From Akkermansia muciniphila (GTDB taxonomy: Bacteria; Verrucomicrobiota; Kiritimatiellia; RFP12; JAAYNR01), in NCBI GenBank assembly GCA_945870025.1, contig CAMBQN010000002.1:75762-139761 (forward strand): DNA of 64,000 bases, given 5' to 3'. The translations under genes were made by a program, and so were the position numbers. This document shows, one piece after another, positions 1 to 64,000 of the stretch. Below the pieces are notes generated by a model that saw nothing but the letters and a program-made list of their open reading frames with translations, made no database searches and was not told the origin of the DNA. Position 1 is the first letter of the stretch. Each line of letters begins with the position of its first letter.

Positions 1-1421
1 TTTGGAGACTGGGGGCGCCCCTTCACACCTTCGCCAGCATGACCCCTAATAGCTTGATTGGGCGGGAGGCCGAGGCCGCCCGAACCCATAATCTAGCCAC
101 CAGTGTGGGGCTGCGGGCACTTACGTCAAACCTCAACGGCCGCGGCCGGGAAAGAAGATAGCACATGATCTATGTCGGAGTCGATATAGGGAAGAGCAGG
201 CATGCCGCAGCGGCGGTCGACGAGGCGGGCGGGTGCGTCATGCAGCCCCGCTTCTTCACGCAGGACGCGGGAGGGTTCGCCTCGCTGTTGGGCGCGCTCG
301 CCGAGCTCGGCGGCGCGTCGGCGGTCGTCGTGGGCATGGAGGCGACCGGGCACTACTGGAAGGCCCTCCGGCACGCCCTCGGCGAGCGGGGGTACCGGGT
401 GGACGTCATCAACCCGCTGGTCACGGCGGGGGAGGCGTCCTTCGACGTCCGGGGGCGCAAGACCGACAAGATCGACGCGCTCGCCATCGCGAACGTCGTG
501 CGCAAGGGCGGCTACAGCCCCGCGCCCGAGGAGCATGCGAGTGCGGATGCGCTCAAGGCGCTCACGCGGCACCGCAAATCCTTGGTTGCGCGCCGCAGCG
601 ACGCGAAGCGTCGCCTGACCGCCACGCTCGACGTGGTCTTCCCCGAGGCGATCAAGACGCTGGGCGACCTGTACGGAGCCTCCTCCCAGGCCGCCGTCAA
701 GGCGTTCCCCTCGGCCCGGTTGGCGGCCGCCTCCAAAATCCGCACGCTCACGTCCCTGTTCGCGAAGGCATCCGGGGGGCAGCTCGGGCGGGATGCCGCC
801 GAGGCTTTCCGCACCGCCGCCCTGCACAGCGTGTCGCTCACCATCCACAACGAGGGTGAGGAGTTCGTGGCCGCCCAGACCGTCGACGAGATCTGCGCCC
901 TGGACGCCCAGATCGGCGAGGCGGAGCGGCGCATCCTGGCCGAGCCGCAGCCGCCCGTCGCCCGCATCCTCGGGTCGATCAAGGGTGCCGGCAAGATCCA
1001 GCCGATGGCTGTCGCGGCGGAACTCGGCGACCTCGTGCGCTTCGCGGGGGCCGACATGCCCAAAAAGGTGCTCGCCTACGCCGGATGCGAATCCAGGGTG
1101 CGCGAGAGCGGGACGTGGAAGGGGCGCGCGAAGATGTCCAAGCGCGGCAGCCCCTCGCTGCGCTACGCGCTCTACCTCATGGCATGCACCGTCAGGCTGC
1201 ACTCGCCCTACTTCAACGAGATCTACAAGCGCCACGTCGCCAAGGGCAAACACCATAATGTCGCCCTCAGCCATGTCATCAGAAAAATCGTCGAGGTCAT
1301 GTGCGGCATGCACAAGACCGGTACCCTCTTCACCCCTCCGCAAACCGAGGCAAAGCCATGTTCATAACTTCAAAAAAAACGACTTGCGCTGGTTATAGCT
1401 TGTCTCCAAAATGGCTGGCGC
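1..1421 (+). mobile_element. IS110-family insertion sequence (boundaries tentative; left end may be cut by the window edge)
   Basis: An IS110-type transposase CDS (165-1367) follows a 164-nt non-coding leader. The tentative ends come from a 9-nt inverted match, tttggagac (1-9) / gtctccaaa (1413-1421). IS110 members usually lack long TIRs, so the ends are uncertain. Confidence 0.5.
165..1367 (+). CDS. IS110 family transposase (DEDD recombinase)
   Basis: 400-aa ORF starting at ATG 165. The N-terminus MIYVGVDIGKSRHAAAAVDE is the typical RuvC-like DEDD start of IS110/IS116/IS902 transposases. The C-terminal KGAGKIQPMAVAAELGD...SKRGSPSLRYALY resembles the Transposase_20 HhH region. Confidence 0.9.
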   Translation: MIYVGVDIGKSRHAAAAVDEAGGCVMQPRFFTQDAGGFASLLGALAELGGASAVVVGMEATGHYWKALRHALGERGYRVDVINPLVTAGEASFDVRGRKTDKIDALAIANVVRKGGYSPAPEEHASADALKALTRHRKSLVARRSDAKRRLTATLDVVFPEAIKTLGDLYGASSQAAVKAFPSARLAAASKIRTLTSLFAKASGGQLGRDAAEAFRTAALHSVSLTIHNEGEEFVAAQTVDEICALDAQIGEAERRILAEPQPPVARILGSIKGAGKIQPMAVAAELGDLVRFAGADMPKKVLAYAGCESRVRESGTWKGRAKMSKRGSPSLRYALYLMACTVRLHSPYFNEIYKRHVAKGKHHNVALSHVIRKIVEVMCGMHKTGTLFTPPQTEAKPCS

Positions 1422-1615
1422 GGCGTCCCGAAGCCCTCCGTTCCGGCGGCAGCGTCTGGAGTGCTGTGGCAAGCGGTATTCCGCAATCAAACACCATTTT
1501 CAACAAGGTTCTGAAAATCTGTGATACTATTTTTCTGTAGTTCTTTTTTCTATCCCCCGTTTTGTCTGTTCGGTTTCTCGTGCGGCGGGGATTATCGAGT
1601 GAAAGGAGCGAGCGA

Positions 1616-3493
1616 ATGGATGACAACACCCACTTGCGGCAGTTCGTGGAAGCCGGTTCCCAGGAGGCGTTCCGGGAGCTTGTCGGGCGGCACACGAATC
1701 TCGTCTACGCCTGTGCGATGCAGCGGTTGCGGGATCCTCATGCGGCGGAGGACGTGACGCAGGCGGTCTTTCTGACGCTCGCCCTGAAAGCCAAAAACCT
1801 GCGGTCGCACACGTCGCTGGCGGGGTGGCTGTTCACGACCACCCGCTACGTGGCCACCCGGTACCAGCGCGGCGAACAGCGCCGCAGGGAGAGGGAGATG
1901 CGCGCGTTCGAGGAGACCCCGATCGCCTATTCCGGGACAGCCACCGAGGCGGCTTGGGAGCACATGCAGCCGCATCTGGCAGGGGCGCTGGATTCCCTGT
2001 CGGGCGCGGACCGTGAGGCCGTGCTGCTGCGGTTCTATCGCAAGGCCAGCCATCAGGAAGTGGCCACCGCGCTGGGAACGTCGAAAGACGGCGCCCGCAT
2101 GCGGGTGGATCGTGCCTTGGACAAACTGCGCCGGTTCTTCGCCAAGAAGAGCGTTGCGTTGTCCGCGACGGCGTTGGCCGGCGTACTGACGGCCAATGCG
2201 GCGCAAGCGGCCCCGGCGGGGCTGGCGGCCACGGCGGGCGCAACGGCGCTGGCCGGGGCTGGCGGGACTTTGACAGTACCCTCAACTATAGTATTAGCGA
2301 AAGGAGCGATTCAGATGATGTTCATAGCTCAACTCAAGACCGCAGCCCTCATTATGGCCGCGTGTGTCGTCGTCGCCGGAAGCGGCGTCATTGTCGCCAA
2401 GGACGTGCTGACGCCGCCGGCATCGCCAGCAACGGCGGGTGGGGAAACGATTACCGGAGTCCAAACCGGAGTTGTGATGGCGGTAGTGATCCCCGACCGC
2501 GTCGTCACGCCTCCGCGCGGCGAGGAAACGAAGTTCGAAATCGGCTTGCGGATCTCCAACCGAACGAGCCAGGACATCAGTTTCGGTCTCTTCGACACCG
2601 TCCGTCCGGTTCTGAAGGACGATCAGGGTCGGGAACGGCCTCTCGACGGGGGGCGTGATAAAACACGCATACTCAAGCCGATCCAAGTCAAGACAGGGCA
2701 GACCGACACGGTGCTCTATGCGGCTCGGTTGTCGCTCCCCACAGTGAAGTCCTTCGTCCCCGCAGGGAAGACCTTCGCGGAACTCGCTGTGGATGACCGC
2801 ACCGGTGGCGTTTGGGTGTATCACGATCTCGCGCCCGGGCGCTACACGCTTGGGTTACATTATGCCCATCCGCCCATCGGCGGGGTCGCACAGCCTGGGA
2901 TATGGGTTGGCGAGACAACGACCGCGCCCTCCGCTTTCGTCATCGTCAATCAGCCCGATGGTTCTGCGGTGAAGCAGAAGGGACCGGAATCCAAGGCGGC
3001 CGTAAAGGACGGATTGCAGGTGGTGGTCCGGCTCGACAAGGCGGTGTACGCGACGAACGAGCCGCTGACGTTCACCGTGATCTACACGAATGTCCGTGAA
3101 AAGGGGAGTGCCTTCGGCCTGTGGGATGCCGGCAACTTCTATGACTGGAAGATCATGGCCGGAGACTGGGAAGTGGCCGGTTGGCCGAAGGTCAGGCGGA
3201 AGGTGGATGGAGCGTTTCTCAAGACCCTTGGGGTAGGCGAGCAGCTTGAGGCGCCGGTGAAAATCGGTGGAGATGGTGCAGCGCGCTTCTTCGCCACGAT
3301 GCAGCGCGAGACCGTGCCGCCTCGGCTCTTTCTTCCGCCGGGCAAGTACCCGTTGCGGCTGACGATACCTTTGCGGGAGACGCCGCTCCCGCTTCTTCGC
3401 GCGTTGCCGCGCTGGGTCGGTGAGATCAGCACCGAGCCGGTCGAGTTCGAGGTCGGCGGCCCTGCGGCCGCGAAATCCAGCCATTCTAATTAG
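1616..3493 (+). CDS. ECF-type sigma-70 family sigma factor fused to a transmembrane helix and a ~380-aa C-terminal domain
   Basis: The ORF spans 1562-3493; the preferred start is ATG 1616, with AAGGAG 8 nt upstream. Region 2: FRELVGRHTNLVYACAMQRLRDPHAAEDVTQAVFL. Region 4 HTH: LSGADREAVLLRFYRKASHQEVATALGTSKDGARMRVDRALDKLRRFF. An Ala-rich linker, a hydrophobic helix (LKTAALIMAACVVVAGSGVIV) and a domain of unknown fold follow. Confidence 0.85.
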   Translation: MDDNTHLRQFVEAGSQEAFRELVGRHTNLVYACAMQRLRDPHAAEDVTQAVFLTLALKAKNLRSHTSLAGWLFTTTRYVATRYQRGEQRRREREMRAFEETPIAYSGTATEAAWEHMQPHLAGALDSLSGADREAVLLRFYRKASHQEVATALGTSKDGARMRVDRALDKLRRFFAKKSVALSATALAGVLTANAAQAAPAGLAATAGATALAGAGGTLTVPSTIVLAKGAIQMMFIAQLKTAALIMAACVVVAGSGVIVAKDVLTPPASPATAGGETITGVQTGVVMAVVIPDRVVTPPRGEETKFEIGLRISNRTSQDISFGLFDTVRPVLKDDQGRERPLDGGRDKTRILKPIQVKTGQTDTVLYAARLSLPTVKSFVPAGKTFAELAVDDRTGGVWVYHDLAPGRYTLGLHYAHPPIGGVAQPGIWVGETTTAPSAFVIVNQPDGSAVKQKGPESKAAVKDGLQVVVRLDKAVYATNEPLTFTVIYTNVREKGSAFGLWDAGNFYDWKIMAGDWEVAGWPKVRRKVDGAFLKTLGVGEQLEAPVKIGGDGAARFFATMQRETVPPRLFLPPGKYPLRLTIPLRETPLPLLRALPRWVGEISTEPVEFEVGGPAAAKSSHSN

Positions 3494-3672
3494 AGCCTGT
3501 CCGAAAAGGGTTCAAGCCTTCTGAACGCTGGATTTCTTAAGCTTTGTCGCGAGCTTTGTCGAATTCTTCCCCTTTCACCTTTCTTTTACGACAAAGCTCG
3601 CGACAAAGGGCGGCGGAGCCGCTGTTTCCAGCCTCCCAACGCCTCAAAACCTTTTCGGACAGGCTCTAATTA
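3487..3672. repeat. Nested palindromic element (possible bidirectional terminator or MITE remnant)
   Basis: The outer 23-nt arms, taattagagcctgtccgaaaagg (3487-3509) and ccttttcggacaggctctaatta (3650-3672), are perfect complements. The inner 20-nt arms, ctttgtcgcgagctttgtcg (3542-3561) and cgacaaagctcgcgacaaag (3589-3608), are also perfect. The left arm overlaps the TAG stop of the sigma gene. Confidence 0.8.
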
Positions 3673-3787
3673 TGGCACATCTGTACAGTCGAAATCGAAA
3701 TCGCTATCGCTATCGGGGTCGAATTCCTTGCTTTCTCGTCGATTTCGGTCCCGATCCCGATTTGGATCCCGATAGCGGCTGCCATAA
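3669..3787. repeat. 119-bp MITE-like repeat, copy L (inverted relative to 5227-5345)
   Basis: Its reverse complement matches 5227-5345 at 117/119 positions in a by-eye alignment. The unit has quasi-terminal inverted ends (attatggca.../...tgccataa) and internal 6-nt periodic tracts (cgaaatcgaaatcgctatcgctatcgg; gatcccgatttggatcccgat). Confidence 0.85.
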
Positions 3788-3887
3788 GGGGAATTGCTGC
3801 GCGTCATCAGCCGGAGTAGACAAACACCCGATAATATGGGATGATCCTGTCGTCGGCTAGGTTCAACGCCACGTAAAGGAGTCGGGT

Positions 3888-5150
3888 ATGAGAACAGACG
3901 TTTTTGTAAGACGGAGCTGGATGGTACTGTGCGCGGTCGCGACCCTCGGCGCGGCGGTTGCGTCGGCGGCGTCGGACTGGACTCAATTCCGGGGTCCGAC
4001 CCGGGACGGCAAGGCTGCGGGCGGCCCCAAACTGCTGAAATCCTGGCCGGAGAGCGGGCCGAAGCAATTGTGGGTCAATGACAAGCTGGGCGACGGGTAT
4101 GCGTCGGCCGTCGTGACGGACACCGCCATTTACACCACGGGCATGCAGGCCGGCGAGGGTTTCCTCTACGCATTGGATCTGGACGGCAAGCAGCTCTGGT
4201 CGGTCTCCTACGGGCGGGATTGGGAGGGCGGCTACCGCGGATCGCGGACCACGCCGACGTTCCGCGCGGGCAAGCTGTATCTCATGAGCGGCTACGGCAA
4301 GGCGGCCTGCCATGATGCCAAGACCGGCCGGGAGATCTGGGCGGTGGACACGATGGCGAAATTCGGCGCCCGTAATATCCAGTGGGGCATCACCGAATCG
4401 CCGCTCGTGCTGGATAACAAGATGATCGTCACGCCCGGCGGCCCGCAAGCGGGCGTGGTGGCGCTCAACCCCGAGACGGGCGAGACCGTCTGGGTCTGCG
4501 CGGAACTCGGCGATCCCTCGGGCTATTGCTCGCCGATCCTCATCGAGCGGGGCGGGCGGAAGATCATCGCGCAGCTCATGGGTCCCACATTCGTCGGCAT
4601 CGAGGCGTCCACCGGCAAGCTGCTGTGGCGCGAGACGCGCAAGCCGGCCCCGTCTTACGGCATCCAGGCGGTCTCGCCCGTGTACGCTGACGGCCGGTTC
4701 TATATCACCTGCGGCTATGGCGGCGAGCGTGGCGAGATGTTCCAATTGAGCGAGGACGGCACCGGCGTGAAGTCGGTCTGGCGCGACGCGCAGCTCGACT
4801 GTCATCATGGCGGTCTGGTCCTGCTGAACGGCCTGATTTACGGAGCCGCCGACGGCAACAACCGGAACCAGTGGATGTGCCTGAAGCTGGAGACCGGCGA
4901 GGTGGTCGCCAAGACCGATGCGGTCGGCAAAGGCTCGCTCGTTTTTGCCGATGGCATGCTTTACACACTGGGGGAGAAGGGGCTGATGGGGCTGGTTGAT
5001 CCCGATGCGAAAAACTTCCACATGGTCTCGTCATTCAAGATTCCGGCTGGCGGCAGCGGCCCGCACTGGGCCCATCCGTCCATCGCCAACGGTCGTCTCT
5101 ACATCCGGCACGGCACCCGTCTGTTTGCGTACAACATTAAAGCCCAATAG
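3888..5150 (+). CDS. PQQ-like beta-propeller repeat protein (BamB/PQQ-enzyme-repeat family), secreted
   Basis: 420 aa; ATG 3888 with AAGGAG upstream. Signal peptide: WMVLCAVATLGAAVASAASDW. Recurrent propeller-blade motifs: FLYALDLDGKQLW, AACHDAKTGREIW, VVALNPETGETVW, VGIEASTGKLLW, MCLKLETGEVV, RLYIRHGTRLFAY. Confidence 0.8.
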   Translation: MRTDVFVRRSWMVLCAVATLGAAVASAASDWTQFRGPTRDGKAAGGPKLLKSWPESGPKQLWVNDKLGDGYASAVVTDTAIYTTGMQAGEGFLYALDLDGKQLWSVSYGRDWEGGYRGSRTTPTFRAGKLYLMSGYGKAACHDAKTGREIWAVDTMAKFGARNIQWGITESPLVLDNKMIVTPGGPQAGVVALNPETGETVWVCAELGDPSGYCSPILIERGGRKIIAQLMGPTFVGIEASTGKLLWRETRKPAPSYGIQAVSPVYADGRFYITCGYGGERGEMFQLSEDGTGVKSVWRDAQLDCHHGGLVLLNGLIYGAADGNNRNQWMCLKLETGEVVAKTDAVGKGSLVFADGMLYTLGEKGLMGLVDPDAKNFHMVSSFKIPAGGSGPHWAHPSIANGRLYIRHGTRLFAYNIKAQ

Positions 5151-5226
5151 CTGGTGGCTTACGAATCAACGCTCTCATCAGAACGGGGATGCGCCCCACT
5201 CCACGACAAAACAACAGCAATTCTAA

Positions 5227-5345
5227 TTATGACAGCCGCCATCGGGATCCAAATCGGGATCGGGACCGAAATCGACGAGAAAGCAAGGAATTCGACCCCG
5301 ATAGCGATAGCGATTTCGATTTCGACTGTACAGATGTGCCATAAT
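5227..5345. repeat. 119-bp MITE-like repeat, copy R
   Basis: Inverted copy of 3669-3787, with 2 mismatches near one end. Both copies follow the same tctaattatg motif in direct orientation (3665-3674 and 5222-5231). Confidence 0.85.
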
Positions 5346-5371
5346 GAGAATTGACAAAACAAAACGGCGTA

Positions 5372-5400
5372 TTGACAGCGCGGCGGTTTTTTGGTTAAAT
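5372..5400 (+). promoter_or_regulatory. Candidate sigma-70 promoter of rplU-rpmA-obg
   Basis: TTGACA (5372-5377), a 17-nt spacer, then TTAAAT (5395-5400), about 74 nt upstream of the rplU ATG. A second TTGACA lies at 5351-5356. Confidence 0.45.
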
Positions 5401-5473
5401 AACCCATTCGAGGCTGATTGGGATCGTTCCGATCCGAACTGATTCGTCGTTCACAAGGGTTAAAGAGGCAGAC

Positions 5474-5788
5474 ATGGAAGCGTATGCAATTGTTGAAACG
5501 GGTGGCAAGCAGTACCGCGTGGCCGCCGGAGATACGTTGGAAGTCGAACATCTGGACGCTGAGGCGGGCCAGCACGTCGATGCCGGCGCCGTTTTGGCCG
5601 TCTCCGACGGCAACGCCCTCGTGATCGGCGCGCCGACCGTAGCGGGCGCCAAGGTCGTGTTTTCGGTGGTCGAGCACAAACGTGGACCGAAGCTGATCAA
5701 TTTTAAGAAACGCCGCCGCAAGGGGTATGAGCGCCGGGTTGGGCACCGTCAGGAGCTAACCGTGGTCAAGGTCGAATCGATCGCCTAA
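5474..5788 (+). CDS. rplU: 50S ribosomal protein L21
   Basis: 104 aa. MEAYAIVETGGKQYRVAAGDTLEVE...KRGPKLINFKKRRRKGYERRVGHRQELTVVKVESI is the canonical L21 sequence pattern. An AGAGG RBS precedes it, and rpmA follows. Confidence 0.95.
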   Translation: MEAYAIVETGGKQYRVAAGDTLEVEHLDAEAGQHVDAGAVLAVSDGNALVIGAPTVAGAKVVFSVVEHKRGPKLINFKKRRRKGYERRVGHRQELTVVKVESIA

Positions 5789-5818
5789 CGCGCTGCGCAG
5801 CAGCAGGGAGAGTATCCA

Positions 5819-6070
5819 ATGGCAGTATCCAGTTCCGCACGCAATGGCCGCGACAGCGCGGGAAGACGCAGAGGCGTGAAGCGCTATGACGGACAGGTGG
5901 TTCGCGCGGGCGCGATCCTGATCCGGCAATGCGGCACCAAGTGCCACCCGGGCAAGAATGTCGGGATGGGGCGCGATTTCACGTTGTTTTCCCTGGTTGA
6001 CGGCGCGGTCAAGTTCATTAAAGATGGGCGCGTCCTCACTGTGATTGCGACTCCGGCTGTTGGCGCGTAA
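5819..6070 (+). CDS. rpmA: 50S ribosomal protein L27
   Basis: 83 aa. [61 protein letters not shown] matches the L27 signature. It sits between rplU and obg. Confidence 0.95.
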
Positions 6071-6094
6071 AGCGCCTGTAAGGGTGGGAGCACC

Positions 6095-7297
6095 GTGAAG
6101 TCACGTCGCTTTATAGACCGTGTGACGGTGCATGTGCGTTCCGGAAAAGGCGGCGACGGCGGGTCGAGCTTTCTCCGCGAAAAATACGTCGATAATGGTG
6201 GCCCTGACGGCGGCGATGGCGGCCGTGGGGGTCACATTTTTTTTGTCGGCGATCACGATACCGACTCGCTGGTTCGTCTTTATTTCGAGCCGCTCGTGGT
6301 GGCGGAAGAGGGCGGCTCGGGTCGGAAGAAGCAGATGCACGGCAAGGACGGCGCCGACCGCGAAGTCAAAGTGCCATGCGGCACGTCGATTTTTGATGCC
6401 CTGACGGGCGAGCTGCTGGCCGACATCACCCGACATGGACAGCGGGAGTGTCTGGCGCGGGGCGGTAAGGGCGGGCTGGGGAACATTCACTTCAAGACCG
6501 CCACCCACCAGGCCCCAACTGAACACACGCCGGGCGAGGATTCCGACGAGCGCGATCTCAAGCTGGAACTCAAAACCGTGGCGGACATCGGGTTGCTGGG
6601 GTTCCCGAGCGCGGGCAAGTCGTCGTTGCTGGCTTCCATCAGCGATGCGCACCCCAAGATCGCCGCGTACCCGTTTACGACCCTGCACCCGATCATCGGC
6701 ACTGTGGCGTATCCCGATTACAGCCAGATCCGCGTGGCAGACATCCCCGGCATCATCAAGGATGCAAGCGAGGGGGTTGGGCTTGGCCTTGATTTTCTCC
6801 GCCATGTGTCGCGTTCGCGCATTCTGCTGATGGTGATTGACATGGCCGGCACCGACGGACGCGAACCGTGGCAGGATTACCGGACCCTCCGCGCCGAGCT
6901 TAAGGCCTATGATGCGGCTTTGATGGAGCGTCCGACACTGTTGGTCGCCAACAAGATGGATGTGCCCGAGGCCAAGGCTAATCTTGCGGTCTTCCGCAAG
7001 AAGGTGCGTGGTCGCATCCTGCAAATCTCGACCGTTGACGGGCGGGGACTGGACACGCTGAAGACGCGGCTGTGGGAGCTGATCCGACCCGTCGCGGGCC
7101 GTCGCGAGATCGCGGAACCGGAAGCCGTCGAAGCGCCTGCCGTAGACGCCCCATCTGCGCCGATAGAGCCCACCCGCGTGTCGCGTATTTTGGACGAAGC
7201 CGGCACCGAAGAGATCGTGGAGATCATTACTGCGGATCGCGTTCGAAACGCGGGTTTTTTGGTGATCGAGCCGAAGAAGAAGAAGAAGCGGCGGTAA
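6095..7297 (+). CDS. obg: GTPase Obg/CgtA
   Basis: 400 aa with a GTG start. Obg fold: FIDRVTVHVRSGKGGDGGSSFLREKYVDNGGPDGGDGGRGG. G1: GFPSAGKSSLL. G3: DIPG. G4: NKMD. The C-terminal tail is Lys/Arg-rich. Confidence 0.95.
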   Translation: MKSRRFIDRVTVHVRSGKGGDGGSSFLREKYVDNGGPDGGDGGRGGHIFFVGDHDTDSLVRLYFEPLVVAEEGGSGRKKQMHGKDGADREVKVPCGTSIFDALTGELLADITRHGQRECLARGGKGGLGNIHFKTATHQAPTEHTPGEDSDERDLKLELKTVADIGLLGFPSAGKSSLLASISDAHPKIAAYPFTTLHPIIGTVAYPDYSQIRVADIPGIIKDASEGVGLGLDFLRHVSRSRILLMVIDMAGTDGREPWQDYRTLRAELKAYDAALMERPTLLVANKMDVPEAKANLAVFRKKVRGRILQISTVDGRGLDTLKTRLWELIRPVAGRREIAEPEAVEAPAVDAPSAPIEPTRVSRILDEAGTEEIVEIITADRVRNAGFLVIEPKKKKKRR

Positions 7298-8624
7298 TCA
7301 GGCTGAACCGTTTCCAGCGCCCTGTGTAATAGTAGCCCACGCACAGGATCAGCCCGACGCCCCAGCCGATGACAAAGCTCCACCAGATTCCATCCGGCCC
7401 CATTCGGCGTGACAGCACCCGTGCCACGGGAATGCGCACCACAAACATGGAAAGAATGGTCAGAATCATCGGCACCAGTGTATTACCTGCCCCACGAAAA
7501 AGGCCGCTCAAGACAAACATGACGCTGAAGACGATGTAAAACCAGGCAGCGATATGGAAATAGCGCAGCCCCGCCGCAATGACTGCGGGGTCATGGGTGA
7601 AAAGGCCAAGCAGGTTCCGGCCGGCCAGCAGAATCAACGCGCTGATCAGGATCGAAAAGCCGACGCCCAGCCAGAGGCCGGCCCGCAGGCCCTGGCGGAC
7701 CCGATCCATTTTGTTGGCGCCTATGTTCTGGCCGACAAACGTCGAAACCGCGATCGACAGGTTCATCGACGGCATCAGCGCAAAAGCGTCCAGCCGCGAG
7801 GCGGCCGTGAATCCGGCAATGACATCCGTGCCAAAATTATTCACGAACCGAATGATCGCCATCATCCCGAGCGCGACCGATAATTGCTGCACGCCCGCAG
7901 GCAACCCCAGTTTCACGATCTTTTGGAAACTCTCCCAATCGAAGATCATCCGCGTGATCTTGAAATGCAGCAACGCGTTCTCCTTGCGATTTACATGCAG
8001 GATTAAACCCAGAAAGGAGGCTCCCTGCGCAATCAGCGTGGCCACACCGGATCCCGCAATGCCCCAGTGAAAGACCGTCACGAACACGACCACCAGAATG
8101 CTGTTCACGACGGTGGAGAGGATCAGGTAGATCGTGGGCGTCTTGGAATCTCCCACGGCCCGGAGTACGGAACTCACGGTGTTGTAGCCAAACATGAACG
8201 TGAGTCCATAAAAGAAAATATCAATGAAGATTCGGGCTAACGGCAGAATTTCCGCCGGCGTATGCATCTGGATCAGGATCGTCTGGCTCAGAAACGGCCC
8301 CGTGATCGACAGGAGTACGCCGACCACAAACAGGCTGATATACGTGGTGTCGATGGCCTTCTTGGCCCGCACAAAATCCTTGGCGCCATAATACTGAGAG
8401 ATGAGAATGCTCGCGCCCATCGTAAGCCCCATCGCCAAGGCAATCAGGAGAAACACAATGGGAAAACACGCGCCAATTGCGGCTAGTGCCTGTTTGCCTA
8501 GATACCGGCCAACCACCAGGCTATCCACAACAATGTAAAGTTGCTGGAAAACATTGCCAATGAGCATCGGCAGGGCGAACAGCACGATGAGCCGGGCTTC
8601 GGATCCTTGGGTCATATCTTTCAT
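7227..8624 (-). CDS. MATE family efflux transporter
   Basis: 465 aa. The N-terminus LIVLFALPMLIGNVFQQLYIVVDSLVVGRYLGKQALAAIG is the typical MATE/NorM TM1 motif, and the protein is polytopic and hydrophobic throughout. Its 3' end overlaps the convergent obg gene by 71 nt. Confidence 0.85.
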   Translation of the reverse strand: MKDMTQGSEARLIVLFALPMLIGNVFQQLYIVVDSLVVGRYLGKQALAAIGACFPIVFLLIALAMGLTMGASILISQYYGAKDFVRAKKAIDTTYISLFVVGVLLSITGPFLSQTILIQMHTPAEILPLARIFIDIFFYGLTFMFGYNTVSSVLRAVGDSKTPTIYLILSTVVNSILVVVFVTVFHWGIAGSGVATLIAQGASFLGLILHVNRKENALLHFKITRMIFDWESFQKIVKLGLPAGVQQLSVALGMMAIIRFVNNFGTDVIAGFTAASRLDAFALMPSMNLSIAVSTFVGQNIGANKMDRVRQGLRAGLWLGVGFSILISALILLAGRNLLGLFTHDPAVIAAGLRYFHIAAWFYIVFSVMFVLSGLFRGAGNTLVPMILTILSMFVVRIPVARVLSRRMGPDGIWWSFVIGWGVGLILCVGYYYTGRWKRFSLITAASSSSSARSPKNPRFERDPQ

Positions 8625-8688
8625 GGGATGCGATTATAACACCACGGCCCAAAATATCGGACGATTAAGATGGCAATAGCCTTTTCAC

Positions 8689-9693
8689 TTAGCGCCATTC
8701 GGAACGGGCCTGCCGTCTATCCCTCGTTCCTGCCGCACAAACCCGTCGGGACTCCTCCGGATCGAGTTGCACCTGCAGGGCTCCCATGCTCTCGCGGATG
8801 TGATCCGGTGAACGGCTGCCGATGATCGGAAATGTCGGGAATGGCTGGTGCAACAGCCAGGCCAGCGCCACCTGATTCACCGTGCATACCTTCTGCGCCG
8901 CCATCTTCATGGCCCGTTGCAGCCGTTCCCGGTTCGCAGGCGAATCATAGCTCGCGCCGCGTGGCGCGGGTCCCGCAAAACCTTGCCTGGCCCACTGCAC
9001 GTTCGCTTCGCCAAAATACCCGCCAGCCTGCGAGGAATACGACGCCAGAGGAAACCCCGTCCGCGTGTGCCAGTCCAGCGTGGCGTCATCCACATAGAGC
9101 ATGGGCGAGACATCAGCCCAGTGCGTTGCATGCGCGGCGAGACTCCACCCCGGCTGGTTCGTGACAAAGCCTTGGATGCCCGCCTGCTGCGCATAGGCGT
9201 TCGCGGCCTCGATGCGGGCCGGCATCCAGTTCGAGGCGCCGAAACAGCCGATGCGATTGCAGCGGTTGAGCTCCGCCAGATTGTCCATGATGGCGGCCAC
9301 CGGCATGCCGGGATGATCCCGATGCAGCCAGTAGATGTCCACGCGCTCAACCTGCAACCGCTCCAGACTCTGAGCAAAATCCTGGCGTAGATCGTCCATG
9401 CCGCAACGCCCGCAATCCATGGCGCCGAGATCCGGATGCCCGCCCTTGGTGCCGAGAATGATTCGGTCCCGCGCGTTCCGCGAACGGATCCATTCCCCCA
9501 CCGTGCGTTCGCTGGCCCCCACGCCGTTAGATTCCCAACTGGAGTAGACGTGCGCGGTATCCAGCACATTGCCGCCGGCTTCTAGATAGGCGTCCATAGC
9601 CGCGAACGCCTCCTCGCGCGAAATGTTGGAGCCGAAGCTCACCGTTCCGAGGGTGATGCGGGAGGGGGAGAGGTTGGTGGTAAATGGATTCAT
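8689..9693 (-). CDS. Aldo/keto reductase family oxidoreductase
   Basis: The ORF extends to 9744; the preferred start is ATG 9693 (MNPFTT...). AKR motifs: LGTVSFG, LDTAHVYS, ILGTKGG, ERVDIYWLHRD, PIIGSRSPDHIRE. Confidence 0.8.
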   Translation of the reverse strand: MNPFTTNLSPSRITLGTVSFGSNISREEAFAAMDAYLEAGGNVLDTAHVYSSWESNGVGASERTVGEWIRSRNARDRIILGTKGGHPDLGAMDCGRCGMDDLRQDFAQSLERLQVERVDIYWLHRDHPGMPVAAIMDNLAELNRCNRIGCFGASNWMPARIEAANAYAQQAGIQGFVTNQPGWSLAAHATHWADVSPMLYVDDATLDWHTRTGFPLASYSSQAGGYFGEANVQWARQGFAGPAPRGASYDSPANRERLQRAMKMAAQKVCTVNQVALAWLLHQPFPTFPIIGSRSPDHIRESMGALQVQLDPEESRRVCAAGTRDRRQARSEWR

Positions 9694-9793
9694 AGACACT
9701 TTATCATCCTTCCTCCTGCCACCACAACCCATCCGACCTTGCACACTTCAGAAGGTCGCGGGGGCAGTCCCCGTGAACACACTGCCGCGCCCA

Positions 9794-10807
9794 TCACTCG
9801 ATCGCCGCCTGCGCCATGGCCTCGAAGTTGGCTGGCGGCACGTTCGGGAGCAGCGCCTCGTGGCTCGGGCTCACGATGAGCCGCGGCCCGAGCAGCGCCT
9901 TGACCCGCCGGACCTCCGCCCTCACGTCGTCCGGAGTCCCGTGAACGAGGAGGTGCTGGGTGTCGATGCCGCCCATAAAAGCGATGCGGCCTTTGAAGTC
10001 CCGCGCCAAGGTCGCGGCGTCCATGTTCGCGGCCAGGGCCTGAAGCGGATGCAGGCAGTCCACGTCCGCGTCGATCAGGCGACCGATGACCTTGTGAATG
10101 GCGCCACAAGAGTGCAGCAGGGCCTGGTAGCCGTGGGCGTGCGCCTGCTTCGTAAAGCGGACGAACCACGGCAGGATGAATTGGTCGAACTGCGCCGGGC
10201 CGCAGATCAGGTCGAGCTGGGTGCCGAAGTCGTTGCCGAAGAAGAAGCCATCCACTTCGCGGCCTGCGACCGCGAAGAAACGTTCGTTGGCCTCGAAGTA
10301 GAAGCCGCAGACCCGGTCTGTCACGGCCTGCACCACCTCGGGATGGGTGTGCATCTTGACCATGTAGTTCTCCATCCCGAACAGATCCATCACGTTGTGG
10401 TAAAAGCAGGTCCAGAAGCCGCTGGCTCGGTAGACCTCGCCGGCTGACCGGAGTGTCGCGAGGCAGGCATCGAAGGAAAGGTAGTCGGGGTTGGGCCAGG
10501 GAAAGCTCTCCACCTCCGCCGGGTCTTCACAGTCGGCCAGAGGGCCCGCCTGGCCGTGGGACGTCTTGATTTGGCCGAAGTCGAACATGCCGCGGCCGTT
10601 CGGATTACGATACGCATCCGGGAAGAACTGCGGACAGATCCAGCGCAGGTCGTCCCCGAGCTTGCGCCGCAGTTCCTCCTCGGTCTTCGTGCCGAAATAC
10701 GTGTGCAACCCCGGCCAGCTCGCGCCATCGGGGTTCCCGAGCCACAGGCCACAACGATCGGCGGGCTCGCCTGCGATGATGGCGCTGATCCGTTCACGAC
10801 TGTTCAC
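9794..10807 (-). CDS. Uroporphyrinogen-decarboxylase (URO-D) family protein, MT2/MtaA-like with an H-x-C-G motif
   Basis: The ORF-track start at 10888 is TTG. The preferred start is GTG 10807, with AAGGAG 8 nt upstream. N-terminus: VNSRERISAIIAGEPADRCGLW. LLHSCGAIHKVI supplies the H-x-C-G motif. C-terminus: FMGGIDTQHLLVHGTPDDVRAEVRRV...SPSHEALLPNVPPANFEAM, typical of URO-D family proteins. Confidence 0.65.
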   Translation of the reverse strand: MNSRERISAIIAGEPADRCGLWLGNPDGASWPGLHTYFGTKTEEELRRKLGDDLRWICPQFFPDAYRNPNGRGMFDFGQIKTSHGQAGPLADCEDPAEVESFPWPNPDYLSFDACLATLRSAGEVYRASGFWTCFYHNVMDLFGMENYMVKMHTHPEVVQAVTDRVCGFYFEANERFFAVAGREVDGFFFGNDFGTQLDLICGPAQFDQFILPWFVRFTKQAHAHGYQALLHSCGAIHKVIGRLIDADVDCLHPLQALAANMDAATLARDFKGRIAFMGGIDTQHLLVHGTPDDVRAEVRRVKALLGPRLIVSPSHEALLPNVPPANFEAMAQAAIE

Positions 10808-10889
10808 AGGGTGGTCTCCTTTGCTGTCGAACTCAGTTCCGAAACATCTCGCGTCAGCCTGATTGAATACATGGCAAACCTTTCTCAAG

Positions 10890-12782
10890 TCACGGTTTGA
10901 ATTCCGGATCGACCCGCGTGGCCAGCAGCAGAAACACCAGCGCCCAGTCCTGGTCGTTGGCCAGTGAATCCCGGCAGCGCGCCGGGTTACCGTTGATCAT
11001 GTCGGGGTAGATGTAGGCGCAGGAGGCCCGGCCGTCCGGACGAAAGGCGCTGAGGTTATTCAGTAAGATCTCGCGCCCACGCCGCCGGTAAGACTCGTCG
11101 CCGGTAGCCTGCCAATACCGGTAGAACACCCAGCCGGTCAGCGCGCTCCAATGATGCGGGAACGTATCGCCCCAGAGTCGCTGCCGGCCGAACCAGTAGC
11201 CGTCCCAGTGCCGGATGGCGATGTCGTTGAGGTGGTGATCCGGCTGCCGGCCGTTGAATGCTTCGAGCAGCGGCAGGAACTCCTCCACGCACCTCAGATA
11301 GCGTGCATCTCGCGTACAAAGATACGCTTCGATCGGAATCAGTGTTGCTGGGCCGACTATGGTCTGCTCGTAGTTCACCTCGTGCGGCGGCAGGTGGGTG
11401 CCTGTGGCGACCACCGCATCGGCATGGCCGCAAAACAGTTTGAGCAGTTCCGCCGCTTGGCGGTCGCGCCCCGCCTGACGAAAGGCCGAGATCGTGTCGA
11501 ACATGGGGATCGGGAAGGCATAGAACTTCGCGCCGCCCCGACGATAGTACTGGCGGAAGGTCCGGTAACAGTCGTCAAACGCCTGCCGTTCCAGATGAAG
11601 CTGGGCCACCCAGGGATAGTTGTAGAGTCGCTGCTCGTGATCGTTTAACGATCCCAGGACCGTGCCATCCCGGCGCTGGAGCTTGGTCTGCACGAAGTCA
11701 TGGTGGCGCTTGGCGGCGGCGGCGACCTGCCGGTCCGGCCAGCGTTGCGCGGCCAGCGTGAGCAGGAGTCCCATGCCGACGCGCTCCCGCCCTTCGTTCT
11801 GGTCCGGCCAGGCGGGGTTGTGCAGCATGGCGTCCAGATCGTTGTCATAGGCGAGCAGCGCGCCATCCAACGGGTTGTTTCGGTCGCGCATCTGCTGGTG
11901 CTTCGTAATGAACGATACGCGGCTCCGCACCCGTGCGGCCACGTCCGGCACCTGCTGGACGCGCAGCCATGTCTGGCGTTTCCCGGACAGGCGCACTTTG
12001 ATCAGATCGCCATCCGGTTTTTCGGCAACCGCGCGGCGGCCGTCGACCGTGATCTGCGGCCGGGTGCGGCCGGTTACGGTGTAGTGGTCAGCGCGCACAT
12101 CCGCGAATCCGGGGATCGCGCGGGCCTGCGCCAGGAAATCGTCCCATCCCTTGTGCCAGAAGAGCGTCCAGGCCATCCGGAACGAGGCCCCCGGCGCCAG
12201 CGTTCCGCCGCGGGCGTTCAAGACGATGGCGCCGCGGGTATTCGAGCCGCCGCCCAACCAACCGCGCCCTTCGATACTGTAGCCGCCGAAGAAGCCGGCC
12301 GTCACCACCAGGCCGAGATGCGGCGCGGTGTTCCCCATGCGCAGGGCGCACACATAGGCGACATCCCCGCCGCACCAGATATGGGCATGACAGCGCTTCG
12401 TCAGGCAGGTTGCCGCGTCCGGGTAGTTGTCATTGAACGGCGTGAAGATGCGGGTTTCCCAGATGGGCTGCGCGATCTTTCCTGTGTTGCGCAGCACGTA
12501 CTCCTCGTTCAGATGTGCGCCGTGCAGACGGCGGGTCACGGCCATCTCCAGGTGACCCATGCGATAGACGAGTTGCGCGCCTCTCTTCTTGTTGACAGGC
12601 GTCTGCCAGCGCGCCACCACGGCGCCGGGCATGGCGACATAGCCCAGTCCCCAACCGTTCGAGACCGGGAACCCGAGACTCTCGGCTGCCGAGCAGACCC
12701 AGTTCATGCCGTGGGGGTCGTCCGGGTGTGCGATCCGGGTCAGCGCGCCGGTGTGCAAATCAACCGTGACGCCCATCTTCAT
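10890..12782 (-). CDS. Conserved hypothetical protein, possibly a helical-toroid glycosidase-like protein (family unassigned)
   Basis: ATG 12782 forms an ATGA overlap with the upstream stop (12779-12782). No signal peptide is seen. The Trp/Tyr/His-rich C-terminal half (HHWSALTGWVFYRYWQATGDESYRRRGREIL) is reminiscent of (alpha/alpha)6 folds. The function was not recognised. Confidence 0.6.
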   Translation of the reverse strand: MKMGVTVDLHTGALTRIAHPDDPHGMNWVCSAAESLGFPVSNGWGLGYVAMPGAVVARWQTPVNKKRGAQLVYRMGHLEMAVTRRLHGAHLNEEYVLRNTGKIAQPIWETRIFTPFNDNYPDAATCLTKRCHAHIWCGGDVAYVCALRMGNTAPHLGLVVTAGFFGGYSIEGRGWLGGGSNTRGAIVLNARGGTLAPGASFRMAWTLFWHKGWDDFLAQARAIPGFADVRADHYTVTGRTRPQITVDGRRAVAEKPDGDLIKVRLSGKRQTWLRVQQVPDVAARVRSRVSFITKHQQMRDRNNPLDGALLAYDNDLDAMLHNPAWPDQNEGRERVGMGLLLTLAAQRWPDRQVAAAAKRHHDFVQTKLQRRDGTVLGSLNDHEQRLYNYPWVAQLHLERQAFDDCYRTFRQYYRRGGAKFYAFPIPMFDTISAFRQAGRDRQAAELLKLFCGHADAVVATGTHLPPHEVNYEQTIVGPATLIPIEAYLCTRDARYLRCVEEFLPLLEAFNGRQPDHHLNDIAIRHWDGYWFGRQRLWGDTFPHHWSALTGWVFYRYWQATGDESYRRRGREILLNNLSAFRPDGRASCAYIYPDMINGNPARCRDSLANDQDWALVFLLLATRVDPEFKP

Positions 12783-15700
12783 AAATATTCCACCGACACG
12801 CAAATCTTACCACCAACCGTCGGCAACGTGACATCACCGCTCCGGGCATCGAACGCCTGCGAGGCGCGGCCGTTGATCGTGACGGACTGGATCGGCTTCT
12901 TCTCCGGGTGACGGAACCGGAGCAGCAACCGCTCGGGCTTAACCCGGAGTTCCAGTTCAACCTCCGCCTCAATCTTCCCGGCCGCGAGCTGCGGACGGTA
13001 CTCGACCGATACGATGCCGGCGGGTGTGCTCAGCCGCGTGGCGCTGAAGGCTTGCTCCTGCGCAAACCAGGCCCGCGGAATGGCGCGGCCAATGTGCAGC
13101 AGTCCGTCCCGCTCGTAAACGAACAGGTAGGCCAGCCACTTCATGGCGTTGGACTGATCGCTGGTCTTGAAGGGCGCGCAGTTGCCAAAACCCAGCACCG
13201 GCTGTGGGTGCTCCACAAAGGCCTGCACTTCGGGGCGATAGCACGCGGCCCAGGCGTTGAAGAACATCCAGAGGTAGACCTCGATCTCGTCACGGTCCAG
13301 GTGCGGCAGCAGACCGGCCAGCAGCGCCGGTTGCGGACAGATCCCGCCGCAGTCGAACCACTCGGTTTGCGGATCGTGGATCGGGTAGCTGTAGGGCGCA
13401 TTCATGTACCGGGTGTCCTGGTAGTCGTCCAGAATCCAGCCGCCTTGTTTGCTCTCGGACTTATAGAGTCCGGAAATCAGCAGATAGACCGAACCTTCCA
13501 GCGTTTCACGAATCCAGCCGTAGTCACGCCCGCGGCAATAGAGACGGGACGGATAGTGCGGAACCCAGCGTCCATCGCGCAAACGGACCAACGGACTGTT
13601 CCGGCGCGCCTCCTCGAACCCGCGGCGCAGGTCGCGCCCAAAGGCGTCCGCCTCCCGGCGATAGCGTGTGGCCTCGGCATGGCCGAATTTCTCCAGCGCG
13701 GCGGCCGCGCTGTCCAGCCCGCGCCAGGTCAGGCAGTTGGTGCTCAACCAATAGAAGTAGTCCTCCACGTCTTCGAGCGCGCCGGCCGGCAGAAAACCGC
13801 GCTCCCAGCCGCGCGAGTGCGGCAAGGTCTTGAGCGTCTCGCGACGTTGGCGCGCGATCCATTCGGCACCTTTGATGACGCTGTCTGCCACGCTGGCGAA
13901 CCACGCACGGTCGCCCGTGTGCAGGAAGTGCTGCGCCAGCGCCCACAAACCCCAGCCGTGATGCTGATTGTAGCTCTGCCCCGACTCCCACCCACCGCTG
14001 CCGTAGAACACCCCGTCATGGTCCGTGAAACGGCCGTGCAGGCCGACGGTCCCCTGATACTTGACCCAGGCGGCCAGGCGCCGCCGGACGTCGTCCATCA
14101 TGCCGCGCTGCTGGAGTTCCTCAACGATCATGACCGACTCGTTGGTGAAGTTTCCATAGGTGCAGGCGCCCACCGACGTGCTGACGATATACGGATCGTC
14201 CGTATGGCCGTAGTCGCTCATCACGACCATCGGTAGATGCCCGGTATACACCGCGTTCAGATGCGGATCCGGTGTCTGGATCTGGGCGCTCTTCCGGCTT
14301 TCCTCGCGCCAGTAGCGCGCCATCTCGTCATAGCACCGGCCGAAATCCAACCCGCGCAGCGCCGCAATTTCGGCCTCAGACTCGACGGCGACAAACGGAA
14401 TGCGCGCCAGGAACTCGCAGGTTTCGCCGGGTTGAAGCTTCTTGCGGAAGTGCACTCCCGCAGCGGTCGTCTCGGCCGTCATATCCGTCTGAAACGCGAG
14501 GCGTGGCACCATCTCATCCTGGAATGAACCGCGGATGAGGTCGCCATCCACAACCAGTTTCTCCCGCTCGCATTTCGGAACCAGCGTATCGGTCACATCA
14601 GTCCGGTTGCCTTCGCGCGAGGCGCGGCGGTTATGCACTCGGTGCGCCTTGTGGCTATAGGCAATCGGCAACTCCGCCGTGGCCGGTGCGTCGCCGGTAT
14701 TCTCGAACGAAAAACGCACCAATGCCACCATCGTGGCGTCCGGCGCCGGTTCACCGGCCAGCATGGATTGCGTCAACGGCACCGCGAAGCATTTCTGCCG
14801 AACCCGCACGGCATCGCGCCGGAATTGCTGGTTGTAGGCCATGACCGGCCAGGGGTCGTTATGCCGGGCTTCCGACCCCCATTGGTCGAGACCGAAAAAG
14901 AGGCGTGCCAATCCCGCATTCTTCCACTTGGGTGTATCGCGCCCATCGGGTGCCCCCCACCACGAGCCGCGCTTCACCAGGCAGTCTGTCAACTCGATGT
15001 CTCCGCACGGCTCGATCCAGAACTTCTGACGGGCGTGCCGGCAGCCGCAGACATAGGGCATGGGATGCGGCCGCGGCTGACCGTTCATGGCACCGGCGAG
15101 GGACTGCTCCGACAGCGCCGCAATCTCGGTCGCTACGGTGCGGCTCCCTTTGATGCGCTCGCGGTAGTCGGCAAAAGTTTCCGGATTCCCGGCGCGGACG
15201 ATGAAGATGCCGGCGTCGGCAAACCAGATCGGACCTTGCTCGTCCAGCGCGGCCAGCGCGATCGTGAAAGAGTCCTTGCCCAGATCGAAGCGGACGTGTG
15301 CGCCGTCATTGGCGTAGCTGTGCACGGAATCCATGTGATCGATCTCAATCTCAAAGGCCGCCTGCCGGCCCGCGCCGATCCGGACGTTTGTGGCCGTCAC
15401 GCGCGTGCCGCTACCGGCGCGCACCGCGCGCACAACCGCGTTGTAGCCGCTCACCCCGATGGTCTTGGCGGCGGTCCTCCGGCCGGCGTGCAGTTCGACG
15501 CGCAATTTGCTGCGCGTCGTCTGCGACCGGGTATAGACCCGCATCGCCTGGACGGCCACCGTGCTCTCCGACACGCGGATGCCCACCGTGCGGCGGAAGG
15601 TCACCGCGTAGTCGGTCACGTCAGGAAGCTCGGCCGTCATCGCCTGGAACGTAAAGACCAAGGTGCGCTTCCCGCGCCAGACGACCTTCGTTGCGGCCGT

Positions 15701-15976
15701 CACCCATTCCGGCGTGAAGGGGTCATCCATCTTATACCAGCCGACGGACATGGGCCGCTGCTGGACCAGCTCCATCACGCGCTCGATCCGTTTGGCCCAA
15801 CCCCCGGCGTTACTTTCGCCGGGCCAGTTCTTGCGCAGGTACTGCAAGCTGGCCGTCTTGGGCGCCGGGCCGACAAAATCCACCTCAACGCTCTCGATGT
15901 CCCGCATTTCCTCGAACTTCAACTCCCCCGCCGGCGCGTTGGCCAGGGCAAAGGGGGCGATATCAAATCGTGTCAT
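12779..15976 (-). CDS. Large (1,065 aa) hypothetical protein, predicted beta-sandwich + (alpha/alpha)6-toroid + beta-sandwich glycosidase/lyase-like; paralog of 51522-54677
   Basis: ATG 15976 overlaps the stop of the upstream URO-D-like gene (ATGA). Central helical region: SYNQHHGWGLWALAQHFLHTGDRAWF, YFYWLSTNCLTWRGL. The C-terminal LHIGRAIPRAWF...VSVEY...LLLRFRHP...VTINGR resembles the C-terminal sandwich of clan GH-L/GH95-type enzymes. The family is not identifiable by eye. Confidence 0.6.
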   Translation of the reverse strand: MTRFDIAPFALANAPAGELKFEEMRDIESVEVDFVGPAPKTASLQYLRKNWPGESNAGGWAKRIERVMELVQQRPMSVGWYKMDDPFTPEWVTAATKVVWRGKRTLVFTFQAMTAELPDVTDYAVTFRRTVGIRVSESTVAVQAMRVYTRSQTTRSKLRVELHAGRRTAAKTIGVSGYNAVVRAVRAGSGTRVTATNVRIGAGRQAAFEIEIDHMDSVHSYANDGAHVRFDLGKDSFTIALAALDEQGPIWFADAGIFIVRAGNPETFADYRERIKGSRTVATEIAALSEQSLAGAMNGQPRPHPMPYVCGCRHARQKFWIEPCGDIELTDCLVKRGSWWGAPDGRDTPKWKNAGLARLFFGLDQWGSEARHNDPWPVMAYNQQFRRDAVRVRQKCFAVPLTQSMLAGEPAPDATMVALVRFSFENTGDAPATAELPIAYSHKAHRVHNRRASREGNRTDVTDTLVPKCEREKLVVDGDLIRGSFQDEMVPRLAFQTDMTAETTAAGVHFRKKLQPGETCEFLARIPFVAVESEAEIAALRGLDFGRCYDEMARYWREESRKSAQIQTPDPHLNAVYTGHLPMVVMSDYGHTDDPYIVSTSVGACTYGNFTNESVMIVEELQQRGMMDDVRRRLAAWVKYQGTVGLHGRFTDHDGVFYGSGGWESGQSYNQHHGWGLWALAQHFLHTGDRAWFASVADSVIKGAEWIARQRRETLKTLPHSRGWERGFLPAGALEDVEDYFYWLSTNCLTWRGLDSAAAALEKFGHAEATRYRREADAFGRDLRRGFEEARRNSPLVRLRDGRWVPHYPSRLYCRGRDYGWIRETLEGSVYLLISGLYKSESKQGGWILDDYQDTRYMNAPYSYPIHDPQTEWFDCGGICPQPALLAGLLPHLDRDEIEVYLWMFFNAWAACYRPEVQAFVEHPQPVLGFGNCAPFKTSDQSNAMKWLAYLFVYERDGLLHIGRAIPRAWFAQEQAFSATRLSTPAGIVSVEYRPQLAAGKIEAEVELELRVKPERLLLRFRHPEKKPIQSVTINGRASQAFDARSGDVTLPTVGGKICVSVEYL

Positions 15977-17079
15977 TTTCGTGCTTCCTCCATATACGCA
16001 TCCAGGTTCACCGCCGGTGTGCCGAGCACGAGCGGGGAGCCGTTGGCAATCACAAACGTCCCCTCGGCAGCGGCCCGGCGCTGGCGGCGCACCTCAGCGC
16101 GAATGGCCTCCGGCGAGCCCCAAAGCAGCAGGTTACTGTCGAGATTGCCGAACAGGCAGGTCTCCGGCCGGAGCATCCGCCGGATTTCCAGCGGATCGAG
16201 CGCGAATCCCTTCTTGTCTTCCTCGATCATCAACCCGGCCATGTTCAGGCTGTTGAGCCAGCGCATGTGCGGGCGGACATCCCCCAGCCAGTAGCCGAGG
16301 GGGAGCAGACCGGCCTTCCGGACTTCGGCATAGAACCAGCGCTTGGCGTCGGCCTGCACGTGTTCCTCCAGTGCAGGCGAGAGCTGGCCCAGGCTCCCGC
16401 CCATGCCTTCCGAGAAGATGTAGGCATGCGCGCCGCATGCCTTCGCCGCTAGCACTCGCGGCATGAAATTCTCGCATTGCCGCCGGATGGCATAGGCGAC
16501 CAGATCCGGATTTTCCATGGCGCCAATCATGAGATCCTCGAACGGGATCCAGGGAAGACCGTTCATGCCGTCATTCATCGCGATGAAGACCCGGTCGCCG
16601 AATGCATCGGCCAACGGCTTCATGTGGTCGAACGTGCCGGACGCCAAAATCGCGTCCACGGTCGTCTGGTCGGCATCAAAATACGCATCCACCGTCGCCA
16701 GGGATTCCAGCGTCAGTCGGGGCCCCGTGTAGGGCGTAGCGGGCACGGCCGGATCCGGCGCGAGGGCGTAGTTCTCCTGGATTTCGAGCCAGCGCTGGCC
16801 GTCCTCACTGCGCAGAAAGGCACGCTTGCCCTCCACGCGGCGTTCGCGGTTCCAACTCCAGTGTCCGGCGCCCGAGCCGCAGTGGATCCAGTCCGGCTGG
16901 AACCGTTCGTAGAGCACGCGTTCCACGCCGGCCAGCTCCGCCCCGCCCTGGTAGGGAAAAAATTTCCAATGGAACCCGGCCAACTCCACCTTGTAGTCGC
17001 CCCAACTGTGGAAAACCGTCGGCGGGGTGCTGGCGCGTTCGCCGGACAGGGCTTTTATCATGCGCTCTTTACTGGTCAT
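15973..17079 (-). CDS. URO-D family protein lacking the H-x-C motif; paralog of 54674-55780
   Basis: The ORF runs to GTG 17088. ATG 17079 (MTSKERM...) aligns with the paralog start and has AAGGGG 9 nt upstream. The C-terminus LFGNLDSNLLLWGSPEAIRAEVRRQRRAAAEGTFVIANGSPLVLGTPAVNLDAYMEEA follows the URO-D/MtaA C-terminal pattern. Confidence 0.6.
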   Translation of the reverse strand: MTSKERMIKALSGERASTPPTVFHSWGDYKVELAGFHWKFFPYQGGAELAGVERVLYERFQPDWIHCGSGAGHWSWNRERRVEGKRAFLRSEDGQRWLEIQENYALAPDPAVPATPYTGPRLTLESLATVDAYFDADQTTVDAILASGTFDHMKPLADAFGDRVFIAMNDGMNGLPWIPFEDLMIGAMENPDLVAYAIRRQCENFMPRVLAAKACGAHAYIFSEGMGGSLGQLSPALEEHVQADAKRWFYAEVRKAGLLPLGYWLGDVRPHMRWLNSLNMAGLMIEEDKKGFALDPLEIRRMLRPETCLFGNLDSNLLLWGSPEAIRAEVRRQRRAAAEGTFVIANGSPLVLGTPAVNLDAYMEEARK

Positions 17080-17084
17080 AGCCA

Positions 17085-19172
17085 TCACCCCTTCTTTTTC
17101 GATCCCTTACGTTCCGCACGAATCACGCAGACGGCTGCCCGCTCCTGCCAGATCCCGGACTCCTGCAACCGCAGCCCGTCGCGCTCCAGATCGGCGCCCT
17201 TTCCAACCTCGCCGTCCTTGGCCGTCGCGCCGAACCCCCAGCGCAGAGCGTAGCGGCGGCCGGGTTTCAACCCCTGCGGCCGCAGGATCGGCGGGACGCC
17301 GGCAATGCCCAGCCGATACACAAATACCAGGCTCTCCTCCGCATCCGGATTCCGAAGTTGAAAGGCGATCCATTCCTCCCGGTGATCAATCGGCTCCGGC
17401 GGCGTCAGGAGATACCCAATCGCCCCCGTGATGAACCGCCTCCAAGTCTTGAAGAAGGCGATCGCCTCAGCCACGCGCGCGCGCTGCGCCGCCGTCAGTC
17501 CGGCCATGTCTCCGCTGATCCCCATCATGCCCGGCATGCCGGCCAGCAGCGCGTAGTCCAGGCTCGTGCTTTCCGCCATGCTCCAGGTGCTGGTGGGCAC
17601 CAGGACCAGCGGCGCGGAGTCCTGCATCGTTCGCCCGTAGTCGCACACCGCGCGCTCAACCGACCGGATGACAGGCCAGCGGCCGATCCGGCCGGGAGGC
17701 AGGCGCAGCCAGGAACCCTGCGTGATCCGCAGCGCGTCGGTGGGGTTCACGGTGTCGCTGAGGAAGAAGTTGTCGAAATGCCGCATCATCTCAAGGTCGG
17801 CGCGCATCGCGCCGCTGGCGCACCCCTCGAAGAAGACCTCGGGATACGCGGCGCGAACGTCGTCCAACAGCCGATGCCACGCGGCCGTGTAGTCCGAGAG
17901 TTCGGCGCCCGAGTCATCCGTATCAACGCGAAAATTGAAATCGATCTTCATCCAGGCCAGGCGGTAGGTTTTCACCAGCCGGACGATTTCCCCGCGGAGC
18001 CAGCGCCAGGCCGGGGGCTTGGTCAGATCCAGGCGGGCTTGGTTGCCGACGGGAATGAACCACTCCGGATGCTTGGCGCGGATGGGCGCCAGGGAACCGA
18101 ACCGTTCCGGCTCCATCCAGAGTCCGAACCCGAGGCCGGCGGCGCGAACCTCGTCTGCGAAGTCACGCATCCGCCCGCAGAACGCAGTCTTGGTCTTTTC
18201 CCGCCAGTCGCCGGTTTGCGCGCCCCAATCGCCCTCGCCGGCACCATACCAGCCAGCGTCAACCACGAACACTTCGCACCCCAGCTCCTGCGCGGCGGCC
18301 AGTTGCGTGCGCAGGCGCGACACTTCGAGGACCTCGAACTGATCGAACCACGTATTGAAGACCACCGGCGCTTGCGGCTTCGCGGACGGGTAGTGGTGGG
18401 CCAGGAGATAGCGATGCAAGATCGGCGCACCCAGGTGCGCTTCGCCGCCCGGCAACGGCTGGCAAAGGATTTCCGGGAGCTCAAATGTTTCCCTGGGACG
18501 GAGCGGGCGATGCAGGTTCTCATCGGACAGCCCCAGCTCAACCACCGCAAACGGCCGCCCGCCGCCCTCCACCACGGGCGTGACGCGGATCGTCCAGTTG
18601 CCGCGCGGCAGGACATGAAACGCGATTCCCTGAGCCGCGCCAGCCAGACGCACGGCCAGGTAGGGCGTGCCACCTTCCGTCGTGCGCCCGGAGAGGTGAC
18701 TCTGGCGCAGCCCGGTATGCAGCGGATTCCAGGCGCCCTGACTCTCGCGGCACCACGCACTGGCCTGCGTATAGCATTCATACCAACCCGGCGGAAGCGT
18801 CACACGGGCCAAACAACGCGATACCACCACCGGCCGCGCGCCGGCATTGGTCAGGGTGTCGCGGCGGCTGACGACGCCGGTCGCGGCGTCGCCCATCCAC
18901 GTCGTGGTCAACCGGACCGCCGTGTCTCCCACCCGCCAACGGCAGACCAGCGACATCGGAGCTTCCTCGACCTGCTCCAGCGCCAGTTGCGCACCTTCAT
19001 AACGCCGGCCGTCGAGCCGCAAGAGCGCCACCCCCTGGGTGGCCACCGGGCCGTTGTCCACGCCTTCGCGTCCGACCGGCAGACCGCACAACCGCGCAAG
19101 CCAGAAGCGCTCCGCAGTCCGATCAAAAACAGTTCCACAGTCCCAAATCGTGGTCATTACATCGTTAGCCAT
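17085..19172 (-). CDS. Alpha-galactosidase, GH36 family
   Basis: 695 aa; ATG 19172 with AGGAGA upstream. GH36 motifs: FVVDAGWYG, GLGFGLWMEPERF, nucleophile region LAWMKIDFN, and acid/base region FFEGCASGAMRADL. Confidence 0.8.
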   Translation of the reverse strand: MANDVMTTIWDCGTVFDRTAERFWLARLCGLPVGREGVDNGPVATQGVALLRLDGRRYEGAQLALEQVEEAPMSLVCRWRVGDTAVRLTTTWMGDAATGVVSRRDTLTNAGARPVVVSRCLARVTLPPGWYECYTQASAWCRESQGAWNPLHTGLRQSHLSGRTTEGGTPYLAVRLAGAAQGIAFHVLPRGNWTIRVTPVVEGGGRPFAVVELGLSDENLHRPLRPRETFELPEILCQPLPGGEAHLGAPILHRYLLAHHYPSAKPQAPVVFNTWFDQFEVLEVSRLRTQLAAAQELGCEVFVVDAGWYGAGEGDWGAQTGDWREKTKTAFCGRMRDFADEVRAAGLGFGLWMEPERFGSLAPIRAKHPEWFIPVGNQARLDLTKPPAWRWLRGEIVRLVKTYRLAWMKIDFNFRVDTDDSGAELSDYTAAWHRLLDDVRAAYPEVFFEGCASGAMRADLEMMRHFDNFFLSDTVNPTDALRITQGSWLRLPPGRIGRWPVIRSVERAVCDYGRTMQDSAPLVLVPTSTWSMAESTSLDYALLAGMPGMMGISGDMAGLTAAQRARVAEAIAFFKTWRRFITGAIGYLLTPPEPIDHREEWIAFQLRNPDAEESLVFVYRLGIAGVPPILRPQGLKPGRRYALRWGFGATAKDGEVGKGADLERDGLRLQESGIWQERAAVCVIRAERKGSKKKG

Positions 19173-19181
19173 GTTATTCTC

Positions 19182-20192
19182 CTAGACGCGCGGCAGCAAC
19201 CGGGCCGGATTGCGCACCAGTATCTGCGTAACCTCCTCGTCGGTCAATCCAAATTCCTTCCATTGTGGCAAAACGTGTGTAAAGAGATAAACGTACGGCG
19301 GAAGGGGCATCCACGAGCAAGACACAAAAGGACCGGTGACGTTGTCAAAAGCCCAGTCCAAGCCGAGTGTCAGCCGGTCGCCAAAACCGGCGTCAAAGAG
19401 GCGGCGAATGGCGTCCACCACCGCGCGCCAGTAGGAATCGTTGCCTTCCGCCTGCAGATTGGTGATACACAGTGACGCCCCTCGATCCAGACATTGCCGT
19501 ACTTCGCCCGGCAGGCGCACCAGATGGGGTTGCACATGCCCGAGGATCACCCGCGAGGGGTCGGCGCCGGCCGCCTCCAGGAGATCCAGTTGGGCAACGG
19601 GAGACGCGAGCGGTTCCAGCGCGGGTTCCACATGAGTTGTGATGCAGAGCCCGGTGCGGCGTTGCGCCAGAGCCCCGGCGCGAAACGCCTTCTCCTCCCG
19701 CGGGGTGAAAGCCGTGCGAGTGCTCGCCAGCTTGATGATGCCGGCGCGCACATCCGATCCGCGGATCCCCTGCTCGCACTCCTGCACCAGCAAATCCGCC
19801 AGCGCCTCCACATCCCAGGCGGCTACGCGCGGGTCCATCCAGCGATGGGGATAGGTCGGGCACCCCGCGTACTCCCACGACTCCCGCTCCCAGGCTTCGC
19901 GGTAGAAGCCGGTCGCGAGCACGATGTGCAGATTGGCTTCACGCGCCAGCATCGCGTAGACCCACGGCTCGGCCCGCATCGGCATGGGCGTGGCATCCAC
20001 CAGCGTGTGACACCCATGATCGTGCAACCGCTTGAGCGCCGGGATGCCGCAGTCACGCAGGAGCGCGACCCGCTCCGGCGGCGTCGTTCCCTCCGCTTCC
20101 GCATATTGATCCAGATGCAGATGCTCGTGCATCGTCACGGTGCCCAGCTCGCTGGCTGGAACCGGACCTAGGACTGTCATCACTTGGCCCAT
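19182..20192 (-). CDS. Phosphotriesterase-family (PTER-like) amidohydrolase, possible lactonase
   Basis: 336 aa. LGTVTMHEHLHLD provides the HxH metal site. Other motifs: HTLVDATP, HIVLATGFY, IIKLAS (carboxylated-Lys position), ITTHV, ILGHV, GLDWAF. Confidence 0.75.
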   Translation of the reverse strand: MGQVMTVLGPVPASELGTVTMHEHLHLDQYAEAEGTTPPERVALLRDCGIPALKRLHDHGCHTLVDATPMPMRAEPWVYAMLAREANLHIVLATGFYREAWERESWEYAGCPTYPHRWMDPRVAAWDVEALADLLVQECEQGIRGSDVRAGIIKLASTRTAFTPREEKAFRAGALAQRRTGLCITTHVEPALEPLASPVAQLDLLEAAGADPSRVILGHVQPHLVRLPGEVRQCLDRGASLCITNLQAEGNDSYWRAVVDAIRRLFDAGFGDRLTLGLDWAFDNVTGPFVSCSWMPLPPYVYLFTHVLPQWKEFGLTDEEVTQILVRNPARLLPRV

Positions 20193-20344
20193 GGTGCTGT
20201 ATCTCTCCGTAATCCGTAGTCGTCGCTGTAGTCGTCAACCGGCGCACATCGTTGTCGCAATCAGTGAAACATTCCACCACCATTCATACCTCGTTACAAA
20301 TACGACCCCTATGCCCTTTCTGATCTTCCGCGATCATCTGCCCC

Positions 20345-21610
20345 TCAGCCCAATTCCCTTGCCCAGGTCAGCTCGATCACCGTATCCAGCGGGTCCCACA
20401 CATCGCCGTCGCACAGGCTGACGCTCAAGCCTGCGTCGCTTTGCACCAGGTCAACCGCGTGTCCGTTCGCGAGCAACCGCGAGGTTCTATAGCGTTTCCC
20501 AAAATGGGTGGGAGGAAGATGGAGGGTGCGTCCTTCCGGCGCCTTCAGGACGTGGAGGTACTCTTTGTCGGCGTCGGCGGAGCGCGTGGCCACGCCCCAG
20601 GTCAGATTGTCAATGGTGCTGCCGGCATGGGTGCGGTAGCAGAGGCTCGGCAGCGTGTTTTTGATCGAAGGCGCGATTGGAGCGATGAGTTTTCCAAGGG
20701 CCGTCATGGTCTCGGCCACGCCGGTCTCCCAGCCCCCGCCGACATACGGACCGGCCGCCCACTGGACGCCACCACCGTCAATGCAGCTCCCGGCCTGCAG
20801 CACGGTGTACCGGAACATATCCTCGGCAGAGTAGGTGACGACGTTCTTCCCTCGCGCGGTATTGGCCAGCCAACTGTTGGCGATGACCGCGGCAATCGGC
20901 ATGGAGTTGGAGGGCCAGCCGCGTCCGTCGCTGGAGGCAAACTCGTCCCAGTGCGCGTATTCCTTATCCCCCATGTCGCAACAGTAGAGGTTGCCGTAGT
21001 AGTTCGTGAGCATGAACAGGTCGGGGTTGCGGCTCTTGATCGTGCGGCGCAGGCGGTTGTAGTCAAGGATGCGATCGGAGTTGCCGCGGCAGCTCTCGTC
21101 CAGGTAGACGCCCAGGATATCCTGGCCGTAGCGATCCACGACTTCGGCGTAGACGCCGTTAATGAAGTCGTTCCATTTAGCCTGGTTGAAAGTTGCCGGG
21201 TTCGGCTCGCCATGGAAGCCCTTGCCGCCCGCGCCCCAACCGGTCGCAATGGCGTCGGCCTCGGAGAAGTCGTGGCCGTCGCGCGGATGGGTGTAGAGCA
21301 GCACGGCAATCCCCTTGGCCTTCACGGCGCGGATCATGTCGCCGATCATGTCCCGGCGCACGCTGTGGCCGCTCATGTAGGTGTCGTTGGCGGCTGAAGG
21401 ATAGAGGCAATGCGCGTTGTAGTGCCAGGCCGTGAAGAGCACATACTCCACGCCGAAGGTTGCCAGATCGTTGGCGAACCCTTCAGCATCAAAGCCATCC
21501 GCTGTTTCGTCGGCCGTCGCCGGAATACTGCCATCCGGTCGGCAGGTCGCTTTCGCCACATAGTGGACAAACATGCCGTATTTCATGGTTCTGAAGTTCG
21601 AGTTGGTCAT
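20345..21610 (-). CDS. GH29-like alpha-L-fucosidase family protein (distant)
   Basis: 421 aa. KYGMFVHY...GFDAEGFANDLATFGVEYVLFTAWHYNAHCLYPS...RDMIGDMIRAVKAKGIAVLLYTHP follows the GH29 N-terminal TIM-barrel pattern only loosely. Confidence 0.5.
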   Translation of the reverse strand: MTNSNFRTMKYGMFVHYVAKATCRPDGSIPATADETADGFDAEGFANDLATFGVEYVLFTAWHYNAHCLYPSAANDTYMSGHSVRRDMIGDMIRAVKAKGIAVLLYTHPRDGHDFSEADAIATGWGAGGKGFHGEPNPATFNQAKWNDFINGVYAEVVDRYGQDILGVYLDESCRGNSDRILDYNRLRRTIKSRNPDLFMLTNYYGNLYCCDMGDKEYAHWDEFASSDGRGWPSNSMPIAAVIANSWLANTARGKNVVTYSAEDMFRYTVLQAGSCIDGGGVQWAAGPYVGGGWETGVAETMTALGKLIAPIAPSIKNTLPSLCYRTHAGSTIDNLTWGVATRSADADKEYLHVLKAPEGRTLHLPPTHFGKRYRTSRLLANGHAVDLVQSDAGLSVSLCDGDVWDPLDTVIELTWARELG

Positions 21611-21686
21611 GGGGTTCCTTTGGTGCCGGATAATCGGCGCGTCAGCGACAAGGCGATGCGTTGTGGTTGCTTCTTCATGAATGCGG

Positions 21687-21748
21687 CTAGGAGACTGTCG
21701 GATTTAGGCCTCGGATCAGTCTGGAGCCTCCTGCCGACAGTCTCCTAG
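21687..21748. repeat. Palindromic hairpin element (CTGTCGG-core family)
   Basis: The 15-nt perfect arms ctaggagactgtcgg (21687-21701) and ccgacagtctcctag (21734-21748) enclose a 32-nt loop. The element lies in the leader/promoter region of the 20345-21610 gene. Confidence 0.75.
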
Positions 21749-21870
21749 TAAGGGAAACCCGCCGTAAACGGTTGGCGAATGGCACTAAAATAAGAAATTT
21801 GGCTGTTTTGCCGGGTCTTTGGCTACCACTTGCGCATAGATTTTGCTCATGGCGGCGGGTTTCCTAGAAC

Positions 21871-21928
21871 TAGCAGCCTGTCGGCAGACGGCTTGTGACT
21901 CCAGAAAGCTAAGTCCGACAGGCTGCTA
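21871..21928. repeat. Palindromic hairpin element (CTGTCGG-core family), terminator-like position
   Basis: The 14-nt perfect arms are tagcagcctgtcgg (21871-21884) and ccgacaggctgcta (21915-21928). The right arm overlaps the TAG stop of the 21926-24616 gene. No U-tract follows. Confidence 0.7.
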
Positions 21929-24616
21929 TGCAAACGGTTCCGTGCTCAGCACACCCAGGCTGCACTGCCCCTTCTGCTCAGGTGGCATCGGAGGAGCCGG
22001 CTTAGGGTTCGCCTTCTGGTTCGCGCGCCACTTCCGGACGTATTCCCAGAAACCATCCGGATCGGCCTCCGTGGCCATGGCCACGATCTTCATGACACGC
22101 GGAAGATGGTCGCAACCGGGAAGCGCCCAGAATCCCGACGTCTGTCCCGGCGCAAAATCCTTGCCGCACTCCGCCACACCCGCCATGGAGGCAGCGATCT
22201 CCGGGTCTTTCGTCAGGTCATAGGCCTCCATCGCCCCGGCTCCGTACTTCGCCTGGGCGAGCACAAAGTCGCGCAGAGATTGCGACGGGAAGAGGCGCAG
22301 GGCCGGCCCCAAGGCATGATACGGGTTGTTGGCGGTCGAGAGCGCCTCCCCCTCAACCACGGCCTCGGCGCCGCGCGGACCGCGCGTGTAGACGTTTGCC
22401 GGCAGGAAGCCCGGCGTGCGCACGGTGCGCAACAACCAGTTCAGCGAACGTTCCGCCGGCGTGCCGTATTTCTCATGCCAGGTCAACTGATAGGCCTCGA
22501 TCAAAATCGCCAGCGGCCCCACGAATTCCCGCGAGATAGGCGAGAAGCACGTGATAATGCCGCACGGTTCCAGCTTGTTGTCCGCGAGACCGTCGGCCGC
22601 TTCCAGCGCGATCTCACGCATGCGCCGGTTGCCGGTGATGTAGTAGTCAGTCGCAAAGGTACCGGTCTCGGAGTGCGACCGGTTAAGGGCGTTGGCCCAG
22701 ACATGGGGGCCGTGATAGTGGATGCAGCCGACGTTCTCCTCGTGTCCTGGAAAAGCATGCACAAAACTCGTCTCGGCGGTGGCGCGCGAGGCGAGTTGGG
22801 CCCAACGCAGATGCCGACGCTCGCCGGAATGCAAGAACTGCGACCAGGACCACTGCACGCTGTCCATGGCCTCGTTGCCGTAGGGGCCGATGTGGCACAG
22901 CGCTTTCTCCGGCTCGGTGTCCTTGAAAAGGCTGTACACGACGCCCGGAGCAACCATCCCGCCCGTATGAAGGTTGGGCGTGTGGCCGTGGATCATCATT
23001 CCGTACCAGCGGCAGCGCACGAGCGGCTCGATCATCATCCGATCGAAATACTCGTTCAGGCCGCGGTCGAGTTCGGTGAAGAGCGGGTGACCCGCGGCCA
23101 GGAATCGCCCAAACACATCGGTGCCGCAGAGGTAGCCTGGGTCCACGATCCCCATCAGCGGTTCCTGCACGGCGGCGCCGAACGCGGCGGCTTCGGCGCT
23201 GGCTACCGGGCCGGCGGCAAAACGCAGGACAATCTCGGTTGTCTTGGCTGCGCCGATGCCGGTGAAGGCGCCCATGAAGTCATTGTAGCTCATGGCCCGG
23301 CCCGGCGCCAAGCGGGCCACCACATCCTCGACCCAACGCACATCGTCGCTGCCGGAGACGCCGAACGAGTTGAGCGCCAACGGCGCGGTCGGGTGTTCGG
23401 CGAGCAGGCGCTTGATCTCATTCTCGTCGCGGGTGCCGTTGAAGTGGATGGGCGGCTCGTCGAACGGCGACAGAAAACTCAGCGGCTGAGGCGCGTCCTC
23501 CGGCCAGATGCGGATGTCGATGTCGGCGGACGACACGGCAAAGCCCTTCGGATACTCCTGCCAGAAATCGCGGATGCTGGCCACCACGCTCGCCTCGGGG
23601 CCGCTGAGGCTGGCCCAGCCCATCGCCTTGCCGCCGCCGCCAAAGGGCTGATCGTTCAGCCGGGCGGCATAGTGCCGGTCGTCCGTCTGCAGGATCGAAA
23701 GCTGGCCAGGCGTGGTGTTGGCGGGATTGGGACGGTCGCGCACCTGATCGCAGCCGATGGCGCCCATGGTGGCATATCCGTTCACGCCGGGGGTCAGGTT
23801 GCGGCTGAAGTGCGCTGTCGCGCCTTCCCCGCCGACCGCCGCCACCGCACCGTCGCCCGTCTTCGCAAACACTTTCAGGCCGATGGCCTTCAACTGGATC
23901 CGCGTCGGATCCTGGTCGAAGATGAACGTGTGGAAGATCCGCATGTCCGTCTTGCCGGCGTACAGGTGGATGCGCAACCTATACGGACAGAAGCGCAGCC
24001 CCTCGGGGGAATAGAGGTGCCCGGTGACCAACAGGCAGACGCGCAGCGCCCCCTGTTCCTCCACGACAATTCGCGGCGCAGGACAAATCCCCTCCGAGGT
24101 GTAGAGATTACCGTGCTGGTCCTTCATGTAGAGCAGCAGCCCAGTCCCCTGCCACGCATCGCGCCAGCCGTCCGCGGTCTTGATCTGGCAGCCGGCAAAG
24201 GGCGAGGTGTTCTCCCGCAGGCGCCAGCGCTCATAGTTCGTGCGCAGCTTCAACCGTAACGCACCGGTGTCCACGGTCAGGATGCCGTTGGCTTCGCTGG
24301 TGGTGATCGCCTGCTCCGGCGTCAGGCACTCACCCTTCGACGGGAACTCCAGAAAAACCTTTTCGCCGTCCAGCACAGGGTCGACCTGTAGATCGGCCAG
24401 CAGCCACTTGACGTCACGCAGGTCCTTCTTCCAGGTCGTCATGACAGACGTTTGCAACGGAATCTCCCGCCCGTCAGCCGTGACCGCACGCAGCCGCGCG
24501 CCAACGGGAAAATCCCCCTCGGCGAAAGGCACGCCAAAGGTCAGTGGCTCATGGCCATAGCGTACGCCGCTCTCGCCGGAGAGTTTGACGGATATTCGTT
24601 TTGCATCGGTCTTCAT
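21926..24616 (-). CDS. Large hypothetical glycan-active protein, possibly PcRGLX-like (exo-rhamnogalacturonan-lyase-like)
   Basis: The ORF extends to 24736; the preferred start is ATG 24616 (MKTDAKR, GGAGA RBS). The N-terminus YGHEPLTFGVPFAEGDFPVGARLRAVTADGREIPLQTSVMTTWKKDLRDVKWLLADLQV resembles the N-terminal barrel of PcRGLX-like proteins. This is recalled from memory and not verified. Confidence 0.4.
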   Translation of the reverse strand: MKTDAKRISVKLSGESGVRYGHEPLTFGVPFAEGDFPVGARLRAVTADGREIPLQTSVMTTWKKDLRDVKWLLADLQVDPVLDGEKVFLEFPSKGECLTPEQAITTSEANGILTVDTGALRLKLRTNYERWRLRENTSPFAGCQIKTADGWRDAWQGTGLLLYMKDQHGNLYTSEGICPAPRIVVEEQGALRVCLLVTGHLYSPEGLRFCPYRLRIHLYAGKTDMRIFHTFIFDQDPTRIQLKAIGLKVFAKTGDGAVAAVGGEGATAHFSRNLTPGVNGYATMGAIGCDQVRDRPNPANTTPGQLSILQTDDRHYAARLNDQPFGGGGKAMGWASLSGPEASVVASIRDFWQEYPKGFAVSSADIDIRIWPEDAPQPLSFLSPFDEPPIHFNGTRDENEIKRLLAEHPTAPLALNSFGVSGSDDVRWVEDVVARLAPGRAMSYNDFMGAFTGIGAAKTTEIVLRFAAGPVASAEAAAFGAAVQEPLMGIVDPGYLCGTDVFGRFLAAGHPLFTELDRGLNEYFDRMMIEPLVRCRWYGMMIHGHTPNLHTGGMVAPGVVYSLFKDTEPEKALCHIGPYGNEAMDSVQWSWSQFLHSGERRHLRWAQLASRATAETSFVHAFPGHEENVGCIHYHGPHVWANALNRSHSETGTFATDYYITGNRRMREIALEAADGLADNKLEPCGIITCFSPISREFVGPLAILIEAYQLTWHEKYGTPAERSLNWLLRTVRTPGFLPANVYTRGPRGAEAVVEGEALSTANNPYHALGPALRLFPSQSLRDFVLAQAKYGAGAMEAYDLTKDPEIAASMAGVAECGKDFAPGQTSGFWALPGCDHLPRVMKIVAMATEADPDGFWEYVRKWRANQKANPKPAPPMPPEQKGQCSLGVLSTEPFA

Positions 24617-24780
24617 TTGCGTTCTCCAGGATTGAACGGAGCATCGCCTACGTTGTGAATGGCGGCTTGAATCGTGAACCCGCGGCGGCTCCGCAACGTG
24701 CCGTCGGCATTTGGCTTCGCCAGCGTGCCCGGCCACGAGTCATTCCCCAACGCCGGGGAAACGTACAGGGTTTTCATGGG

Positions 24781-26139
24781 TTACCTCGCCTGTCTTTCGC
24801 GGGAAACAAGAGGCTCTAGGATCACCCGGAACACAGCGGCGCCGTGTTCCGCTACCTCGGTCCATGACTTCGGGGTGATTTCGACTGCGCCGTTTTGCGT
24901 GAAGGAAATCGCTTCGCCAGTACGTAGAATCTCGACGCTTTGCACGGAACGGAAATTCGTCTGCACGCGAAGGCAATCGTTTTTCGGCGCCTCGGTGACG
25001 TGGATGTAGTGGACGGTTGGATCCTTCAGTGAGACCGTAACGGTGCAGAAAGCGCCGTCGTTGCACCACCCCGCGAGCAGGCCGGACCCTTCCCCGCCGG
25101 TCGTCTCGAAGATCGATTCGGCGGCCCAGGACATGAATGATTCCATCGCGCCGATCATCGGCTTGAACTCCTCCGGCACGGTGCCGTCGAGCATGGGTCC
25201 CAGCCCCATGGTGTAGTTCCACTGACCGCGAAGCCCCAGCGAGCAAAGCATCTCGCGGATCCAGAACAACGGGTCGCGCTGATAGTTCCCCAGACCCTGC
25301 ACGTAGGCGCATTCCGCTGCATGTCCATCCGTGTACGGCAATGCGCCATGCCACCAGTCGTTGCAGGTCGGGATATCTTCATTGCAATCCTTCCGCGGCG
25401 GCAGACAGCCCACCCACTCAATCGGCTTGATGAGCCCGCCGGGACGGTTGTACGGCGGCTCGGTCCGGTTGGAAAGGAATTCGGTCGTGGAAACATCCAT
25501 ATCACGCGCATTAAAACGCGTATGACCATTGACCGCGACCACGGCGTCGGGAAGCAGGCGATGAATAAGCGCCGGCAGGTCCCCCAATTGCCACATCAGG
25601 CCGTCCAACCAGAAACCGGCAATCTTCGTACCGTGTCGTGCGACCAGTTCCTGCACCAGCGCGCGCAGCCCGGCGCCGTAGCCTTCCGGCGAGCGCAGGC
25701 ATTCGCCAACCCATGGTCCACCCGCGCTGTCCCAATGCCCCATGCTGCCCGGTACGTACAGGATGATCTTCACGCCGGCTCTGGCTCCTTCCTCCACCAG
25801 TGCGCCGATGTAGTCGCGCGTCGCGATGTTCAGAAAGCCGGGCACTTTCGTCGGATACATCACGGCCCAGCCGTCGCAGGAATGGACCACGGTGAATGTG
25901 ATGTATCTCGCCCGGACACGCATGGCCGTGGCGATGATGTTCTTCGCGAACACCGCAGGCTCCGGAGCGGCAGCCTCGAACTCGCGGATTGTTGAATAGG
26001 CCAGCGGCCTGTTCCGCGGTCCGGCGTAGGTGTTCCCGCCGCCGGTAAAGAGCCCCCAGTGGTGAAAAAGCCCAAAGCGGGCCGGGCCAAACCACTGCAT
26101 CACCCGCCTGATCCGTGCCTCATGTTCAGAACGATTCAT
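24781..26139 (-). CDS. GH29-like alpha-L-fucosidase family protein
   Basis: The ORF-track start at 26145 is GTG; ATG 26139 is preferred. The ARFGLFHHWGLF motif, ATAMRVRARYITFTVVHSCDGWAVMYPT and GVKIILYVPG follow the GH29 catalytic-domain pattern. The start overlaps the GH31 stop by 14 nt. Confidence 0.55.
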   Translation of the reverse strand: MNRSEHEARIRRVMQWFGPARFGLFHHWGLFTGGGNTYAGPRNRPLAYSTIREFEAAAPEPAVFAKNIIATAMRVRARYITFTVVHSCDGWAVMYPTKVPGFLNIATRDYIGALVEEGARAGVKIILYVPGSMGHWDSAGGPWVGECLRSPEGYGAGLRALVQELVARHGTKIAGFWLDGLMWQLGDLPALIHRLLPDAVVAVNGHTRFNARDMDVSTTEFLSNRTEPPYNRPGGLIKPIEWVGCLPPRKDCNEDIPTCNDWWHGALPYTDGHAAECAYVQGLGNYQRDPLFWIREMLCSLGLRGQWNYTMGLGPMLDGTVPEEFKPMIGAMESFMSWAAESIFETTGGEGSGLLAGWCNDGAFCTVTVSLKDPTVHYIHVTEAPKNDCLRVQTNFRSVQSVEILRTGEAISFTQNGAVEITPKSWTEVAEHGAAVFRVILEPLVSRERQAR

Positions 26140-28606
26140 ATACACCTCTGGGATTCGTTATGGTGCCCGACTTGAGAACCAATTGGGAAGGCGCTCCGTC
26201 ATAGACTAGGCCGGGGACCGACGGCGCCGACGAGGCGCCGCCGGCGGCTCGGTCCGCGGCGACCGCCACGATCCGCAGCTCCCGCCGACGCACCAGGGAC
26301 GGGAAGTCGCCCTGACGACGGCCCAAACGTAGCTCACACGACTCGTCGTCCCACGCCAGCGGCGTGATCGCGGATTGGCTGGCCTGGTAGGCAAGCCCCT
26401 CGCCGGCATCCTCGTAGATGTCGAACGACCCGTTTCGCCCCGGATAGACGCGAATCTCCCATGCCGCGTCGGGCTGCTCGCCGGTGTGCTGCACGATGGG
26501 CCCCAGCGGCAGAATCGAACCCGCGCGCACGAACAAGGGGATGCGATCCAGCGGCGCATCGGCCACGAGCGTCTGGCCGCCGGCGTGGCGGCGGCCGGTC
26601 CAGAAATCGTACCAGTCGGTTCCGGCCGGCAGGTACACGGGGCGCGTCTGCGGCACACCCGTCAGCGCGGCGGAACCGGGGCCGTAGTACATCGGCGTCG
26701 TCACCGGGCAGACCAGGAGCGCCGGCCCGAACATGAACTGGTCCTTCAAGTCATGAACGGCTGGATCGTCGGGGAAATCGAAGGCCAGGAGGCGCATGGG
26801 CGTGTAGTCGCGGTGGTAGGTCCAGCCGGCCAACGAATACAAGTACGGCAGCAGCCGGTACCGCAGGTGCAGCGCGGACACCAGCGCATCGTGGAACGGG
26901 GTGCCCGGCTCGCCGAAGCGCCAGACCTCGCGCGGGGTGTCCGTGCCATGCGAACGGAACATGGGCAGGAATGCGCCGTACTGGAACCATCGGACATAAA
27001 GTTCGCGATAGCCGAGATCGTCCACGCCCGCGTCGAAGTCGCCGGTCCAAAACCAGTTATTGTGCGAGTCGCGCACGAAAAAGGCGCCGATATCGGTGGT
27101 CCACCATGGACTGCCCGTGGCGCAGAAGTTGAGTCCCGCCGGAATCTGCCGGGCCAGCGTTTCCCAGCGCGCCGTCACGTCGCCCGACCAGGTGACGGTC
27201 CCATAGCGCTGCTGACCGGGGTAGGCCGAGCGCGTGAGGTTCAGCATGCGCCGGTCCGGCGCCTCGCGCAACTGGTTCTCGTACAAGCCCTGCGAATGCA
27301 CGAGCGAGTAGGCATTGATGTATTCGGGATCGAGATGTTTCTTGAATTCCGTGGTGTCCACGAGCATCTGCTGAAAGGGCTCGGGTTTCACCCGGCCGTT
27401 CCAGTCGGCCTCGAACGGCTCGGTGCAGTCGCACCACCAGGCATCGATCCCATAGCGGAAATACCCCTCGCGGGCCTGTTTCCAGTACAACTCGCGCGCC
27501 ACGGGATTGAAGGCGTCGTAGACCGAACCCGACTGGTCGCTTGCGCCGAGCATGAAACCCGCTGCCGCCATCTCGGCGGCGTTCGGTCCGCCGCGCATAA
27601 CGGGCCAGATGGACACCATCAGGCGGACGTTGAGAGCGTGCAGTTCATCCGTTAGGCGCGAAGGATCGGGAAAGCGCGTCGGATCGAACTGCTTTTCGCC
27701 CCACATGCCGTCCGGCCAGGTGCACCAGTCCTGCACGATGACGTCGAGCGGCAGACCGCGACGGCGGTATTCCGCCGCCACGTCGAGCAACTCCTGCTGC
27801 GTCACGTAGCGCTCCTTACTCTGCACGTAGCCCAGCGCCCAGCGCGGCAGCAGCACTGCCTTGCCGGTGAGCCGGCGGCAACCGGCCACCAGTTCGTCAA
27901 ACGACGGCCCGTGAAGGAAGTAGTACTCCAGTTCGTCCTCGACGTCGCACCACAGGTAGGAACCATGTCCATCGTCGTGAAAGCTGCCGAGGCTGCAACT
28001 GTCCAGAAGGACCGCCCAGCCGCGCGTGCTGAGCAGCATGGGCATGGCCACCTTCATGTTCTGCTGGAAGAGAAACTCCTGCTGGCCGCGGTAGTTGAGA
28101 ATTCCCTGCTCATGCTGGCCGAGTCCATAGAGGGCCTCGCCGGGTTGGAACTCGAATTGAAGTTTGGTGTGCCAGCCGGTGCGCACGGTTTCGTAGCGCA
28201 CCTCGTCGGCCTTGCTGCGTTCGCCGTCCACCCCCACTACCGCACGCATTCCGGCGAGAATCGCGCGCTGCACCGGGGTGGGGTCGAGCACCATGCTCTC
28301 GCGTCGCGGCTGACGGGTGAGCAGCTTCCCCGCGGCGTCCCGCCAGGTGAAGCGGCCGCTCGCCCGATCAATCTCGAGCGTCAGGCGATCCGTGGCCAGC
28401 CGGAGCACGCCGCCCTCTTCGCGCACCGCCAGCGGAGTCGGTACGGGCGGCGCCACAATCATCAGACTGGGTTTTTCGCTGAAACCGGCCTCGCGGGTGT
28501 AGCGCACGCGCACGATCCCGGCACCTCGCGCCTGGATATGAATCTGCCCGGCGTCCGTACCGAGCCACAGCCCGTCATCGCGATGTTCGTATTGATTGAT
28601 TTTCAT
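26126..28606 (-). CDS. GH31 family alpha-glucosidase/alpha-xylosidase
   Basis: The ORF extends to 28675 into a REP copy; the preferred start is ATG 28606 (MKINQYEH). GH31 motifs: PRWALGYVQSKERY, nucleophile region GIDAWWCDCTEPF, TVTWSGDVTARWETL, YGAFLPMFRSHG. Confidence 0.85.
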   Translation of the reverse strand: MKINQYEHRDDGLWLGTDAGQIHIQARGAGIVRVRYTREAGFSEKPSLMIVAPPVPTPLAVREEGGVLRLATDRLTLEIDRASGRFTWRDAAGKLLTRQPRRESMVLDPTPVQRAILAGMRAVVGVDGERSKADEVRYETVRTGWHTKLQFEFQPGEALYGLGQHEQGILNYRGQQEFLFQQNMKVAMPMLLSTRGWAVLLDSCSLGSFHDDGHGSYLWCDVEDELEYYFLHGPSFDELVAGCRRLTGKAVLLPRWALGYVQSKERYVTQQELLDVAAEYRRRGLPLDVIVQDWCTWPDGMWGEKQFDPTRFPDPSRLTDELHALNVRLMVSIWPVMRGGPNAAEMAAAGFMLGASDQSGSVYDAFNPVARELYWKQAREGYFRYGIDAWWCDCTEPFEADWNGRVKPEPFQQMLVDTTEFKKHLDPEYINAYSLVHSQGLYENQLREAPDRRMLNLTRSAYPGQQRYGTVTWSGDVTARWETLARQIPAGLNFCATGSPWWTTDIGAFFVRDSHNNWFWTGDFDAGVDDLGYRELYVRWFQYGAFLPMFRSHGTDTPREVWRFGEPGTPFHDALVSALHLRYRLLPYLYSLAGWTYHRDYTPMRLLAFDFPDDPAVHDLKDQFMFGPALLVCPVTTPMYYGPGSAALTGVPQTRPVYLPAGTDWYDFWTGRRHAGGQTLVADAPLDRIPLFVRAGSILPLGPIVQHTGEQPDAAWEIRVYPGRNGSFDIYEDAGEGLAYQASQSAITPLAWDDESCELRLGRRQGDFPSLVRRRELRIVAVAADRAAGGASSAPSVPGLVYDGAPSQLVLKSGTITNPRGVYESF

Positions 28607-28632
28607 GGAAGGGAATGATGGATAAGAAATCA

Positions 28633-28758
28633 AGATTTCAGGGTCAGACCTAGAATCTAGATTTTTAGCTTGCATGGTTGTCGCCTTTTACTCTTAGATT
28701 TCAGGGTCAGACCTAGAATCTAGATTTTTAGCTTGCATGGTTGTCGCCTTTTACTCTT
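28633..28758. repeat. Perfect 63-bp tandem duplication containing the REP-like motif and the 3' end of the RAYT gene
   Basis: 28633-28695 and 28696-28758 are identical (agatttcagggtcagacctagaatctagatttttagcttgcatggttgtcgccttttactctt). Copy 2 contains the last 31 nt of the 28728-29765 CDS. Confidence 0.9.
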
Positions 28759-29765
28759 TGCAGTGCGCTCAGACGCCGGAGGAGTTCCCGCTCGGCCTCT
28801 GCGAATTCAGGCTCTTGCGCCAGCGCCGCTTGCGCCCGCTTCCGGGCCTTCCCGACCGCCGACTCGCTCCCGTACCCCAAGTGGCTCGCCACCGCGCGTT
28901 GCGAAGCGTCGCTCAGGCGGCAGCACCACTCCACCACGAGCGCCTTGCGGTCTCCCAACCGGTGCCCGTTGACGCGCACGTCCGACAGGACGACACCCAG
29001 CACGCCAGCGGCCTCCCCCGCCACGGTCTCCAAAGCCAGACGCCGCTCCGCGGGCCAGTCAACGTCCCCCGTTTTCGCCCGCTCCGGCCAACTTTTCATC
29101 ACCGCCTGTTCCGTTTCCGCCCGGAACTGCTCGTCGCCTATGGCGTACCGGCTCTTGCCGATCTCATCCAGAAGGAACGTATCCTCCTTGCCCAGCATCG
29201 ACTCGACGAAACTGCGGTACGCCCGCCTGTTCTCCCGATCCGAACGTCGCCCCATGATCGCCAGCCAGCGATAGTCCATCCGCGGTTCCGGCTCCGCCAA
29301 GTCGGCGTACCCACAGTAGCTGCTGTACAACCGCCCCCGTAGCACGTCCCGCTTGTCATCCGACGAGGTCGGCTCCATCCCCTTCACCTTGACCGGGTTC
29401 AGGTGGATGTAGCGTGTCAGCCCGAGAATGTAGCGATCCCCCGCCACCAGCTTCGCCCCGTAACGCCCCTGGAAACAGTGCCCCGGCCGGCCATGCTTGA
29501 AACGGAAGTACATGCCGTACGCCGTGTTCAACCGCTGCATGAACCGATGCACGTTCCCTGCGGGCGTCTCGACGAACAGATGGTAATGGTTCGGCATGAG
29601 CACGTAGGCATACAGGACAACCCCGTCCGCCTCCAGCGCGGCGTCCAGTTGCTCCAGGAACCGCTCATAGTCACCGGGCTCCAGAAACACGGCCGCGCGA
29701 CCGTTCCCCCTCACCGTCAGGTGATACTTCGCTCCCGCATATCGAACTCGCCAAGGTCGTGCCAT
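28728..29765 (-). CDS. REP-associated tyrosine transposase-like (IS200/Y1 HUH) protein with a DnaA-C-like HTH C-terminal domain
   Basis: 345 aa. The Y1 transposase core has YHLTVRGNGRAAVF, the HUH motif MPNHYHLFVE, and QGRYGAKLV (catalytic Tyr region). The C-terminus ALVVEWCCRLSDASQRAVASHLGYGSESAVGKARKR resembles the DnaA domain IV HTH. The gene is flanked by inverted REP-like repeats. Confidence 0.8.
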   Translation of the reverse strand: MARPWRVRYAGAKYHLTVRGNGRAAVFLEPGDYERFLEQLDAALEADGVVLYAYVLMPNHYHLFVETPAGNVHRFMQRLNTAYGMYFRFKHGRPGHCFQGRYGAKLVAGDRYILGLTRYIHLNPVKVKGMEPTSSDDKRDVLRGRLYSSYCGYADLAEPEPRMDYRWLAIMGRRSDRENRRAYRSFVESMLGKEDTFLLDEIGKSRYAIGDEQFRAETEQAVMKSWPERAKTGDVDWPAERRLALETVAGEAAGVLGVVLSDVRVNGHRLGDRKALVVEWCCRLSDASQRAVASHLGYGSESAVGKARKRAQAALAQEPEFAEAERELLRRLSALQRVKGDNHAS

Positions 29766-29796
29766 GTCGCAACCTTACCATTCCCTGACTTCGCAC

Positions 29797-29916
29797 TGCA
29801 ACAACTTTCTAGATTCTAGGTCTGACCCTGATAACCTAGATTCTAGGTCTGACCCTGATAACCTGCCCTGATAACCGTGCAACAACTTTCTAGATTCTAG
29901 GCCTGACCCTGATAAC
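29797..29916. repeat. REP-like repeat array (3 full/partial copies plus one fragment) upstream of the RAYT gene
   Basis: tgcaacaactttctagattctagg(t/c)ctgaccctgataacc occurs at 29797-29836 and 29877-29916. A shorter tagattctaggtctgaccctgataacc lies at 29837-29863, and the fragment tgccctgataacc at 29864-29876. The core is the reverse complement of tcagggtcagacctagaatctag, found downstream of the gene. Confidence 0.85.
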
Positions 29917-29992
29917 CGGATGACAGAACTTCGCGAGCAACTTGTTCTCGGCGAAGGTGCACGTCACGAGCAACACGTTGCGCAGGGATGCC

Positions 29993-32900
29993 TCACTTAC
30001 CTCCGCCAGACATATCGAAAAGCAGATCATTCAGCAGCGCGCCGGACTTGGAGTCCTTGAACGGCAGGGAAACATCGCCGGGCACGGCCGACTTATTCTC
30101 TTCCGACTTCCATTCGACCTGCAGCGTATTGGCACCCTTGTGAATATGGAACGTCTTGGCGCGGTCGGTTTCCTTTGCCGTCGAGTCGTACACCAGCTTG
30201 TCGTTGAGCCAGACGCGCACGCTATGACGGACCTGATCGGTGACGTTCGGAAACGAGGGCCATGCGTTGACAATGGCCTCGCGGTCAGCAGGCGCCAGCA
30301 GCCGTGTGACCGCTATGCAGGAAGAACCGCGCGTCGGCAACGGGCCAAGCGAGCGGAACGGAATCGTGCCGTCACAGGGCGCCACCGGTCTCCATCCTTC
30401 CGGCGGTTTGTCCATCTTGAAGAGGCCTCCCGGCACTCCCGTGGGCCCGATGTCTTCCGTGATGCCCGACACGTCAAGCCCGGCGGCGTCTGGACCGCCG
30501 CTATCGGCCCCGCTTTCCGGCCCCGTCTTCTTGTGGATAGAGACCCACCAGCGCGCCTGACTGCGCAGTACCACGGGCACCTCCCCGTTTTGCGGCACGC
30601 CATTCGAGACCACCACGCGATAGGGGATCCGGAACAAACCATCGTTGGTAAAGCCCTGGCGGGGGACAGGGAACGATGCGAACGCTGCCGCATAGGGCGC
30701 AACCTCCACACGCCGGGAGGTCACAGGGATGGCCATACCGGACAAGGGCTGAATCTCGACGGTCATGGCGACCGCGCGATTGGCGGCATTGGTGATGCGC
30801 AGCGCCACCTCGCCACCTGTCAGCGATGCGATGGCCGAACGCGAACCCTCCTTGGGCGCCACCATAATCCGCGGATCCAGGAACTGTTCCGCCAGCACGT
30901 CCCCGCCGGGTATCCGAATCCGGACCGGCAGCGTCCGACCGCCATTCTGGGCGGCGCGGACGGCCGCGTCACCACTCAACACGGTCAGGATCTTGAACGG
31001 CATGGCAACTTTCGGCGCAACCGTGAAAGTGCGCGACGCCGTACCCTCCGGGAAGCACGCCTCGGGCAGGGTGGTGGCCAGCTCAACCTGCAGCGGCTTG
31101 TCCCCCGCATTCTTGAACTGTCCGGAAAGTTCGAAGATTCCGATGTCGTATCCGATCAGATGGGGCAGGGGATTCACCTGCAACGGCGAGTCTTTATCCT
31201 GCCTGACCGGCGCAGTGCGCACGGCATGCGAACCGTAACGCCCGGTTCGATCGCCGGCGCCATCCTTCCCAATGGCATCCCGCACTTCCCCAATGCGACT
31301 CATATCGGAAGGAACAAGCCAAAAGCCAAGCATATGCCCCCATGCAAACCAGTCATTAAAGACATCGCTCACGGGGTTCTCAACAGGCCAGTCCGCCGGC
31401 CACGCCACCACCCCATCGCTGCAAGGCGATATCCAAAGACCGGGGATACTCGGATGCATGAATGTCTGCGAGTACGAAGGGTCTACCCCCGCCAACGCGC
31501 CTTCGCCGTGTGTCCCCTTGAAGTAGAACCCAGGCTCATTCCTGACCATCCAAGGCCATTCGAACGGAATGCCACTGAGGCTGAGTTCCCGGATTCCCCA
31601 ATACGAGGGGGGCGGAGCGGCCGCTGTCGTTCCGCTCCCGGCGTTGCTGTCGATGGGAAGACCCACCGCAGGCGCACAGGCGGCGGCACCCCAGGCGTCG
31701 TCTTCGCGAGCCACGTCGCGCGGTCCGCGGCAGGCCTTCTCGTATTCCAAGTCCGTTATCGGACGCAAACCCGCCCAGGCGGTATAAGAGTAAATCCGGG
31801 AATAGGGAAGAAAGTTGCACGCCCGGTCCGGTGCCTCAGCCGTGTAAACCCCTTTGTCCGACACGCGCCGGATGGAGAAGCGGTTGATGTTGTAACCGCA
31901 AGAATAGCGAAGTTCGTCCTGTACAACCGGCAGTGAATTGAGAAAGTCGGCGTACTGCCCCTGGCTGATCGAATACTTCATGCAGTAGAAGGCCCCGTAA
32001 CCGTTGGGCCACGCATCGCTCTTCGGCGCAGTTCCGGCATCGAGTCGAAGCTTGCGTATGCGGTCGACGTGGTTCGTTACATACCAATGCCCGAAGACCG
32101 CAGCCTGTCCTACGCGATACCCACCCATTTTCGTCGCATCTCCGTTGTCGATGGGTGACAACGGGTGGCCCCAGGGGCCCTTTGTTTTGAACGGGCCTTG
32201 CGGCACGTAAACCATCGGGATGGCGTGAACGCGCAGATCAGTAATCAGCGTTCGGGGTTCAGTGTTCAGGGAAGAACGCCATTTCAGCGTCACACCCTTG
32301 TAGGCGACCGGTCCGCGCCCGGGGGCGTCGCGATAGATAAACACGCCGACGCCGTTGGAGCCGTCCTCATTCAGGCCGACTTCCATGGCCGCGCCAACGG
32401 GCACCTGGTGCCGCGCTGCGTCTGCGTCGAGCGCCGCGTGTTGCCAGAGGTTGCTCTTCGCGCCCGTCGCGTCGAGAAGCTTGACAAAGACCCAGGCCGC
32501 ATCCCAGCTCTCGACCTTCAGCGGCTTACCGGTGACGTTCTTCTCCGCCGGCTCATCCCATTTCGCCCGCCAGGAGTTATCCCAGGCCAGATCGAACGTC
32601 ACGGTGTTGTCGTCCCGGGCGCCGGCTTTCCATATCACGTTGGTTATCCGGATCGTGTCGTGGGCGACCTCCGCGAAAACCGTTTCCGGCTTCGCTCTGG
32701 AAACTGACGCCGCCGGTGCCGGCGCCACCCGGACCGGCCGGGCCCCCGCCGTCCGTACGCCGCGCCAGGTCGAGCAGTACCAGCGTTTGTCGCGATATCC
32801 TCCCTCGCCCACAGGCCCGTTGCAGGGAGAATTGGCCGTCCCGCGATAACCCATCCCGAGGCCCCATCGAGCGCCGGGGACCGCCCAATCGGACGGAACC

Positions 32901-34735
32901 GCAGGACCGGGAATGGTGCCGGAAGGCACGCGGCCGTCACCGTGCGACCCGCGGAAGGCACGCCCGTTTCGGGCTCCTGCTGGTATGGCATCCGAACCGG
33001 GGAAGCCGGCCGCCCCCGTGGTTCCGACAGGTATGGCGAAGGTGGTGGTCTCCATGCTCATGACGCCCCAGTACGATGCGCCCGCAGCAATCCGGTCGCT
33101 GTCGGGTGTGGCGAAGATTCCCGCCCGTACCGCCTGAAAGCCCCTCAAGTCATTCCAATTTAATAAATGGTTCCAGACCAGAGCCTGACAATTCCCCGTA
33201 TCGTAGTGCTCGGTCGGCAGGCCTGCATCCAGCAAATTGGTCGCCACGATCAGCGCCGTCGAACCCCAGGCGTGCTCGTACGGCACCGGGTTGAGCGGCC
33301 CCCGGCAGGCCTTCTCGAATTCCAACTCCGTCATCGGCCGCAGCCCGGCCCAGCCGGCGTACGCATACCCGTCCTGCCATAGGAGGTAATTGCACATCCG
33401 GTGCGGCAGTCTGGCCGTGTAGACCGGGGGACTATTCGGTCCCTTCTTCTCAGGTTCAAGCAATGCCATCATCTTGTCGGTCTCAAGATCTGGCGTCTCG
33501 TCATCCACTGCCACCTGCTTCGGCTTCGGTGCGATCCGGGTAACGCCCGATGCGGTGATGGTATTCCCCCCCTCCTCCCACGAATAGGGCTTCGCGGGAT
33601 CCATATGAACCTCTCCCGCGGGCACCGTTGCCCGCACATCTGCCACTTCGCGCGGCAATGAGTTAAGGAAGTCCGCGTATTGTCCCTGCGTCAGCGTATA
33701 CTTCATGCAGTAGAAGGCATCGTAACCTGTCGGGTAATCGTCGCACAACGCGCCCGGCGCGCCGGGCGCGCAGGAATACGGAAATATTGTAGGGGTATGG
33801 AAGTGGGTTGTATACCCGGCGAGTCCCCAAAGCTGCCCGGCAACGGCGCCGACTCGCCGGGCACAGGTCCCGTCAGCGACCGGACCGTTCCAGGCGGCGT
33901 CCACCAGAAACGGCACGACAGGGCCGCCCCGCCAGGCACCGTCCGTGAAACTGCCAAATTCATCGTCTCCGTCGTGCAGTACCGGCATGGTAGGCCCGTC
34001 CGCGAACGGAGCGATCCTCGTCTTTGATCCCGAGCCAACCTTGAACGCGCCCTCCGGCACGTAGACCATGGCGATCGTGTGCACCTTCACGGCGGCCTTG
34101 GCCGGATCGAATCCTGCCGCGCTTGCCGCGCCGGAGCCTTTAGGCGGAGGCGGACGTGTCGCGCCGGAGCCTTCAGGCGAAGGCGGATGCAGCCAGCGCA
34201 GCTTGATACCCTTCCAGTCGTTGCGGCCGTGACCGATCGCATCGCGGTAGATGAACACCCCGATTCCCCGGCCGCCATCGTCGGTCGTGCCGACGGTGTT
34301 CGTGGCGCCAGCCGGCATCACGTGGTGCGAGGGATCCGTGTCGAGTGTGGCATGTTGCCAGTAGTTGCTTTCTATACTTTCCTTGGAATCCTTCTCCGGC
34401 AGAAACTTCACAAACACCCAAGCCGCGTCCCAGTTCTCGATCTCCAGGGGCTTGCCGGTGACGTTGTTCGTCGCCGGCTCCGTCCACTTCGCGCGCCAGG
34501 AGAAGGACCACGAGAGGTCGAACGTCACCTCGGTGTAGTCTTTATTGACGACCTTCCAACTGACGTTCGTCACCAGCAGGTCGTACGTCGGCGCGCCGTG
34601 GAACCGCGCCGCCTGATCGTTTGCCCCGAGCCCTGTAGAGGGGTTTTCCGCCAGAACGCGCGCTACGCCTGACAGCAGTAAAACGCAAGCAACCGCAATT
34701 GTCCGTATGGAATTCAGAATTCGTTGGTGTTTCAT
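29993..34735 (-). CDS. Giant secreted protein A (~1,580 aa): 2 x [unrecognised ~130-aa domain + degenerate FGE/SUMF1-like module] + beta-sandwich region + C-terminal jelly-roll-like domain
   Basis: The ORF extends to 34822; the preferred start is ATG 34735 (MKHQRILNSIRTIAVACVLLLSGVARVLA signal peptide). Repeated domain: TFDLSWSFSWRAKWTEPATNNVTGKPLEIENWDAAWVFVKF and TFDLAWDNSWRAKWDEPAEKNVTGKPLKVESWDAAWVFVKL. FGE-like motifs: FYCMKY(T/S)(L/I)(T/S)QGQYADFLNSLP, WAGLRP(M/I)T(E/D)LE(F/Y)EKACRGP, SYWG(V/I). Confidence 0.8.
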   Translation of the reverse strand: MKHQRILNSIRTIAVACVLLLSGVARVLAENPSTGLGANDQAARFHGAPTYDLLVTNVSWKVVNKDYTEVTFDLSWSFSWRAKWTEPATNNVTGKPLEIENWDAAWVFVKFLPEKDSKESIESNYWQHATLDTDPSHHVMPAGATNTVGTTDDGGRGIGVFIYRDAIGHGRNDWKGIKLRWLHPPSPEGSGATRPPPPKGSGAASAAGFDPAKAAVKVHTIAMVYVPEGAFKVGSGSKTRIAPFADGPTMPVLHDGDDEFGSFTDGAWRGGPVVPFLVDAAWNGPVADGTCARRVGAVAGQLWGLAGYTTHFHTPTIFPYSCAPGAPGALCDDYPTGYDAFYCMKYTLTQGQYADFLNSLPREVADVRATVPAGEVHMDPAKPYSWEEGGNTITASGVTRIAPKPKQVAVDDETPDLETDKMMALLEPEKKGPNSPPVYTARLPHRMCNYLLWQDGYAYAGWAGLRPMTELEFEKACRGPLNPVPYEHAWGSTALIVATNLLDAGLPTEHYDTGNCQALVWNHLLNWNDLRGFQAVRAGIFATPDSDRIAAGASYWGVMSMETTTFAIPVGTTGAAGFPGSDAIPAGARNGRAFRGSHGDGRVPSGTIPGPAVPSDWAVPGARWGLGMGYRGTANSPCNGPVGEGGYRDKRWYCSTWRGVRTAGARPVRVAPAPAASVSRAKPETVFAEVAHDTIRITNVIWKAGARDDNTVTFDLAWDNSWRAKWDEPAEKNVTGKPLKVESWDAAWVFVKLLDATGAKSNLWQHAALDADAARHQVPVGAAMEVGLNEDGSNGVGVFIYRDAPGRGPVAYKGVTLKWRSSLNTEPRTLITDLRVHAIPMVYVPQGPFKTKGPWGHPLSPIDNGDATKMGGYRVGQAAVFGHWYVTNHVDRIRKLRLDAGTAPKSDAWPNGYGAFYCMKYSISQGQYADFLNSLPVVQDELRYSCGYNINRFSIRRVSDKGVYTAEAPDRACNFLPYSRIYSYTAWAGLRPITDLEYEKACRGPRDVAREDDAWGAAACAPAVGLPIDSNAGSGTTAAAPPPSYWGIRELSLSGIPFEWPWMVRNEPGFYFKGTHGEGALAGVDPSYSQTFMHPSIPGLWISPCSDGVVAWPADWPVENPVSDVFNDWFAWGHMLGFWLVPSDMSRIGEVRDAIGKDGAGDRTGRYGSHAVRTAPVRQDKDSPLQVNPLPHLIGYDIGIFELSGQFKNAGDKPLQVELATTLPEACFPEGTASRTFTVAPKVAMPFKILTVLSGDAAVRAAQNGGRTLPVRIRIPGGDVLAEQFLDPRIMVAPKEGSRSAIASLTGGEVALRITNAANRAVAMTVEIQPLSGMAIPVTSRRVEVAPYAAAFASFPVPRQGFTNDGLFRIPYRVVVSNGVPQNGEVPVVLRSQARWWVSIHKKTGPESGADSGGPDAAGLDVSGITEDIGPTGVPGGLFKMDKPPEGWRPVAPCDGTIPFRSLGPLPTRGSSCIAVTRLLAPADREAIVNAWPSFPNVTDQVRHSVRVWLNDKLVYDSTAKETDRAKTFHIHKGANTLQVEWKSEENKSAVPGDVSLPFKDSKSGALLNDLLFDMSGGGK

Positions 34736-34790
34736 GATGTGCCTTTCTACTTTGTCTGCCTTTTCCACCGCGCTCCTGCCGTTCGTGTAC

Positions 34791-34950
34791 GCCCTCACTT
34801 GATCTCCACCTTCCGCGATCATCTGCCCCTCAGCCCAATTCCCGTGCCCAGGTCAGTTCGATCACCGTATCCAGCGGGTCCCACACATCGCCGTCGCGCA
34901 GGCTGACGCTCAAGCCTGCGTCGCTGTGCACCAGGTCAACCGCGTGTCCG
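34791..34950 (-). pseudogene. Duplicated 3' fragment of the GH29-like gene 20345-21610 (last ~40 codons plus ~33 nt of downstream sequence)
   Basis: The ~155-nt match to 20312-20465 has about 4 substitutions and one small indel by eye. It would encode ...GHAVDLVHSDAGLSVSLRDGDVWDPLDTVIELTWARELG* with no upstream ORF body. It lies wholly in the 34736-34987 intergenic region. Confidence 0.75.
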
Positions 34951-34987
34951 TAGTTCATAAGGTTCAGCCCTTCAACTGGAACGGGTA

Positions 34988-37900
34988 TTATTCCTCCATC
35001 ACCCGCACCGGCCCCATCAATCCGGAGGGAAGTAGAAGTGGTTCGACGGGTTTGCCGGCCTTTTTACAATCCTCCACCATCGCATCATAGATCCGCACGT
35101 TCGTTACGGTCCGACGCTTCTCTTTCGGCAGAGTTGCATCACCGATCAGGCGGTTGGGCCAGAGATTCGCCACCTCGATGCACAACTCATTCCCTTTCTC
35201 CTTGAGAAGTCCACCGGGAATAGCCACCTGCCAGGGCGCGGTCCAGACAACGCCAAGATCGCGGCCATTGAGTTTCACTCGGGCAACGTTCTTTACCTCG
35301 CCGATGCTGAGAAACGTTTTGGGGTTCGGGTTTTGAGATTTGAGCTGTAAATCGAAAGAGATCTTATATGTCGCTATACCTGAGTAGAACTTAATCCCCT
35401 CCTCCGGCCGCTTCGTCCAATCTTCCAGCTTATCGAACATAATCTTCTCCGGCCCGTCCCATTTCGGATCGAACGACACCTCCCATGCGCCAGCCAACTC
35501 CATCGCAGACTTCAACTCCGGAAAATTCTTCGCCCCATTCTGAATTCCGGATTCCGGATTCTGAATGCTCTCCTTGAAAACAACAAAGAACGACTGCCTC
35601 GGCGCAAACTTCAGAGGAACCTCAGTCCTGCCATCGTCTGTCTTCTTATATTCCGCCAACTCACGCCTCGATCCTGTCACTGCATCCCAAAGCTCGGGCT
35701 TCTTTCCAGCAACACGAAATGCCACTTGTGAGGTCACGTCGTTCGTACTCTGGTTGCTGATGAAATAGATCTCCGCCTTGCCATCGCGCCGGTGAATCCA
35801 TTTGAAGACCGCCCCTGGCGAAGATTTACGAAACTCGATGTCCGGCAGCAGACCGTCGGCCTGCACTTCTGCCCACAAGCCGCCTCCACGGATCTTCGCC
35901 ACTGCTCCGGCCAGCGTCTTGGGGGCAATCACAGTCACACCGGCCTCTGCCAGTTCGTTGACCTTCTTCAATGTCGCCGGCGAAAGAATCGCATTGGGCC
36001 GATGCGGCAGCACCAAGTAGCGATAACTCATCCCAGCGGGAAGCACCAATCGCCCATCCTTTGCTGCCGTACGTGTCAACAGCACTTCTGCATTCATCTT
36101 ATCGTAATCGAACCCGGCCCGATACCCCCCCTCAAACACGGGATCAATAAACACGGGAATGGTCTCATCCAACAGGTAGGCGAAATCAGCAACATACAAC
36201 CCCTGTCGTAACATATACTGACAGCGGGCCAGATAGGTGAGCCATCCGTCCGCCATCGGCCACCACGTCAGGTTGCAGTCAAAATGCGTGCCAATACGCT
36301 CCCACTGGAAGCCGGGCTTCGCATCAACTCGCGACTTGTGGACCCAGTGATGAATCACAAAACGAGTGATCCCCTCGCAAAACGCGGCATCACCGATATC
36401 TTTCATGTGCCACGGATCCTCCGTCCAGTCATCTGCCCCCGACGTAAAGGCCTCCGCCTGGCAGACCGGCTTGCCGTAGATGTGCGCGGCGCTGGCCACC
36501 CCCGCCTTAAGCGGTTCCCGGCCACAAATGCTACCATTCGGCTCAGAGTTGCGCTTCCAGAACTCACCCATCGGGATATCATTAATGCCCTCGCACTGAA
36601 GCGGATCAATCCAGACACTTGAAAAGACAAAGCCTCCGGAGGATTCCGGGTGCGTCCCTCGCAGGCCGCCTTTAACGGTCAGCTCGCGCAATCTGCCATA
36701 ATAGTTTGTTGCAAAAAGATCGGCCACCGTCCGGCGATAGTCCTGCATGAATCGCTGCGTCTCCGCGACATTATCCACTGTCTGTCTCTGTCTCAGTCCC
36801 AGCAGCGCCGGCAGCCACGCCACCGGATCATACCCGCGCCGCTTCTTGAACTCCTCGCGCATGGTCGGCGTCCAGTTCTGTTTCTGATGCGGATACTCCC
36901 AACTGTCGAGATGGAAATACTGTAGCGACTTGCCTGCCAAAGGCCCCGCATCGGCAATCAGCTTTGCACCTGTCTCCGCAAAGTGCGCATCCATCGCCGC
37001 GGCGCTCATCGGGTCAATCTGCAGCCCGTCCGGCCCCCCACCAATACAAGCGATAGGCCAACCAGCAGGCTCATATCCAAGGCGCAGAATCTTCCAACAA
37101 CCCGCAGGTGGACTCCAAACCAGCAGTCCCTGTTCATCCATGAATGGGGTCACATCCACCACGAGGTTGTGATCCCACCCCTGCCGCTGCCGACCCGGCT
37201 TCTTCTCTTTCTCCGCCAACTGTCCCTTTGATAGGAACGCTATTTCACACACATGGACATTCGCGCTTGGCCGACCGCCATTAAAAGGATGCGCCGATAG
37301 AAACAGTACTCGGAAACACTTCGCCTGTGTTTCATCGAAAGTAATGATTGCCTCCTCGTTCGGCTTCAGAGTCTCACGCCTGAGCGAGCGAAACGTCTTA
37401 CCGTCATCCGAGCACTGCACGTCGATGTCTTTGGGTCCACAAATGGGGCTTCCGATCAGATAAACACCCGCCACCGGCAAAGGTTCAGCCAGATCGAATT
37501 GAAGATACTCAGGCTTCTCCGGGGTTGGCCCCATGCCAGGTTTGTCGCCGTAGGAAACCCATTTGGACGCGTCATCGCCATCCTCCGCCGCCGCCGGACT
37601 GAAATTCCGATCCTGCGAACTGGCGCTCAGCTTGCCATGTAACGCCCTATCCTCAACAACAGGCCAGGCCAGAACAGCAATGTCACGGTAGAACCCCGCC
37701 ACCCCCGCCGGCTTCGGCAATGAGACGGTGACACGCTCCGGGCCTTTTACGACCGTCTGCGCGCCGATACAGAGTACTTTTGCCCCATGTTCGGGAGTTA
37801 CCCATGGCCCACCGGCATTCCAACCGCTGCAGAGGTTGACCGTCAGCACGATTCCGCACCGGTCCGCCTCGCGCACGGCATGCTTGTAAAGCTCCCGCCA

Positions 37901-38179
37901 CTCGTCGCTCATGAATTTCGGGCCGCGTGGCGCTGCCGGTCCCGCTTGCCCGGCATCAGTCAACAGCGCGCCGCTGATGCCCTGCTTGCGCATTTCCTCG
38001 AAGTCGCGCGTGATGCCTTCCTTGCTCGCCGCGCCATTCAGCCACCACCAGTAGCACCAGGCCCTCGCCGCGACGGGCGGCGTCTCAAAATTCTTCGCCA
38101 GCTCATCTGCGGCCAGCGCCGATCCGCTCAAAAACAACACCAGCAAGCCCAACACCGTTATTATTCGCTTCATCATCAT
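34988..38179 (-). CDS. GH106-like glycoside hydrolase (alpha-L-rhamnosidase-like), secreted
   Basis: 1,063 aa. Signal peptide: MMMKRIITVLGLLVLFLSGSALA. The N-terminal FETPPVAARAWCYWWWLNGAASKEGITRDFEEMRKQGISGALL is the hallmark start of GH106/BT0986-like hydrolases. The C-terminal VKLNGRDLGVVWTAPWQVAI...NELCIEVANLWPNRL is jelly-roll-like. Confidence 0.65.
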   Translation of the reverse strand: MMMKRIITVLGLLVLFLSGSALAADELAKNFETPPVAARAWCYWWWLNGAASKEGITRDFEEMRKQGISGALLTDAGQAGPAAPRGPKFMSDEWRELYKHAVREADRCGIVLTVNLCSGWNAGGPWVTPEHGAKVLCIGAQTVVKGPERVTVSLPKPAGVAGFYRDIAVLAWPVVEDRALHGKLSASSQDRNFSPAAAEDGDDASKWVSYGDKPGMGPTPEKPEYLQFDLAEPLPVAGVYLIGSPICGPKDIDVQCSDDGKTFRSLRRETLKPNEEAIITFDETQAKCFRVLFLSAHPFNGGRPSANVHVCEIAFLSKGQLAEKEKKPGRQRQGWDHNLVVDVTPFMDEQGLLVWSPPAGCWKILRLGYEPAGWPIACIGGGPDGLQIDPMSAAAMDAHFAETGAKLIADAGPLAGKSLQYFHLDSWEYPHQKQNWTPTMREEFKKRRGYDPVAWLPALLGLRQRQTVDNVAETQRFMQDYRRTVADLFATNYYGRLRELTVKGGLRGTHPESSGGFVFSSVWIDPLQCEGINDIPMGEFWKRNSEPNGSICGREPLKAGVASAAHIYGKPVCQAEAFTSGADDWTEDPWHMKDIGDAAFCEGITRFVIHHWVHKSRVDAKPGFQWERIGTHFDCNLTWWPMADGWLTYLARCQYMLRQGLYVADFAYLLDETIPVFIDPVFEGGYRAGFDYDKMNAEVLLTRTAAKDGRLVLPAGMSYRYLVLPHRPNAILSPATLKKVNELAEAGVTVIAPKTLAGAVAKIRGGGLWAEVQADGLLPDIEFRKSSPGAVFKWIHRRDGKAEIYFISNQSTNDVTSQVAFRVAGKKPELWDAVTGSRRELAEYKKTDDGRTEVPLKFAPRQSFFVVFKESIQNPESGIQNGAKNFPELKSAMELAGAWEVSFDPKWDGPEKIMFDKLEDWTKRPEEGIKFYSGIATYKISFDLQLKSQNPNPKTFLSIGEVKNVARVKLNGRDLGVVWTAPWQVAIPGGLLKEKGNELCIEVANLWPNRLIGDATLPKEKRRTVTNVRIYDAMVEDCKKAGKPVEPLLLPSGLMGPVRVMEE

Positions 38180-38197
38180 ATGATTCCTTCTGATTGA

Positions 38198-38283
38198 ATT
38201 GATAAGCCTTCGCTTTTCGGCATCCCCCGGTCAGGCATCGACCCACACGGGCCGAAAACATGCCGGAACCGGTCTGACGCAAC
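38198..38283 (-). promoter_or_regulatory. Conserved 86-nt leader/promoter element, copy 1 (copy 2 at 48593-48678)
   Basis: attgataag...cgcttttcggcatccccc.gtc.ggcatcgacccacac..gccgaaaacatgccggaaccggtctgacgcaac. It is ~92% identical by eye to 48593-48678. It lies 19-104 nt upstream of the GH106-like start codon. Confidence 0.7.
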
Positions 38284-38341
38284 CAGGAAAGACAGGCTCC
38301 TTGCACTCGCCGCCTGCCGAAAGGGGTCTCAGACACATCAA

Positions 38342-38399
38342 GATGAAGAAGAAAGACGAAGTAAGGCTTGCGCACCATACTTTGTCTTTCCTCTTCATC
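38342..38399 (-). terminator. Hairpin downstream of the FGE-family gene (candidate terminator)
   Basis: The arms gatgaagaagaaagacgaag (38342-38361) and ctttgtctttcctcttcatc (38380-38399) pair over 20 positions with 1 mismatch and 1 G-T. The hairpin is 23 nt past the stop codon, after a C11 tract. The trailing U content is weak. Confidence 0.4.
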
Positions 38400-38421
38400 T
38401 TTTTACTTCTCCCCCCCCCCC

Positions 38422-39714
38422 TCACGGCAGCGTCATACCCACCCGGAAGCCGAAATCGGCGTTGCGGTAGACCGGGTAGCCACCAAAGCCACGGTTCGCC
38501 GCACGGCAGCAGTGGGCGGGATCGTCCGAACTGCCACCCCGCAGCACGCGGCGCTCCCCTGTCGCGGGGCCTTTCGGATCGGTCACGGCCCCGGGATAGG
38601 TTTCCGTATACCAATCCAAACACCACTCCCACACGTTGCCGTGCATGTCGTACAACCCCCAACGGTTCGGCGGGTATGACCCGACAGGGGCCTTGCCCAT
38701 CCACTTGCGATCGTTCGAGTAACCCTGAAAACCGGGCTGCCAGCCGTACGAGTAACCATTCGTCGACCAGACGTGCCACCCCCTCGGCTTGCCCGCATTG
38801 TTCCGGTACCGCGCCACTTCCGCCACGTTCGGACAATTCACGGCATCGGTCAGATCCTTCCCTGAATTCAGCGCCGTCGTGGTCCCGGCCCGACACGCGT
38901 ATTCCCATTGCGCCTCGGTGGGTAGATCGAGCGTGGTCAGACCGGTCTTCGCCCGCAGTCGGCCCATGAAAGAGTCCTCGTTGATGACGCTGTTCGAGGG
39001 CCAGTCCACGGCCGGATCGTCAAGGGGAACCGGCAGGGTCTCGGGCGGTTTCGCGGGTGCCGCCACCGGCGCTTCCTCCGAAGATGCGTCATCCACGAGC
39101 TTCGGCGTAGCAACGGCCTTGTCTTTCACTTCGGCATCTTTGACAGCCACAGCCACGGGTTTTCCGAACTTCTCGCGGATTTGGTAATAACTGACCTGTT
39201 CCACAGGCAACACGTCGCGCAGGGCGGGGGGGGGCGAACGAACGGGATTGCCTCTTGGCTCCCCCCCTTTACGCGCCCAATCGCCCATAACCTGCTGCCA
39301 TTGCTTCTGCGTCACCTCAAAGATCCCGATATAGAAGTCTTTGGTGAGTGTCACCGCGTGCTGGGTCTCGTCGGCGTCGCATCCCAATTCGTTAGCCGGG
39401 CTGCCCATCGTGAACGTGCCGGCCGGGATCCGGCGCAGCACCAGCTTGTTTGTCTTGTACTCGTCCGTCCAGCCGCCCGGCGGTACGGCGGCGAGGTTGC
39501 TGACGACGAAACCCTGTCTCGTCTTGGGTGGCGTGTCTGGATTCGGCTGCGGGCCAACGGCTATCTCGCGAAGGGTGAGGTCAATGACCAGATATTGACC
39601 TGTCGGCGAGCCAGCTTGCGTCTCCACCCAGGTCTTCCGGATGTCTTCAGCCTGCGCAGCTGTGGTGAGTGCAATAAATGCGCAGGCGTTCAGTAACGTT
39701 CGATTTGCTTTCAT
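38422..39714 (-). CDS. Formylglycine-generating enzyme (FGE/SUMF1) family protein, secreted
   Basis: 430 aa; AGGAGA RBS. Signal peptide: MKANRTLLNACAFIALTTAAQA. Classical FGE-sulfatase motifs: RRIPAGTFTMGSP, FYIGIFEVTQKQWQQVMG, AQWEYACRAGTTT, NRWGLYDMHGNVWEWCLDWY, RVLRGGSS, FGFRV. Confidence 0.85.
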   Translation of the reverse strand: MKANRTLLNACAFIALTTAAQAEDIRKTWVETQAGSPTGQYLVIDLTLREIAVGPQPNPDTPPKTRQGFVVSNLAAVPPGGWTDEYKTNKLVLRRIPAGTFTMGSPANELGCDADETQHAVTLTKDFYIGIFEVTQKQWQQVMGDWARKGGEPRGNPVRSPPPALRDVLPVEQVSYYQIREKFGKPVAVAVKDAEVKDKAVATPKLVDDASSEEAPVAAPAKPPETLPVPLDDPAVDWPSNSVINEDSFMGRLRAKTGLTTLDLPTEAQWEYACRAGTTTALNSGKDLTDAVNCPNVAEVARYRNNAGKPRGWHVWSTNGYSYGWQPGFQGYSNDRKWMGKAPVGSYPPNRWGLYDMHGNVWEWCLDWYTETYPGAVTDPKGPATGERRVLRGGSSDDPAHCCRAANRGFGGYPVYRNADFGFRVGMTLP

Positions 39715-40002
39715 TTTGCTTCTCCTGTTGGCGGAAATCGTTCTGTCAAAGCTGACAGTACGTATTCTTGCCTAATCCTATTTCGTGTAGGGAGTCAACA
39801 GTCTCTCTGCCTTCTCCCCCATTTTCCTGTCCATTTCGGTTGACGAGAACGGGCGACGAGAGCGGTGGACGATTGAGATGCTCACTACTCGTTAGCCGCT
39901 CTCGTCGTCCGCTCTCGTCCACCGGTTCCCATTTCCATATTTTCCATACAACTCCTGACAGAACTGCGGAACTTCCCGCTCTCCGCGCCACGCTCTTCCC
40001 GT

Positions 40003-43000
40003 TCACTTCTTATCCACGTCGAAGATCAGTCCTTCCACCAGTTTGCCGTCCTTGGCGTCGAGGAACTGGATACGCATGGTTCCGGGATTGATCTTCGGAT
40101 AATCATCTTGCGTCACTTTCACAACCATCGTGTTTCCGCCCTTGCGAATGCGGCAGGTCTTAGGCTTATTGCGCTCATCCTTTGGATCCGGACGTTGCCC
40201 GATAGGCGTTTGATGTACGAGCGCGTCGTTGATCCAGATGCGATTGGCGAACTGGCAAAACGCATGCATCATATTAGCGTTGTGGTCCACGATGAGGGTC
40301 ACATCCTGGTCGCGGAGCGCCTCAAACCGTGTGGCGGCCACCATGACAGCACCCCTCCGCAACGCGCCGATGCGGATACCACGGTATTCAACACCATCAG
40401 GATTTAAAGTATCGACGCCGAACATGGCTATCAGGGGCGCTGCATCATAGATCACCGGCTTCCAACCCTTGGGCGGTGCATTGGTTTTGAACACGCTACC
40501 GTATTCGTTTACATCTTCTGTGAACTTGCCTAATGCTTCGGTGAGCGCATTGTCCTCACCATCCGTTTGCTTTTGCGTTAAGTCCACATCCTCTAAACGC
40601 GCCTCTGTCTTATCACGCCTGAAGAACCACCAACGCGACCGCGCTTGCAGAACGACGGCGGTTTCGCCCTCCAGCGGCGCCCCTTTCGAGAAGGCGACAC
40701 GATAGGGCATCTGACTTGTCCGGTCCTCCCAAGGATTCCCCCCTCGACCGACCTCGAGCGCCTTCTTATCCGGAAAGCCCTGGCGAGGAAACGGGTACGC
40801 CACCTTGGCCAGTTCGCGCGCCGCGAGCGAGACACTCCGGCTGGACTCGGACATCTTGACGCCCGGCGGCGGCGGCAGATTGAGCGTCAGCGCCTGCGGC
40901 CGCTCCGTGGCATTCATGATGCGCACGATCAGTTCGCCGCCGACCAGCGAATCGATCGATGGCTTTGGCGCCCAGGCGGACAACCTGTTCTCGGGCTTGT
41001 CAATCAACAATTGGACATCCCGTTGGGCCAGCACCTGGCCGCCGGGATCCAGTATCCGGACCGGCAACCAATTGACTCTGCGCACGGCGCACGTCGGACT
41101 CTGAATGGTCAGCGCCGTCAGAATCCGGAAGGGCGTGACTGCCTTGGGTGCCGCCGTGAACACGCGCGAGGCCGCGCCGTCCGGGAAGCACGCGTCCGGC
41201 AACGCCGTCTTCAGTTCGACCTTCAACGGCTTGTCAGAGGTGTTGTTGTAACGCCCCGTGAGGTCGAAGATGGCGATGTCGATGTTCTGCCCACGCAGGT
41301 CCGGCAACGGATCGAGTTCCAGCGGCGAAGACGGATCAACCGTGACAGGCGCATTGCGCGCGGCGCGGGCGCCGTAGCGGCCTGTCCGGTCCCAGAGACC
41401 ACTGCCAATCGATTCCGCAAACTCAGTGGCCGGGAACCAGTAAGCGATACAATGGTCACGCCCTTGGTAGGCCCACTGGCCGTAAGAGCGCTCGTACCAT
41501 TCGCCCCAGGCGGACCACCCCCAGGTGGCATCCGGCACTTCGGGTGAACCATTGCCGTGCGTGCCGTTGTACCCCTTCCACGATCCAGCCGGTGCAGCGT
41601 TGTTTTTCCCAACACGCACCGGATTGTTATTAGCCACAAACGGCCATTCATGTACGCAGCCGCTCATACTCAAATCCTGGATTCCCCAGTACGATGCGCC
41701 TGGCCAGAACGCTCGGCGTTCGGGCAGCACGTCCTTCCGGATCTGCCCACTGACGAAGGAGGGCAGACCCGCCGCTGGCGCGCAGGTGCCGGGCACCCAC
41801 GCCTCCTCGGCCCGCGCCACCGCGCGCGGCCCGCGGCAGGACTTATCGTATTCCAGGTCCGACGGGGGTCGTAGTCCGGCACAGGCCATAAAGGACTGGA
41901 TGTCCGGCAAGGAAAGTAAGTTGGCCGGCCGATCCGGCACTTCGGCCTCGTACCGCCCCTCGCCTGGAATGAAACTGATGGTATAGCCGCGAGCGCCGTA
42001 GCAATCGGCGAAGCGCCGGGCATCGTCGTACTTTAGAGCGCCATAGCGCCCCTCATTGTAGTGCGCCTCTTCGAGATTGGGCGCCTGCTCGGTGAGAAAT
42101 CGGGCATACTCGCCTTGGGTGATCGAATACTTCATGATGTAGAATGATCTGTAGCCATTCGGATATGTTTCACATGCCGGAGTCGTGTTTGTCACTACTG
42201 CCGGATCCGCGTTCGTCCCCAATCCCGGACGGCCTCCCGGCTGGGTCGGGTCAGGGTTGTTGATCAACGTCAGCGGATGGGTGTGGCCGTCGGCCAACTG
42301 ATGATTCTCCCACCCACCCTTATAATGGAACGGTCCCTCGGGCACATAGACCATCGCGATGGCATGTACCGACAGTTCCGCCTTGGCCGGATCGAATTCG
42401 GCGGCACTTGCCGCGCCGGAGTCCCGACTCTCTTGAGGTCGGAACGAAGGCGGACTTGTCGCGCCGGAGCTTCCGAGCGAAGGCGGATGCTGCCAGCGCA
42501 GTTTGACGCCCTTGAAATGGTTGGCGCCATTTCCGACCGCATCACGGTAGATGAACACGCCGAGCCCCTTGAGTCCGTCGTCGCTGGCGGCAACCTCCAA
42601 CGTCGCGCCGGCAGGCTTCTGGTGGCGCACGGCATCCAGATCGAGTAACGCGTGCGAAAAGACGCGCTCCTCGAATGGCCGGAATTTCACGAACACCCAG
42701 GCCGCATCCCAGCTCTCGACCTGGAGGGGTTTGCCGGTCACATTCTTCTCTGCGGGCTCCGTCCATTTCGCCCGCCAGGAGTTGTTCCAGGAAAGGTCGA
42801 ACGTCACGGTGCTATATTCTTTTGTGCCAGCCTCCCATTTGATGTTGGTGATCTGGATCGTGTCGGCGCGTGTCGTATCTTCCGGACTGGATGCAGGCGG
42901 CTTGGCGGGGGGCGCCTTTACCGCGACCATTCGATTCGTCGCGGACGCGTCACGCCGGAGCTTCGGCGTGGGGGCGGAAGCCACCAGCCGCATGCTGGTG

Positions 43001-44985
43001 CCCGCATTGCGGTAACCACTATAAGTCCACACGTCCGGCCAGTCCGCGGGCTTCTCCTTGAAAGGCTCTTTCCTCCGTTTGATCGAGCCGTCGGGCTTGC
43101 CGGCCGGCATATGGCCGTCGCCGTGCGAATGGAAATCCAGGTATTGCTGATGCACCAGCACCGTGGCTTCGCTTCCAGAAGCGTCTTCCACTTTCAGGTC
43201 CAAAATGCCCCAGTAGGTGGCCCCGGCCGTGGTCTGGTCACTATCGGCAGTCGCGCGGATGCCGACCCGGGTGAGTAGATAGTTAATCGGATAATGGTTC
43301 GTTTCCCCGTTCGCATACCGTTCCGTCGGCAAACCGATGTCCTGAAAAGCAATCGTCGCCGGCGATGGCGGTTTGTTCGTTGACAGATCGAAGCAATAGG
43401 GTCTGGCTACCTCGCGCGGCCCATATACCAGTTTGGACTGCTCCAGTTGCGTCATCTGCCGCAGCCCAGCCCAAACGGCGAACGCCTGCGCGTCCTCCCC
43501 GGCAACGGCGCCCCTGCGAAACGGGCATCTGACCTCAAAGACTGGCGGCCGCGCGATTTTGGCCTCGGCCTTGTCCTTGTCGCGCGTCGTTACGTCCTTC
43601 ACGAACGCATCAATGATCGCGTCCTTCGGTTCATCGCCGTCCAGAAGATCCCGCTTCCCGGCGCCATCGGAGCCAGCTCCTGTCGGAATCTTGGCGGGCT
43701 CATCCGTCTTCGGCGACGTGATGGTCAGACCGCCGTACTCCACGATCGTATAAGGCTCGCATCCGGGTCCGCGATCAATCTTGATCTCGTTTTTGTGCCT
43801 GTCACCAGTGCCCTCAGATGCCCCGAGTTCACATGCGGGCTCTGCGTCCGCAAGAATCGGATTCGATCCATAATATCTCCCTGTGAAAACCTTGGCCGGC
43901 GGGGGCTTGGCGCAAAAGGCCCGGCCGGCCGCCACGTCAGGCGGCAACGAGTTGAGGAAGTCCGTGTACTGCCCCTGCGTGATGTCATACTTCATGCAGT
44001 AGACGGTGTCATAACCGGTCGGATAGTCGTCGTTCAGGGTGGTGCCGGAAGAAAGCCTCGGGATTGCATCGTGAAACTGCTCGGCATGCGTATGCGTCGC
44101 CCAGAGCTGGCCAGGAAGAATACCGATGCGCCGGGCCCGGGTCCCTTCCTGAACCGGTCCGCTCCACTCCGCGTCCACCAGGAACGGAATCGAGGGGCCG
44201 CCCCGCCAGGAACCTTCGGTCAGACTACCCCAGTCTTGTTTTGTCCAAGAACCATCGGGCAGCATCATGGCCGCCTCCCAGTCGTGCCGGTTAAGGGGCA
44301 TGTCAGGACCGTCGCTGAAGCGGCTGATGCCGGTCGGATACCCGGAGCCCACCTTGCACGGCCCCTCGGGCACATAGACCATCGGAATCGCGTACACCCG
44401 AACCGCCGCCTTGGTCGGATCCACCTTGCCTGCCCCATGCTGCCAGCGCAGTTTGACGCCCTTGAAGGTGTTGGCGCCGTGCCCGATCGCATCGCGGTAG
44501 ATAAACACCCCTATCCCCCGGCTGCCATCCTCGGACACGCGGAGGGTATTCGTCGCGCCAGCGGGCATTACATGCAGGGAAGGGTCCGGCGCGAGTGTCG
44601 CGTGTTGCCAGTGGTTGCGCTCGATGCTCTTAATGGAGTCCTTTTCGGGCAGGAACTTGACGAACACCCAGGCCGCATCCCAGTTCTCGACCTCTATCGG
44701 CTTATGGGTGATACTCGTTTCCGCTGGCTCCGTCCACTTCGCCCGCCAGGAACCGGACCACGAGAGGTCGAACGTCACCTCGGTGTAGTCTTTATTGACG
44801 ACCTTCCAACTGACGTTCGTCACCAGCAGGTCATACGTCGGCGCACCGTGAAACCGCGCCGCCGGATCGTTTGCCCCGATCCAGGTCGAGGGGGTCTCCG
44901 CCAGAACGCGCGCTGCGCCTGACAGCAGTAAACCACAAGCAACCGTAATTGCCCGTATGGCATTCAGCACTCGTTGGTGGTTCAT
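40003..44985 (-). CDS. Giant secreted protein B (~1,660 aa), paralog of 29993-34735
   Basis: The ORF extends to 45156; the preferred start is ATG 44985 (MNHQRVLNAIRAITVACGLLLSGAARVLA). It has the same architecture as protein A. Domain copies: TFDLSWSGSWRAKWTEPAETSITHKPIEVENWDAAWVFVKF and TFDLSWNNSWRAKWTEPAEKNVTGKPLQVESWDAAWVFVKF. FGE-like motifs: VYCMKYDITQGQYTDFLNSLP, FYIMKYSITQGEYARFL, ASYWGIQDLSMSGCVHEWP. Confidence 0.8.
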   Translation of the reverse strand: MNHQRVLNAIRAITVACGLLLSGAARVLAETPSTWIGANDPAARFHGAPTYDLLVTNVSWKVVNKDYTEVTFDLSWSGSWRAKWTEPAETSITHKPIEVENWDAAWVFVKFLPEKDSIKSIERNHWQHATLAPDPSLHVMPAGATNTLRVSEDGSRGIGVFIYRDAIGHGANTFKGVKLRWQHGAGKVDPTKAAVRVYAIPMVYVPEGPCKVGSGYPTGISRFSDGPDMPLNRHDWEAAMMLPDGSWTKQDWGSLTEGSWRGGPSIPFLVDAEWSGPVQEGTRARRIGILPGQLWATHTHAEQFHDAIPRLSSGTTLNDDYPTGYDTVYCMKYDITQGQYTDFLNSLPPDVAAGRAFCAKPPPAKVFTGRYYGSNPILADAEPACELGASEGTGDRHKNEIKIDRGPGCEPYTIVEYGGLTITSPKTDEPAKIPTGAGSDGAGKRDLLDGDEPKDAIIDAFVKDVTTRDKDKAEAKIARPPVFEVRCPFRRGAVAGEDAQAFAVWAGLRQMTQLEQSKLVYGPREVARPYCFDLSTNKPPSPATIAFQDIGLPTERYANGETNHYPINYLLTRVGIRATADSDQTTAGATYWGILDLKVEDASGSEATVLVHQQYLDFHSHGDGHMPAGKPDGSIKRRKEPFKEKPADWPDVWTYSGYRNAGTSMRLVASAPTPKLRRDASATNRMVAVKAPPAKPPASSPEDTTRADTIQITNIKWEAGTKEYSTVTFDLSWNNSWRAKWTEPAEKNVTGKPLQVESWDAAWVFVKFRPFEERVFSHALLDLDAVRHQKPAGATLEVAASDDGLKGLGVFIYRDAVGNGANHFKGVKLRWQHPPSLGSSGATSPPSFRPQESRDSGAASAAEFDPAKAELSVHAIAMVYVPEGPFHYKGGWENHQLADGHTHPLTLINNPDPTQPGGRPGLGTNADPAVVTNTTPACETYPNGYRSFYIMKYSITQGEYARFLTEQAPNLEEAHYNEGRYGALKYDDARRFADCYGARGYTISFIPGEGRYEAEVPDRPANLLSLPDIQSFMACAGLRPPSDLEYDKSCRGPRAVARAEEAWVPGTCAPAAGLPSFVSGQIRKDVLPERRAFWPGASYWGIQDLSMSGCVHEWPFVANNNPVRVGKNNAAPAGSWKGYNGTHGNGSPEVPDATWGWSAWGEWYERSYGQWAYQGRDHCIAYWFPATEFAESIGSGLWDRTGRYGARAARNAPVTVDPSSPLELDPLPDLRGQNIDIAIFDLTGRYNNTSDKPLKVELKTALPDACFPDGAASRVFTAAPKAVTPFRILTALTIQSPTCAVRRVNWLPVRILDPGGQVLAQRDVQLLIDKPENRLSAWAPKPSIDSLVGGELIVRIMNATERPQALTLNLPPPPGVKMSESSRSVSLAARELAKVAYPFPRQGFPDKKALEVGRGGNPWEDRTSQMPYRVAFSKGAPLEGETAVVLQARSRWWFFRRDKTEARLEDVDLTQKQTDGEDNALTEALGKFTEDVNEYGSVFKTNAPPKGWKPVIYDAAPLIAMFGVDTLNPDGVEYRGIRIGALRRGAVMVAATRFEALRDQDVTLIVDHNANMMHAFCQFANRIWINDALVHQTPIGQRPDPKDERNKPKTCRIRKGGNTMVVKVTQDDYPKINPGTMRIQFLDAKDGKLVEGLIFDVDKK

Positions 44986-45141
44986 ATTGTCCCTTTCTTC
45001 TTTTGTTAAACATAGCTGCTCTTTGGACATCATACGCCACCTCCTGATTGTAGCCTGTGTTTCAAGGCATATCTCGAAACACACCCAGTATATCTTGAAG
45101 CTCAGATTTTGGCACAGTAAAAATAGGCTTGCAATTGCGAA

Positions 45142-45157
45142 AGTGTTTCGAGACACT
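45142..45157. promoter_or_regulatory. Candidate operator palindrome in the giant-gene/lacI divergent region
   Basis: agtgtttcgagacact is a 16-nt palindrome with one mismatch, 26 nt upstream of the LacI-family ATG. A related pair, tgtgtttc-N12-gaaacaca, lies at 45056-45083. Confidence 0.3.
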
Positions 45158-45182
45158 CGTCACACGCGAAAGGACTCTTTAT

Positions 45183-46199
45183 ATGGCAATCTCTGGCAGA
45201 CGGTTGGCGCAATTGGCAGGCGTATCGCCGGCCACGGCCTGGCGTGCCTTGCACGGGCAATATGGCGTAAGCGAGGAGATCCAGCGCAAGGTACTCGCAC
45301 TGGCGAGAAAGCATCAATTTCCACTGCCTGCAATGCGAGCGCCAGAAACGCCGAACCTGCTGAATGTCTGCGCGTCGTGCATCAACATTCAGGGCGAGGT
45401 GTCGACTCAGGGCTTCAACCACCGCCTGCTGACCGGCCTGCAGCAGGGCGCGGCCACGTGCGGCGCAGAATCGCCCAACTACCAGATGAACTGGGTGCAC
45501 GAGGCGAACTGGCCGCTGGCGGTTACTCGCATGGAGGTCGACGGGGTGATCTTGCCGCTCGGCAATGAGTTCGGACGCCACCCGTTGTTTCCCGCGCCAG
45601 TACCAGCGGTCTTCATCTTCAACGGGCCGGCGGGCGCGGACGTGGTCACGGTCGCGAACTTCGACGCTTCCCTGGCGATCGGCCGGCATCTAACCGAACT
45701 CGGACACCGGCGCGTCGCCTACATCGGATTCAAGACCAACCTGTCTGTCGAGCGCCTGTACGGACTGCGCGCCGGGTTGGAATCTGCCGACGCTTCGCTA
45801 CCGCCGGAGAACACCTTCCTGTGCACGCACGCCGGTCCGAACGAATTCCGGGTGCTTACGGATAAGTTCCTCGAAACGGCACGCCCCGGCGACACCGGCC
45901 CGCACGGCGTCACAGCCCTGATGGTCTACAACGACATCTTTGCAGCGGTAGTGATCCAGCGTCTACGTGAGCGCGGGTTACGAGTGCCCGAGGACATCAG
46001 CGTAGTCGGCTTTGACAATGTCCGCCCCCCGGAATACGACGGCCCGGCCCTGACCACAGTCACCATGCCGCTGGAAGAAATCGGCGCCGAAGCCGTACGC
46101 CTGCTCTACTGGCGCCTCGCCCATCCCGACGCGCCGCCGCGCAAGCTGGTGCTCGCCGCGCCGCTCGTACCCGGCGAGACCGCCCGGGCCGTGAGTTGA
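45183..46199 (+). CDS. LacI family transcriptional regulator
   Basis: The ORF starts at 45129; the preferred start is ATG 45183 (AAAGGA RBS). N-terminal HTH: ISGRRLAQLAGVSPATAWRALHGQYGVSEEIQRKVLALARKHQF. The periplasmic-binding-protein-like core has VAYIGF, ALMVYNDIFAAVVIQRLRERGLRVPEDISVVGFDN. Confidence 0.85.
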   Translation: MAISGRRLAQLAGVSPATAWRALHGQYGVSEEIQRKVLALARKHQFPLPAMRAPETPNLLNVCASCINIQGEVSTQGFNHRLLTGLQQGAATCGAESPNYQMNWVHEANWPLAVTRMEVDGVILPLGNEFGRHPLFPAPVPAVFIFNGPAGADVVTVANFDASLAIGRHLTELGHRRVAYIGFKTNLSVERLYGLRAGLESADASLPPENTFLCTHAGPNEFRVLTDKFLETARPGDTGPHGVTALMVYNDIFAAVVIQRLRERGLRVPEDISVVGFDNVRPPEYDGPALTTVTMPLEEIGAEAVRLLYWRLAHPDAPPRKLVLAAPLVPGETARAVS

Positions 46200-46336
46200 C
46201 GGGTCAACCCAACCGCCAGCTGCCCGGCTATCTCGCCCGTGCAGCCCTGCCGCCGGTTGGCATCCGGGCGATGCAGCAGCGCCGCACCTCGAAGCCGCGC
46301 CCCTGAGCGGACGCTCATCGACGCGATCGTCGCCCG

Positions 46337-48517
46337 CTACCCCGCCGACCGCCCAGCGGCGAACATGCGCGCCAAGGGCAGGGGCTGGAAGCCGGTGGTC
46401 AGGGCGGCGGCGTCGTCCGCGAGCGTGAAGTCGCCGGCCTCGGCGTCGACGAAGCCGGGATCGACACAGCGGCTGTGGACATCGACGCCAAAGGACTGCT
46501 GTTCGGCCAGCCAGGCCTGCCCCGCAGCCGGATCGCCGGCGCAGAAGTAGATGTTCCCGTCGGCATCGGTGTCGCGCAGGCGGGCCTTGCGACCTTCGCC
46601 GTGGTAGCGCATCTCAGCGACGAGGCGCTGATCCGGCGCCGAGGTGTAGAATATGTTCCGCTTGATGACCGCGCCGTTGAGCGGGCCGTGCTCCAGGGAG
46701 AGAAGACCGCGGTCTGGCGTGCGCAGCGGCAGAGCGAGGATATTGTTGGTGACGCGGTTGACGCCTTTGATCGTGATCCCGGTGGCGTGCCCATGCATGC
46801 CGAACACGAGATTGCCGTGCAGGATGGCATGGTGCTGGTCGTCGTCGCAGCGGATGCCTTCGGCCATCGTCGGCGAGGGGCAGGGTCCTACGACGTTGAA
46901 ACGCACCACGTTGCCACCGCCGGCTCCCGAGATGTAGATGCCGTTGCCGTCGCCCATCACCTGCATCACATCATGGATGCGGTTGTACTCGATCAGGTTG
47001 TCGCGCGAGTGCATGAGCGGCTCGCGCATCGACCAGCTGGGCAGACCGCCGTAGTGCCAGACGTTGTGCACGTAGCCGGCGCCGCATTGCTCGTCCACCG
47101 CGGACCAGTCGATGGTGGCGCTGCACTCGGCCACGCCGCTGCGATCGTACAGCGTGCGGCCAGAGCATACGATGCCGGTGTAGGGCAGATCATGGATGTG
47201 GTTGTCGGCGATGCGGTTGTCGCCGCTCTGCCAGATGAAGATTCCCGGACAGTGCCAGTAGTGCCGACCGATGTGGTGGACGTGATTGCCAACCACCACG
47301 TTGTCACGGTTGCAATAGTGGCGGCTTAGACCGTAGCCGCACAGGACCACGGCGCAGCCGCCGAGCTGCGCGAACTCGCAGCGCTCGATCCGGTTCCACC
47401 GGCAGGCCAGATCCAGACGCACGCCACCGGAGCCGCCTTCGCTGAAGCGGCAGTCGCTCACCCTGCACCGTTCGGCATGGCGGAAGCGCAGCATGCACGA
47501 GGGCGCATCATGCATCTCCCAGTCATGCTGGATGCCGCGACCGGTGAGGCCATGGAAGGCGAAACGGTTGCTGCGGGTGAACCCGATGTTCGTGAAATGG
47601 ATGCCCTGCACGTGGCGTTGGACACCGCCGATCTCGTGCACTCCTTCCACGCGGACGAACTCGGTCAGGGAGGCCGCCTCCAACCCCGTCTCCGGCTCAT
47701 CCCCCTTGGGGCAGTAGTAGAGGCGCGCGGCGGTGGCGTGGTAGACCCAGCAGCCCGGCTCGAGCACGCTCAGGCTGTTCTCCAGCCAGATCGATCCCTC
47801 CGGCGCACAGGGCGGATTGCCGATGGGATAGGTGCAGGGATTCGCCAGGAGGACGACGCCGTTCGCGACATCGATGTCGCGTGGCGCCAGAATGTTCATC
47901 GTCCACTGCATGGCCGGAATGATCAGAAACTCGGCCTCGCGCAGGTCGCCCGCCGGACGGATGGCTCCGGGCGCGAAGGCGAAGCGGTCGTGGAAGAAGC
48001 TGGACTCGCCGTGGCTGAATCCGCTGTGGTCGGTGATCGCGCCATCCGGGCCCAGCAGCTGTGGGTGTCGTCCGGGGGCTTCCACGGCGCAGCGCTGCGG
48101 TTTGATCGCCGGCCCACGGGCCCGTGGTACGCTGCCGGATGCGCCGTACAGCGTGTTGACGGTGGTACCGCCCGGCAGGTCGATGAACCACACGCGACCG
48201 CGCAGCGGCGCAGGCACGTCGGCCAGATCCACAGGGCAGCGCTGCCAACCAGCGAGCGCGAATCCCGAGGAGAGCACGGCCCCGTCCGCGCCCTGCCAGG
48301 TGACCGTGGATCCGTCGTCGCCGCCGTCATCCGGACCGAGCAGCAGGGTCTCGCGCAGGCGATGGACGCCCGGTGCGAGATGGATGGTGACGTCGCCGGG
48401 CGCGTCGCGTCGCCGCTTCCGTACCTGGTCCCGGGCATGGGCGAGGCTGCGCCAGGGCGCGGCGGACGTCCCAGGGTTGCTGTCATCGCCGTTGGGTGAA
48501 ATGTGGACATCGATCAT
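46337..48517 (-). CDS. Right-handed parallel beta-helix repeat protein (pectate-lyase-fold glycosidase/lyase candidate)
   Basis: 726 aa. The N-terminus IDVHISPNGDDSNPGTSAAPWRSLAHARDQVR is typical of beta-helix CAZyme-like proteins. Repeated short coils: NVVVGNHVHHIG, NRIADNHIHDLPYTGI, NLIEYNRIHDV, NVVRFNVV. No signal peptide is seen. Confidence 0.7.
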   Translation of the reverse strand: MIDVHISPNGDDSNPGTSAAPWRSLAHARDQVRKRRRDAPGDVTIHLAPGVHRLRETLLLGPDDGGDDGSTVTWQGADGAVLSSGFALAGWQRCPVDLADVPAPLRGRVWFIDLPGGTTVNTLYGASGSVPRARGPAIKPQRCAVEAPGRHPQLLGPDGAITDHSGFSHGESSFFHDRFAFAPGAIRPAGDLREAEFLIIPAMQWTMNILAPRDIDVANGVVLLANPCTYPIGNPPCAPEGSIWLENSLSVLEPGCWVYHATAARLYYCPKGDEPETGLEAASLTEFVRVEGVHEIGGVQRHVQGIHFTNIGFTRSNRFAFHGLTGRGIQHDWEMHDAPSCMLRFRHAERCRVSDCRFSEGGSGGVRLDLACRWNRIERCEFAQLGGCAVVLCGYGLSRHYCNRDNVVVGNHVHHIGRHYWHCPGIFIWQSGDNRIADNHIHDLPYTGIVCSGRTLYDRSGVAECSATIDWSAVDEQCGAGYVHNVWHYGGLPSWSMREPLMHSRDNLIEYNRIHDVMQVMGDGNGIYISGAGGGNVVRFNVVGPCPSPTMAEGIRCDDDQHHAILHGNLVFGMHGHATGITIKGVNRVTNNILALPLRTPDRGLLSLEHGPLNGAVIKRNIFYTSAPDQRLVAEMRYHGEGRKARLRDTDADGNIYFCAGDPAAGQAWLAEQQSFGVDVHSRCVDPGFVDAEAGDFTLADDAAALTTGFQPLPLARMFAAGRSAG

Positions 48518-48592
48518 GCCGGAGGCTCCATGCCATCCGCAGATGGCGTGCGCGTCGTCGCTGTGAAAGTGAGTTGTTCAAGCCGAAGTAAT

Positions 48593-48678
48593 ATTGATAA
48601 GAAATCGCTTTTCGGCATCCCCCAGTCGGCATCGACCCACACAAGCCGAAAACATGCCGGAACCGGTCTGACGCAACG
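48593..48678 (-). promoter_or_regulatory. Conserved 86-nt leader/promoter element, copy 2
   Basis: Near-identical to 38198-38283, differing by 3 nt after attgataag, one G>A, a 1-nt deletion and GG>AA. It lies 76-161 nt upstream of the beta-helix gene start. Confidence 0.7.
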
Positions 48679-48731
48679 ATGTCATCGGGGGGGAAGCATG
48701 GCAGAAACCGGTGGAAACGTCAATCCCACCG

Positions 48732-48791
48732 CCAAACAGCGTTTTTGTGGCTGACGGGGTACGCCCCGGTAGCCACAAAGACGCTGTTTGG
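48732..48791 (-). terminator. Very stable extended hairpin in the GH78/beta-helix intergenic region
   Basis: ccaaacagcgtttttgtggct (48732-48752) pairs with agccacaaagacgctgtttgg (48771-48791) over 21 positions, with one G-T. An inner cgggg/ccccg stem closes a 4-nt loop. No clear U-tract follows. Confidence 0.35.
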
Positions 48792-48960
48792 GTGTCCTGA
48801 AGGTCGGAACAAGACACCCCTGCCCCATCGCGAGCCGTTATTCGTTCGCGCAGGCAAGGTCTGGTTCGGTGTCATTGTGAAGGACTTCAGGGTCAGACCT
48901 TGTCTCAGGCAAATGTGATATAGTGGCGCTGTTTTCCGACGAATTCCGGAAGATGCCTGA

Positions 48961-48978
48961 GGGGCGTTGCAACGCCCC
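48961..48978 (-). terminator. GC-rich perfect palindrome downstream of the GH78 gene
   Basis: ggggcgttgcaacgcccc is an 18-nt perfect palindrome about 50 nt past the GH78 stop (49028). Confidence 0.4.
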
Positions 48979-49027
48979 CCAGGCGGTTCGACTTGATTCG
49001 TCCTTTCCACCCGCCGCACTCACACCC

Positions 49028-51493
49028 TCAGGCGGATGGGGACTGGTTCCTAGCTGCCGCTTCCTTCAAGCACAAGCGGACCTCACCGTTTGGATGGCGC
49101 TCCTGCAGGTAGGCTCGGCCGCCGTCCTGGTCGATGTTCACATCGAGGCGGCCATCGGCCTCGCGCCGCCAGCGGACGGCTAGTCGCCCGTACGGAGTCG
49201 GCACCTCGCCGGACGCCCACGTCAGAGCGCCGGGACAGGGTGCGACGGCCACCTGTGACCACCCCGGCCCGACCGGCCGCACGCCCAGCACATAGGCGGG
49301 GATCAGCCAGGCAGGTCCCGCGGCCCAGCCATGACACTGGGTGGTATTGCCGGCGCCGACGCGCGTCTCCGGAAAAGTCGGAGCGTCCCCGGTCGCACCC
49401 CAGAGCGCGTGCATCTGGGCAAGCGCTTCCTCGGCCAGTCCGCACTCCAGCAATGCCTGGCAGAGAAAATGTCCGAACCAGAGCGTGCCGACCGGGACGA
49501 TCTGCTGCGGCCCGGGGCGGGGCGCATTCCACAGTGCCTGTTCGCCCACGGGAACCGGCCCCAGGTTGGCCGGCTCGATCAGTCGGCGTAGCAATGCGGT
49601 CCGCCCAGCCTCCGGGCAGATGCCCGACAGCACCGCCAGGATATTGGCGTGCTGGCTGTAGATGGGCGCGCAACCGCCGCTTTCCGGGGCGTCGCGGTAG
49701 AGCTGGCGGTCCGCATCCCAGAAGCGCCGGTGCGCCATCGCACGCACGCGGGCAAGGCGTGCGGGCAGGTCCGGTTCGAGAACCTGGGCGAAGATCGGGT
49801 CGGCGGCCAGGCGGCTCAGCGCCCAGACATGGAAGGCGTTGGTCAGCAGGATGCAGCCGCTATCCTCGATCGGCGACCAGTCCCAGAACTGCCCCGCCGG
49901 CCAGGAGGCGACGAGACCCTCGGCGTCGGTCAGGGGGCGGATCAGTCCCAGGAGTTTTTCGACAGTCGGCATCAGTTGTGCGCACCCCGGCTCATCCCCG
50001 GCGAAAAGTCGGTAGTCCGCGAGGGCGTGCAGCCACATCAGGCTGGACGACGCAAAGGCGCAATTCGTCCGCTCGGAGGGCATGAAGCCGTTGATGCGGC
50101 CGTCCGGCAGGGCGTTCTGCGCCCCCTGAAACAGGGCTCGGCGAAGCAGGCGGGTGTCGCCGAAGGCATAGGCGGCGACGCGTCCATGGAGGTAGAGATC
50201 CTCCATCCACTGGACGCGCTCGCGGCTGGCGCAATCGGTGAAGGCGTCGGTGGTGCAGACGCGCACGGTCTCCGCGCCGCGCCGCGCGTAGCCGGCCAGC
50301 TGCGCATCGGATGTGGCGAGCGGCGCGGGGGAGGGGAAGGGATACGTCTCTTCGAGCGCCTGCACGGCGAGCAGTCGCAGGGTCCCGACACCGGCAAGAT
50401 CGATCGTCAGAAAGCGGAAACCGCGGGGATGCACGGGGCGGACCACTCCAGGCCCAGCCGACAACCGGAACCGGTCGGCCATGCGGGCATAGGTGCGCTC
50501 GGGATTGACCGAACCGTCCCGACGCGGCACATCGTCATAGGCAAGATCAATGGTGACCCCCGGTTCGGCAGCCTCCACCGTGAGGATTGGATAACCGGAA
50601 ACGGTGCGGCCGAAGTCCACGGTCAGCCAGCGGCCCGCCTCGACGCCGCCAGGCAGGGCAAAGTCCGCCGGCAACACCGTGACCCCGCCCAGCATCCGAA
50701 CCCGTGCTGCGACCTGTTTGCCGGGGATGTCGAGGGTTGAGACGCCGTCGAGCCAGCCGCCAGCGCCCCCGCGGCGCTTGGCCTCATCATCCTCGGACAC
50801 CGCTCCCGCTTGCCACGTTCCGGACACCAGGATGGTGACGCCCTGAACTTCCTGACGCGCCGTAGGATGGATGTCTGGCTCGACCAGTCGTGCCCAGGGC
50901 GCGCAGGGCGGGCGCCCGATTTCGACCGCCGCCGTCCAGTCGGAGTCATCAAAGGCCACGGTTGTCCAACCGGCCGGAAGACGCGACAGGTCGCATTCCT
51001 CCCAGAAGCCGAAGTGGGACATCAGACACGGCAAATCCAATCGCCAGGCAACGCCCTGCCGGCAACGCCAGGAGCGGTCGCTGCCAAAGCCGATACCGTT
51101 GCCGGAGACCTCCACGAGCAGGCCCGGGCGACCGGTCATGACCGCGGCATTGATCACGCCGATATGGTGTGCCAGGACGGCCACCACATGCGCTCCGGCC
51201 GGCAAACGCAGGCGGTGGCGATCGAATCCATAGTAGTCCAGATGCGACCGCGCCGGGCCGCGGCCGATGCGGTTCCCGTCGACGTGCAGTTCGTAGAAAC
51301 TGTCGGCCGTGATAGCGACATGGATCTCCGTTTCGGTTTCCAGAACAAACGAGCGACGGAACAAAGCATAGGCATTGCGCGCCCGTTCCACGGCCTCGGA
51401 CCATACCCAGGCGCCACGCCAATCGCTCTTCTCTGTTCCCTGGCACAGGAATCCCGATGGTCCGTCGCAGGTTTCCCCCGACATCGTACTCAT
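49028..51493 (-). CDS. GH78-like alpha-L-rhamnosidase
   Basis: 821 aa. N-terminal domain: NAYALFRRSFVLETETEIHVAITADSFYELHVDGNRIGRGP. Catalytic six-hairpin motif: TDCASRERVQWMEDL (compare GH78 DCPxRERxGWxGD). The C-terminal region has HGWAAGPAW. Confidence 0.7.
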   Translation of the reverse strand: MSTMSGETCDGPSGFLCQGTEKSDWRGAWVWSEAVERARNAYALFRRSFVLETETEIHVAITADSFYELHVDGNRIGRGPARSHLDYYGFDRHRLRLPAGAHVVAVLAHHIGVINAAVMTGRPGLLVEVSGNGIGFGSDRSWRCRQGVAWRLDLPCLMSHFGFWEECDLSRLPAGWTTVAFDDSDWTAAVEIGRPPCAPWARLVEPDIHPTARQEVQGVTILVSGTWQAGAVSEDDEAKRRGGAGGWLDGVSTLDIPGKQVAARVRMLGGVTVLPADFALPGGVEAGRWLTVDFGRTVSGYPILTVEAAEPGVTIDLAYDDVPRRDGSVNPERTYARMADRFRLSAGPGVVRPVHPRGFRFLTIDLAGVGTLRLLAVQALEETYPFPSPAPLATSDAQLAGYARRGAETVRVCTTDAFTDCASRERVQWMEDLYLHGRVAAYAFGDTRLLRRALFQGAQNALPDGRINGFMPSERTNCAFASSSLMWLHALADYRLFAGDEPGCAQLMPTVEKLLGLIRPLTDAEGLVASWPAGQFWDWSPIEDSGCILLTNAFHVWALSRLAADPIFAQVLEPDLPARLARVRAMAHRRFWDADRQLYRDAPESGGCAPIYSQHANILAVLSGICPEAGRTALLRRLIEPANLGPVPVGEQALWNAPRPGPQQIVPVGTLWFGHFLCQALLECGLAEEALAQMHALWGATGDAPTFPETRVGAGNTTQCHGWAAGPAWLIPAYVLGVRPVGPGWSQVAVAPCPGALTWASGEVPTPYGRLAVRWRREADGRLDVNIDQDGGRAYLQERHPNGEVRLCLKEAAARNQSPSA

Positions 51494-51521
51494 GTGCCCG
51501 CTCCAATTGCGTCACCACACA

Positions 51522-54500
51522 TCAATAGCCCACCGAAACGCACACCTTGCCGCTAACTGTCGGCAGTTCCACATCGCCGCTCCTGGCATCGAACGCCTGC
51601 GAGGCGCGTCCGTTGATCGTGACGGTCTGGATCGGTTTCTTTTCCGGGTGACGGAAGCGCAGCAACAACCGCTCAGGCTTCGCGCGGAGTTCCAGTGCAA
51701 CTTCCGCCTCAATCTTCCCGGCCGCCAGTTGCGGACGGTACTCGACCGAAACGATGCCAGCCGGTGTACTCAGCCGCGTGGCGCTAAAAGCCTGTTCCTG
51801 CGCAAACCAGGCGCGGGGAATGGCGCGGCCAAGGTGCAGCAACCCCTCCCGCTCGTAAACGAACAGGTAGGCCAGCCACTTCACGGCGTTGGACTGATCG
51901 CTGGTCTTGAAGGGCGCGCAGTTGCCAAAGCCGAGCACCGGCTGGGGATGCTCAACAAAGGCCTGCGATTCGGATCGATAACACGCGGCCCAGGCGTTGA
52001 AGAACATCCAGAGGTACACCTCAATCTCGTCGCGGTCGAGGTGCGGCAACAGGCCGGCGAGCAGCGCCGGTTGCGGGCAGATGCCGCCGCAGTCGAACCA
52101 CTGCGTCTGCGGATCTTCCATCACGTAGCTGTACGGTGCGTTCATGTAGCGGGTATCGAGGTAGTCGTCGAGAATCCAGCCCGCCTGCTTGCTCTTCGGC
52201 GCATAGAGCCCGGAGATCAGCAGGTAGACGGAGCCTTCCAAAGTCTCGCGGATCCAACCGTAGTCGCGGCCCCGGCAGTACAGGCGCGAGGGATAGTGCG
52301 GGATCCAACGCCCGTCGCGAAGGCGGATCAGCGGGCTGTGCCGGCGCGCGGTCTCGAAGCCGGCGATCAGCGAACGGCGGTAGGCGTCGGCTTCGCGCCG
52401 CAAGCGCGCGGCTTCCGGATGCTCGAATCGTTCCAAGGCCTCTGCGGCGCTGTTCAAGCCCCGCCACGTCAGCGCGTTGGTGCTCAGCCAGTAGAAGTAG
52501 TCGTCCACATCCTCCAGGGCACCGGCGGCCAGGAAGCCGCGCTCCCAGCCGCGGGAATGCGGCTCCGGCTTGAACGTCTCGCGCCGCTGCCGGACAATCC
52601 AGTTCGACCCCAGCACCACCGCCTCCGCGACGCCGGCGAACCAGTCGCGGTCGCCGGTGTGCAGATAATGCGCCGCCAGCGCCCACAAGGCCCAGCCATG
52701 ATGCTGATCGTAGCTGTCGCCCCACTGCAGCCCGCCGGCGCCGAACAGGACGCCCTCGTGATCCGTAAAACGCCCCTTGAGCCCGGCCGTACCCTGATAC
52801 TTGACCCAGATGCCCAAGCGCCGCCGCACTTCGTCCGGGAGCCCCCGCTGCTGCAACTCCTCGACCACCATGACCGACTCATTGGTGCAGTTGCCATAGG
52901 TGGTTGTGCCGACCGAGGTGTTGACCAGCCCCGAGCCGTCCGGATAGCCGAGATCGGTCATCAGCACCATCGGAAGGTGCCCCGTGTAAACGGCGTTCAG
53001 ATGCGGCTCCGGCGTCTGAATCTGCGCACCCTTGCGCCCTTCCGTGCGCCAGTACTGCGCCATCTCGCCGTAGCACCGGTCGAAATCAAGCGCGCGCAGC
53101 GCCGCGAGGTCTGCCTCGTCAGCCATGGCCACATACGGAATGCGCACCAGCAACTCACACCGTGCACCGGGGGCAAGTTCCTTCCGGAAACGCACCGTAT
53201 CGCCGAGCGCATCGGTCTGCATGTCCGTCTGGAAAGCCAGGCGTAACACCTGCTCGCCCTTGAAGTCGCCCAGCACCTTGTCGCCTTCGATGGTCAGCGT
53301 CTCCCGCGCGCATCGCGGCAGCAAGGTGTCGGTCTGCTTATCGGCGCTATTCAGGTTGCGGGCCTCCCGGCGGTTGGCGATGCGTACCGCCGAGTGACTG
53401 TAGGCAAGCGGCAACTCGGCGGTGGCCGGCCGGTCGCTGAGGTTCTCGAAGCGGAAGCGGATCAGCGCGACCATGGTCGCGTCTGGCACCGGTTCGCCGG
53501 CCAGCATGGCGTGCGCCAGGGGCACGGCAAAGGACTTCTGAACGGCACGCACCGCATCGCGCCGGAACTGCAGATTGTTTGACATCACCGGCCAGGGATC
53601 GTTGTGACGACCCTCCACGGCCCACCGGTCGAAACCGAAGAAAATGCGTGCATTGCCGTCATTCTTCCAGCGGGGCGTATCTGCCGCGGGCGGCTGCTGG
53701 ATCAGCCACTGCGTCAGCTCGACATCGCCGCACGGCTCGATCCAAAATTTCTGCCGGGCATGCTTGGCGCCGCAGCAGTACGCAATCGGATGAGGCCGCA
53801 TCTGTCCGTTCATGGCGCCGGCCAGCGACTGCTCGGCACGCGCCGCAACCTGCTGGGCAATGGTCAGGCACGGCTTGGTGCGGGCGCGATACTGTTCAAA
53901 CGTCTCCGGATCATCGGCCCGGGCGATGTAGATCCCCGACTCGGCAAACCAGATCGGGCCTTCCTTTGCCAGTGAGGTCAGGGAGATGGTGAAGGCATCT
54001 TTCCCCAGCCCGAACAAGACGTGGCCATCATCGTGTGCGTAGCCGTGGACCGGGAGCATGTGCGCGACATCCAGTCCAAAGGAGGCTTTGCGCCCCGTAC
54101 CCACGCGCACGCCACTGCCGTTGACACGTGTGCCACTGCCGACGGTCACGCGGCTGACGACCGCGTTGTAGCCAGACACCTCGATCGCCTGGGCGGCGGT
54201 CCGCTTCCCGGCATGCAACTCGACCCGCAGCGCCGTGCGGGTCGGTTGCGAGCGGGTGAAGACCCGGATCGCGCGCACGGCCGCACCGTCTCCCATCACG
54301 CGCACCCCGACGGTCCGGCGAAAGGTCACCGCGTAGTCGGACACATCGGGCATTTCGGACGTCAGCAGCTTGAACGTATAGCGCAGCGTGTGCGCGTTGA
54401 CCCGGGTGACGTTCGTCGCCGCGTCCACCCAGGCCGGCGTAAAGAGGTCATCCATGCGCTGCCACCCGACATTAATCGGGCGATCGGTGTCCAGGTAGAG

Positions 54501-54677
54501 CGTGCGTTCGACGCGCCCCTGCGGCCATGTCTTGCGCATATACTGCAAACTGGAAGTCTTGGGTGCCGGTCCGGCGAAATCCACTTCGACGGTCTCGATG
54601 TCCCGCGATTCCTCGAACTTCAACTCCCCCGCCGGGCCGTTGGGCATGGCAAAGGGGGCAATATCAAAAGGCTTCAT
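51522..54677 (-). CDS. Large (1,051 aa) hypothetical toroid-like protein, paralog of 12779-15976
   Basis: The ORF-track ORF runs to 55178, but its upstream 167 codons overlap the URO-D-like gene. ATG 54677 (MKPFDIAPFAMPNGPAGELKFEE) aligns with MTRFDIAPFALANAPAGELKFEE of the paralog and forms the same ATGA overlap (54674-54677). Confidence 0.6.
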   Translation of the reverse strand: MKPFDIAPFAMPNGPAGELKFEESRDIETVEVDFAGPAPKTSSLQYMRKTWPQGRVERTLYLDTDRPINVGWQRMDDLFTPAWVDAATNVTRVNAHTLRYTFKLLTSEMPDVSDYAVTFRRTVGVRVMGDGAAVRAIRVFTRSQPTRTALRVELHAGKRTAAQAIEVSGYNAVVSRVTVGSGTRVNGSGVRVGTGRKASFGLDVAHMLPVHGYAHDDGHVLFGLGKDAFTISLTSLAKEGPIWFAESGIYIARADDPETFEQYRARTKPCLTIAQQVAARAEQSLAGAMNGQMRPHPIAYCCGAKHARQKFWIEPCGDVELTQWLIQQPPAADTPRWKNDGNARIFFGFDRWAVEGRHNDPWPVMSNNLQFRRDAVRAVQKSFAVPLAHAMLAGEPVPDATMVALIRFRFENLSDRPATAELPLAYSHSAVRIANRREARNLNSADKQTDTLLPRCARETLTIEGDKVLGDFKGEQVLRLAFQTDMQTDALGDTVRFRKELAPGARCELLVRIPYVAMADEADLAALRALDFDRCYGEMAQYWRTEGRKGAQIQTPEPHLNAVYTGHLPMVLMTDLGYPDGSGLVNTSVGTTTYGNCTNESVMVVEELQQRGLPDEVRRRLGIWVKYQGTAGLKGRFTDHEGVLFGAGGLQWGDSYDQHHGWALWALAAHYLHTGDRDWFAGVAEAVVLGSNWIVRQRRETFKPEPHSRGWERGFLAAGALEDVDDYFYWLSTNALTWRGLNSAAEALERFEHPEAARLRREADAYRRSLIAGFETARRHSPLIRLRDGRWIPHYPSRLYCRGRDYGWIRETLEGSVYLLISGLYAPKSKQAGWILDDYLDTRYMNAPYSYVMEDPQTQWFDCGGICPQPALLAGLLPHLDRDEIEVYLWMFFNAWAACYRSESQAFVEHPQPVLGFGNCAPFKTSDQSNAVKWLAYLFVYEREGLLHLGRAIPRAWFAQEQAFSATRLSTPAGIVSVEYRPQLAAGKIEAEVALELRAKPERLLLRFRHPEKKPIQTVTINGRASQAFDARSGDVELPTVSGKVCVSVGY

Positions 54678-55780
54678 TTTCGTGCTTCCTCCATATACGC
54701 ATCCAGGTTCGCCGCCGGCGTGCCGAGCACGATCGGCGAGCCGTTGGCGATCACGAACGCCCCCTCGGCGGCGGCCCGGCGCTGGCGGCGCACCTCGGCG
54801 CGGATGGCATCCGGTGTGCCCCAGAGCAGCAGGTTGCTGTCCAGGTTGCCGAACAGGCAGGTCTCGGGGCGAAGCATGCGCCGGATCTCCAGCGGATCGA
54901 GCGCAAACCCCTTCTTGTCCTCCTCGACCAACAGCCCCGCCATGTTGAGGCTGTTGAGCCAACCCATGTGGGGGCGCACATCCCCCAGCCAGTAGCCGAT
55001 GGGGAGCAGACCGGCCTTCCGGATTTCGGCGTAGAGCCAGCGCTTGCCTTCGGCCTGTACGCGCTCCTCCAGCGCCGGCGAGAGTTGGCCAAGACTGCCG
55101 CCGAACCCCTCCGAGATAATGTAGGCATCGGCGCCGCAAGCCTTCGCCGCGTGCACCCGAAGCATGAAACTCTCGCATTGCCGACGGATCGCGTGGGCGA
55201 CCCGTTCAGGCGTCTCGAAAGCGGCAACCACGGACTCTTCGTACGGCACCCCGGGAAGTCCGTTCATGCCGTCATTGATCGCGATGAAGACCCGGTCGCC
55301 GAAGGCCTCGGCCAATTGCTTCATGTGGTCGAACGTGCCGGACGCCAGAATCGCGTCCACGGTCGTCCGGTCGGCGTCAAAGTACTCGTCGATCGCCGCC
55401 CGTGACTCCAGCGTCAGGCGGGGTCCCGTGTAAGGCGTAGCGGGCACGGCCGGATCCGGAGCCAGGCTGTAGTCCGCCTTGATTTCGAGCCAGCGCTGGC
55501 CGTCCTCACTGCGCAGAAAGGCACGCTTGCCCTCCACGCGGCGTTCGCGTTTCCACGTCACGGGCCCGGCGGCCGAGCCGCAGTGGATCCAGTCCGGCTG
55601 GAACCGCTCGTAGAAGGTGGTTTCGACGCCTGCCAGTTCTGGGCCGCCCTGGCAGTACTGGAACTTCGGGTTGAATCCGGCGAACTCCACCTTGAAGTCG
55701 CCCCAAGTATGGAACACCGCCGGCGAGTTTGCACCCCGTTCGCCGGACAAAACTCTCATCATTCGCTCTTTGCTCGTCAT
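54674..55780 (-). CDS. URO-D family protein, paralog of 15973-17079
   Basis: 368 aa; ATG 55780 with GGAGG 9 nt upstream. MTSKERMMRVLSGERG... It is collinear with the 15973-17079 product and has the same C-terminus, ...LLLWGTPDAIRAEVRRQRRAAAEGAFVIANGSPIVLGTPAANLDAYMEEARK. Confidence 0.6.
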   Translation of the reverse strand: MTSKERMMRVLSGERGANSPAVFHTWGDFKVEFAGFNPKFQYCQGGPELAGVETTFYERFQPDWIHCGSAAGPVTWKRERRVEGKRAFLRSEDGQRWLEIKADYSLAPDPAVPATPYTGPRLTLESRAAIDEYFDADRTTVDAILASGTFDHMKQLAEAFGDRVFIAINDGMNGLPGVPYEESVVAAFETPERVAHAIRRQCESFMLRVHAAKACGADAYIISEGFGGSLGQLSPALEERVQAEGKRWLYAEIRKAGLLPIGYWLGDVRPHMGWLNSLNMAGLLVEEDKKGFALDPLEIRRMLRPETCLFGNLDSNLLLWGTPDAIRAEVRRQRRAAAEGAFVIANGSPIVLGTPAANLDAYMEEARK

Positions 55781-55862
55781 CGATCTGTGCCTCCGGATAC
55801 ATTCACGCGCCCCCGGCTAAGGGGCGACCTCGGCCCAATGGTTACCACGATCTCTCTTCCAA

Positions 55863-55908
55863 GACAAGGATAAAGACAAGGATAAAGACAATGATCGGAC
55901 AAGATTCG
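55863..55908. repeat. Four tandem ~11-12-nt direct repeats upstream of the second URO-D cassette
   Basis: gacaaggataaa (55863-55874), gacaaggataaa (55875-55886), gacaatgatcg (55887-55897), gacaagattcg (55898-55908). They lie 83-128 nt upstream of ATG 55780. Confidence 0.6.
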
Positions 55909-55944
55909 GGTCCGTCCCTAATCCGCCTTGTTGCTTCACACGTT

Positions 55945-58164
55945 CTATGCGGATCCATCATTGTGTGGGTGCTTTCGACTCAGCGCCCCATCCAGTACCG
56001 CCATCTCTTCCGGTTTGAGGGTCAGATGGGCCTGCGCGCCGGAGTGGGCGTACCACAGATCGCACGCGCCGCCTCGCGCGCTGCGAATGGTTGCCTCCAC
56101 GAGCCGGCCGTTGCGCCATTTCAAGCCCACCTCAAACCCGCCTCGGGCTTTGAGCCCCGCGACGCTGCCATCGGGCCACACCACCGGGAGGGCGGGCAGG
56201 AGTTGGATGGTTCCTTCATGGCTCTGAACCAGCATCTCGGCCATGGCCGCCACAGCCCCGAAGTTCCCGTCGATCTGAAACGGTGGATGCGCGTCGAAGA
56301 GGTTGGCGTAGGTTCCGCCGGCATTCTCGTAATCGGTGTGCGTCGCGGTCACCGGATCCAGCAGGTTCTTGAGCAGCCGGTACGCATGATCGCCGTCCCG
56401 CAGCCGGGCCCAGAGCGCAATCTTCCAGGCGCGCGACCAGCCCGTGCCACCGTCGCCGCGGCCGTTCAATGAAGTCTTCACGGCGGCCACGTAGCGGTCC
56501 GCATCGAGCGCTTTCCCGGCACCCCCCGGACCGCTGCGCGGGCACATCTGCCGCCCGGGATACGTCCCGATCAAATGTGAAACGTGCCGATGGTGATCCT
56601 CGGGATCGTCAATGTCGGCCAGCCACTCCTGCAACTGGCCCCACCTCCCGATCTTCGGCACGAGCAGGCGATCCCGCAGGTCGCTCACTCGCCGGCGGTA
56701 CTCCGGATCCACGCCCAGCACCTCGGCGGCGGCCATGTAGTGGGTCAACAGGTCCCAGACCAGCTCCTGATCGTAGCTCAGGCCCACCGCATCGGTGGCC
56801 CCGTGCTCCGGCGAAAATCCCGGCGGCCCGATCAACGATCCGTCCGGCAGGGGACGCAGTTGATCCTCCCAGAACTCCACGCATTCCTTCATCAGCGGGT
56901 ACGCCGTGGCGCGCAGGAACTCGATATCGCCGGTAAAGGCGAAGTGCTCCCAGAAGTGCTGGCAATACCACGCGTTGACCGGCGTGTTCCACCAGGCGGC
57001 ATCTCCACCATAGGGGTTGGACATCGTCCGGACCGTCCAGCCGCGCACGGCGCGGCCGTCTGCCAACTGAAACTCCGCCGCCTGCTGCGTGTGCTTGCGA
57101 TAGGCCGGGAGTTGGGACAGGACAAAATCAAATAGTGGCGCGTGACACTCGGACAGGTTGGTCGTCTCCGCCGGCCAGTAGCACATCTGCACATTGATGT
57201 TGGTGTGATAGTCGGCAGTCCAAGGCGGATTGTTGCTGTCGTTCCACACCCCCTGCAGGTTCGCCGGCAGCGACCCGGGGCGCGATGACGAGATCAGCAG
57301 GTACCGCCCGAACTGGAAATAGAGAGCCACCAGATCCGGGTCCGCATCATCCTGGGCATTGGCGATCAGGCGCTGATCGGTCGGCAGGGCCCGCCGCTCC
57401 GGCCGTGTCCGGCCCAGATCGATGCTCACCCGGTCAAACAAGGCCCTGTAGTCGCCAACATGGCGGGCGCGCAACGTCGCGTACGCTTGCGACGCTGCCG
57501 TGCTGATCTGCGCAGTCACCGCATCGTGCGGATTATCACCCATCCAACGGCGGCTGGCGTCCGGCACATAGCTGGTGCCGGCGGCCAGAAACAGCGTAAG
57601 CGAATCACAGCCCGTGAACTCCAGCCGTGTGCCCGAAACAGCCACCGACCCGCCCGCGCTGCGCACCACAAGCTGCGCTTCATACCGTTCGCCGTTGGCC
57701 AGTTGCCCGGCGAACATCAGGCCGGTCTCGCCCGGAATCGGCCGCGCGACATCCTCATGCTCACCGCCCAGTTCCATCCAGCCCGTGCAGGAACCGGGCT
57801 TGTCGGCCGTGAACTGCCCGACGATCACCTGATCGGGATAGCTGGCGAACCACTCCCGGCGATACTGGATGCCGTTCGCCTCATACCGCACACCTGCCGT
57901 GGCCGTGCTCAGGTCCAGATCGCGGCGGTATGGGCTGGGGTTGCCGTGGTGGGTGAACCCGATGTTCACGTTCCCCATGGCCTGATACGCCCCGAAGTCA
58001 TTCGGTTCCTCCGATCCGGTCCAGAGGCTGATTTCGTTGAACTGGATTCGCTCCCGATCCACCCCTCCGAACACCATCGCCCCCAGCCGTCCGCACCCAA
58101 TGGGCAGCGCTTCGGTCATCCAGGCCTCGGCCGGCCGGTCGTACCACAACGTCAAATCCATCAT
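55945..58164 (-). CDS. GH95 family alpha-L-fucosidase/alpha-L-galactosidase
   Basis: 739 aa. The N-terminus [47 protein letters not shown] is the canonical GH95 start. The C-terminus [36 protein letters not shown] is the GH95 C-terminal sandwich. Confidence 0.9.
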
Positions 58165-58248
58165 ATCAACAGCTCCCTATAGGCCCGATCAAGGCCCGCT
58201 TATCCCGCGGTTTTCACGGGGTTGCCAATTAATTTGATTAGCCCATGC

Positions 58249-60912
58249 TCAGAGACATCGCAACCGCACCGGCCCGAGCAGGCCCGAGGGATCCTGACTG
58301 AGGTAGCGGGAGAAGTCGTCCTTCAAGGCATAGACCAGGGTGTTGGTCACTTCGATGCGCAGCGTGTTATCGCCGGACTGGAGCGCAGCCGTCGCCTCAA
58401 AGATGTACGGACGGCAGATCCGTGTTCCGAGCGCAATCCCGTTCAGCCAGACTTGCGCCACTTCGCCGACCTCGCCCAAATCCAGGCATACGTTCTCCCC
58501 ACCTGATACGTTGGCGGTAAACCGCGTGTCATAACGGATCGTGCCGGAAAAATCGGGCAGCAGCCCCGGCTGGCACAGGTTGACCAGCCCATCCAGCGAG
58601 CGCCAGGGCGTGAACACCGGGTACGCCTCGGAAACCGCCGTTGACACCTGCCACGGAGAAGGCTGCAAAGGAACCACGCGTCTCGCGCCGCTCCAGCGCG
58701 CCACAACCGGAGCTTCCGATACATCGCCGGACAGCAGAATGACGGACTCGTCGGGGCTGAGCGCAAGCTCCACGCGTCGGCCGGAATCTTCCTTCCGGGC
58801 CGGCATCGCCGCCAGCCGGTTGGCAAAGGGATCGTAGGCAACCACCCGCTCCGCGCCTTCCAGATAGACCGAGGTGCGGATGGCTTTGTAGGGATCTTCG
58901 TTGAAGAACATCCAGACGGATAACCCGTCGTGGCGGTATTCATAACGTCGGAGGTAGGGCTCGTGGGAACTGGTCCTCACACCCGTCAACCCCCACGTCC
59001 GCAGCAATGCCGGGAGTGCCTCAAGTTCCGCCACGCAGGCATTCGGGTGTCTGCGCAACGCTTGCAACTCATCCCCTGTCGAAGCGACTTCCGTTATCGC
59101 CGACGGCCAATCCCGAACACACACGATTTTCACGCCCTGCTTCGCGAGCGAGAGTACTGTTGTCACAACCGCCTGCGGCAACCGCTGAGCCCATGGCACA
59201 ATCAGGCATCCATAGGTTTCGTGGTTGATCCGGAGTTTGCCTTCACCCACACTCGCGCCACTGGCCAGCACATCGGCGGGCACAATATCGGCATCAAGCT
59301 GTGCCTGCATGAGCACGCGCATGGGATCCTTGACGGACATGGTGTCGCCCGACCATTCCGCTTCGGCATGGTAAAGCACGGCGGCTTCCGCGATGTGCCG
59401 CCCGTCGCTCAGCAGGTGGCTCACCCGGTTGGTGTATTCCATCAGCAGCCGGAAATGGCGATACTGCGGGTTCTTTCCGCAGGCATAGAAATGGGGCGGG
59501 CAGTCGGGGTCCGGGAACTCCTTGGCCGAGAAGGCATGCGGCACGTAGGTGTTGATCCCCCGAACCAGCATGTGGTCTGTGAGCCACTTCATCAGCCGCA
59601 ATCCTGCGGTCCAACCGTAAGCGCCGAAGATTTCGCACATGGCCCGTCCGTGTTTCTTCGGGTCGATATGCGCATGCGAGGCGCCGAGCTTGGCCAGCGC
59701 GTAGTGATAAAACTCGCCGTCGGCCGGGTCGCCGGACCAGGTGGCCCAATTGAACGCGCGCTGATCGAGCCCGGGGCGGATCTGCCCGAGCACCACATCA
59801 ATGCCGCTCATGGTCTGACCGTCCATGGCGCGGAAGAAGTGGGGCGCGCTCGCCCCGAGGCGCGTATGGGCGTCGTTATCCTCGATAATATGCCCGATAT
59901 ACTCCACGCCGCGTTCGACGCACCACGCGCCGATCTGCCCGGCGAAACATTCGCCGTACAAGCGGCTGACGAGATTCATGTAGGCATAGCGAACGGCCGG
60001 TGTCGCGGCGCCGCTGTCGTACCAGAGCCCCGGCAGGCTGGTGATCAGATCGCCGTCGAATTCCCGCGCGAGGTCGGACAGCAGGTCTTTCCGCCACGGC
60101 AGCACCAGGCCGGGGCGTCCGAGGGAGACGTTGTAGAGCCCGCCGCCGTTGCCAATGTTGGGTTCGTCGCTGAAGAAGCCGGCGAAGGTCTGACCGAAGT
60201 CGGACTTGTAGCGTGCGTAGTGCGGCTCGTAGACGGCCTCGATCAGCACGCGGGCCGACTCACGGTCGATGGGGTTGATATAGTTGGGGTCCCCTCCCCC
60301 ATACGGCGTCTGAACCATCATGAATATGCGCCAGTGTCCAGACGGGATATCCCAATGCAGGCGTCCGTCAACCACCTGCGCGGTCAGATCCAGGGACGAC
60401 CCAACGGCCGGAACGCCGGTCGGCGTCAGCGGCATGGCCACCACGGCCAGCAACCGGTCTTCGGCTGCGAATTGCCAGCCGTTGCCCGCCGTCGGCGCCC
60501 GCAGCCATCGCTCGATCAGGACCGAGGCGCCGGCCTGCGGACCCACCACGTCCAAGTGTCGTTCCGAAAGATAAATCTTCTTGTGCTCGGGAAACTTGTC
60601 GCGTATCCAGCCATTGGCAAAGCCGGTTGGAAAATGCGCGTCGTCCAGCACCCAGACCTTCATCCCCCGGCGTCGCGCCTCGTCCATGATGATGTCCATA
60701 TCCTGCCACCACTGTGGGCCGCAGAAATCCGGGTGCGGACGCGACTCCACGCAGACCGCGCCGATGGACGCCTCGTTGATGCGCGCCATCTCCTCGCGAA
60801 GCACCGCCTCGCTCTCGCCATGCTGCCAAAAGAACGGGAGCAGGTGATTCCCGTGCCGGTTAGCCAACACGTCCTGAATGCGTTGGTTCCCAATGATTGT
60901 CGCCGCACGCAT
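58249..60912 (-). CDS. Cytoplasmic glycoside-hydrolase-like protein with a C-terminal jelly-roll domain (GH106-related or unassigned)
   Basis: 887 aa with no signal peptide. The N-terminus HLLPFFWQHGESEAVLREEMARINEASIGAVCVESRPHPDFCGPQWWQDMDIIMDEARRRGMKVWVLDDAHFPTGFANG is a TIM-barrel-type pattern. The C-terminus VWLNGIALGTRICRPYIFEATAALQSGDNTLRIEVTNTLV is jelly-roll-like. Confidence 0.5.
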   Translation of the reverse strand: MRAATIIGNQRIQDVLANRHGNHLLPFFWQHGESEAVLREEMARINEASIGAVCVESRPHPDFCGPQWWQDMDIIMDEARRRGMKVWVLDDAHFPTGFANGWIRDKFPEHKKIYLSERHLDVVGPQAGASVLIERWLRAPTAGNGWQFAAEDRLLAVVAMPLTPTGVPAVGSSLDLTAQVVDGRLHWDIPSGHWRIFMMVQTPYGGGDPNYINPIDRESARVLIEAVYEPHYARYKSDFGQTFAGFFSDEPNIGNGGGLYNVSLGRPGLVLPWRKDLLSDLAREFDGDLITSLPGLWYDSGAATPAVRYAYMNLVSRLYGECFAGQIGAWCVERGVEYIGHIIEDNDAHTRLGASAPHFFRAMDGQTMSGIDVVLGQIRPGLDQRAFNWATWSGDPADGEFYHYALAKLGASHAHIDPKKHGRAMCEIFGAYGWTAGLRLMKWLTDHMLVRGINTYVPHAFSAKEFPDPDCPPHFYACGKNPQYRHFRLLMEYTNRVSHLLSDGRHIAEAAVLYHAEAEWSGDTMSVKDPMRVLMQAQLDADIVPADVLASGASVGEGKLRINHETYGCLIVPWAQRLPQAVVTTVLSLAKQGVKIVCVRDWPSAITEVASTGDELQALRRHPNACVAELEALPALLRTWGLTGVRTSSHEPYLRRYEYRHDGLSVWMFFNEDPYKAIRTSVYLEGAERVVAYDPFANRLAAMPARKEDSGRRVELALSPDESVILLSGDVSEAPVVARWSGARRVVPLQPSPWQVSTAVSEAYPVFTPWRSLDGLVNLCQPGLLPDFSGTIRYDTRFTANVSGGENVCLDLGEVGEVAQVWLNGIALGTRICRPYIFEATAALQSGDNTLRIEVTNTLVYALKDDFSRYLSQDPSGLLGPVRLRCL

Positions 60913-60935
60913 GGTTGTATCCTTTATCTATTGAG

Positions 60936-61076
60936 CCGCTTGCAAAACCCTGTTTTGCAAGCGGAGTGTTCAGGCGTCAGGTTTCGGGTATCAGGATGAA
61001 CCACACGATGTTGCATCTTCCTGAAACCTGAACACTGAAACCTGAAACCGGCGCTTGCAGGGGTTCTGCAAGCGCC
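60936..61076. repeat. 141-bp composite palindromic element with inverted heptad arrays
   Basis: Hairpin 1: 13-bp stem, 60936-60964. Hairpin 2: 11-bp stem, 61050-61076. Both have a CTTGCA/TGCAAG core. Between them are 4 x 7-nt-spaced TC(A/G)GG (60970-60995) and 4 x 7-nt-spaced (C/A)CTGA (61020-61045) in inverted orientation. The element lies in a divergent promoter region. Confidence 0.75.
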
Positions 61077-61400
61077 TCTATTGTGTCTCGAACCCCGTAT
61101 TCATGGGTGACAGTGTACGATCACCTGCAGGGTCAAAGCAAGAGTACGATTAAGATTTCGAATGGGTGTAACCCGCAAAACATATCAGGCTTGCTCGCGC
61201 GCCGGAATGTGCTATTCTTTTGCGAATTTTTTCAGGCCGAGGTGTCGTTGCGTTCGTGTGCGCAGGGCGGCCATGACTGAATCGTTGCTGCCTCCGCCTG
61301 CATGACCTGAGGGATATTGCAGTCGCTATTGCCGCGGTGAAAGAGTATCTTGTAAATTTTGTTGGAATTTCTGATTGACCGGGTAATGAGGTGGCAGTTC

Positions 61401-64000
61401 ATGATGGCGAATATGATTCCATGGATGGTCGGCTTCCCGCTCCTCGCGGGCCTCGTTCTGTTTTTCATTCGACAAGACACGCGGCGGCGTTACGCCGTGT
61501 ATGTCGCAACAGCGATCATGGGCACGGGGTCAGTCGTCCTGGCTTTGAATTCCGCTCAAGACACGACGATCCTCGACCCTTCCGCGCACACGATCAGTCT
61601 TGTCATGCTGGTGATTGAAACGATGATTGCCGGTTATCTTGCCTGGGTTACGGTGCGGGCGAAGCAATTTCTGGCGACCGGGCTGCTTCTGGCGCAGTTT
61701 CTTCTGGCGGCTGGGTTTGAATGGCAGGCGCTGGTCCATCCAGCCACCGAGCCGGTCGCGGCCGTGGCCGCGTCGGCGTCGCCGTGGCTCCTGTGCGACG
61801 CCCTGTCTGTGCTCATGGTTCTGATCATCGGCTTGATTGGCGGCTTGATTTGCATTTATGCGCCGGGGTACATGAGGGAGTTTCACGATCGGCATCATCC
61901 CGAGTTGCGCGACCGCCGCCCGATGTTCTTTGCCACATTCTTTGTTTTTCTGGGCGCGATGTTCGGCATCGTCCTGGCCAACAATCTGAGCTGGATCTAC
62001 TTCTTCTGGGAGATCACGACGCTCTGCTCGTTTCTGCTGATCGGCTACAAGGAAACGGCCGAATCCAAGACCAATGCCATGCGCGCGATGACGATGAACC
62101 TGATGGGCGGGCTCGGTTTTGCGGCGGCGATTGTTTTGCTGGGCAGTCACGGGATTGACAACCTGATGACTCTGCGCAGCCAGGGTGTCGGCGAACAGGC
62201 GATCATCATCGGCGCCGGGCTGCTCGCGTTTGCCGGAATCACCAAGGCGGCGCAATTTCCGTTCGCCGGCTGGTTGCGCGGTGCGATGGTGGCCCCGACG
62301 CCGGTTTCCGCACTGCTGCATTCGAGCACGATGGTGAAAGCAGGCGTCTATCTGGTGCTTCGCCTGGCTCCGAATCTGGAAGGAACGAAAGTGGGCATAA
62401 TGGTGGCGCTGGTGGGCGCGATTACGTTCATGGTCGGGTCCCTCGTCGCCGTCTGCACCAGCGATGCCAAAAAGATTCTCGCCTACTCCACGGTTGCCAA
62501 TCTGGGCCTGATTGTCCTCTGCGGCGGACTCGGTACCCAGGAGGCGGTCTGGGCGGGCATTCTGCTGATCATCTTTCATGCCGTGGCCAAGGCGTTGCTC
62601 TTCCTCTGCGTGGGCGTTGTCGAGCACAAGATCCACAGCCGCGATGTTGAAGATATGGCCGGCCTGATCTTGCGGATGCCCAAACTGGCCGTGATGATTG
62701 AGATCGGCATTGCCGGGATGTTCCTGGCTCCCTTTGGCATGCTCATCAGCAAATGGGCGGTGCTCAAGGCGATCGTGGATGCGCATCCACTCCTCTCGAT
62801 CTTCATTGTCTTCGGCAGCGCCGCCACGCTCTTCTTCTGGGTCAAGTGGCTGGGCAAGCTGTTGCAGATCACCGGCTCGATGGAGAAGAAGGAGAAGAAC
62901 ATCGCGGGTGGCCAATGGGTCGCACTGACGGCACTGGCGGCGCTCACGATTCTGACGTGCATGGGATTCCCGCTGATCTCCACGCATGTGCTTGAGCCGT
63001 ATATCGGCGGGGGCTTCAATGCAGTGGACAGTGTTCTGGGGCAAGGCAACCTGATTGTCATGGGACTGATGCTGGGCATGGTGGCGATGTTTCCCCTCAG
63101 TTTCTTCAATTACAACCGCCAGGTGAAGGTCGTGGATGCCTATCTCGGGGGCGCCAATCTGGAATCCGCAGATGGGCGGGCACGCTTCCAGGGATCCGCC
63201 GGAACGGTGCGAGAACTCTCGATGCGCAATTACTACATCGGTCAACTGCTGGGCGAGGAACGGGTGTTCACGGCTGGATTTTGGTTGGCCATCGCAACCC
63301 TGATCGTGCTTGCCGGCATCGTTTTCCTTCCCCTCGGACTGCCTGCGGAAGTGATTCCAACCCTCGCGCCTCATGCACTCTCGCTTCAGGAAGTCGCCAT
63401 TCGTCTCGCCGCCTATCTGGCGCTGGCTCCGCTCATCGGCGGTTTGCTGGCCGGCCTGGACCGCAAGTTGACGGCCCGCATGCAGGGTCGGCGAGGACCC
63501 CCAATCCGGCAGGCGTTCTACGATGTCGCCAAGCTTTGGAACAAGGAAAATATCGTTGTCCGCCGGTCGCAGAACTTCTACATCCTGTTTTTCTTTCTCT
63601 TTGCCGTCTTCTCGGGCGCGCTCTTCTTCTGCGGGTCCAACCTGCTGCTGGTGATCTTTTCGCTGACGCTCGCCGGCATCTTCTTCATTCTGGCGGCCTA
63701 CAAGGCGAGTTCGCCCTACAGCTTCATCGGGGCCGAGCGCGAGCTCCTTCAGATGGCTGCCTATGAGCCGATGGTGCTGCTGGCCGCCATCGGCATGTAC
63801 ATGACCACCGGCAGCTTTCGCGTGGACGACATCTTCGCCAACCCGGTCAATCCGCTGAAGCTCATGCTGATGTTTGTCGGGTTCCTGTACATTCTCACGA
63901 TCAAGTTCCGCAAGTCGCCGTTCGACTTGGCCACCTCTCACCACGCGCATCAGGAGCTGGTCAAGGGGATCACCACTGAATTTTCCGGAAAGATGCTGGC
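61401..64000 (+). CDS. Ech/Hyf/complex-I-type membrane module: NuoL/EchA/HyfB-like antiporter subunit continuing in frame into a NuoH/EchB/HycD-like subunit (3' partial, runs off the window)
   Basis: This frame-0 ORF is not in the supplied track because it has no stop within the window. ATG 61401 has GAGGTG 8 nt upstream. L-like motifs: FFWEITTLCSFLLIGY, AAQFPFAGWLRGAMVAPTPVSALLHSSTMVKAGVYL, KKILAYSTVANLG. H-like motifs from ~63351: GLDRKLTARMQGRRGPPIRQAFYDVAKLWNKE, RKSPFDLATSHHAHQELVKGITTEFSG. Confidence 0.75.
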   Translation, partial: MMANMIPWMVGFPLLAGLVLFFIRQDTRRRYAVYVATAIMGTGSVVLALNSAQDTTILDPSAHTISLVMLVIETMIAGYLAWVTVRAKQFLATGLLLAQFLLAAGFEWQALVHPATEPVAAVAASASPWLLCDALSVLMVLIIGLIGGLICIYAPGYMREFHDRHHPELRDRRPMFFATFFVFLGAMFGIVLANNLSWIYFFWEITTLCSFLLIGYKETAESKTNAMRAMTMNLMGGLGFAAAIVLLGSHGIDNLMTLRSQGVGEQAIIIGAGLLAFAGITKAAQFPFAGWLRGAMVAPTPVSALLHSSTMVKAGVYLVLRLAPNLEGTKVGIMVALVGAITFMVGSLVAVCTSDAKKILAYSTVANLGLIVLCGGLGTQEAVWAGILLIIFHAVAKALLFLCVGVVEHKIHSRDVEDMAGLILRMPKLAVMIEIGIAGMFLAPFGMLISKWAVLKAIVDAHPLLSIFIVFGSAATLFFWVKWLGKLLQITGSMEKKEKNIAGGQWVALTALAALTILTCMGFPLISTHVLEPYIGGGFNAVDSVLGQGNLIVMGLMLGMVAMFPLSFFNYNRQVKVVDAYLGGANLESADGRARFQGSAGTVRELSMRNYYIGQLLGEERVFTAGFWLAIATLIVLAGIVFLPLGLPAEVIPTLAPHALSLQEVAIRLAAYLALAPLIGGLLAGLDRKLTARMQGRRGPPIRQAFYDVAKLWNKENIVVRRSQNFYILFFFLFAVFSGALFFCGSNLLLVIFSLTLAGIFFILAAYKASSPYSFIGAERELLQMAAYEPMVLLAAIGMYMTTGSFRVDDIFANPVNPLKLMLMFVGFLYILTIKFRKSPFDLATSHHAHQELVKGITTEFSGKML

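What the first reader, a model, noticed from the sequence alone, without database searches (positions are those of the whole stretch)
12779..17079. Candidate novel two-component module: URO-D-like protein translationally coupled to an unassigned 1,065-aa toroid-like protein (copy 1)
Seen: the URO-D-like ORF ends in a TGA that overlaps the ATG of the 1,065-aa ORF (ATGA, 15973-15976). That ORF ends in a second ATGA overlap (12779-12782) with a 630-aa unknown. The same small+large pair, with the same ATGA junction, recurs at 51522-55780. Established: URO-D-fold enzymes are cofactor-free decarboxylases or MT2 methyltransferases and are not canonical CAZyme-operon members. Inference: this is an obligate, stoichiometrically co-expressed pair acting on a decorated (methylated, carboxylated or otherwise modified) sugar. 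Duplication of the intact pair argues that the linkage is functional.
Basis: partly seen in the sequence, partly recalled or inferred. Interest (0 to 1): 0.75.

Follow-up and report, generated by a model that had tools for sequence, protein, structure and literature searches.

The report
URO-D-like enzyme plus unannotated glycosidase-like protein
A freshwater PVC bacterium carries two copies of a gene pair, a divergent uroporphyrinogen-decarboxylase-fold enzyme followed by a 1,050-residue protein shaped like a sugar-cleaving enzyme but belonging to no described family; the pairing recurs in distant bacteria, but neither gene strictly needs the other.

Summary
The small protein passes the Pfam threshold for URO-D and folds like MtaA/UroD. 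The large protein has no Pfam, NCBIfam or PDB sequence match. A confident AlphaFold model shows a beta-sandwich / (alpha/alpha)6 toroid / beta-sandwich architecture, closest to GH95, GH94, GH65 and GH15. It belongs to an unannotated superfamily of about 3,700 clusters, and some members carry NPCBM sugar-binding domains.

- The pair is not obligate. Only 12 of 80 species-level L loci have a URO-D neighbour. About 40% of A loci have L. One lineage kept L and deleted A, leaving a 63-aa stub.
- The linkage is still non-random and ancient. A'-L' pairs at about 33% identity sit in Anaerolineae GH38/ABC-importer operons.
- ATGA overlaps run through the whole operon, so they are not specific to this pair.
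- The "630-aa unknown" is a PL27 rhamnose-glucuronate lyase.

Best reading: the two proteins are cytoplasmic partners in one pathway, inside oligosaccharide-processing operons. The chemistry of the URO-D-like enzyme is unknown.

The parts
15973..17088 (-). A1: URO-D-fold TIM-barrel enzyme of a divergent subfamily that lacks the HxC motif. 371 aa from the GTG; the likely true start is the ATG at 17085 or 17079.
   Evidence: PF01208 E=5e-12, 45.8 bits against a cut-off of 23.9. AF2 pLDDT 92.8. Foldseek top hit is 4ay7 MtaA (TM 0.71-0.78), followed by UroD structures. NCBIfam MtaA/CmuA scores are far below cut-off. Conserved polar residues lie at the C-terminal ends of the barrel strands.
12779..15976 (-). 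L1: 1,065-aa cytoplasmic protein with N-terminal beta-sandwich domains, an (alpha/alpha)6 toroid (about residues 534-952) and a C-terminal beta-sandwich. Candidate glycoside hydrolase or phosphorylase of an undescribed family.
   Evidence: No Pfam, NCBIfam or PDB sequence hit. AF2 pLDDT 88.6, pTM 0.88. Foldseek hits GH95, GH94, GH65, GH15, GH78, GH63 and GH116 at about 10% identity. 114 close clusters, all named 'hypothetical'. The superfamily has 3,739 clusters. The N-terminus is conserved from residue 1, so there is no signal peptide.
15973..15976 (-). ATGA stop/start overlap between A1 and L1, with a GGAGG Shine-Dalgarno-like motif whose last G lies 10 nt upstream of the ATG.
10890..12782 (-). 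Its ATG overlaps the L1 stop (12779-12782).
   Evidence: phmmer against PDB hits 5no8/5nok BACCELL_00875 at E=1.9e-136 over nearly full length. The identity of that protein as a PL27 enzyme comes from PMC8377490.
9794..10888 (-). A3: third URO-D-like gene, of a different subfamily (18% identical to A1). It has an H-S-C motif at the position where, from memory, MT2 methyltransferases bind zinc. The start codon is uncertain.
   Evidence: PF01208 E=4.5e-17. NCBIfam MtaA-like hits at 44-46 bits are far below cut-off. Motif comparison.
17085..19172 (-). GH36 (melibiase-type alpha-galactosidase family) gene directly upstream of A1. Its stop overlaps the A1 start region.
   Evidence: PF02065 2.7e-39, plus the GH36 N- and C-terminal domains. 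Junction.
19182..20192 (-). Phosphotriesterase-family (lactonase-like) gene. It is the first gene of the tightly packed run.
   Evidence: PF02126 6.7e-43. NCBIfam hits include phospho-furanose lactonase, well below cut-off. The gap to GH36 is 9 nt.
7227..9744 (-). Aldo/keto reductase (8689-9744) and MatE transporter (7227-8624) at the distal end of the same gene run.
   Evidence: PF00248 3.9e-52 and PF01554 2e-69. Gaps of 49 and 64 nt.
54674..55780 (-). A2: paralogue of A1 (81% identical).
   Evidence: PF01208 6.3e-14. Alignment.
51522..54677 (-). L2: paralogue of L1 (72% identical, 1,051 aa). The ATGA overlap with A2 is at 54674-54677.
55945..58164 (-). GH95 gene, 164 nt upstream of A2.
   Evidence: PF22124 1.2e-151.
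49028..51493 (-). GH78-type alpha-L-rhamnosidase gene, 28 nt downstream of L2.
   Evidence: The Bac_rhamnosid C-terminal and 6-hairpin domains pass their Pfam cut-offs; the N-terminal and concanavalin-like domains score below theirs.

Best explanation
A and L are facultative partners in one pathway, not subunits of an obligate enzyme. Both lack signal peptides, and both sit in tightly packed operons of intracellular sugar-processing genes.

Operon context:
- Copy 1 here: PTE-lactonase-like, GH36, A1, L1, PL27 lyase, URO-D no. 3, aldo-keto reductase, MatE.
- Copy 2 here: GH95, A2, L2, GH78.
- Anaerolineae: GH38, ABC sugar importer, URO-D, L', often with a second URO-D or a xylose-isomerase-like TIM barrel.

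L is most likely an exo-acting glycoside hydrolase (possibly a phosphorylase) of an undescribed family. It would cleave an imported oligosaccharide in the cytoplasm using the pocket of its (alpha/alpha)6 toroid.

A is an active TIM-barrel enzyme of a URO-D branch that has lost the features of both known URO-D chemistries. It probably either removes or alters a decoration so that L (or a neighbouring glycosidase) can act, or it converts the sugar that L releases.

The stop/start overlap and the Shine-Dalgarno motif inside the 3' end of A give co-transcription and probably coupled translation in this genome. That arrangement is dispensable.

Shown: gene structure, folds, family membership or its absence, and neighbourhood statistics. 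Inferred: catalytic activity of L, any chemistry of A, and the order of steps.
For: Folds and families:
- L model pLDDT 88.6; best structural matches are GH95, GH94, GH65, GH15 and GH78.
- Distant L relatives are fused to NPCBM/NEW2 carbohydrate-binding domains.
- A is a URO-D fold with conserved N172, E227, Y266, D270, E289, E290, N315, D317, N349 and S351 at the catalytic face of the barrel.

Linkage:
- URO-D is the commonest Pfam family both upstream (8/68) and downstream (6/66) of L.
- 14 of the 16 URO-D genes in the flanks are immediate neighbours of L, against 27% expected (P about 1e-6).
- At least four URO-D subfamilies lacking HxC are adjacent and co-directional with L.
- About 23 of 58 evaluable A-centred loci carry L.
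- A and L diverge in step: 94/92, 60/66 and 34/32 % identity.
- The A-L pair stands alone among housekeeping genes in L087.

Cytoplasmic catabolic context.

Facultative nature.
Against: - No biochemical data exist for either family, and no catalytic residues of L could be assigned. The only sequence-level bridge to GH95 is a 39-residue hhalign match with 1.3% probability.
- Most L loci have heterogeneous neighbours, including housekeeping genes. L may therefore have a role unrelated to any URO-D enzyme.
- The neighbourhood statistics are not corrected for shared ancestry.
- L has many invariant arginines. These would also fit a lyase, a phosphorylase or a non-glycosidic substrate.
Confidence: 0.55

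Rival explanations
1. Obligate two-component enzyme. A and L would form a fixed-stoichiometry heteromer, with translational coupling through ATGA ensuring 1:1 synthesis, and neither would work alone.
For: ATGA overlap in both copies. The duplicated unit is exactly the pair. Overlapping junctions also occur in Anaerolineae pairs (14-nt overlap). Adjacency is conserved at deep divergence. The pair is isolated in L087.
Against: 68 of 80 L loci have no adjacent URO-D. L003-L006, which are 76-88% identical to L1, lack A. A orthologues occur without L. Insertions of 233 nt to 3.8 kb split the junction in 94-95% identical orthologues. A was deleted while L stayed intact in L164/L165. No A-L fusion was found. 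The same overlaps join GH36/A1 and L1/PL27.
Confidence: 0.1
2. Anaerobic sugar O-demethylation. A (and the other URO-D-like genes) would be methyltransferase-I-type enzymes that strip methyl ethers from sugars such as 2-O-Me-fucose, 4-O-Me-GlcA or 3-O-Me-rhamnose/mannose, passing the methyl group to a cobalamin carrier. L or neighbouring glycosidases could then finish the job in an organism that cannot use oxygen-dependent P450 demethylases.
For: The best structural match of A is the methylcobalamin:CoM methyltransferase MtaA. One L locus has an MttB-superfamily methyltransferase directly upstream. The window is rich in enzymes for fucose- and rhamnose-rich glycans, whose sugars are often methylated. 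From my own knowledge, Kiritimatiellia are mostly anaerobes, and the only sugar demethylases found in the literature search are P450s (PMC6292453).
Against: No B12-binding or corrinoid protein, activase or second methyltransferase appears in any neighbourhood examined. A-clade proteins have YWLGD where A3 has H-S-C, so the presumed zinc site is missing. NCBIfam MtaA/CmuA scores are 16-29 bits against cut-offs of 235-600.
Confidence: 0.12
3. No specific functional link. URO-D-like genes are simply abundant in the carbohydrate operons of these phyla, and their adjacency to L reflects operon shuffling plus inheritance in a few clades.
For: The window alone holds three URO-D-like genes. L neighbourhoods are very heterogeneous. 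Many adjacent cases belong to two clades, Kiritimatiellia and Anaerolineae.
Against: 14 of 16 URO-D genes in 8-kb flanks are immediate neighbours of L. Several distinct URO-D subfamilies, on either side of L, are involved. A and L diverge in parallel down to about 33% identity with gene order kept.
Confidence: 0.15
4. L is not a glycosidase. It would be a polysaccharide lyase, an epimerase or a non-catalytic binding protein built on the same toroid scaffold.
For: No catalytic residues could be mapped. There are many invariant arginines. The toroid-containing neighbour PL27 is a lyase.
Against: All top structural matches with the same three-part domain order are GH or GP enzymes. From my own knowledge, lyases with toroids usually place the toroid first. 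About 75 invariant residues across sequences down to 26% identity, concentrated in the toroid, argue for catalysis.
Confidence: 0.08

Closest known systems
GH95 alpha-L-fucosidases/galactosidases (e.g. PDB 4ufc BACOVA_03438, 2ead AfcA, 7zo0 FucOB)
   Same: Best Foldseek matches (E about 6e-16). Same order of domains: N-terminal beta-sandwich, (alpha/alpha)6 toroid, C-terminal beta-sandwich. Faint Pfam GH95 hits in distant L relatives (E 0.025-0.18). The motif PFKTSDQSNA...IPRAWF aligns with the GH95 motif [10 protein letters not shown]...LPVVWP at the end of the toroid (low probability).
   Different: About 10% identity and TM only 0.36-0.48. L is about 300 residues longer, with extra N-terminal domains. 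There is no significant Pfam, NCBIfam or PDB sequence match. Catalytic residues are not demonstrably conserved.
GH94 / GH65 glycoside phosphorylases (cellobiose, chitobiose and maltose phosphorylases)
   Same: Near-equal structural similarity (TM about 0.5). Cytoplasmic location and association with ABC sugar importers are typical of phosphorylases.
   Different: No sequence similarity, and no phosphate-site residues could be identified.
MtaA/MtbA MT2 methylcobamide:CoM methyltransferases and UroD (HemE), the two characterised branches of the URO-D superfamily
   Same: Same TIM-barrel fold (TM 0.65-0.78). Pfam PF01208 is passed.
   Different: 12-17% identity. NCBIfam scores are far below all curated cut-offs. 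The H-x-C motif seen in A3 is replaced by YWLGD. There is no corrinoid partner nearby. The N-terminal HSWGDYK segment replaces what I recall as the arginine-rich carboxylate-binding motif of UroD (from memory, not tested).
PL27 L-rhamnose-alpha-1,4-D-glucuronate lyases (BT0263, BACCELL_00875)
   Same: The gene directly downstream of L1 is a clear homologue (E=1.9e-136). These enzymes remove rhamnose caps from arabinogalactan-protein side chains (PMC8377490).
   Different: PL27 is a neighbour of the pair, not part of it. No PL27 homologue was found next to L in any of the 80 other loci.

Membership tests
URO-D superfamily (Pfam PF01208), for A1/A2 | Score above the Pfam gathering threshold | tested here: met
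   45.8 and 52.2 bits against a cut-off of 23.9. Only the C-terminal half of the profile aligns.
URO-D superfamily (Pfam PF01208), for A1/A2 | URO-D-type (beta/alpha)8 barrel fold | tested here: met
   AF2 pLDDT 92.8. Foldseek hits 4ay7 MtaA and more than 20 UroD structures, TM 0.65-0.78.
Uroporphyrinogen decarboxylase proper (HemE) | NCBIfam TIGR01464 equivalog score | tested here: not met
   No TIGR01464 hit for A1 at E<=0.1. PDB UroD sequences match only residues 295-369, at E=0.019.
MT2 methylcobamide methyltransferases (MtaA/CmuA) | NCBIfam TIGR01463 / NF040654 score above cut-off | tested here: not met
   16-29 bits against cut-offs of 235-600.
MT2 methylcobamide methyltransferases (MtaA/CmuA) | His-x-Cys zinc-binding motif after the barrel strand (motif position recalled from memory) | tested here: not met
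   A1-type proteins have G-Y-W-L-G-D where A3 has L-H-S-C-G. The other L-adjacent subfamilies also lack H-x-C. No MtaA sequence was available for a direct alignment.
MT2 methylcobamide methyltransferases (MtaA/CmuA) | Corrinoid-protein partner encoded nearby | tested here: not met
   No B12-binding family appeared among the window genes or among the neighbours of L or A loci.
GH95, for L1/L2 | Match to the GH95 catalytic domain (PF22124) or to GH95 sequences in the PDB | tested here: not met
   No hit for L1 even at E<=10, and only E=0.025-0.18 in distant relatives. Profile search against PDB sequences found nothing real. The similarity is at fold level only.
Any CAZy GH/PL family without a Pfam model or solved structure (for example GH139) | Match to CAZy/dbCAN family models | not testable with these tools
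   No dbCAN or CAZy library was available. All 114+88 close homologues and 10 distant ones are named 'hypothetical protein' by NCBI and JGI.
PL27, for the 630-aa ORF | Full-length sequence homology to a characterised PL27 enzyme | tested here: met
   5no8_A BACCELL_00875, E=1.9e-136, two stretches covering residues 7-218 and 265-623. The activity of that protein is described in PMC8377490. Catalytic residues were not checked.
Obligate two-component enzyme (A+L) | Adjacency or co-presence conserved wherever either gene occurs | tested here: not met
   12 of 80 L loci and about 23 of 58 A loci are paired. A was deleted while L stayed intact.
Obligate two-component enzyme (A+L) | Predicted or observed physical complex | not testable with these tools
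No fusion proteins were seen.

The most novel reading that the evidence does not exclude
The HxC-less branch of the URO-D superfamily would be a previously unrecognised class of carbohydrate-active enzyme, for example an oxygen-independent sugar O-demethylase or another decoration-removing or sugar-converting activity. It would work together with a new glycoside hydrolase family (the L superfamily) to let anaerobic and microaerophilic PVC, Chloroflexota and Armatimonadota bacteria consume decorated algal and plant glycans.
Probability: 0.18. Interest if true: 0.85.

Novelty: new variant of a known kind. Interest (0 to 1): 0.58.

Why it matters
L represents a large protein superfamily: about 3,700 clusters at 50% identity, present in many bacterial phyla, with one hit in a Bathyarchaeia genome bin and one in Promethearchaeota bins. 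It has a glycosidase-like fold but no annotation, no domain model and no solved structure, which makes it a strong candidate for a new CAZy family.

Its recurrent partner is a URO-D-fold enzyme lacking the signatures of both known URO-D chemistries. I found no report of URO-D-family proteins in glycan breakdown in the held literature.

Working out the two activities would fill a gap in how uncultured freshwater and sediment bacteria dismantle complex fucose-, rhamnose- and mannose-containing glycans. It could also reveal how sugar decorations are removed without oxygen.

Tried and rejected
- Sequence searches of L1 and of the 37-sequence profile against PDB chains gave nothing, or only spurious haemagglutinin hits.
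- Pfam at E<=10 for L1 gave only a GH15 hit at E=0.18.
- hhalign of the L profile against the window's GH95, GH78 and PL27 genes gave probabilities of 1-2% only.
- I could not access model coordinates, so no catalytic residues were mapped.
- Exact-sequence look-ups of the window's own A1 and L1 found no record. The source contig was therefore not identified. The nearest relatives are lake Kiritimatiellia bins.
- Seven literature searches linking URO-D with polysaccharide utilisation, CAZymes, GH38 or sugar demethylation found nothing relevant. Only the PL27 search was informative.
- I considered gene conversion between the two copies because nucleotide identity is mosaic, 60-93%. A third paralogue type (L164) shares the same highly conserved C-terminus, so constraint explains the pattern equally well. 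I make no claim.
- The promoter/terminator scan of the operon gave nothing above shuffled expectation.
- The idea that L removes the unsaturated glucuronate left by PL27 was dropped, because no other L locus has a PL27 neighbour.


Full report
**1. Observation**

All relevant genes are on the minus strand.
- The URO-D-like ORF A1 (15973..17088) ends in a TGA that overlaps the ATG of a 1,065-aa ORF, L1 (12779..15976). The sequence reads cgaaaATGAca.
- The L1 stop overlaps the ATG of a 630-aa ORF (10890..12782) at 12779-12782.
- The second copy is A2 (54674..55780) and L2 (51522..54677), with the same cgaaaATGAag junction.
- A1/A2 are 81% identical and L1/L2 are 72% identical.
- A nucleotide alignment of the two regions shows similarity that starts and stops at the outer borders of A+L.
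- An HMM scan finds exactly three URO-D-like genes and two L genes in the window.

One qualification applies. The 4-nt overlap is not peculiar to this pair. The GH36 stop overlaps the A1 start region, L1 overlaps the next gene, and that gene is 1 nt from a third URO-D-like ORF. This is a tightly packed operon.

**2. What the parts are**

A1 and A2:
- They pass the Pfam URO-D threshold, although only the C-terminal half of the profile aligns.
- A confident model (pLDDT 92.8) is closest to the methylcobalamin:CoM methyltransferase MtaA (4ay7, TM 0.71-0.78), followed by many UroD structures.
- NCBIfam scores for MtaA/CmuA are an order of magnitude below cut-off, and there is no HemE hit.
- In the family alignment, A-type proteins read G-Y-W-L-G-D where the third URO-D gene of the window (A3, 9794..10888) reads L-H-S-C-G. 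From memory, the latter is the position of the MT2 zinc motif.
- Conserved polar residues (N172, E227, Y266, D270, E289, E290, N315, D317, N349, S351) sit at the C-terminal ends of the predicted barrel strands. A therefore looks like an active enzyme with a different active site.

L1 and L2:
- They have no Pfam, NCBIfam or PDB sequence match, even when a 37-sequence profile is used.
- The AlphaFold model (pLDDT 88.6, pTM 0.88) shows N-terminal beta-sandwich domains, an (alpha/alpha)6 toroid at about residues 534-952, and a C-terminal beta-sandwich.
- Foldseek matches GH95 first, then GH94, GH65, GH15-like, GH78, GH63 and GH116 enzymes. Identity is about 10% and TM is 0.4-0.57.
- The close family has 114 clusters, all named 'hypothetical', from Kiritimatiellia/Lentisphaerae, Anaerolineae, Armatimonadota, Hydrogenedentota, Planctomycetota and others.
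- A full HMM scan of 1.8 billion representatives finds 3,739 clusters at E<=1e-3 and 776 at E<=1e-30.
- Four distant members carry NPCBM/NEW2 carbohydrate-binding domains. None has a name.
- The N-terminus is conserved from residue 1 and is not hydrophobic. The core family is therefore cytoplasmic.

The '630-aa unknown' is not unknown. It matches BACCELL_00875 (PDB 5no8/5nok) at E=1.9e-136 over almost its whole length. That protein is a PL27 L-rhamnose-alpha-1,4-D-glucuronate lyase, built from a beta-sandwich and an (alpha/alpha)6 barrel (PMC8377490).

Context:
- Copy 1 lies in the run PTE-family lactonase-like, GH36, A1, L1, PL27, URO-D no. 3, aldo-keto reductase, MatE. Gaps range from -4 to 64 nt, and none of the proteins from PTE through the aldo-keto reductase has a signal-peptide-like N-terminus; the last gene, MatE, is a membrane transporter.
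- Copy 2 lies between a GH95 gene and a GH78 gene.
- The rest of the window holds GH29-like, GH31, GH106, PcRGLX-like and beta-helix genes, plus giant proteins with FGE-sulfatase domains.
- This is a glycan-degrading island for fucose-, rhamnose-, galactose- and uronate-rich material.

**3. Is the pair a conserved unit?**

L-centred test. 80 loci from one genome per species were fetched with 8-kb flanks.
- A URO-D-like gene is the immediate neighbour in 12 loci (10 upstream and 4 downstream placements; two loci have both).
- 14 of the 16 URO-D genes anywhere in the flanks are immediate neighbours, against 27% expected (binomial P about 1e-6, not corrected for phylogeny).
- In Pfam censuses of the nearest genes, URO-D is the commonest family on both sides (8/68 and 6/66). 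GH38 (5) and GH3 (3) come next, and most neighbours are unrelated to one another.
- The adjacent, co-directional URO-D genes belong to at least four subfamilies, about 25% identical to each other and all lacking H-x-C.
- L003-L006, which are 76-88% identical to L1, have no URO-D. In L006 the GH36 gene runs directly into L.

A-centred test. 80 metagenome loci were examined.
- About 23 of 58 evaluable loci carry L next to A.
- Orthologues 53-60% identical to A1 do not. One comes from a genome assembly whose protein NCBI names as Armatimonadota, and two come from metagenome contigs of unknown taxon. They sit beside a prolyl isomerase gene or housekeeping genes.
- A more distant URO-D group (31-35% identical to A1) is followed by an L' (31-33% identical to L1) in nine loci.
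- In Anaerolineae these pairs lie in operons of the form GH38, sugar-binding protein, two permeases, URO-D, L'. Some also have a second URO-D or a xylose-isomerase-like TIM barrel.
- Other L' genes follow GH2 or stand alone.
- In L087 the A-L pair sits alone among arginine-biosynthesis and other housekeeping genes.
- One Chloroflexota locus has an MttB-superfamily methyltransferase directly upstream of L, with URO-D and GH38 genes within 9 kb.

Stability of the junction.
- In orthologues of copy 2 (94-95% identical), a 233-nt insert made of two copies of a palindromic element separates A from L.
- In other close relatives, 1.2-1.4 kb (a 254-aa ORF) or 3.8 kb (a YhcG/DUF1016-like nuclease plus an 829-aa ORF) is inserted.
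- In L164/L165 only the last 57 residues of A survive as a 63-aa ORF. It still overlaps the start of L by ATGA, and L itself is an intact 1,070-aa gene.
- No A-L fusion protein was seen in any search.

Conclusion: the association is real, recurrent and old, but facultative in both directions. The overlap is a local feature of operon packing.

**4. How it most likely works**

The best-supported picture is a cytoplasmic step in oligosaccharide catabolism.
- L most likely is an exo-glycosidase, or possibly a phosphorylase. Its domain order and toroid match the GH95/GH65/GH94/GH15 group. It is intracellular, it accompanies ABC sugar importers and other intracellular glycosidases, and relatives carry NPCBM modules.
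- A is a TIM-barrel enzyme that acts on the same substrate stream, either before L (removing or altering a decoration) or after it (converting the released sugar).
- What A does chemically is unknown.
- The demethylase idea is attractive, given the MtaA-like fold, the MttB neighbour in one locus and the often-methylated sugars of such glycans. It lacks the expected corrinoid partner and zinc motif.
- The acidic active site, together with weak structural hits to xylose isomerase-like barrels, would equally fit a metal-dependent sugar-converting enzyme.

**5. Comparison with known systems, and novelty**

At fold level L works like a clan-type six-hairpin glycosidase, but it fails every sequence-based membership test I could run. 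Membership in a CAZy family that lacks both a Pfam model and a structure could not be tested. A is a member of the URO-D superfamily, but of neither characterised branch. I found no paper linking URO-D-family proteins with glycan catabolism in the held library.

I rate this a new variant of a known kind: an ordinary-looking catabolic operon containing an unannotated glycosidase-like superfamily and an unusual recurrent partner enzyme.

**6. Verdict**

- Observation: confirmed.
- Interpretation: partly supported. The module is real, it is not obligate, and the third gene was mis-called.
- Interest: 0.58.

Noticed in passing
Pfam and NCBIfam have no model for it.
   Followed up: yes
window 9794-10888 (-): A third URO-D-like gene lies in the same operon. 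It belongs to a different subfamily (18% identical to A1) and carries an H-S-C motif at the position where A1 has YWLGD. Its listed TTG start is probably too far upstream.
   Followed up: partly
window 20200-20240 (-); L009 1779-1966: A roughly 45-nt element (GGTTGACGACTACRGCGACGACTACGG...) sits just upstream of the PTE-family gene that opens the operon. Two copies of it, forming 29-nt inverted repeats, make up the 233-nt insert between the A2 and L2 orthologues in a related genome. It could be a REP-like element or a promoter/regulatory element.
   Followed up: partly
window 28728-29765 (-): A 345-aa ORF has an N-terminal IS200-like Y1 transposase domain (PF01797). It resembles REP-associated tyrosine transposases, which may relate to the palindromic element above.
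   Followed up: no
L090 5349-9162; L092 1471-2235; L004 8102-9289: In close relatives, the A-L junction or the region just upstream of L is a recurrent insertion site for small cassettes. Examples are a YhcG/DUF1016 PDDEXK-nuclease-like gene, an 829-aa ORF (a GH95-like appearance is my reading of its sequence, not tested) and a 254-aa ORF. In L090 a duplicated L 5' fragment flanks the insertion.
   Followed up: partly
L164 4983-5174 (also L165): A 63-aa ORF is the C-terminal stub of a deleted A gene. It still overlaps the start of an intact L gene by ATGA.
   Followed up: yes
L085 8534-9958 (= L011 6534-7958): In a Chloroflexota genome, an MttB-superfamily (trimethylamine methyltransferase-like) gene lies 43 nt upstream of L. 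GH38, URO-D, an FAD amine-oxidase-like gene and two Amidohydro_2 genes are nearby.
   Followed up: partly
window 29993-34822 and 40003-45156 (-): Two giant ORFs (1,609 and 1,717 aa) have their only Pfam match in an FGE-sulfatase (formylglycine-generating-enzyme-like) domain. A 430-aa FGE-sulfatase protein lies at 38422-39714.
   Followed up: no
window 61530-63950 (-): An 806-aa ORF has no Pfam hit even at E<=10. It may not be a real gene, because its N-terminus is unusually charged.
   Followed up: no
P0180: A 396-aa predicted protein on a short metagenome contig combines GH36 C-terminal domains with the N-terminal part of an A1-like protein (77% identity). This is probably read-through at the overlapping GH36/A junction or an assembly artefact.
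   Followed up: no

Follow-up and report, generated by a model that had tools for sequence, protein, structure and literature searches.

A giant secreted protein with tandem FGE-like units lacking the catalytic cysteine pair belongs to a large, probably ligand-binding family in PVC-bacterial gene clusters for sugar degradation

Among the major degraders of complex and sulfated polysaccharides are Kiritimatiellia, Lentisphaerae and Planctomycetota, whose means of glycan capture are poorly understood. The FGE fold is known to clamp an extended peptide natively. The formylglycine-generating enzyme (FGE, SUMF1) and its inactive paralog pFGE (SUMF2) share PF03781 scaffold motifs with the protein described here, denoted as protein A, and the catalytic cysteines are missing from pFGE as well as from protein A. 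However, only ~95 of 255 profile positions are alignable in protein A, which is a multidomain protein with large insertions, five times larger and with no sulfatase seen among the Pfam-annotated ORFs of its surroundings. The variable proteins of diversity-generating retroelements (DGRs; e.g. TvpA-type) also use an FGE-type CLec scaffold for binding and exhibit C-terminal variability like the family of protein A, but in the latter the variation lies between paralogs and is not hypermutation. PUL surface glycan-binding proteins and CBM scaffolds resemble protein A in that they are secreted, non-catalytic, multi-beta-sandwich proteins encoded inside a sugar-regulated CAZyme cluster, and in that members of its family are paired with different GH/PL sets across loci, whereas protein A is accompanied by no SusC/SusD genes and contains no recognised CBM family. 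PorK, of the type IX secretion ring, is a catalytically dead, insertion-bearing FGE fold that serves as a binding hub, and PorK, GldK and GldJ, which are T9SS and gliding lipoproteins, have in common with protein A the fold minus two catalytic cysteines, the insertion domains, the extracytoplasmic place and, as we propose for protein A, a use in binding or assembly (PMC12421860). Unlike these proteins, protein A matched none of TIGR03525, TIGR03524 and TIGR03530, has neither a lipobox nor a lipoprotein signal and comes from a PVC host without T9SS, no T9SS gene being found within the window (the whole 64,000-nucleotide stretch analysed); unlike PorK, it has a beta-sandwich module at the N-terminus, is duplicated in tandem and carries an Ig-like tail. 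Bacteroidota single-unit proteins of the 'SUMF1/EgtB/PvdO family' (e.g. of Croceimicrobium hydrocarbonivorans, CP060139) consist of the same unit of module and FGE-like domain, with the same motifs as in protein A. They have one unit, no tail and a neighbouring gene for a GGxGDG T9SS cargo, in contrast with the giant, which combines a tandem duplication with a tail and lacks that partner. Known FGEs require O2, and it is a puzzle that anaerobic Kiritimatiellales hold many genes for such O2-dependent 'FGE' proteins (PMC6388578).

The open frame around protein A extends over 29993..34822 (-) without interruption. The start at 34735 (MKHQRIL...) is supported by the same starting point in homologs and by a GAAAGG Shine-Dalgarno-like motif, present 5' of both protein A and its paralog B, so that the gene span and start proposed in an earlier note on this DNA hold with an intact ORF. 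The N-termini of homologs resemble the signal peptide region of protein A; we saw neither a lipobox nor a known sorting signal, and the cysteine of the signal peptide lies, by eye, inside the hydrophobic core. The signal peptide is followed by two rounds of a ~130-aa module and an FGE-like domain, two Ig-like domains and a C-terminal beta-sandwich (Table 1), and this layout, already outlined in the earlier note, agrees with profile matches, the alignment of the two halves and the AF2 model. When the two module-plus-FGE halves were aligned with each other (E=4e-72, 36% identity), their likeness in sequence was far beyond chance, and a DNA repeat search also detected the four module/FGE copies of A and B at the nucleotide level. 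The reading of the locus as a DGR was rejected, since all repeats of the window are explained by paralogy with no template/variable repeat pair; no reverse-transcriptase domain occurred among the Pfam-scanned window ORFs (>=250 aa).

Table 1. Features of protein A and its neighbours, in positions of the window
Feature	Position	Strand	Basis
Protein A, 1580 aa, uninterrupted ORF including stop codon	29993..34735	-	translated sequence
Sec-type signal peptide of protein A, residues 1-29, MKHQR... VLA/E (slash, cleavage point)	34649..34735	-	read by eye
Module copy 1, residues 48-185, uncatalogued beta-sandwich, TFDLSW..SWRAKW...WDAAWVFVK motifs	34181..34594	-	sequence comparison
FGE-like domain 1, residues ~215-680, large insertions, PF03781 profile positions 35-126 only	32696..34093	-	Pfam
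Module copy 2, residues 693-822, pLDDT mostly >90 in AF2 model	32270..32659	-	sequence comparison and AF2
FGE-like domain 2, residues ~835-1180, PF03781 profile positions 36-130, 23.1 bits, without catalytic Cys pair	31196..32233	-	Pfam
Two Ig-like beta-sandwich domains, residues ~1171-1401	30533..31225	-	AF2 secondary structure; generic tandem beta-sandwich Foldseek matches
C-terminal beta-sandwich domain, residues ~1434-1580, ending in conserved L.FDM	29996..30436	-	AF2; no family match
430-aa secreted protein, full-length canonical FGE-sulfatase fold (PF03781, E=7e-42), without C-x4-C	38422..39714	-	Pfam
Paralog B, 1660 aa from Met58 of its ORF, architecture like that of protein A, 40% identity to A	40003..44985	-	sequence comparison
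Two copies of the 14-bp palindrome GTGTYTCGARACAC, B-LacI intergenic, candidate operator	45069..45156	.	motif count
LacI-family regulator, divergent from B, probable ATG 45183	45183..46199	+	Pfam

Whole protein A scored 45.5 bits against PF03781 in two stretches (cut-off 23.3 bits), and the separate units scored 28.2 bits (unit 1) and 23.1 bits (unit 2). Based on this profile, protein A is a member of the FGE-sulfatase superfamily. The match is limited to the N-terminal half of the profile (~35-130 of 255), while single-unit relatives match positions 34-255. The fold-defining motifs FYCMKY..QGQY..FLN, WAGLRP.TELE.EKACRGP, YWG, THG[DE]G and VRTAP are kept, and the best PDB sequence matches of the FGE-like regions are human and bacterial FGEs, in the N-terminal half. 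The copper-binding catalytic Cys pair, which we take to be a C-x4-C after the RGGS motif from the spacing in human and Streptomyces FGE structures, occurs nowhere in protein A and at the equivalent position in none of 82 homologs, where the pattern was present only at four irrelevant positions. When the RGGSW region of single-unit relatives is aligned with EgtB and FGE, the cysteines are missing there as well, P0192 reading RGGSWTHS. The description of these regions in the earlier note, with scaffold motifs kept and a degenerate catalytic site, was thus confirmed. Protein A could be taken as a genuine FGE that matures sulfatases from its PF03781 match and from database entries that call homologs, for instance, 'formylglycine-generating enzyme required for sulfatase activity', but this reading is effectively refuted by the missing Cys pair and the match to only half of the profile. 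No sulfatase domain was seen among the 27 large ORFs scanned with Pfam in the 64-kb window; moreover, the lineage is probably anaerobic, judging from its Kiritimatiellia relatives, and known FGEs are O2-dependent (PMC6388578).

A different activity on the FGE scaffold, such as an oxidative or lyase-type enzyme acting on glycans or peptides with the conserved, family-specific motifs THG[DE]G, DWP and R..VRTAP as its metal or active site, is suggested by the His/Asp-containing G-T-H-G-[DE]-G and further near-invariant polar residues in the C-terminal half, as well as by the several enzyme types of the superfamily, among them EgtB, OvoA, SenA and PvdO. We regard such an enzyme as improbable. The known catalytic residues are missing, and at the N-terminus the beta-sandwich module takes the place of the helical DinB-type iron domain of the sulfoxide synthases (EgtB/OvoA/SenA). 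Likewise, the EgtB and SenA scores in NCBIfam are far under the cut-off: the only match of protein A was to egtB (E=0.11; TIGR03440, 11.5 bits against 360 bits), and paralog B had none. The FGE active-site region is, furthermore, the most variable and insertion-rich part, and tandem duplication with an Ig-like tail is typical of binding proteins.

The ~130-aa module, which the earlier note placed at ~34190-34590 and ~32280-32660 and called unrecognised, mapped to the boundaries in Table 1 and had no match in Pfam, NCBIfam or PDB sequences. Pfam gave no CBM match for module or tail, PA14 (E=0.2) and CBM_26 (E=0.024, in one of 18 sequences) both being non-significant, and a profile search of PDB sequences with the module of protein A was likewise without a significant match. 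AF2 modelling of the module by itself, with 12 sequences as input, gave a low-confidence result (pLDDT 59), and the Foldseek search against PDB with this model, which returned nothing below E=0.2, is uninformative. In the AF2 model of residues 690-1580 (891 residues; pLDDT 81, pTM 0.78), the module was beta-rich, the FGE-like region was low in secondary structure and the tail consisted of three beta-sandwich domains. Foldseek with this model against PDB and BFVD yielded only generic multi-beta-sandwich proteins, namely transglutaminase barrels, RbmA and phage proteins with PA14 or F5/8-C (TM-scores 0.07-0.14), and these matches reflect the tail and not the module. The tail and C-terminal domain matched nothing in Pfam, NCBIfam or PDB sequences.

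We defined the MF family by the module (F-D-L-x-W..SWR...WDAAWVFVK...H.A.L...G.F.YR) directly before an FGE-like domain with FYCMKY and WAGLRP..E.EKACRGP, a pattern carried by both units of A and both of B. The module precedes the FGE-like domain in essentially all of the 200+ proteins (>=300 aa) examined, and at least 1058 clusters at 50% identity contain the unit of module and FGE-like domain. Besides the giants in PVC MAGs, there are single units of ~500 aa, which are abundant in Bacteroidota. About 300 full-length homologs of protein A, labeled as hypothetical or FGE-family, are present in Kiritimatiellia, Lentisphaerae and Planctomycetota MAGs. The same layout was already in public databases, and the earlier note overstated its case in calling the architecture new. 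We found no description of the MF family in the literature on FGE-sulfatase with Kiritimatiellota, polysaccharide or T9SS. Column entropy was ~0.9-1.3 bits in the modules and scaffold motifs, which are the most conserved segments of the family, and 2-2.8 bits in the variable FGE C-terminal halves and tail. Protein A is a member of this large, uncharacterised family, whose probable role is ligand binding in PVC sugar-degradation gene clusters.

In the case of the single-unit branch, the next gene in five of five loci examined lies 12-41 nt downstream on the same strand and encodes a secreted GGxGDG protein that begins, once mature, with Q[YF]xGGxGDG[FY] or something close to it; the motif is often repeated, and such partners carry Por_Secre_tail or PKD/Calx-beta domains. 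The tail of protein A was considered as a fused form of this partner and rejected, as BLASTP found no similarity. This pairing suggests, at least for the single-unit branch, that the ligand is a protein or peptide, and protein A might accordingly be a receptor in which the FGE fold binds a motif on partner proteins and anchors or chaperones secreted proteins at the envelope. We consider this unlikely for the giants: the GGxGDG motif is absent from the window and the other PVC context loci, with one isolated match in 77 GTDB loci, which leaves the giants without an obvious partner, and single-unit proteins may be the only ones so paired.

Paralog B sits 5 kb upstream of protein A, and its first ~570 nt show 83% DNA identity to the protein A gene. 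The 430-aa FGE-fold protein between them has homologs that adjoin giants in other genomes. In an hhalign comparison of low power, with the profile of FGE-like domain 2 set against this single sequence, the FYCMKY motif alone was aligned. For the LacI gene, the ORF finder gives a TTG start at 45129. The palindrome occurs three times in the window against 0.5 expected, and two of the three copies lie within the B-LacI intergenic region. A CAZyme island on one strand with protein A comprises two GH106, GH78, GH95, two GH29, GH31, GH36 and a PcRGLX-like gene, and Pfam annotation of the ORFs thereby bears out both the island and the LacI-type regulator of the earlier note. A Y1-transposase-like gene downstream of A was rejected as a conserved partner; only the HUH motif is common to it and the Y1-transposase-like gene of locus L078.

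PVC giants cluster with paralogs, a ~430-aa canonical FGE-fold protein and a LacI regulator, and they usually adjoin glycoside hydrolases or polysaccharide lyases. Counting L080 and L090 as one, we examined five distinct PVC locus arrangements besides the window, and in four of these five, family members have CAZyme-type neighbours: GH29 and PcRGLX, GH123 and CBM9, heparinase-II/III-like or chondroitinase-B-like lyases, and GH78 or DUF4838. Around the family members of L078, there are no CAZymes. P0141, P0144 and P0146 have the unit fused C-terminally to DUF4838, and in three other MAGs a LacI homolog directly adjoins module genes. In 77 GTDB loci, family members almost never have homologs of the window's CAZymes beside them; the recurring neighbours are LacI and the 430-aa FGE-fold protein only.

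The clustering of family members, with at least two per locus in 37 of 93 loci, and the recurring order giant-giant-430/450-aa-FGE-giant would also suit a structural assembly hub, in which the dead FGE fold and its insertions mediate protein-protein contacts, so that A, B, single-unit paralogs and the 430-aa protein co-assemble into an envelope or surface structure with an indirect link to glycans. PorK is a precedent (PMC12421860), the 430-aa protein weakly resembles GldK, GldJ and PvdO in NCBIfam, and the high pTM of the AF2 model suggests fixed inter-domain packing. We hold such a hub to be possible but rather unlikely, considering that PVC bacteria have no T9SS and protein A no GldK, GldJ or PorK match, that 56 of 93 loci have a single family gene, and that a nutritional role fits the sugar-type LacI regulator and the CAZyme neighbours better.

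With somewhat less than even confidence, we instead propose from sequence and gene context that protein A serves a sugar-regulated polysaccharide-utilisation cluster as a binding or scaffold protein, non-catalytic and extracytoplasmic. Each unit joins the strongly conserved beta-sandwich module to an FGE-type, C-type-lectin-like domain without the copper-binding cysteines; the variable, insertion-bearing C-terminal half of the FGE-like domains may supply ligand specificity, and the invariant module something constant, for instance attachment, oligomerisation or the binding of a shared ligand. The architecture, the missing catalytic residues, the pattern of conservation and the gene neighbourhood are directly observed, and beyond the Sec signal we infer localisation, ligand class and cooperation with neighbours: outside the cytoplasm and under LacI control, protein A would work together with paralog B and with the 430-aa FGE-fold protein, and may capture rhamnose- and fucose-rich polysaccharide and present it to the GH106, GH78, GH95, GH29, GH31 and PcRGLX-like enzymes, as a PVC counterpart of Bacteroidota surface glycan-binding proteins. 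Glycan binding is favoured by the PVC locus context, the DUF4838 fusion and the adjoining LacI regulator, and disfavoured by the window's CAZymes not being conserved neighbours across the 77 loci and by the GGxGDG pairing of the single-unit branch.

As such, a concrete candidate for glycan capture in PVC bacteria is this large, paralog-rich family of secreted, enzyme-dead FGE-fold proteins encoded within CAZyme clusters under LacI regulation. The MF family corrects the widespread mis-annotation as 'formylglycine-generating enzyme required for sulfatase activity' and would account for many 'FGE' genes in anaerobic Kiritimatiellales. The module merits a family definition because neither Pfam nor NCBIfam has a model for it, and experiments are feasible since the family reaches cultured Bacteroidota such as C. 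hydrocarbonivorans. Among cultured Kiritimatiellales, Pontiella or strains F1/F21 carry 11-20 PF03781 genes. More speculatively, and in our view doubtfully, the module with its dead-FGE unit could be an undescribed, widespread extracytoplasmic ligand-recognition cassette, the tandem giants the missing polysaccharide-capture proteins of PVC loci without SusC/D, and the module a new carbohydrate-binding or anchoring fold. If true, such a cassette would explain many 'FGE' genes in strict anaerobes.

Protein A, a secreted protein of 1580 aa, is encoded by one unbroken minus-strand frame identified with an ORF finder (29993..34822). The start codon proposed in the earlier note, Met30 of this frame at 34735 (MKHQRILNSIRTIAVACVLLLSGVARVLA followed by ENPS), was backed by the N-termini of homologs and by an upstream GAAAGG motif, which lies a few bases 5' of the ATG in A and in paralog B alike. 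Judged by eye, the first residues resemble a Sec signal peptide, in which a basic n-region precedes a hydrophobic core and cleavage would follow V-L-A; this agrees with the signal peptide noted before. The two ~130-aa modules mapped to the coordinates first read, and the module is indeed unrecognised, with no match in Pfam at E≤10, in NCBIfam or among PDB sequences. The duplication in A extends beyond the module to a whole unit of module and FGE-like domain (MF), since residues ~48-480 and ~695-1005 aligned with E=4e-72 and 36% identity, and the four unit copies of A and B were detectable as DNA repeat families too. B has the architecture of A with 40% overall protein identity. Over the first ~570 nt, which span the coding sequence for the signal peptide and module 1, the two genes share 83% DNA identity; this closeness points to gene conversion or else to module 1 being under very strong constraint.

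The sole Pfam match in A was PF03781 (FGE-sulfatase), with 45.5 bits over two stretches; scanned separately, FGE-like regions 1 and 2 scored 28.2 and 23.1 bits, and both covered only profile positions ~35-130 out of 255. Likewise, the family profile matched human and bacterial FGEs, EgtB and CalU17 among PDB sequences over the N-terminal half of the fold only. In true FGEs, as the human and Streptomyces structures show, a copper-binding cysteine pair is spaced C-x4-C. No such pair occurs in A, among 82 homologs the spacing appeared at just four irrelevant positions, and single-unit relatives with a full-profile PF03781 match present LRGGSWTHS... at the cysteine site. The claim that the scaffold is kept while the catalytic site is degenerate is therefore correct, and a true formylglycine-generating role for A is effectively ruled out. 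In view of the conserved THG[DE]G motif, we kept a new enzymatic activity as an explanation, and consider it very improbable. A belongs to the PF03781 superfamily by fold, and was not assignable to functional FGE, PorK/GldK/GldJ, EgtB/OvoA or DGR variable proteins.

We obtained an AF2 model of residues 690-1580 from an alignment of 83 sequences (pLDDT 81, pTM 0.78). The module was predicted as a beta domain of about seven unusually long strands (pLDDT mostly >90), the FGE-like part showed scant regular secondary structure with several low-confidence insertions, and the tail was modeled as three sandwiches, the first two Ig-like and the last C-terminal. The tail and C-terminal domain had no family match apart from non-significant FixG_C and PA14 matches. 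Foldseek with the whole model returned only generic tandem beta-sandwich proteins with very low TM-scores, and a module-only model was too poor to be informative.

A is not one of a kind. A word-indexed search gave about 300 full-length homologs (1350-1680 aa), labeled 'hypothetical', 'formylglycine-generating enzyme required for sulfatase activity' or 'SUMF1/EgtB/PvdO family', and an exhaustive profile search gave at least 1058 clusters at 50% identity. Scanning GTDB species representatives, we confirmed at least 514 module-encoding stretches, mainly in MAGs of Kiritimatiellia, Lentisphaerae, Planctomycetota and Verrucomicrobiota, where a single MAG can carry as many as 12 loci. The nearest (95%) are in freshwater Kiritimatiellia-type MAGs, and such an organism is the probable source of the window. 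In all examined proteins of at least 300 aa the module is followed by an FGE-like domain, mainly as MF (~500 aa) or MFMF with a tail (giants, ~1500 aa), besides tailless MFMF and DUF4838-MF fusions. Conservation peaks in the modules and FGE scaffold motifs, and variability in the tail and in the C-terminal half of each FGE-like domain. No description of this family was found in the literature. Of the 'new architecture' claimed earlier, the uncatalogued N-terminal module and the tandem MF arrangement stand as the novelty of A, within the theme of the repurposed FGE fold; with homologs already in databases, A is neither a categorically new system nor new to them.

The single-unit MF form is very abundant in Bacteroidota, including the cultured Croceimicrobium hydrocarbonivorans. 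In each of the five loci examined, the gene immediately downstream of it codes for a secreted protein with Q[YF]xGGxGDG[FY] or a near variant at the mature N-terminus. The motif occurs one to eight times (with a period of ~28 aa in L089, degenerate in L093), and Por_Secre_tail or PKD/Calx-beta domains follow, so that the pair looks like a conserved two-gene cassette. This partner suggests peptide-motif recognition as an ability of the unit, as FGE itself binds a peptide; because GGxGDG is essentially absent from PVC loci, we regard A as a peptide-motif receptor as improbable.

The CAZyme island and LacI-type gene reported near A are both present. B and all genes beyond it as far as ~8.7 kb are on the minus strand, among them two GH106, GH78, GH95, two GH29-like, GH31, GH36, PcRGLX-like and beta-helix genes. 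The LacI gene, divergent from B, likely starts at the ATG (45183) and less so at a TTG (45129). The B-LacI intergenic region contains the 14-bp palindrome GTGTYTCGARACAC twice, and none lies upstream of A. Just 5' of A, a 142-nt stretch repeats, with 97% identity, the 3' end and downstream sequence of a GH29-like gene; it is probably a rearrangement remnant of a GH29 gene once directly 5' of A, as in L080 and L090. A perfect 63-nt tandem duplication where the start of the GH31 gene meets the end of an IS200/Y1-transposase-like gene may be an insertion scar or assembly artefact. A 50-nt element (96% identity), ~55-160 nt before the GH106 and beta-helix start codons, may be a shared regulatory element. 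Four large ORFs without Pfam match, two of them paralogs with 72-87% DNA identity across several 300-nt blocks, may be uncharacterised CAZyme-island proteins.

Coordinates of features in the window and in loci from other genomes
Feature	Sequence	Position	Detail
Protein A	window	29993-34735 (-)	1580 aa
Module copy 1 of A	window	34181-34594	residues 48-185
Module copy 2 of A	window	32270-32659	residues 693-822
Paralog B	window	40003-44985 (-)	
5' ends of A and B	window	34190-34735; 44440-44985	
430-aa FGE-fold protein	window	38422-39714 (-)	
B-LacI intergenic region	window	44986-45182	
Palindrome	window	45069-45082; 45143-45156	
LacI gene	window	45183-46199 (+)	
142-nt stretch	window	34810-34951; 20325-20466	
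GH29-like gene	window	20345-21610	
63-nt duplication	window	28633-28758	
Transposase-like gene	window	28728-29765	
50-nt element	window	38234-38283; 48628-48677	
Paralogous ORFs	window	12779-15976; 51522-55178	1065 aa; 1218 aa
Further ORFs	window	10890-12803; 61530-63950	637 aa; 806 aa
PQQ_2 beta-propeller	L078	1-7970	
PQQ_2 beta-propeller	L080	3051-9791	
PQQ_2 beta-propeller	L090	1-1293	
MF + GGxGDG genes	L085	9597-10421	Bacteroidota-type
MF + GGxGDG genes	L087	3630-4679	Bacteroidota-type
MF + GGxGDG genes	L089	9489-14261	Bacteroidota-type
MF + GGxGDG genes	L093	7598-9250	Bacteroidota-type
MF + GGxGDG genes	L094	7575-8270	Bacteroidota-type

Comparing five distinct locus arrangements from other PVC genomes (L080 and L090 counted as one), we found family members next to CAZymes in four: GH29 with PcRGLX, the same pair as in the window, GH123 with CBM9, heparinase-II/III-like and chondroitinase-B-like lyases, GH78, or DUF4838. 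The fifth, L078, had no CAZyme neighbours. LacI homologs directly adjoin module genes in three further MAGs, and giants are often grouped with single-unit paralogs and a canonical FGE-fold protein of ~430-450 aa. Several PVC loci encode very large PQQ_2 beta-propeller proteins, of 1472-2246 aa, immediately 5' of giant genes; none adjoins A. In a BLAST survey of 77 loci the window's own CAZymes were not found as conserved neighbours, as would be expected if the paralogs belong to different utilisation clusters, or just as well if the association is a looser one.

PorK, a catalytically dead FGE fold with insertions used for binding, offers a precedent for A (PMC12421860). The same precedent motivates the view that A is an assembly hub with B and the 430-aa protein, which we consider rather unlikely. 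We tentatively favor the view that A, secreted and non-catalytic, works alongside the CAZyme cluster by binding or as a scaffold. Ligand specificity would then come from the variable C-type-lectin surfaces of FGE type, and a constant function from the invariant module. Taken all together, the earlier observation is confirmed and its interpretation partly supported. The module and FGE-like family is sizeable, mis-annotated and uncharacterised, and, judging from architecture and neighbourhood, a role in PVC polysaccharide use is plausible.
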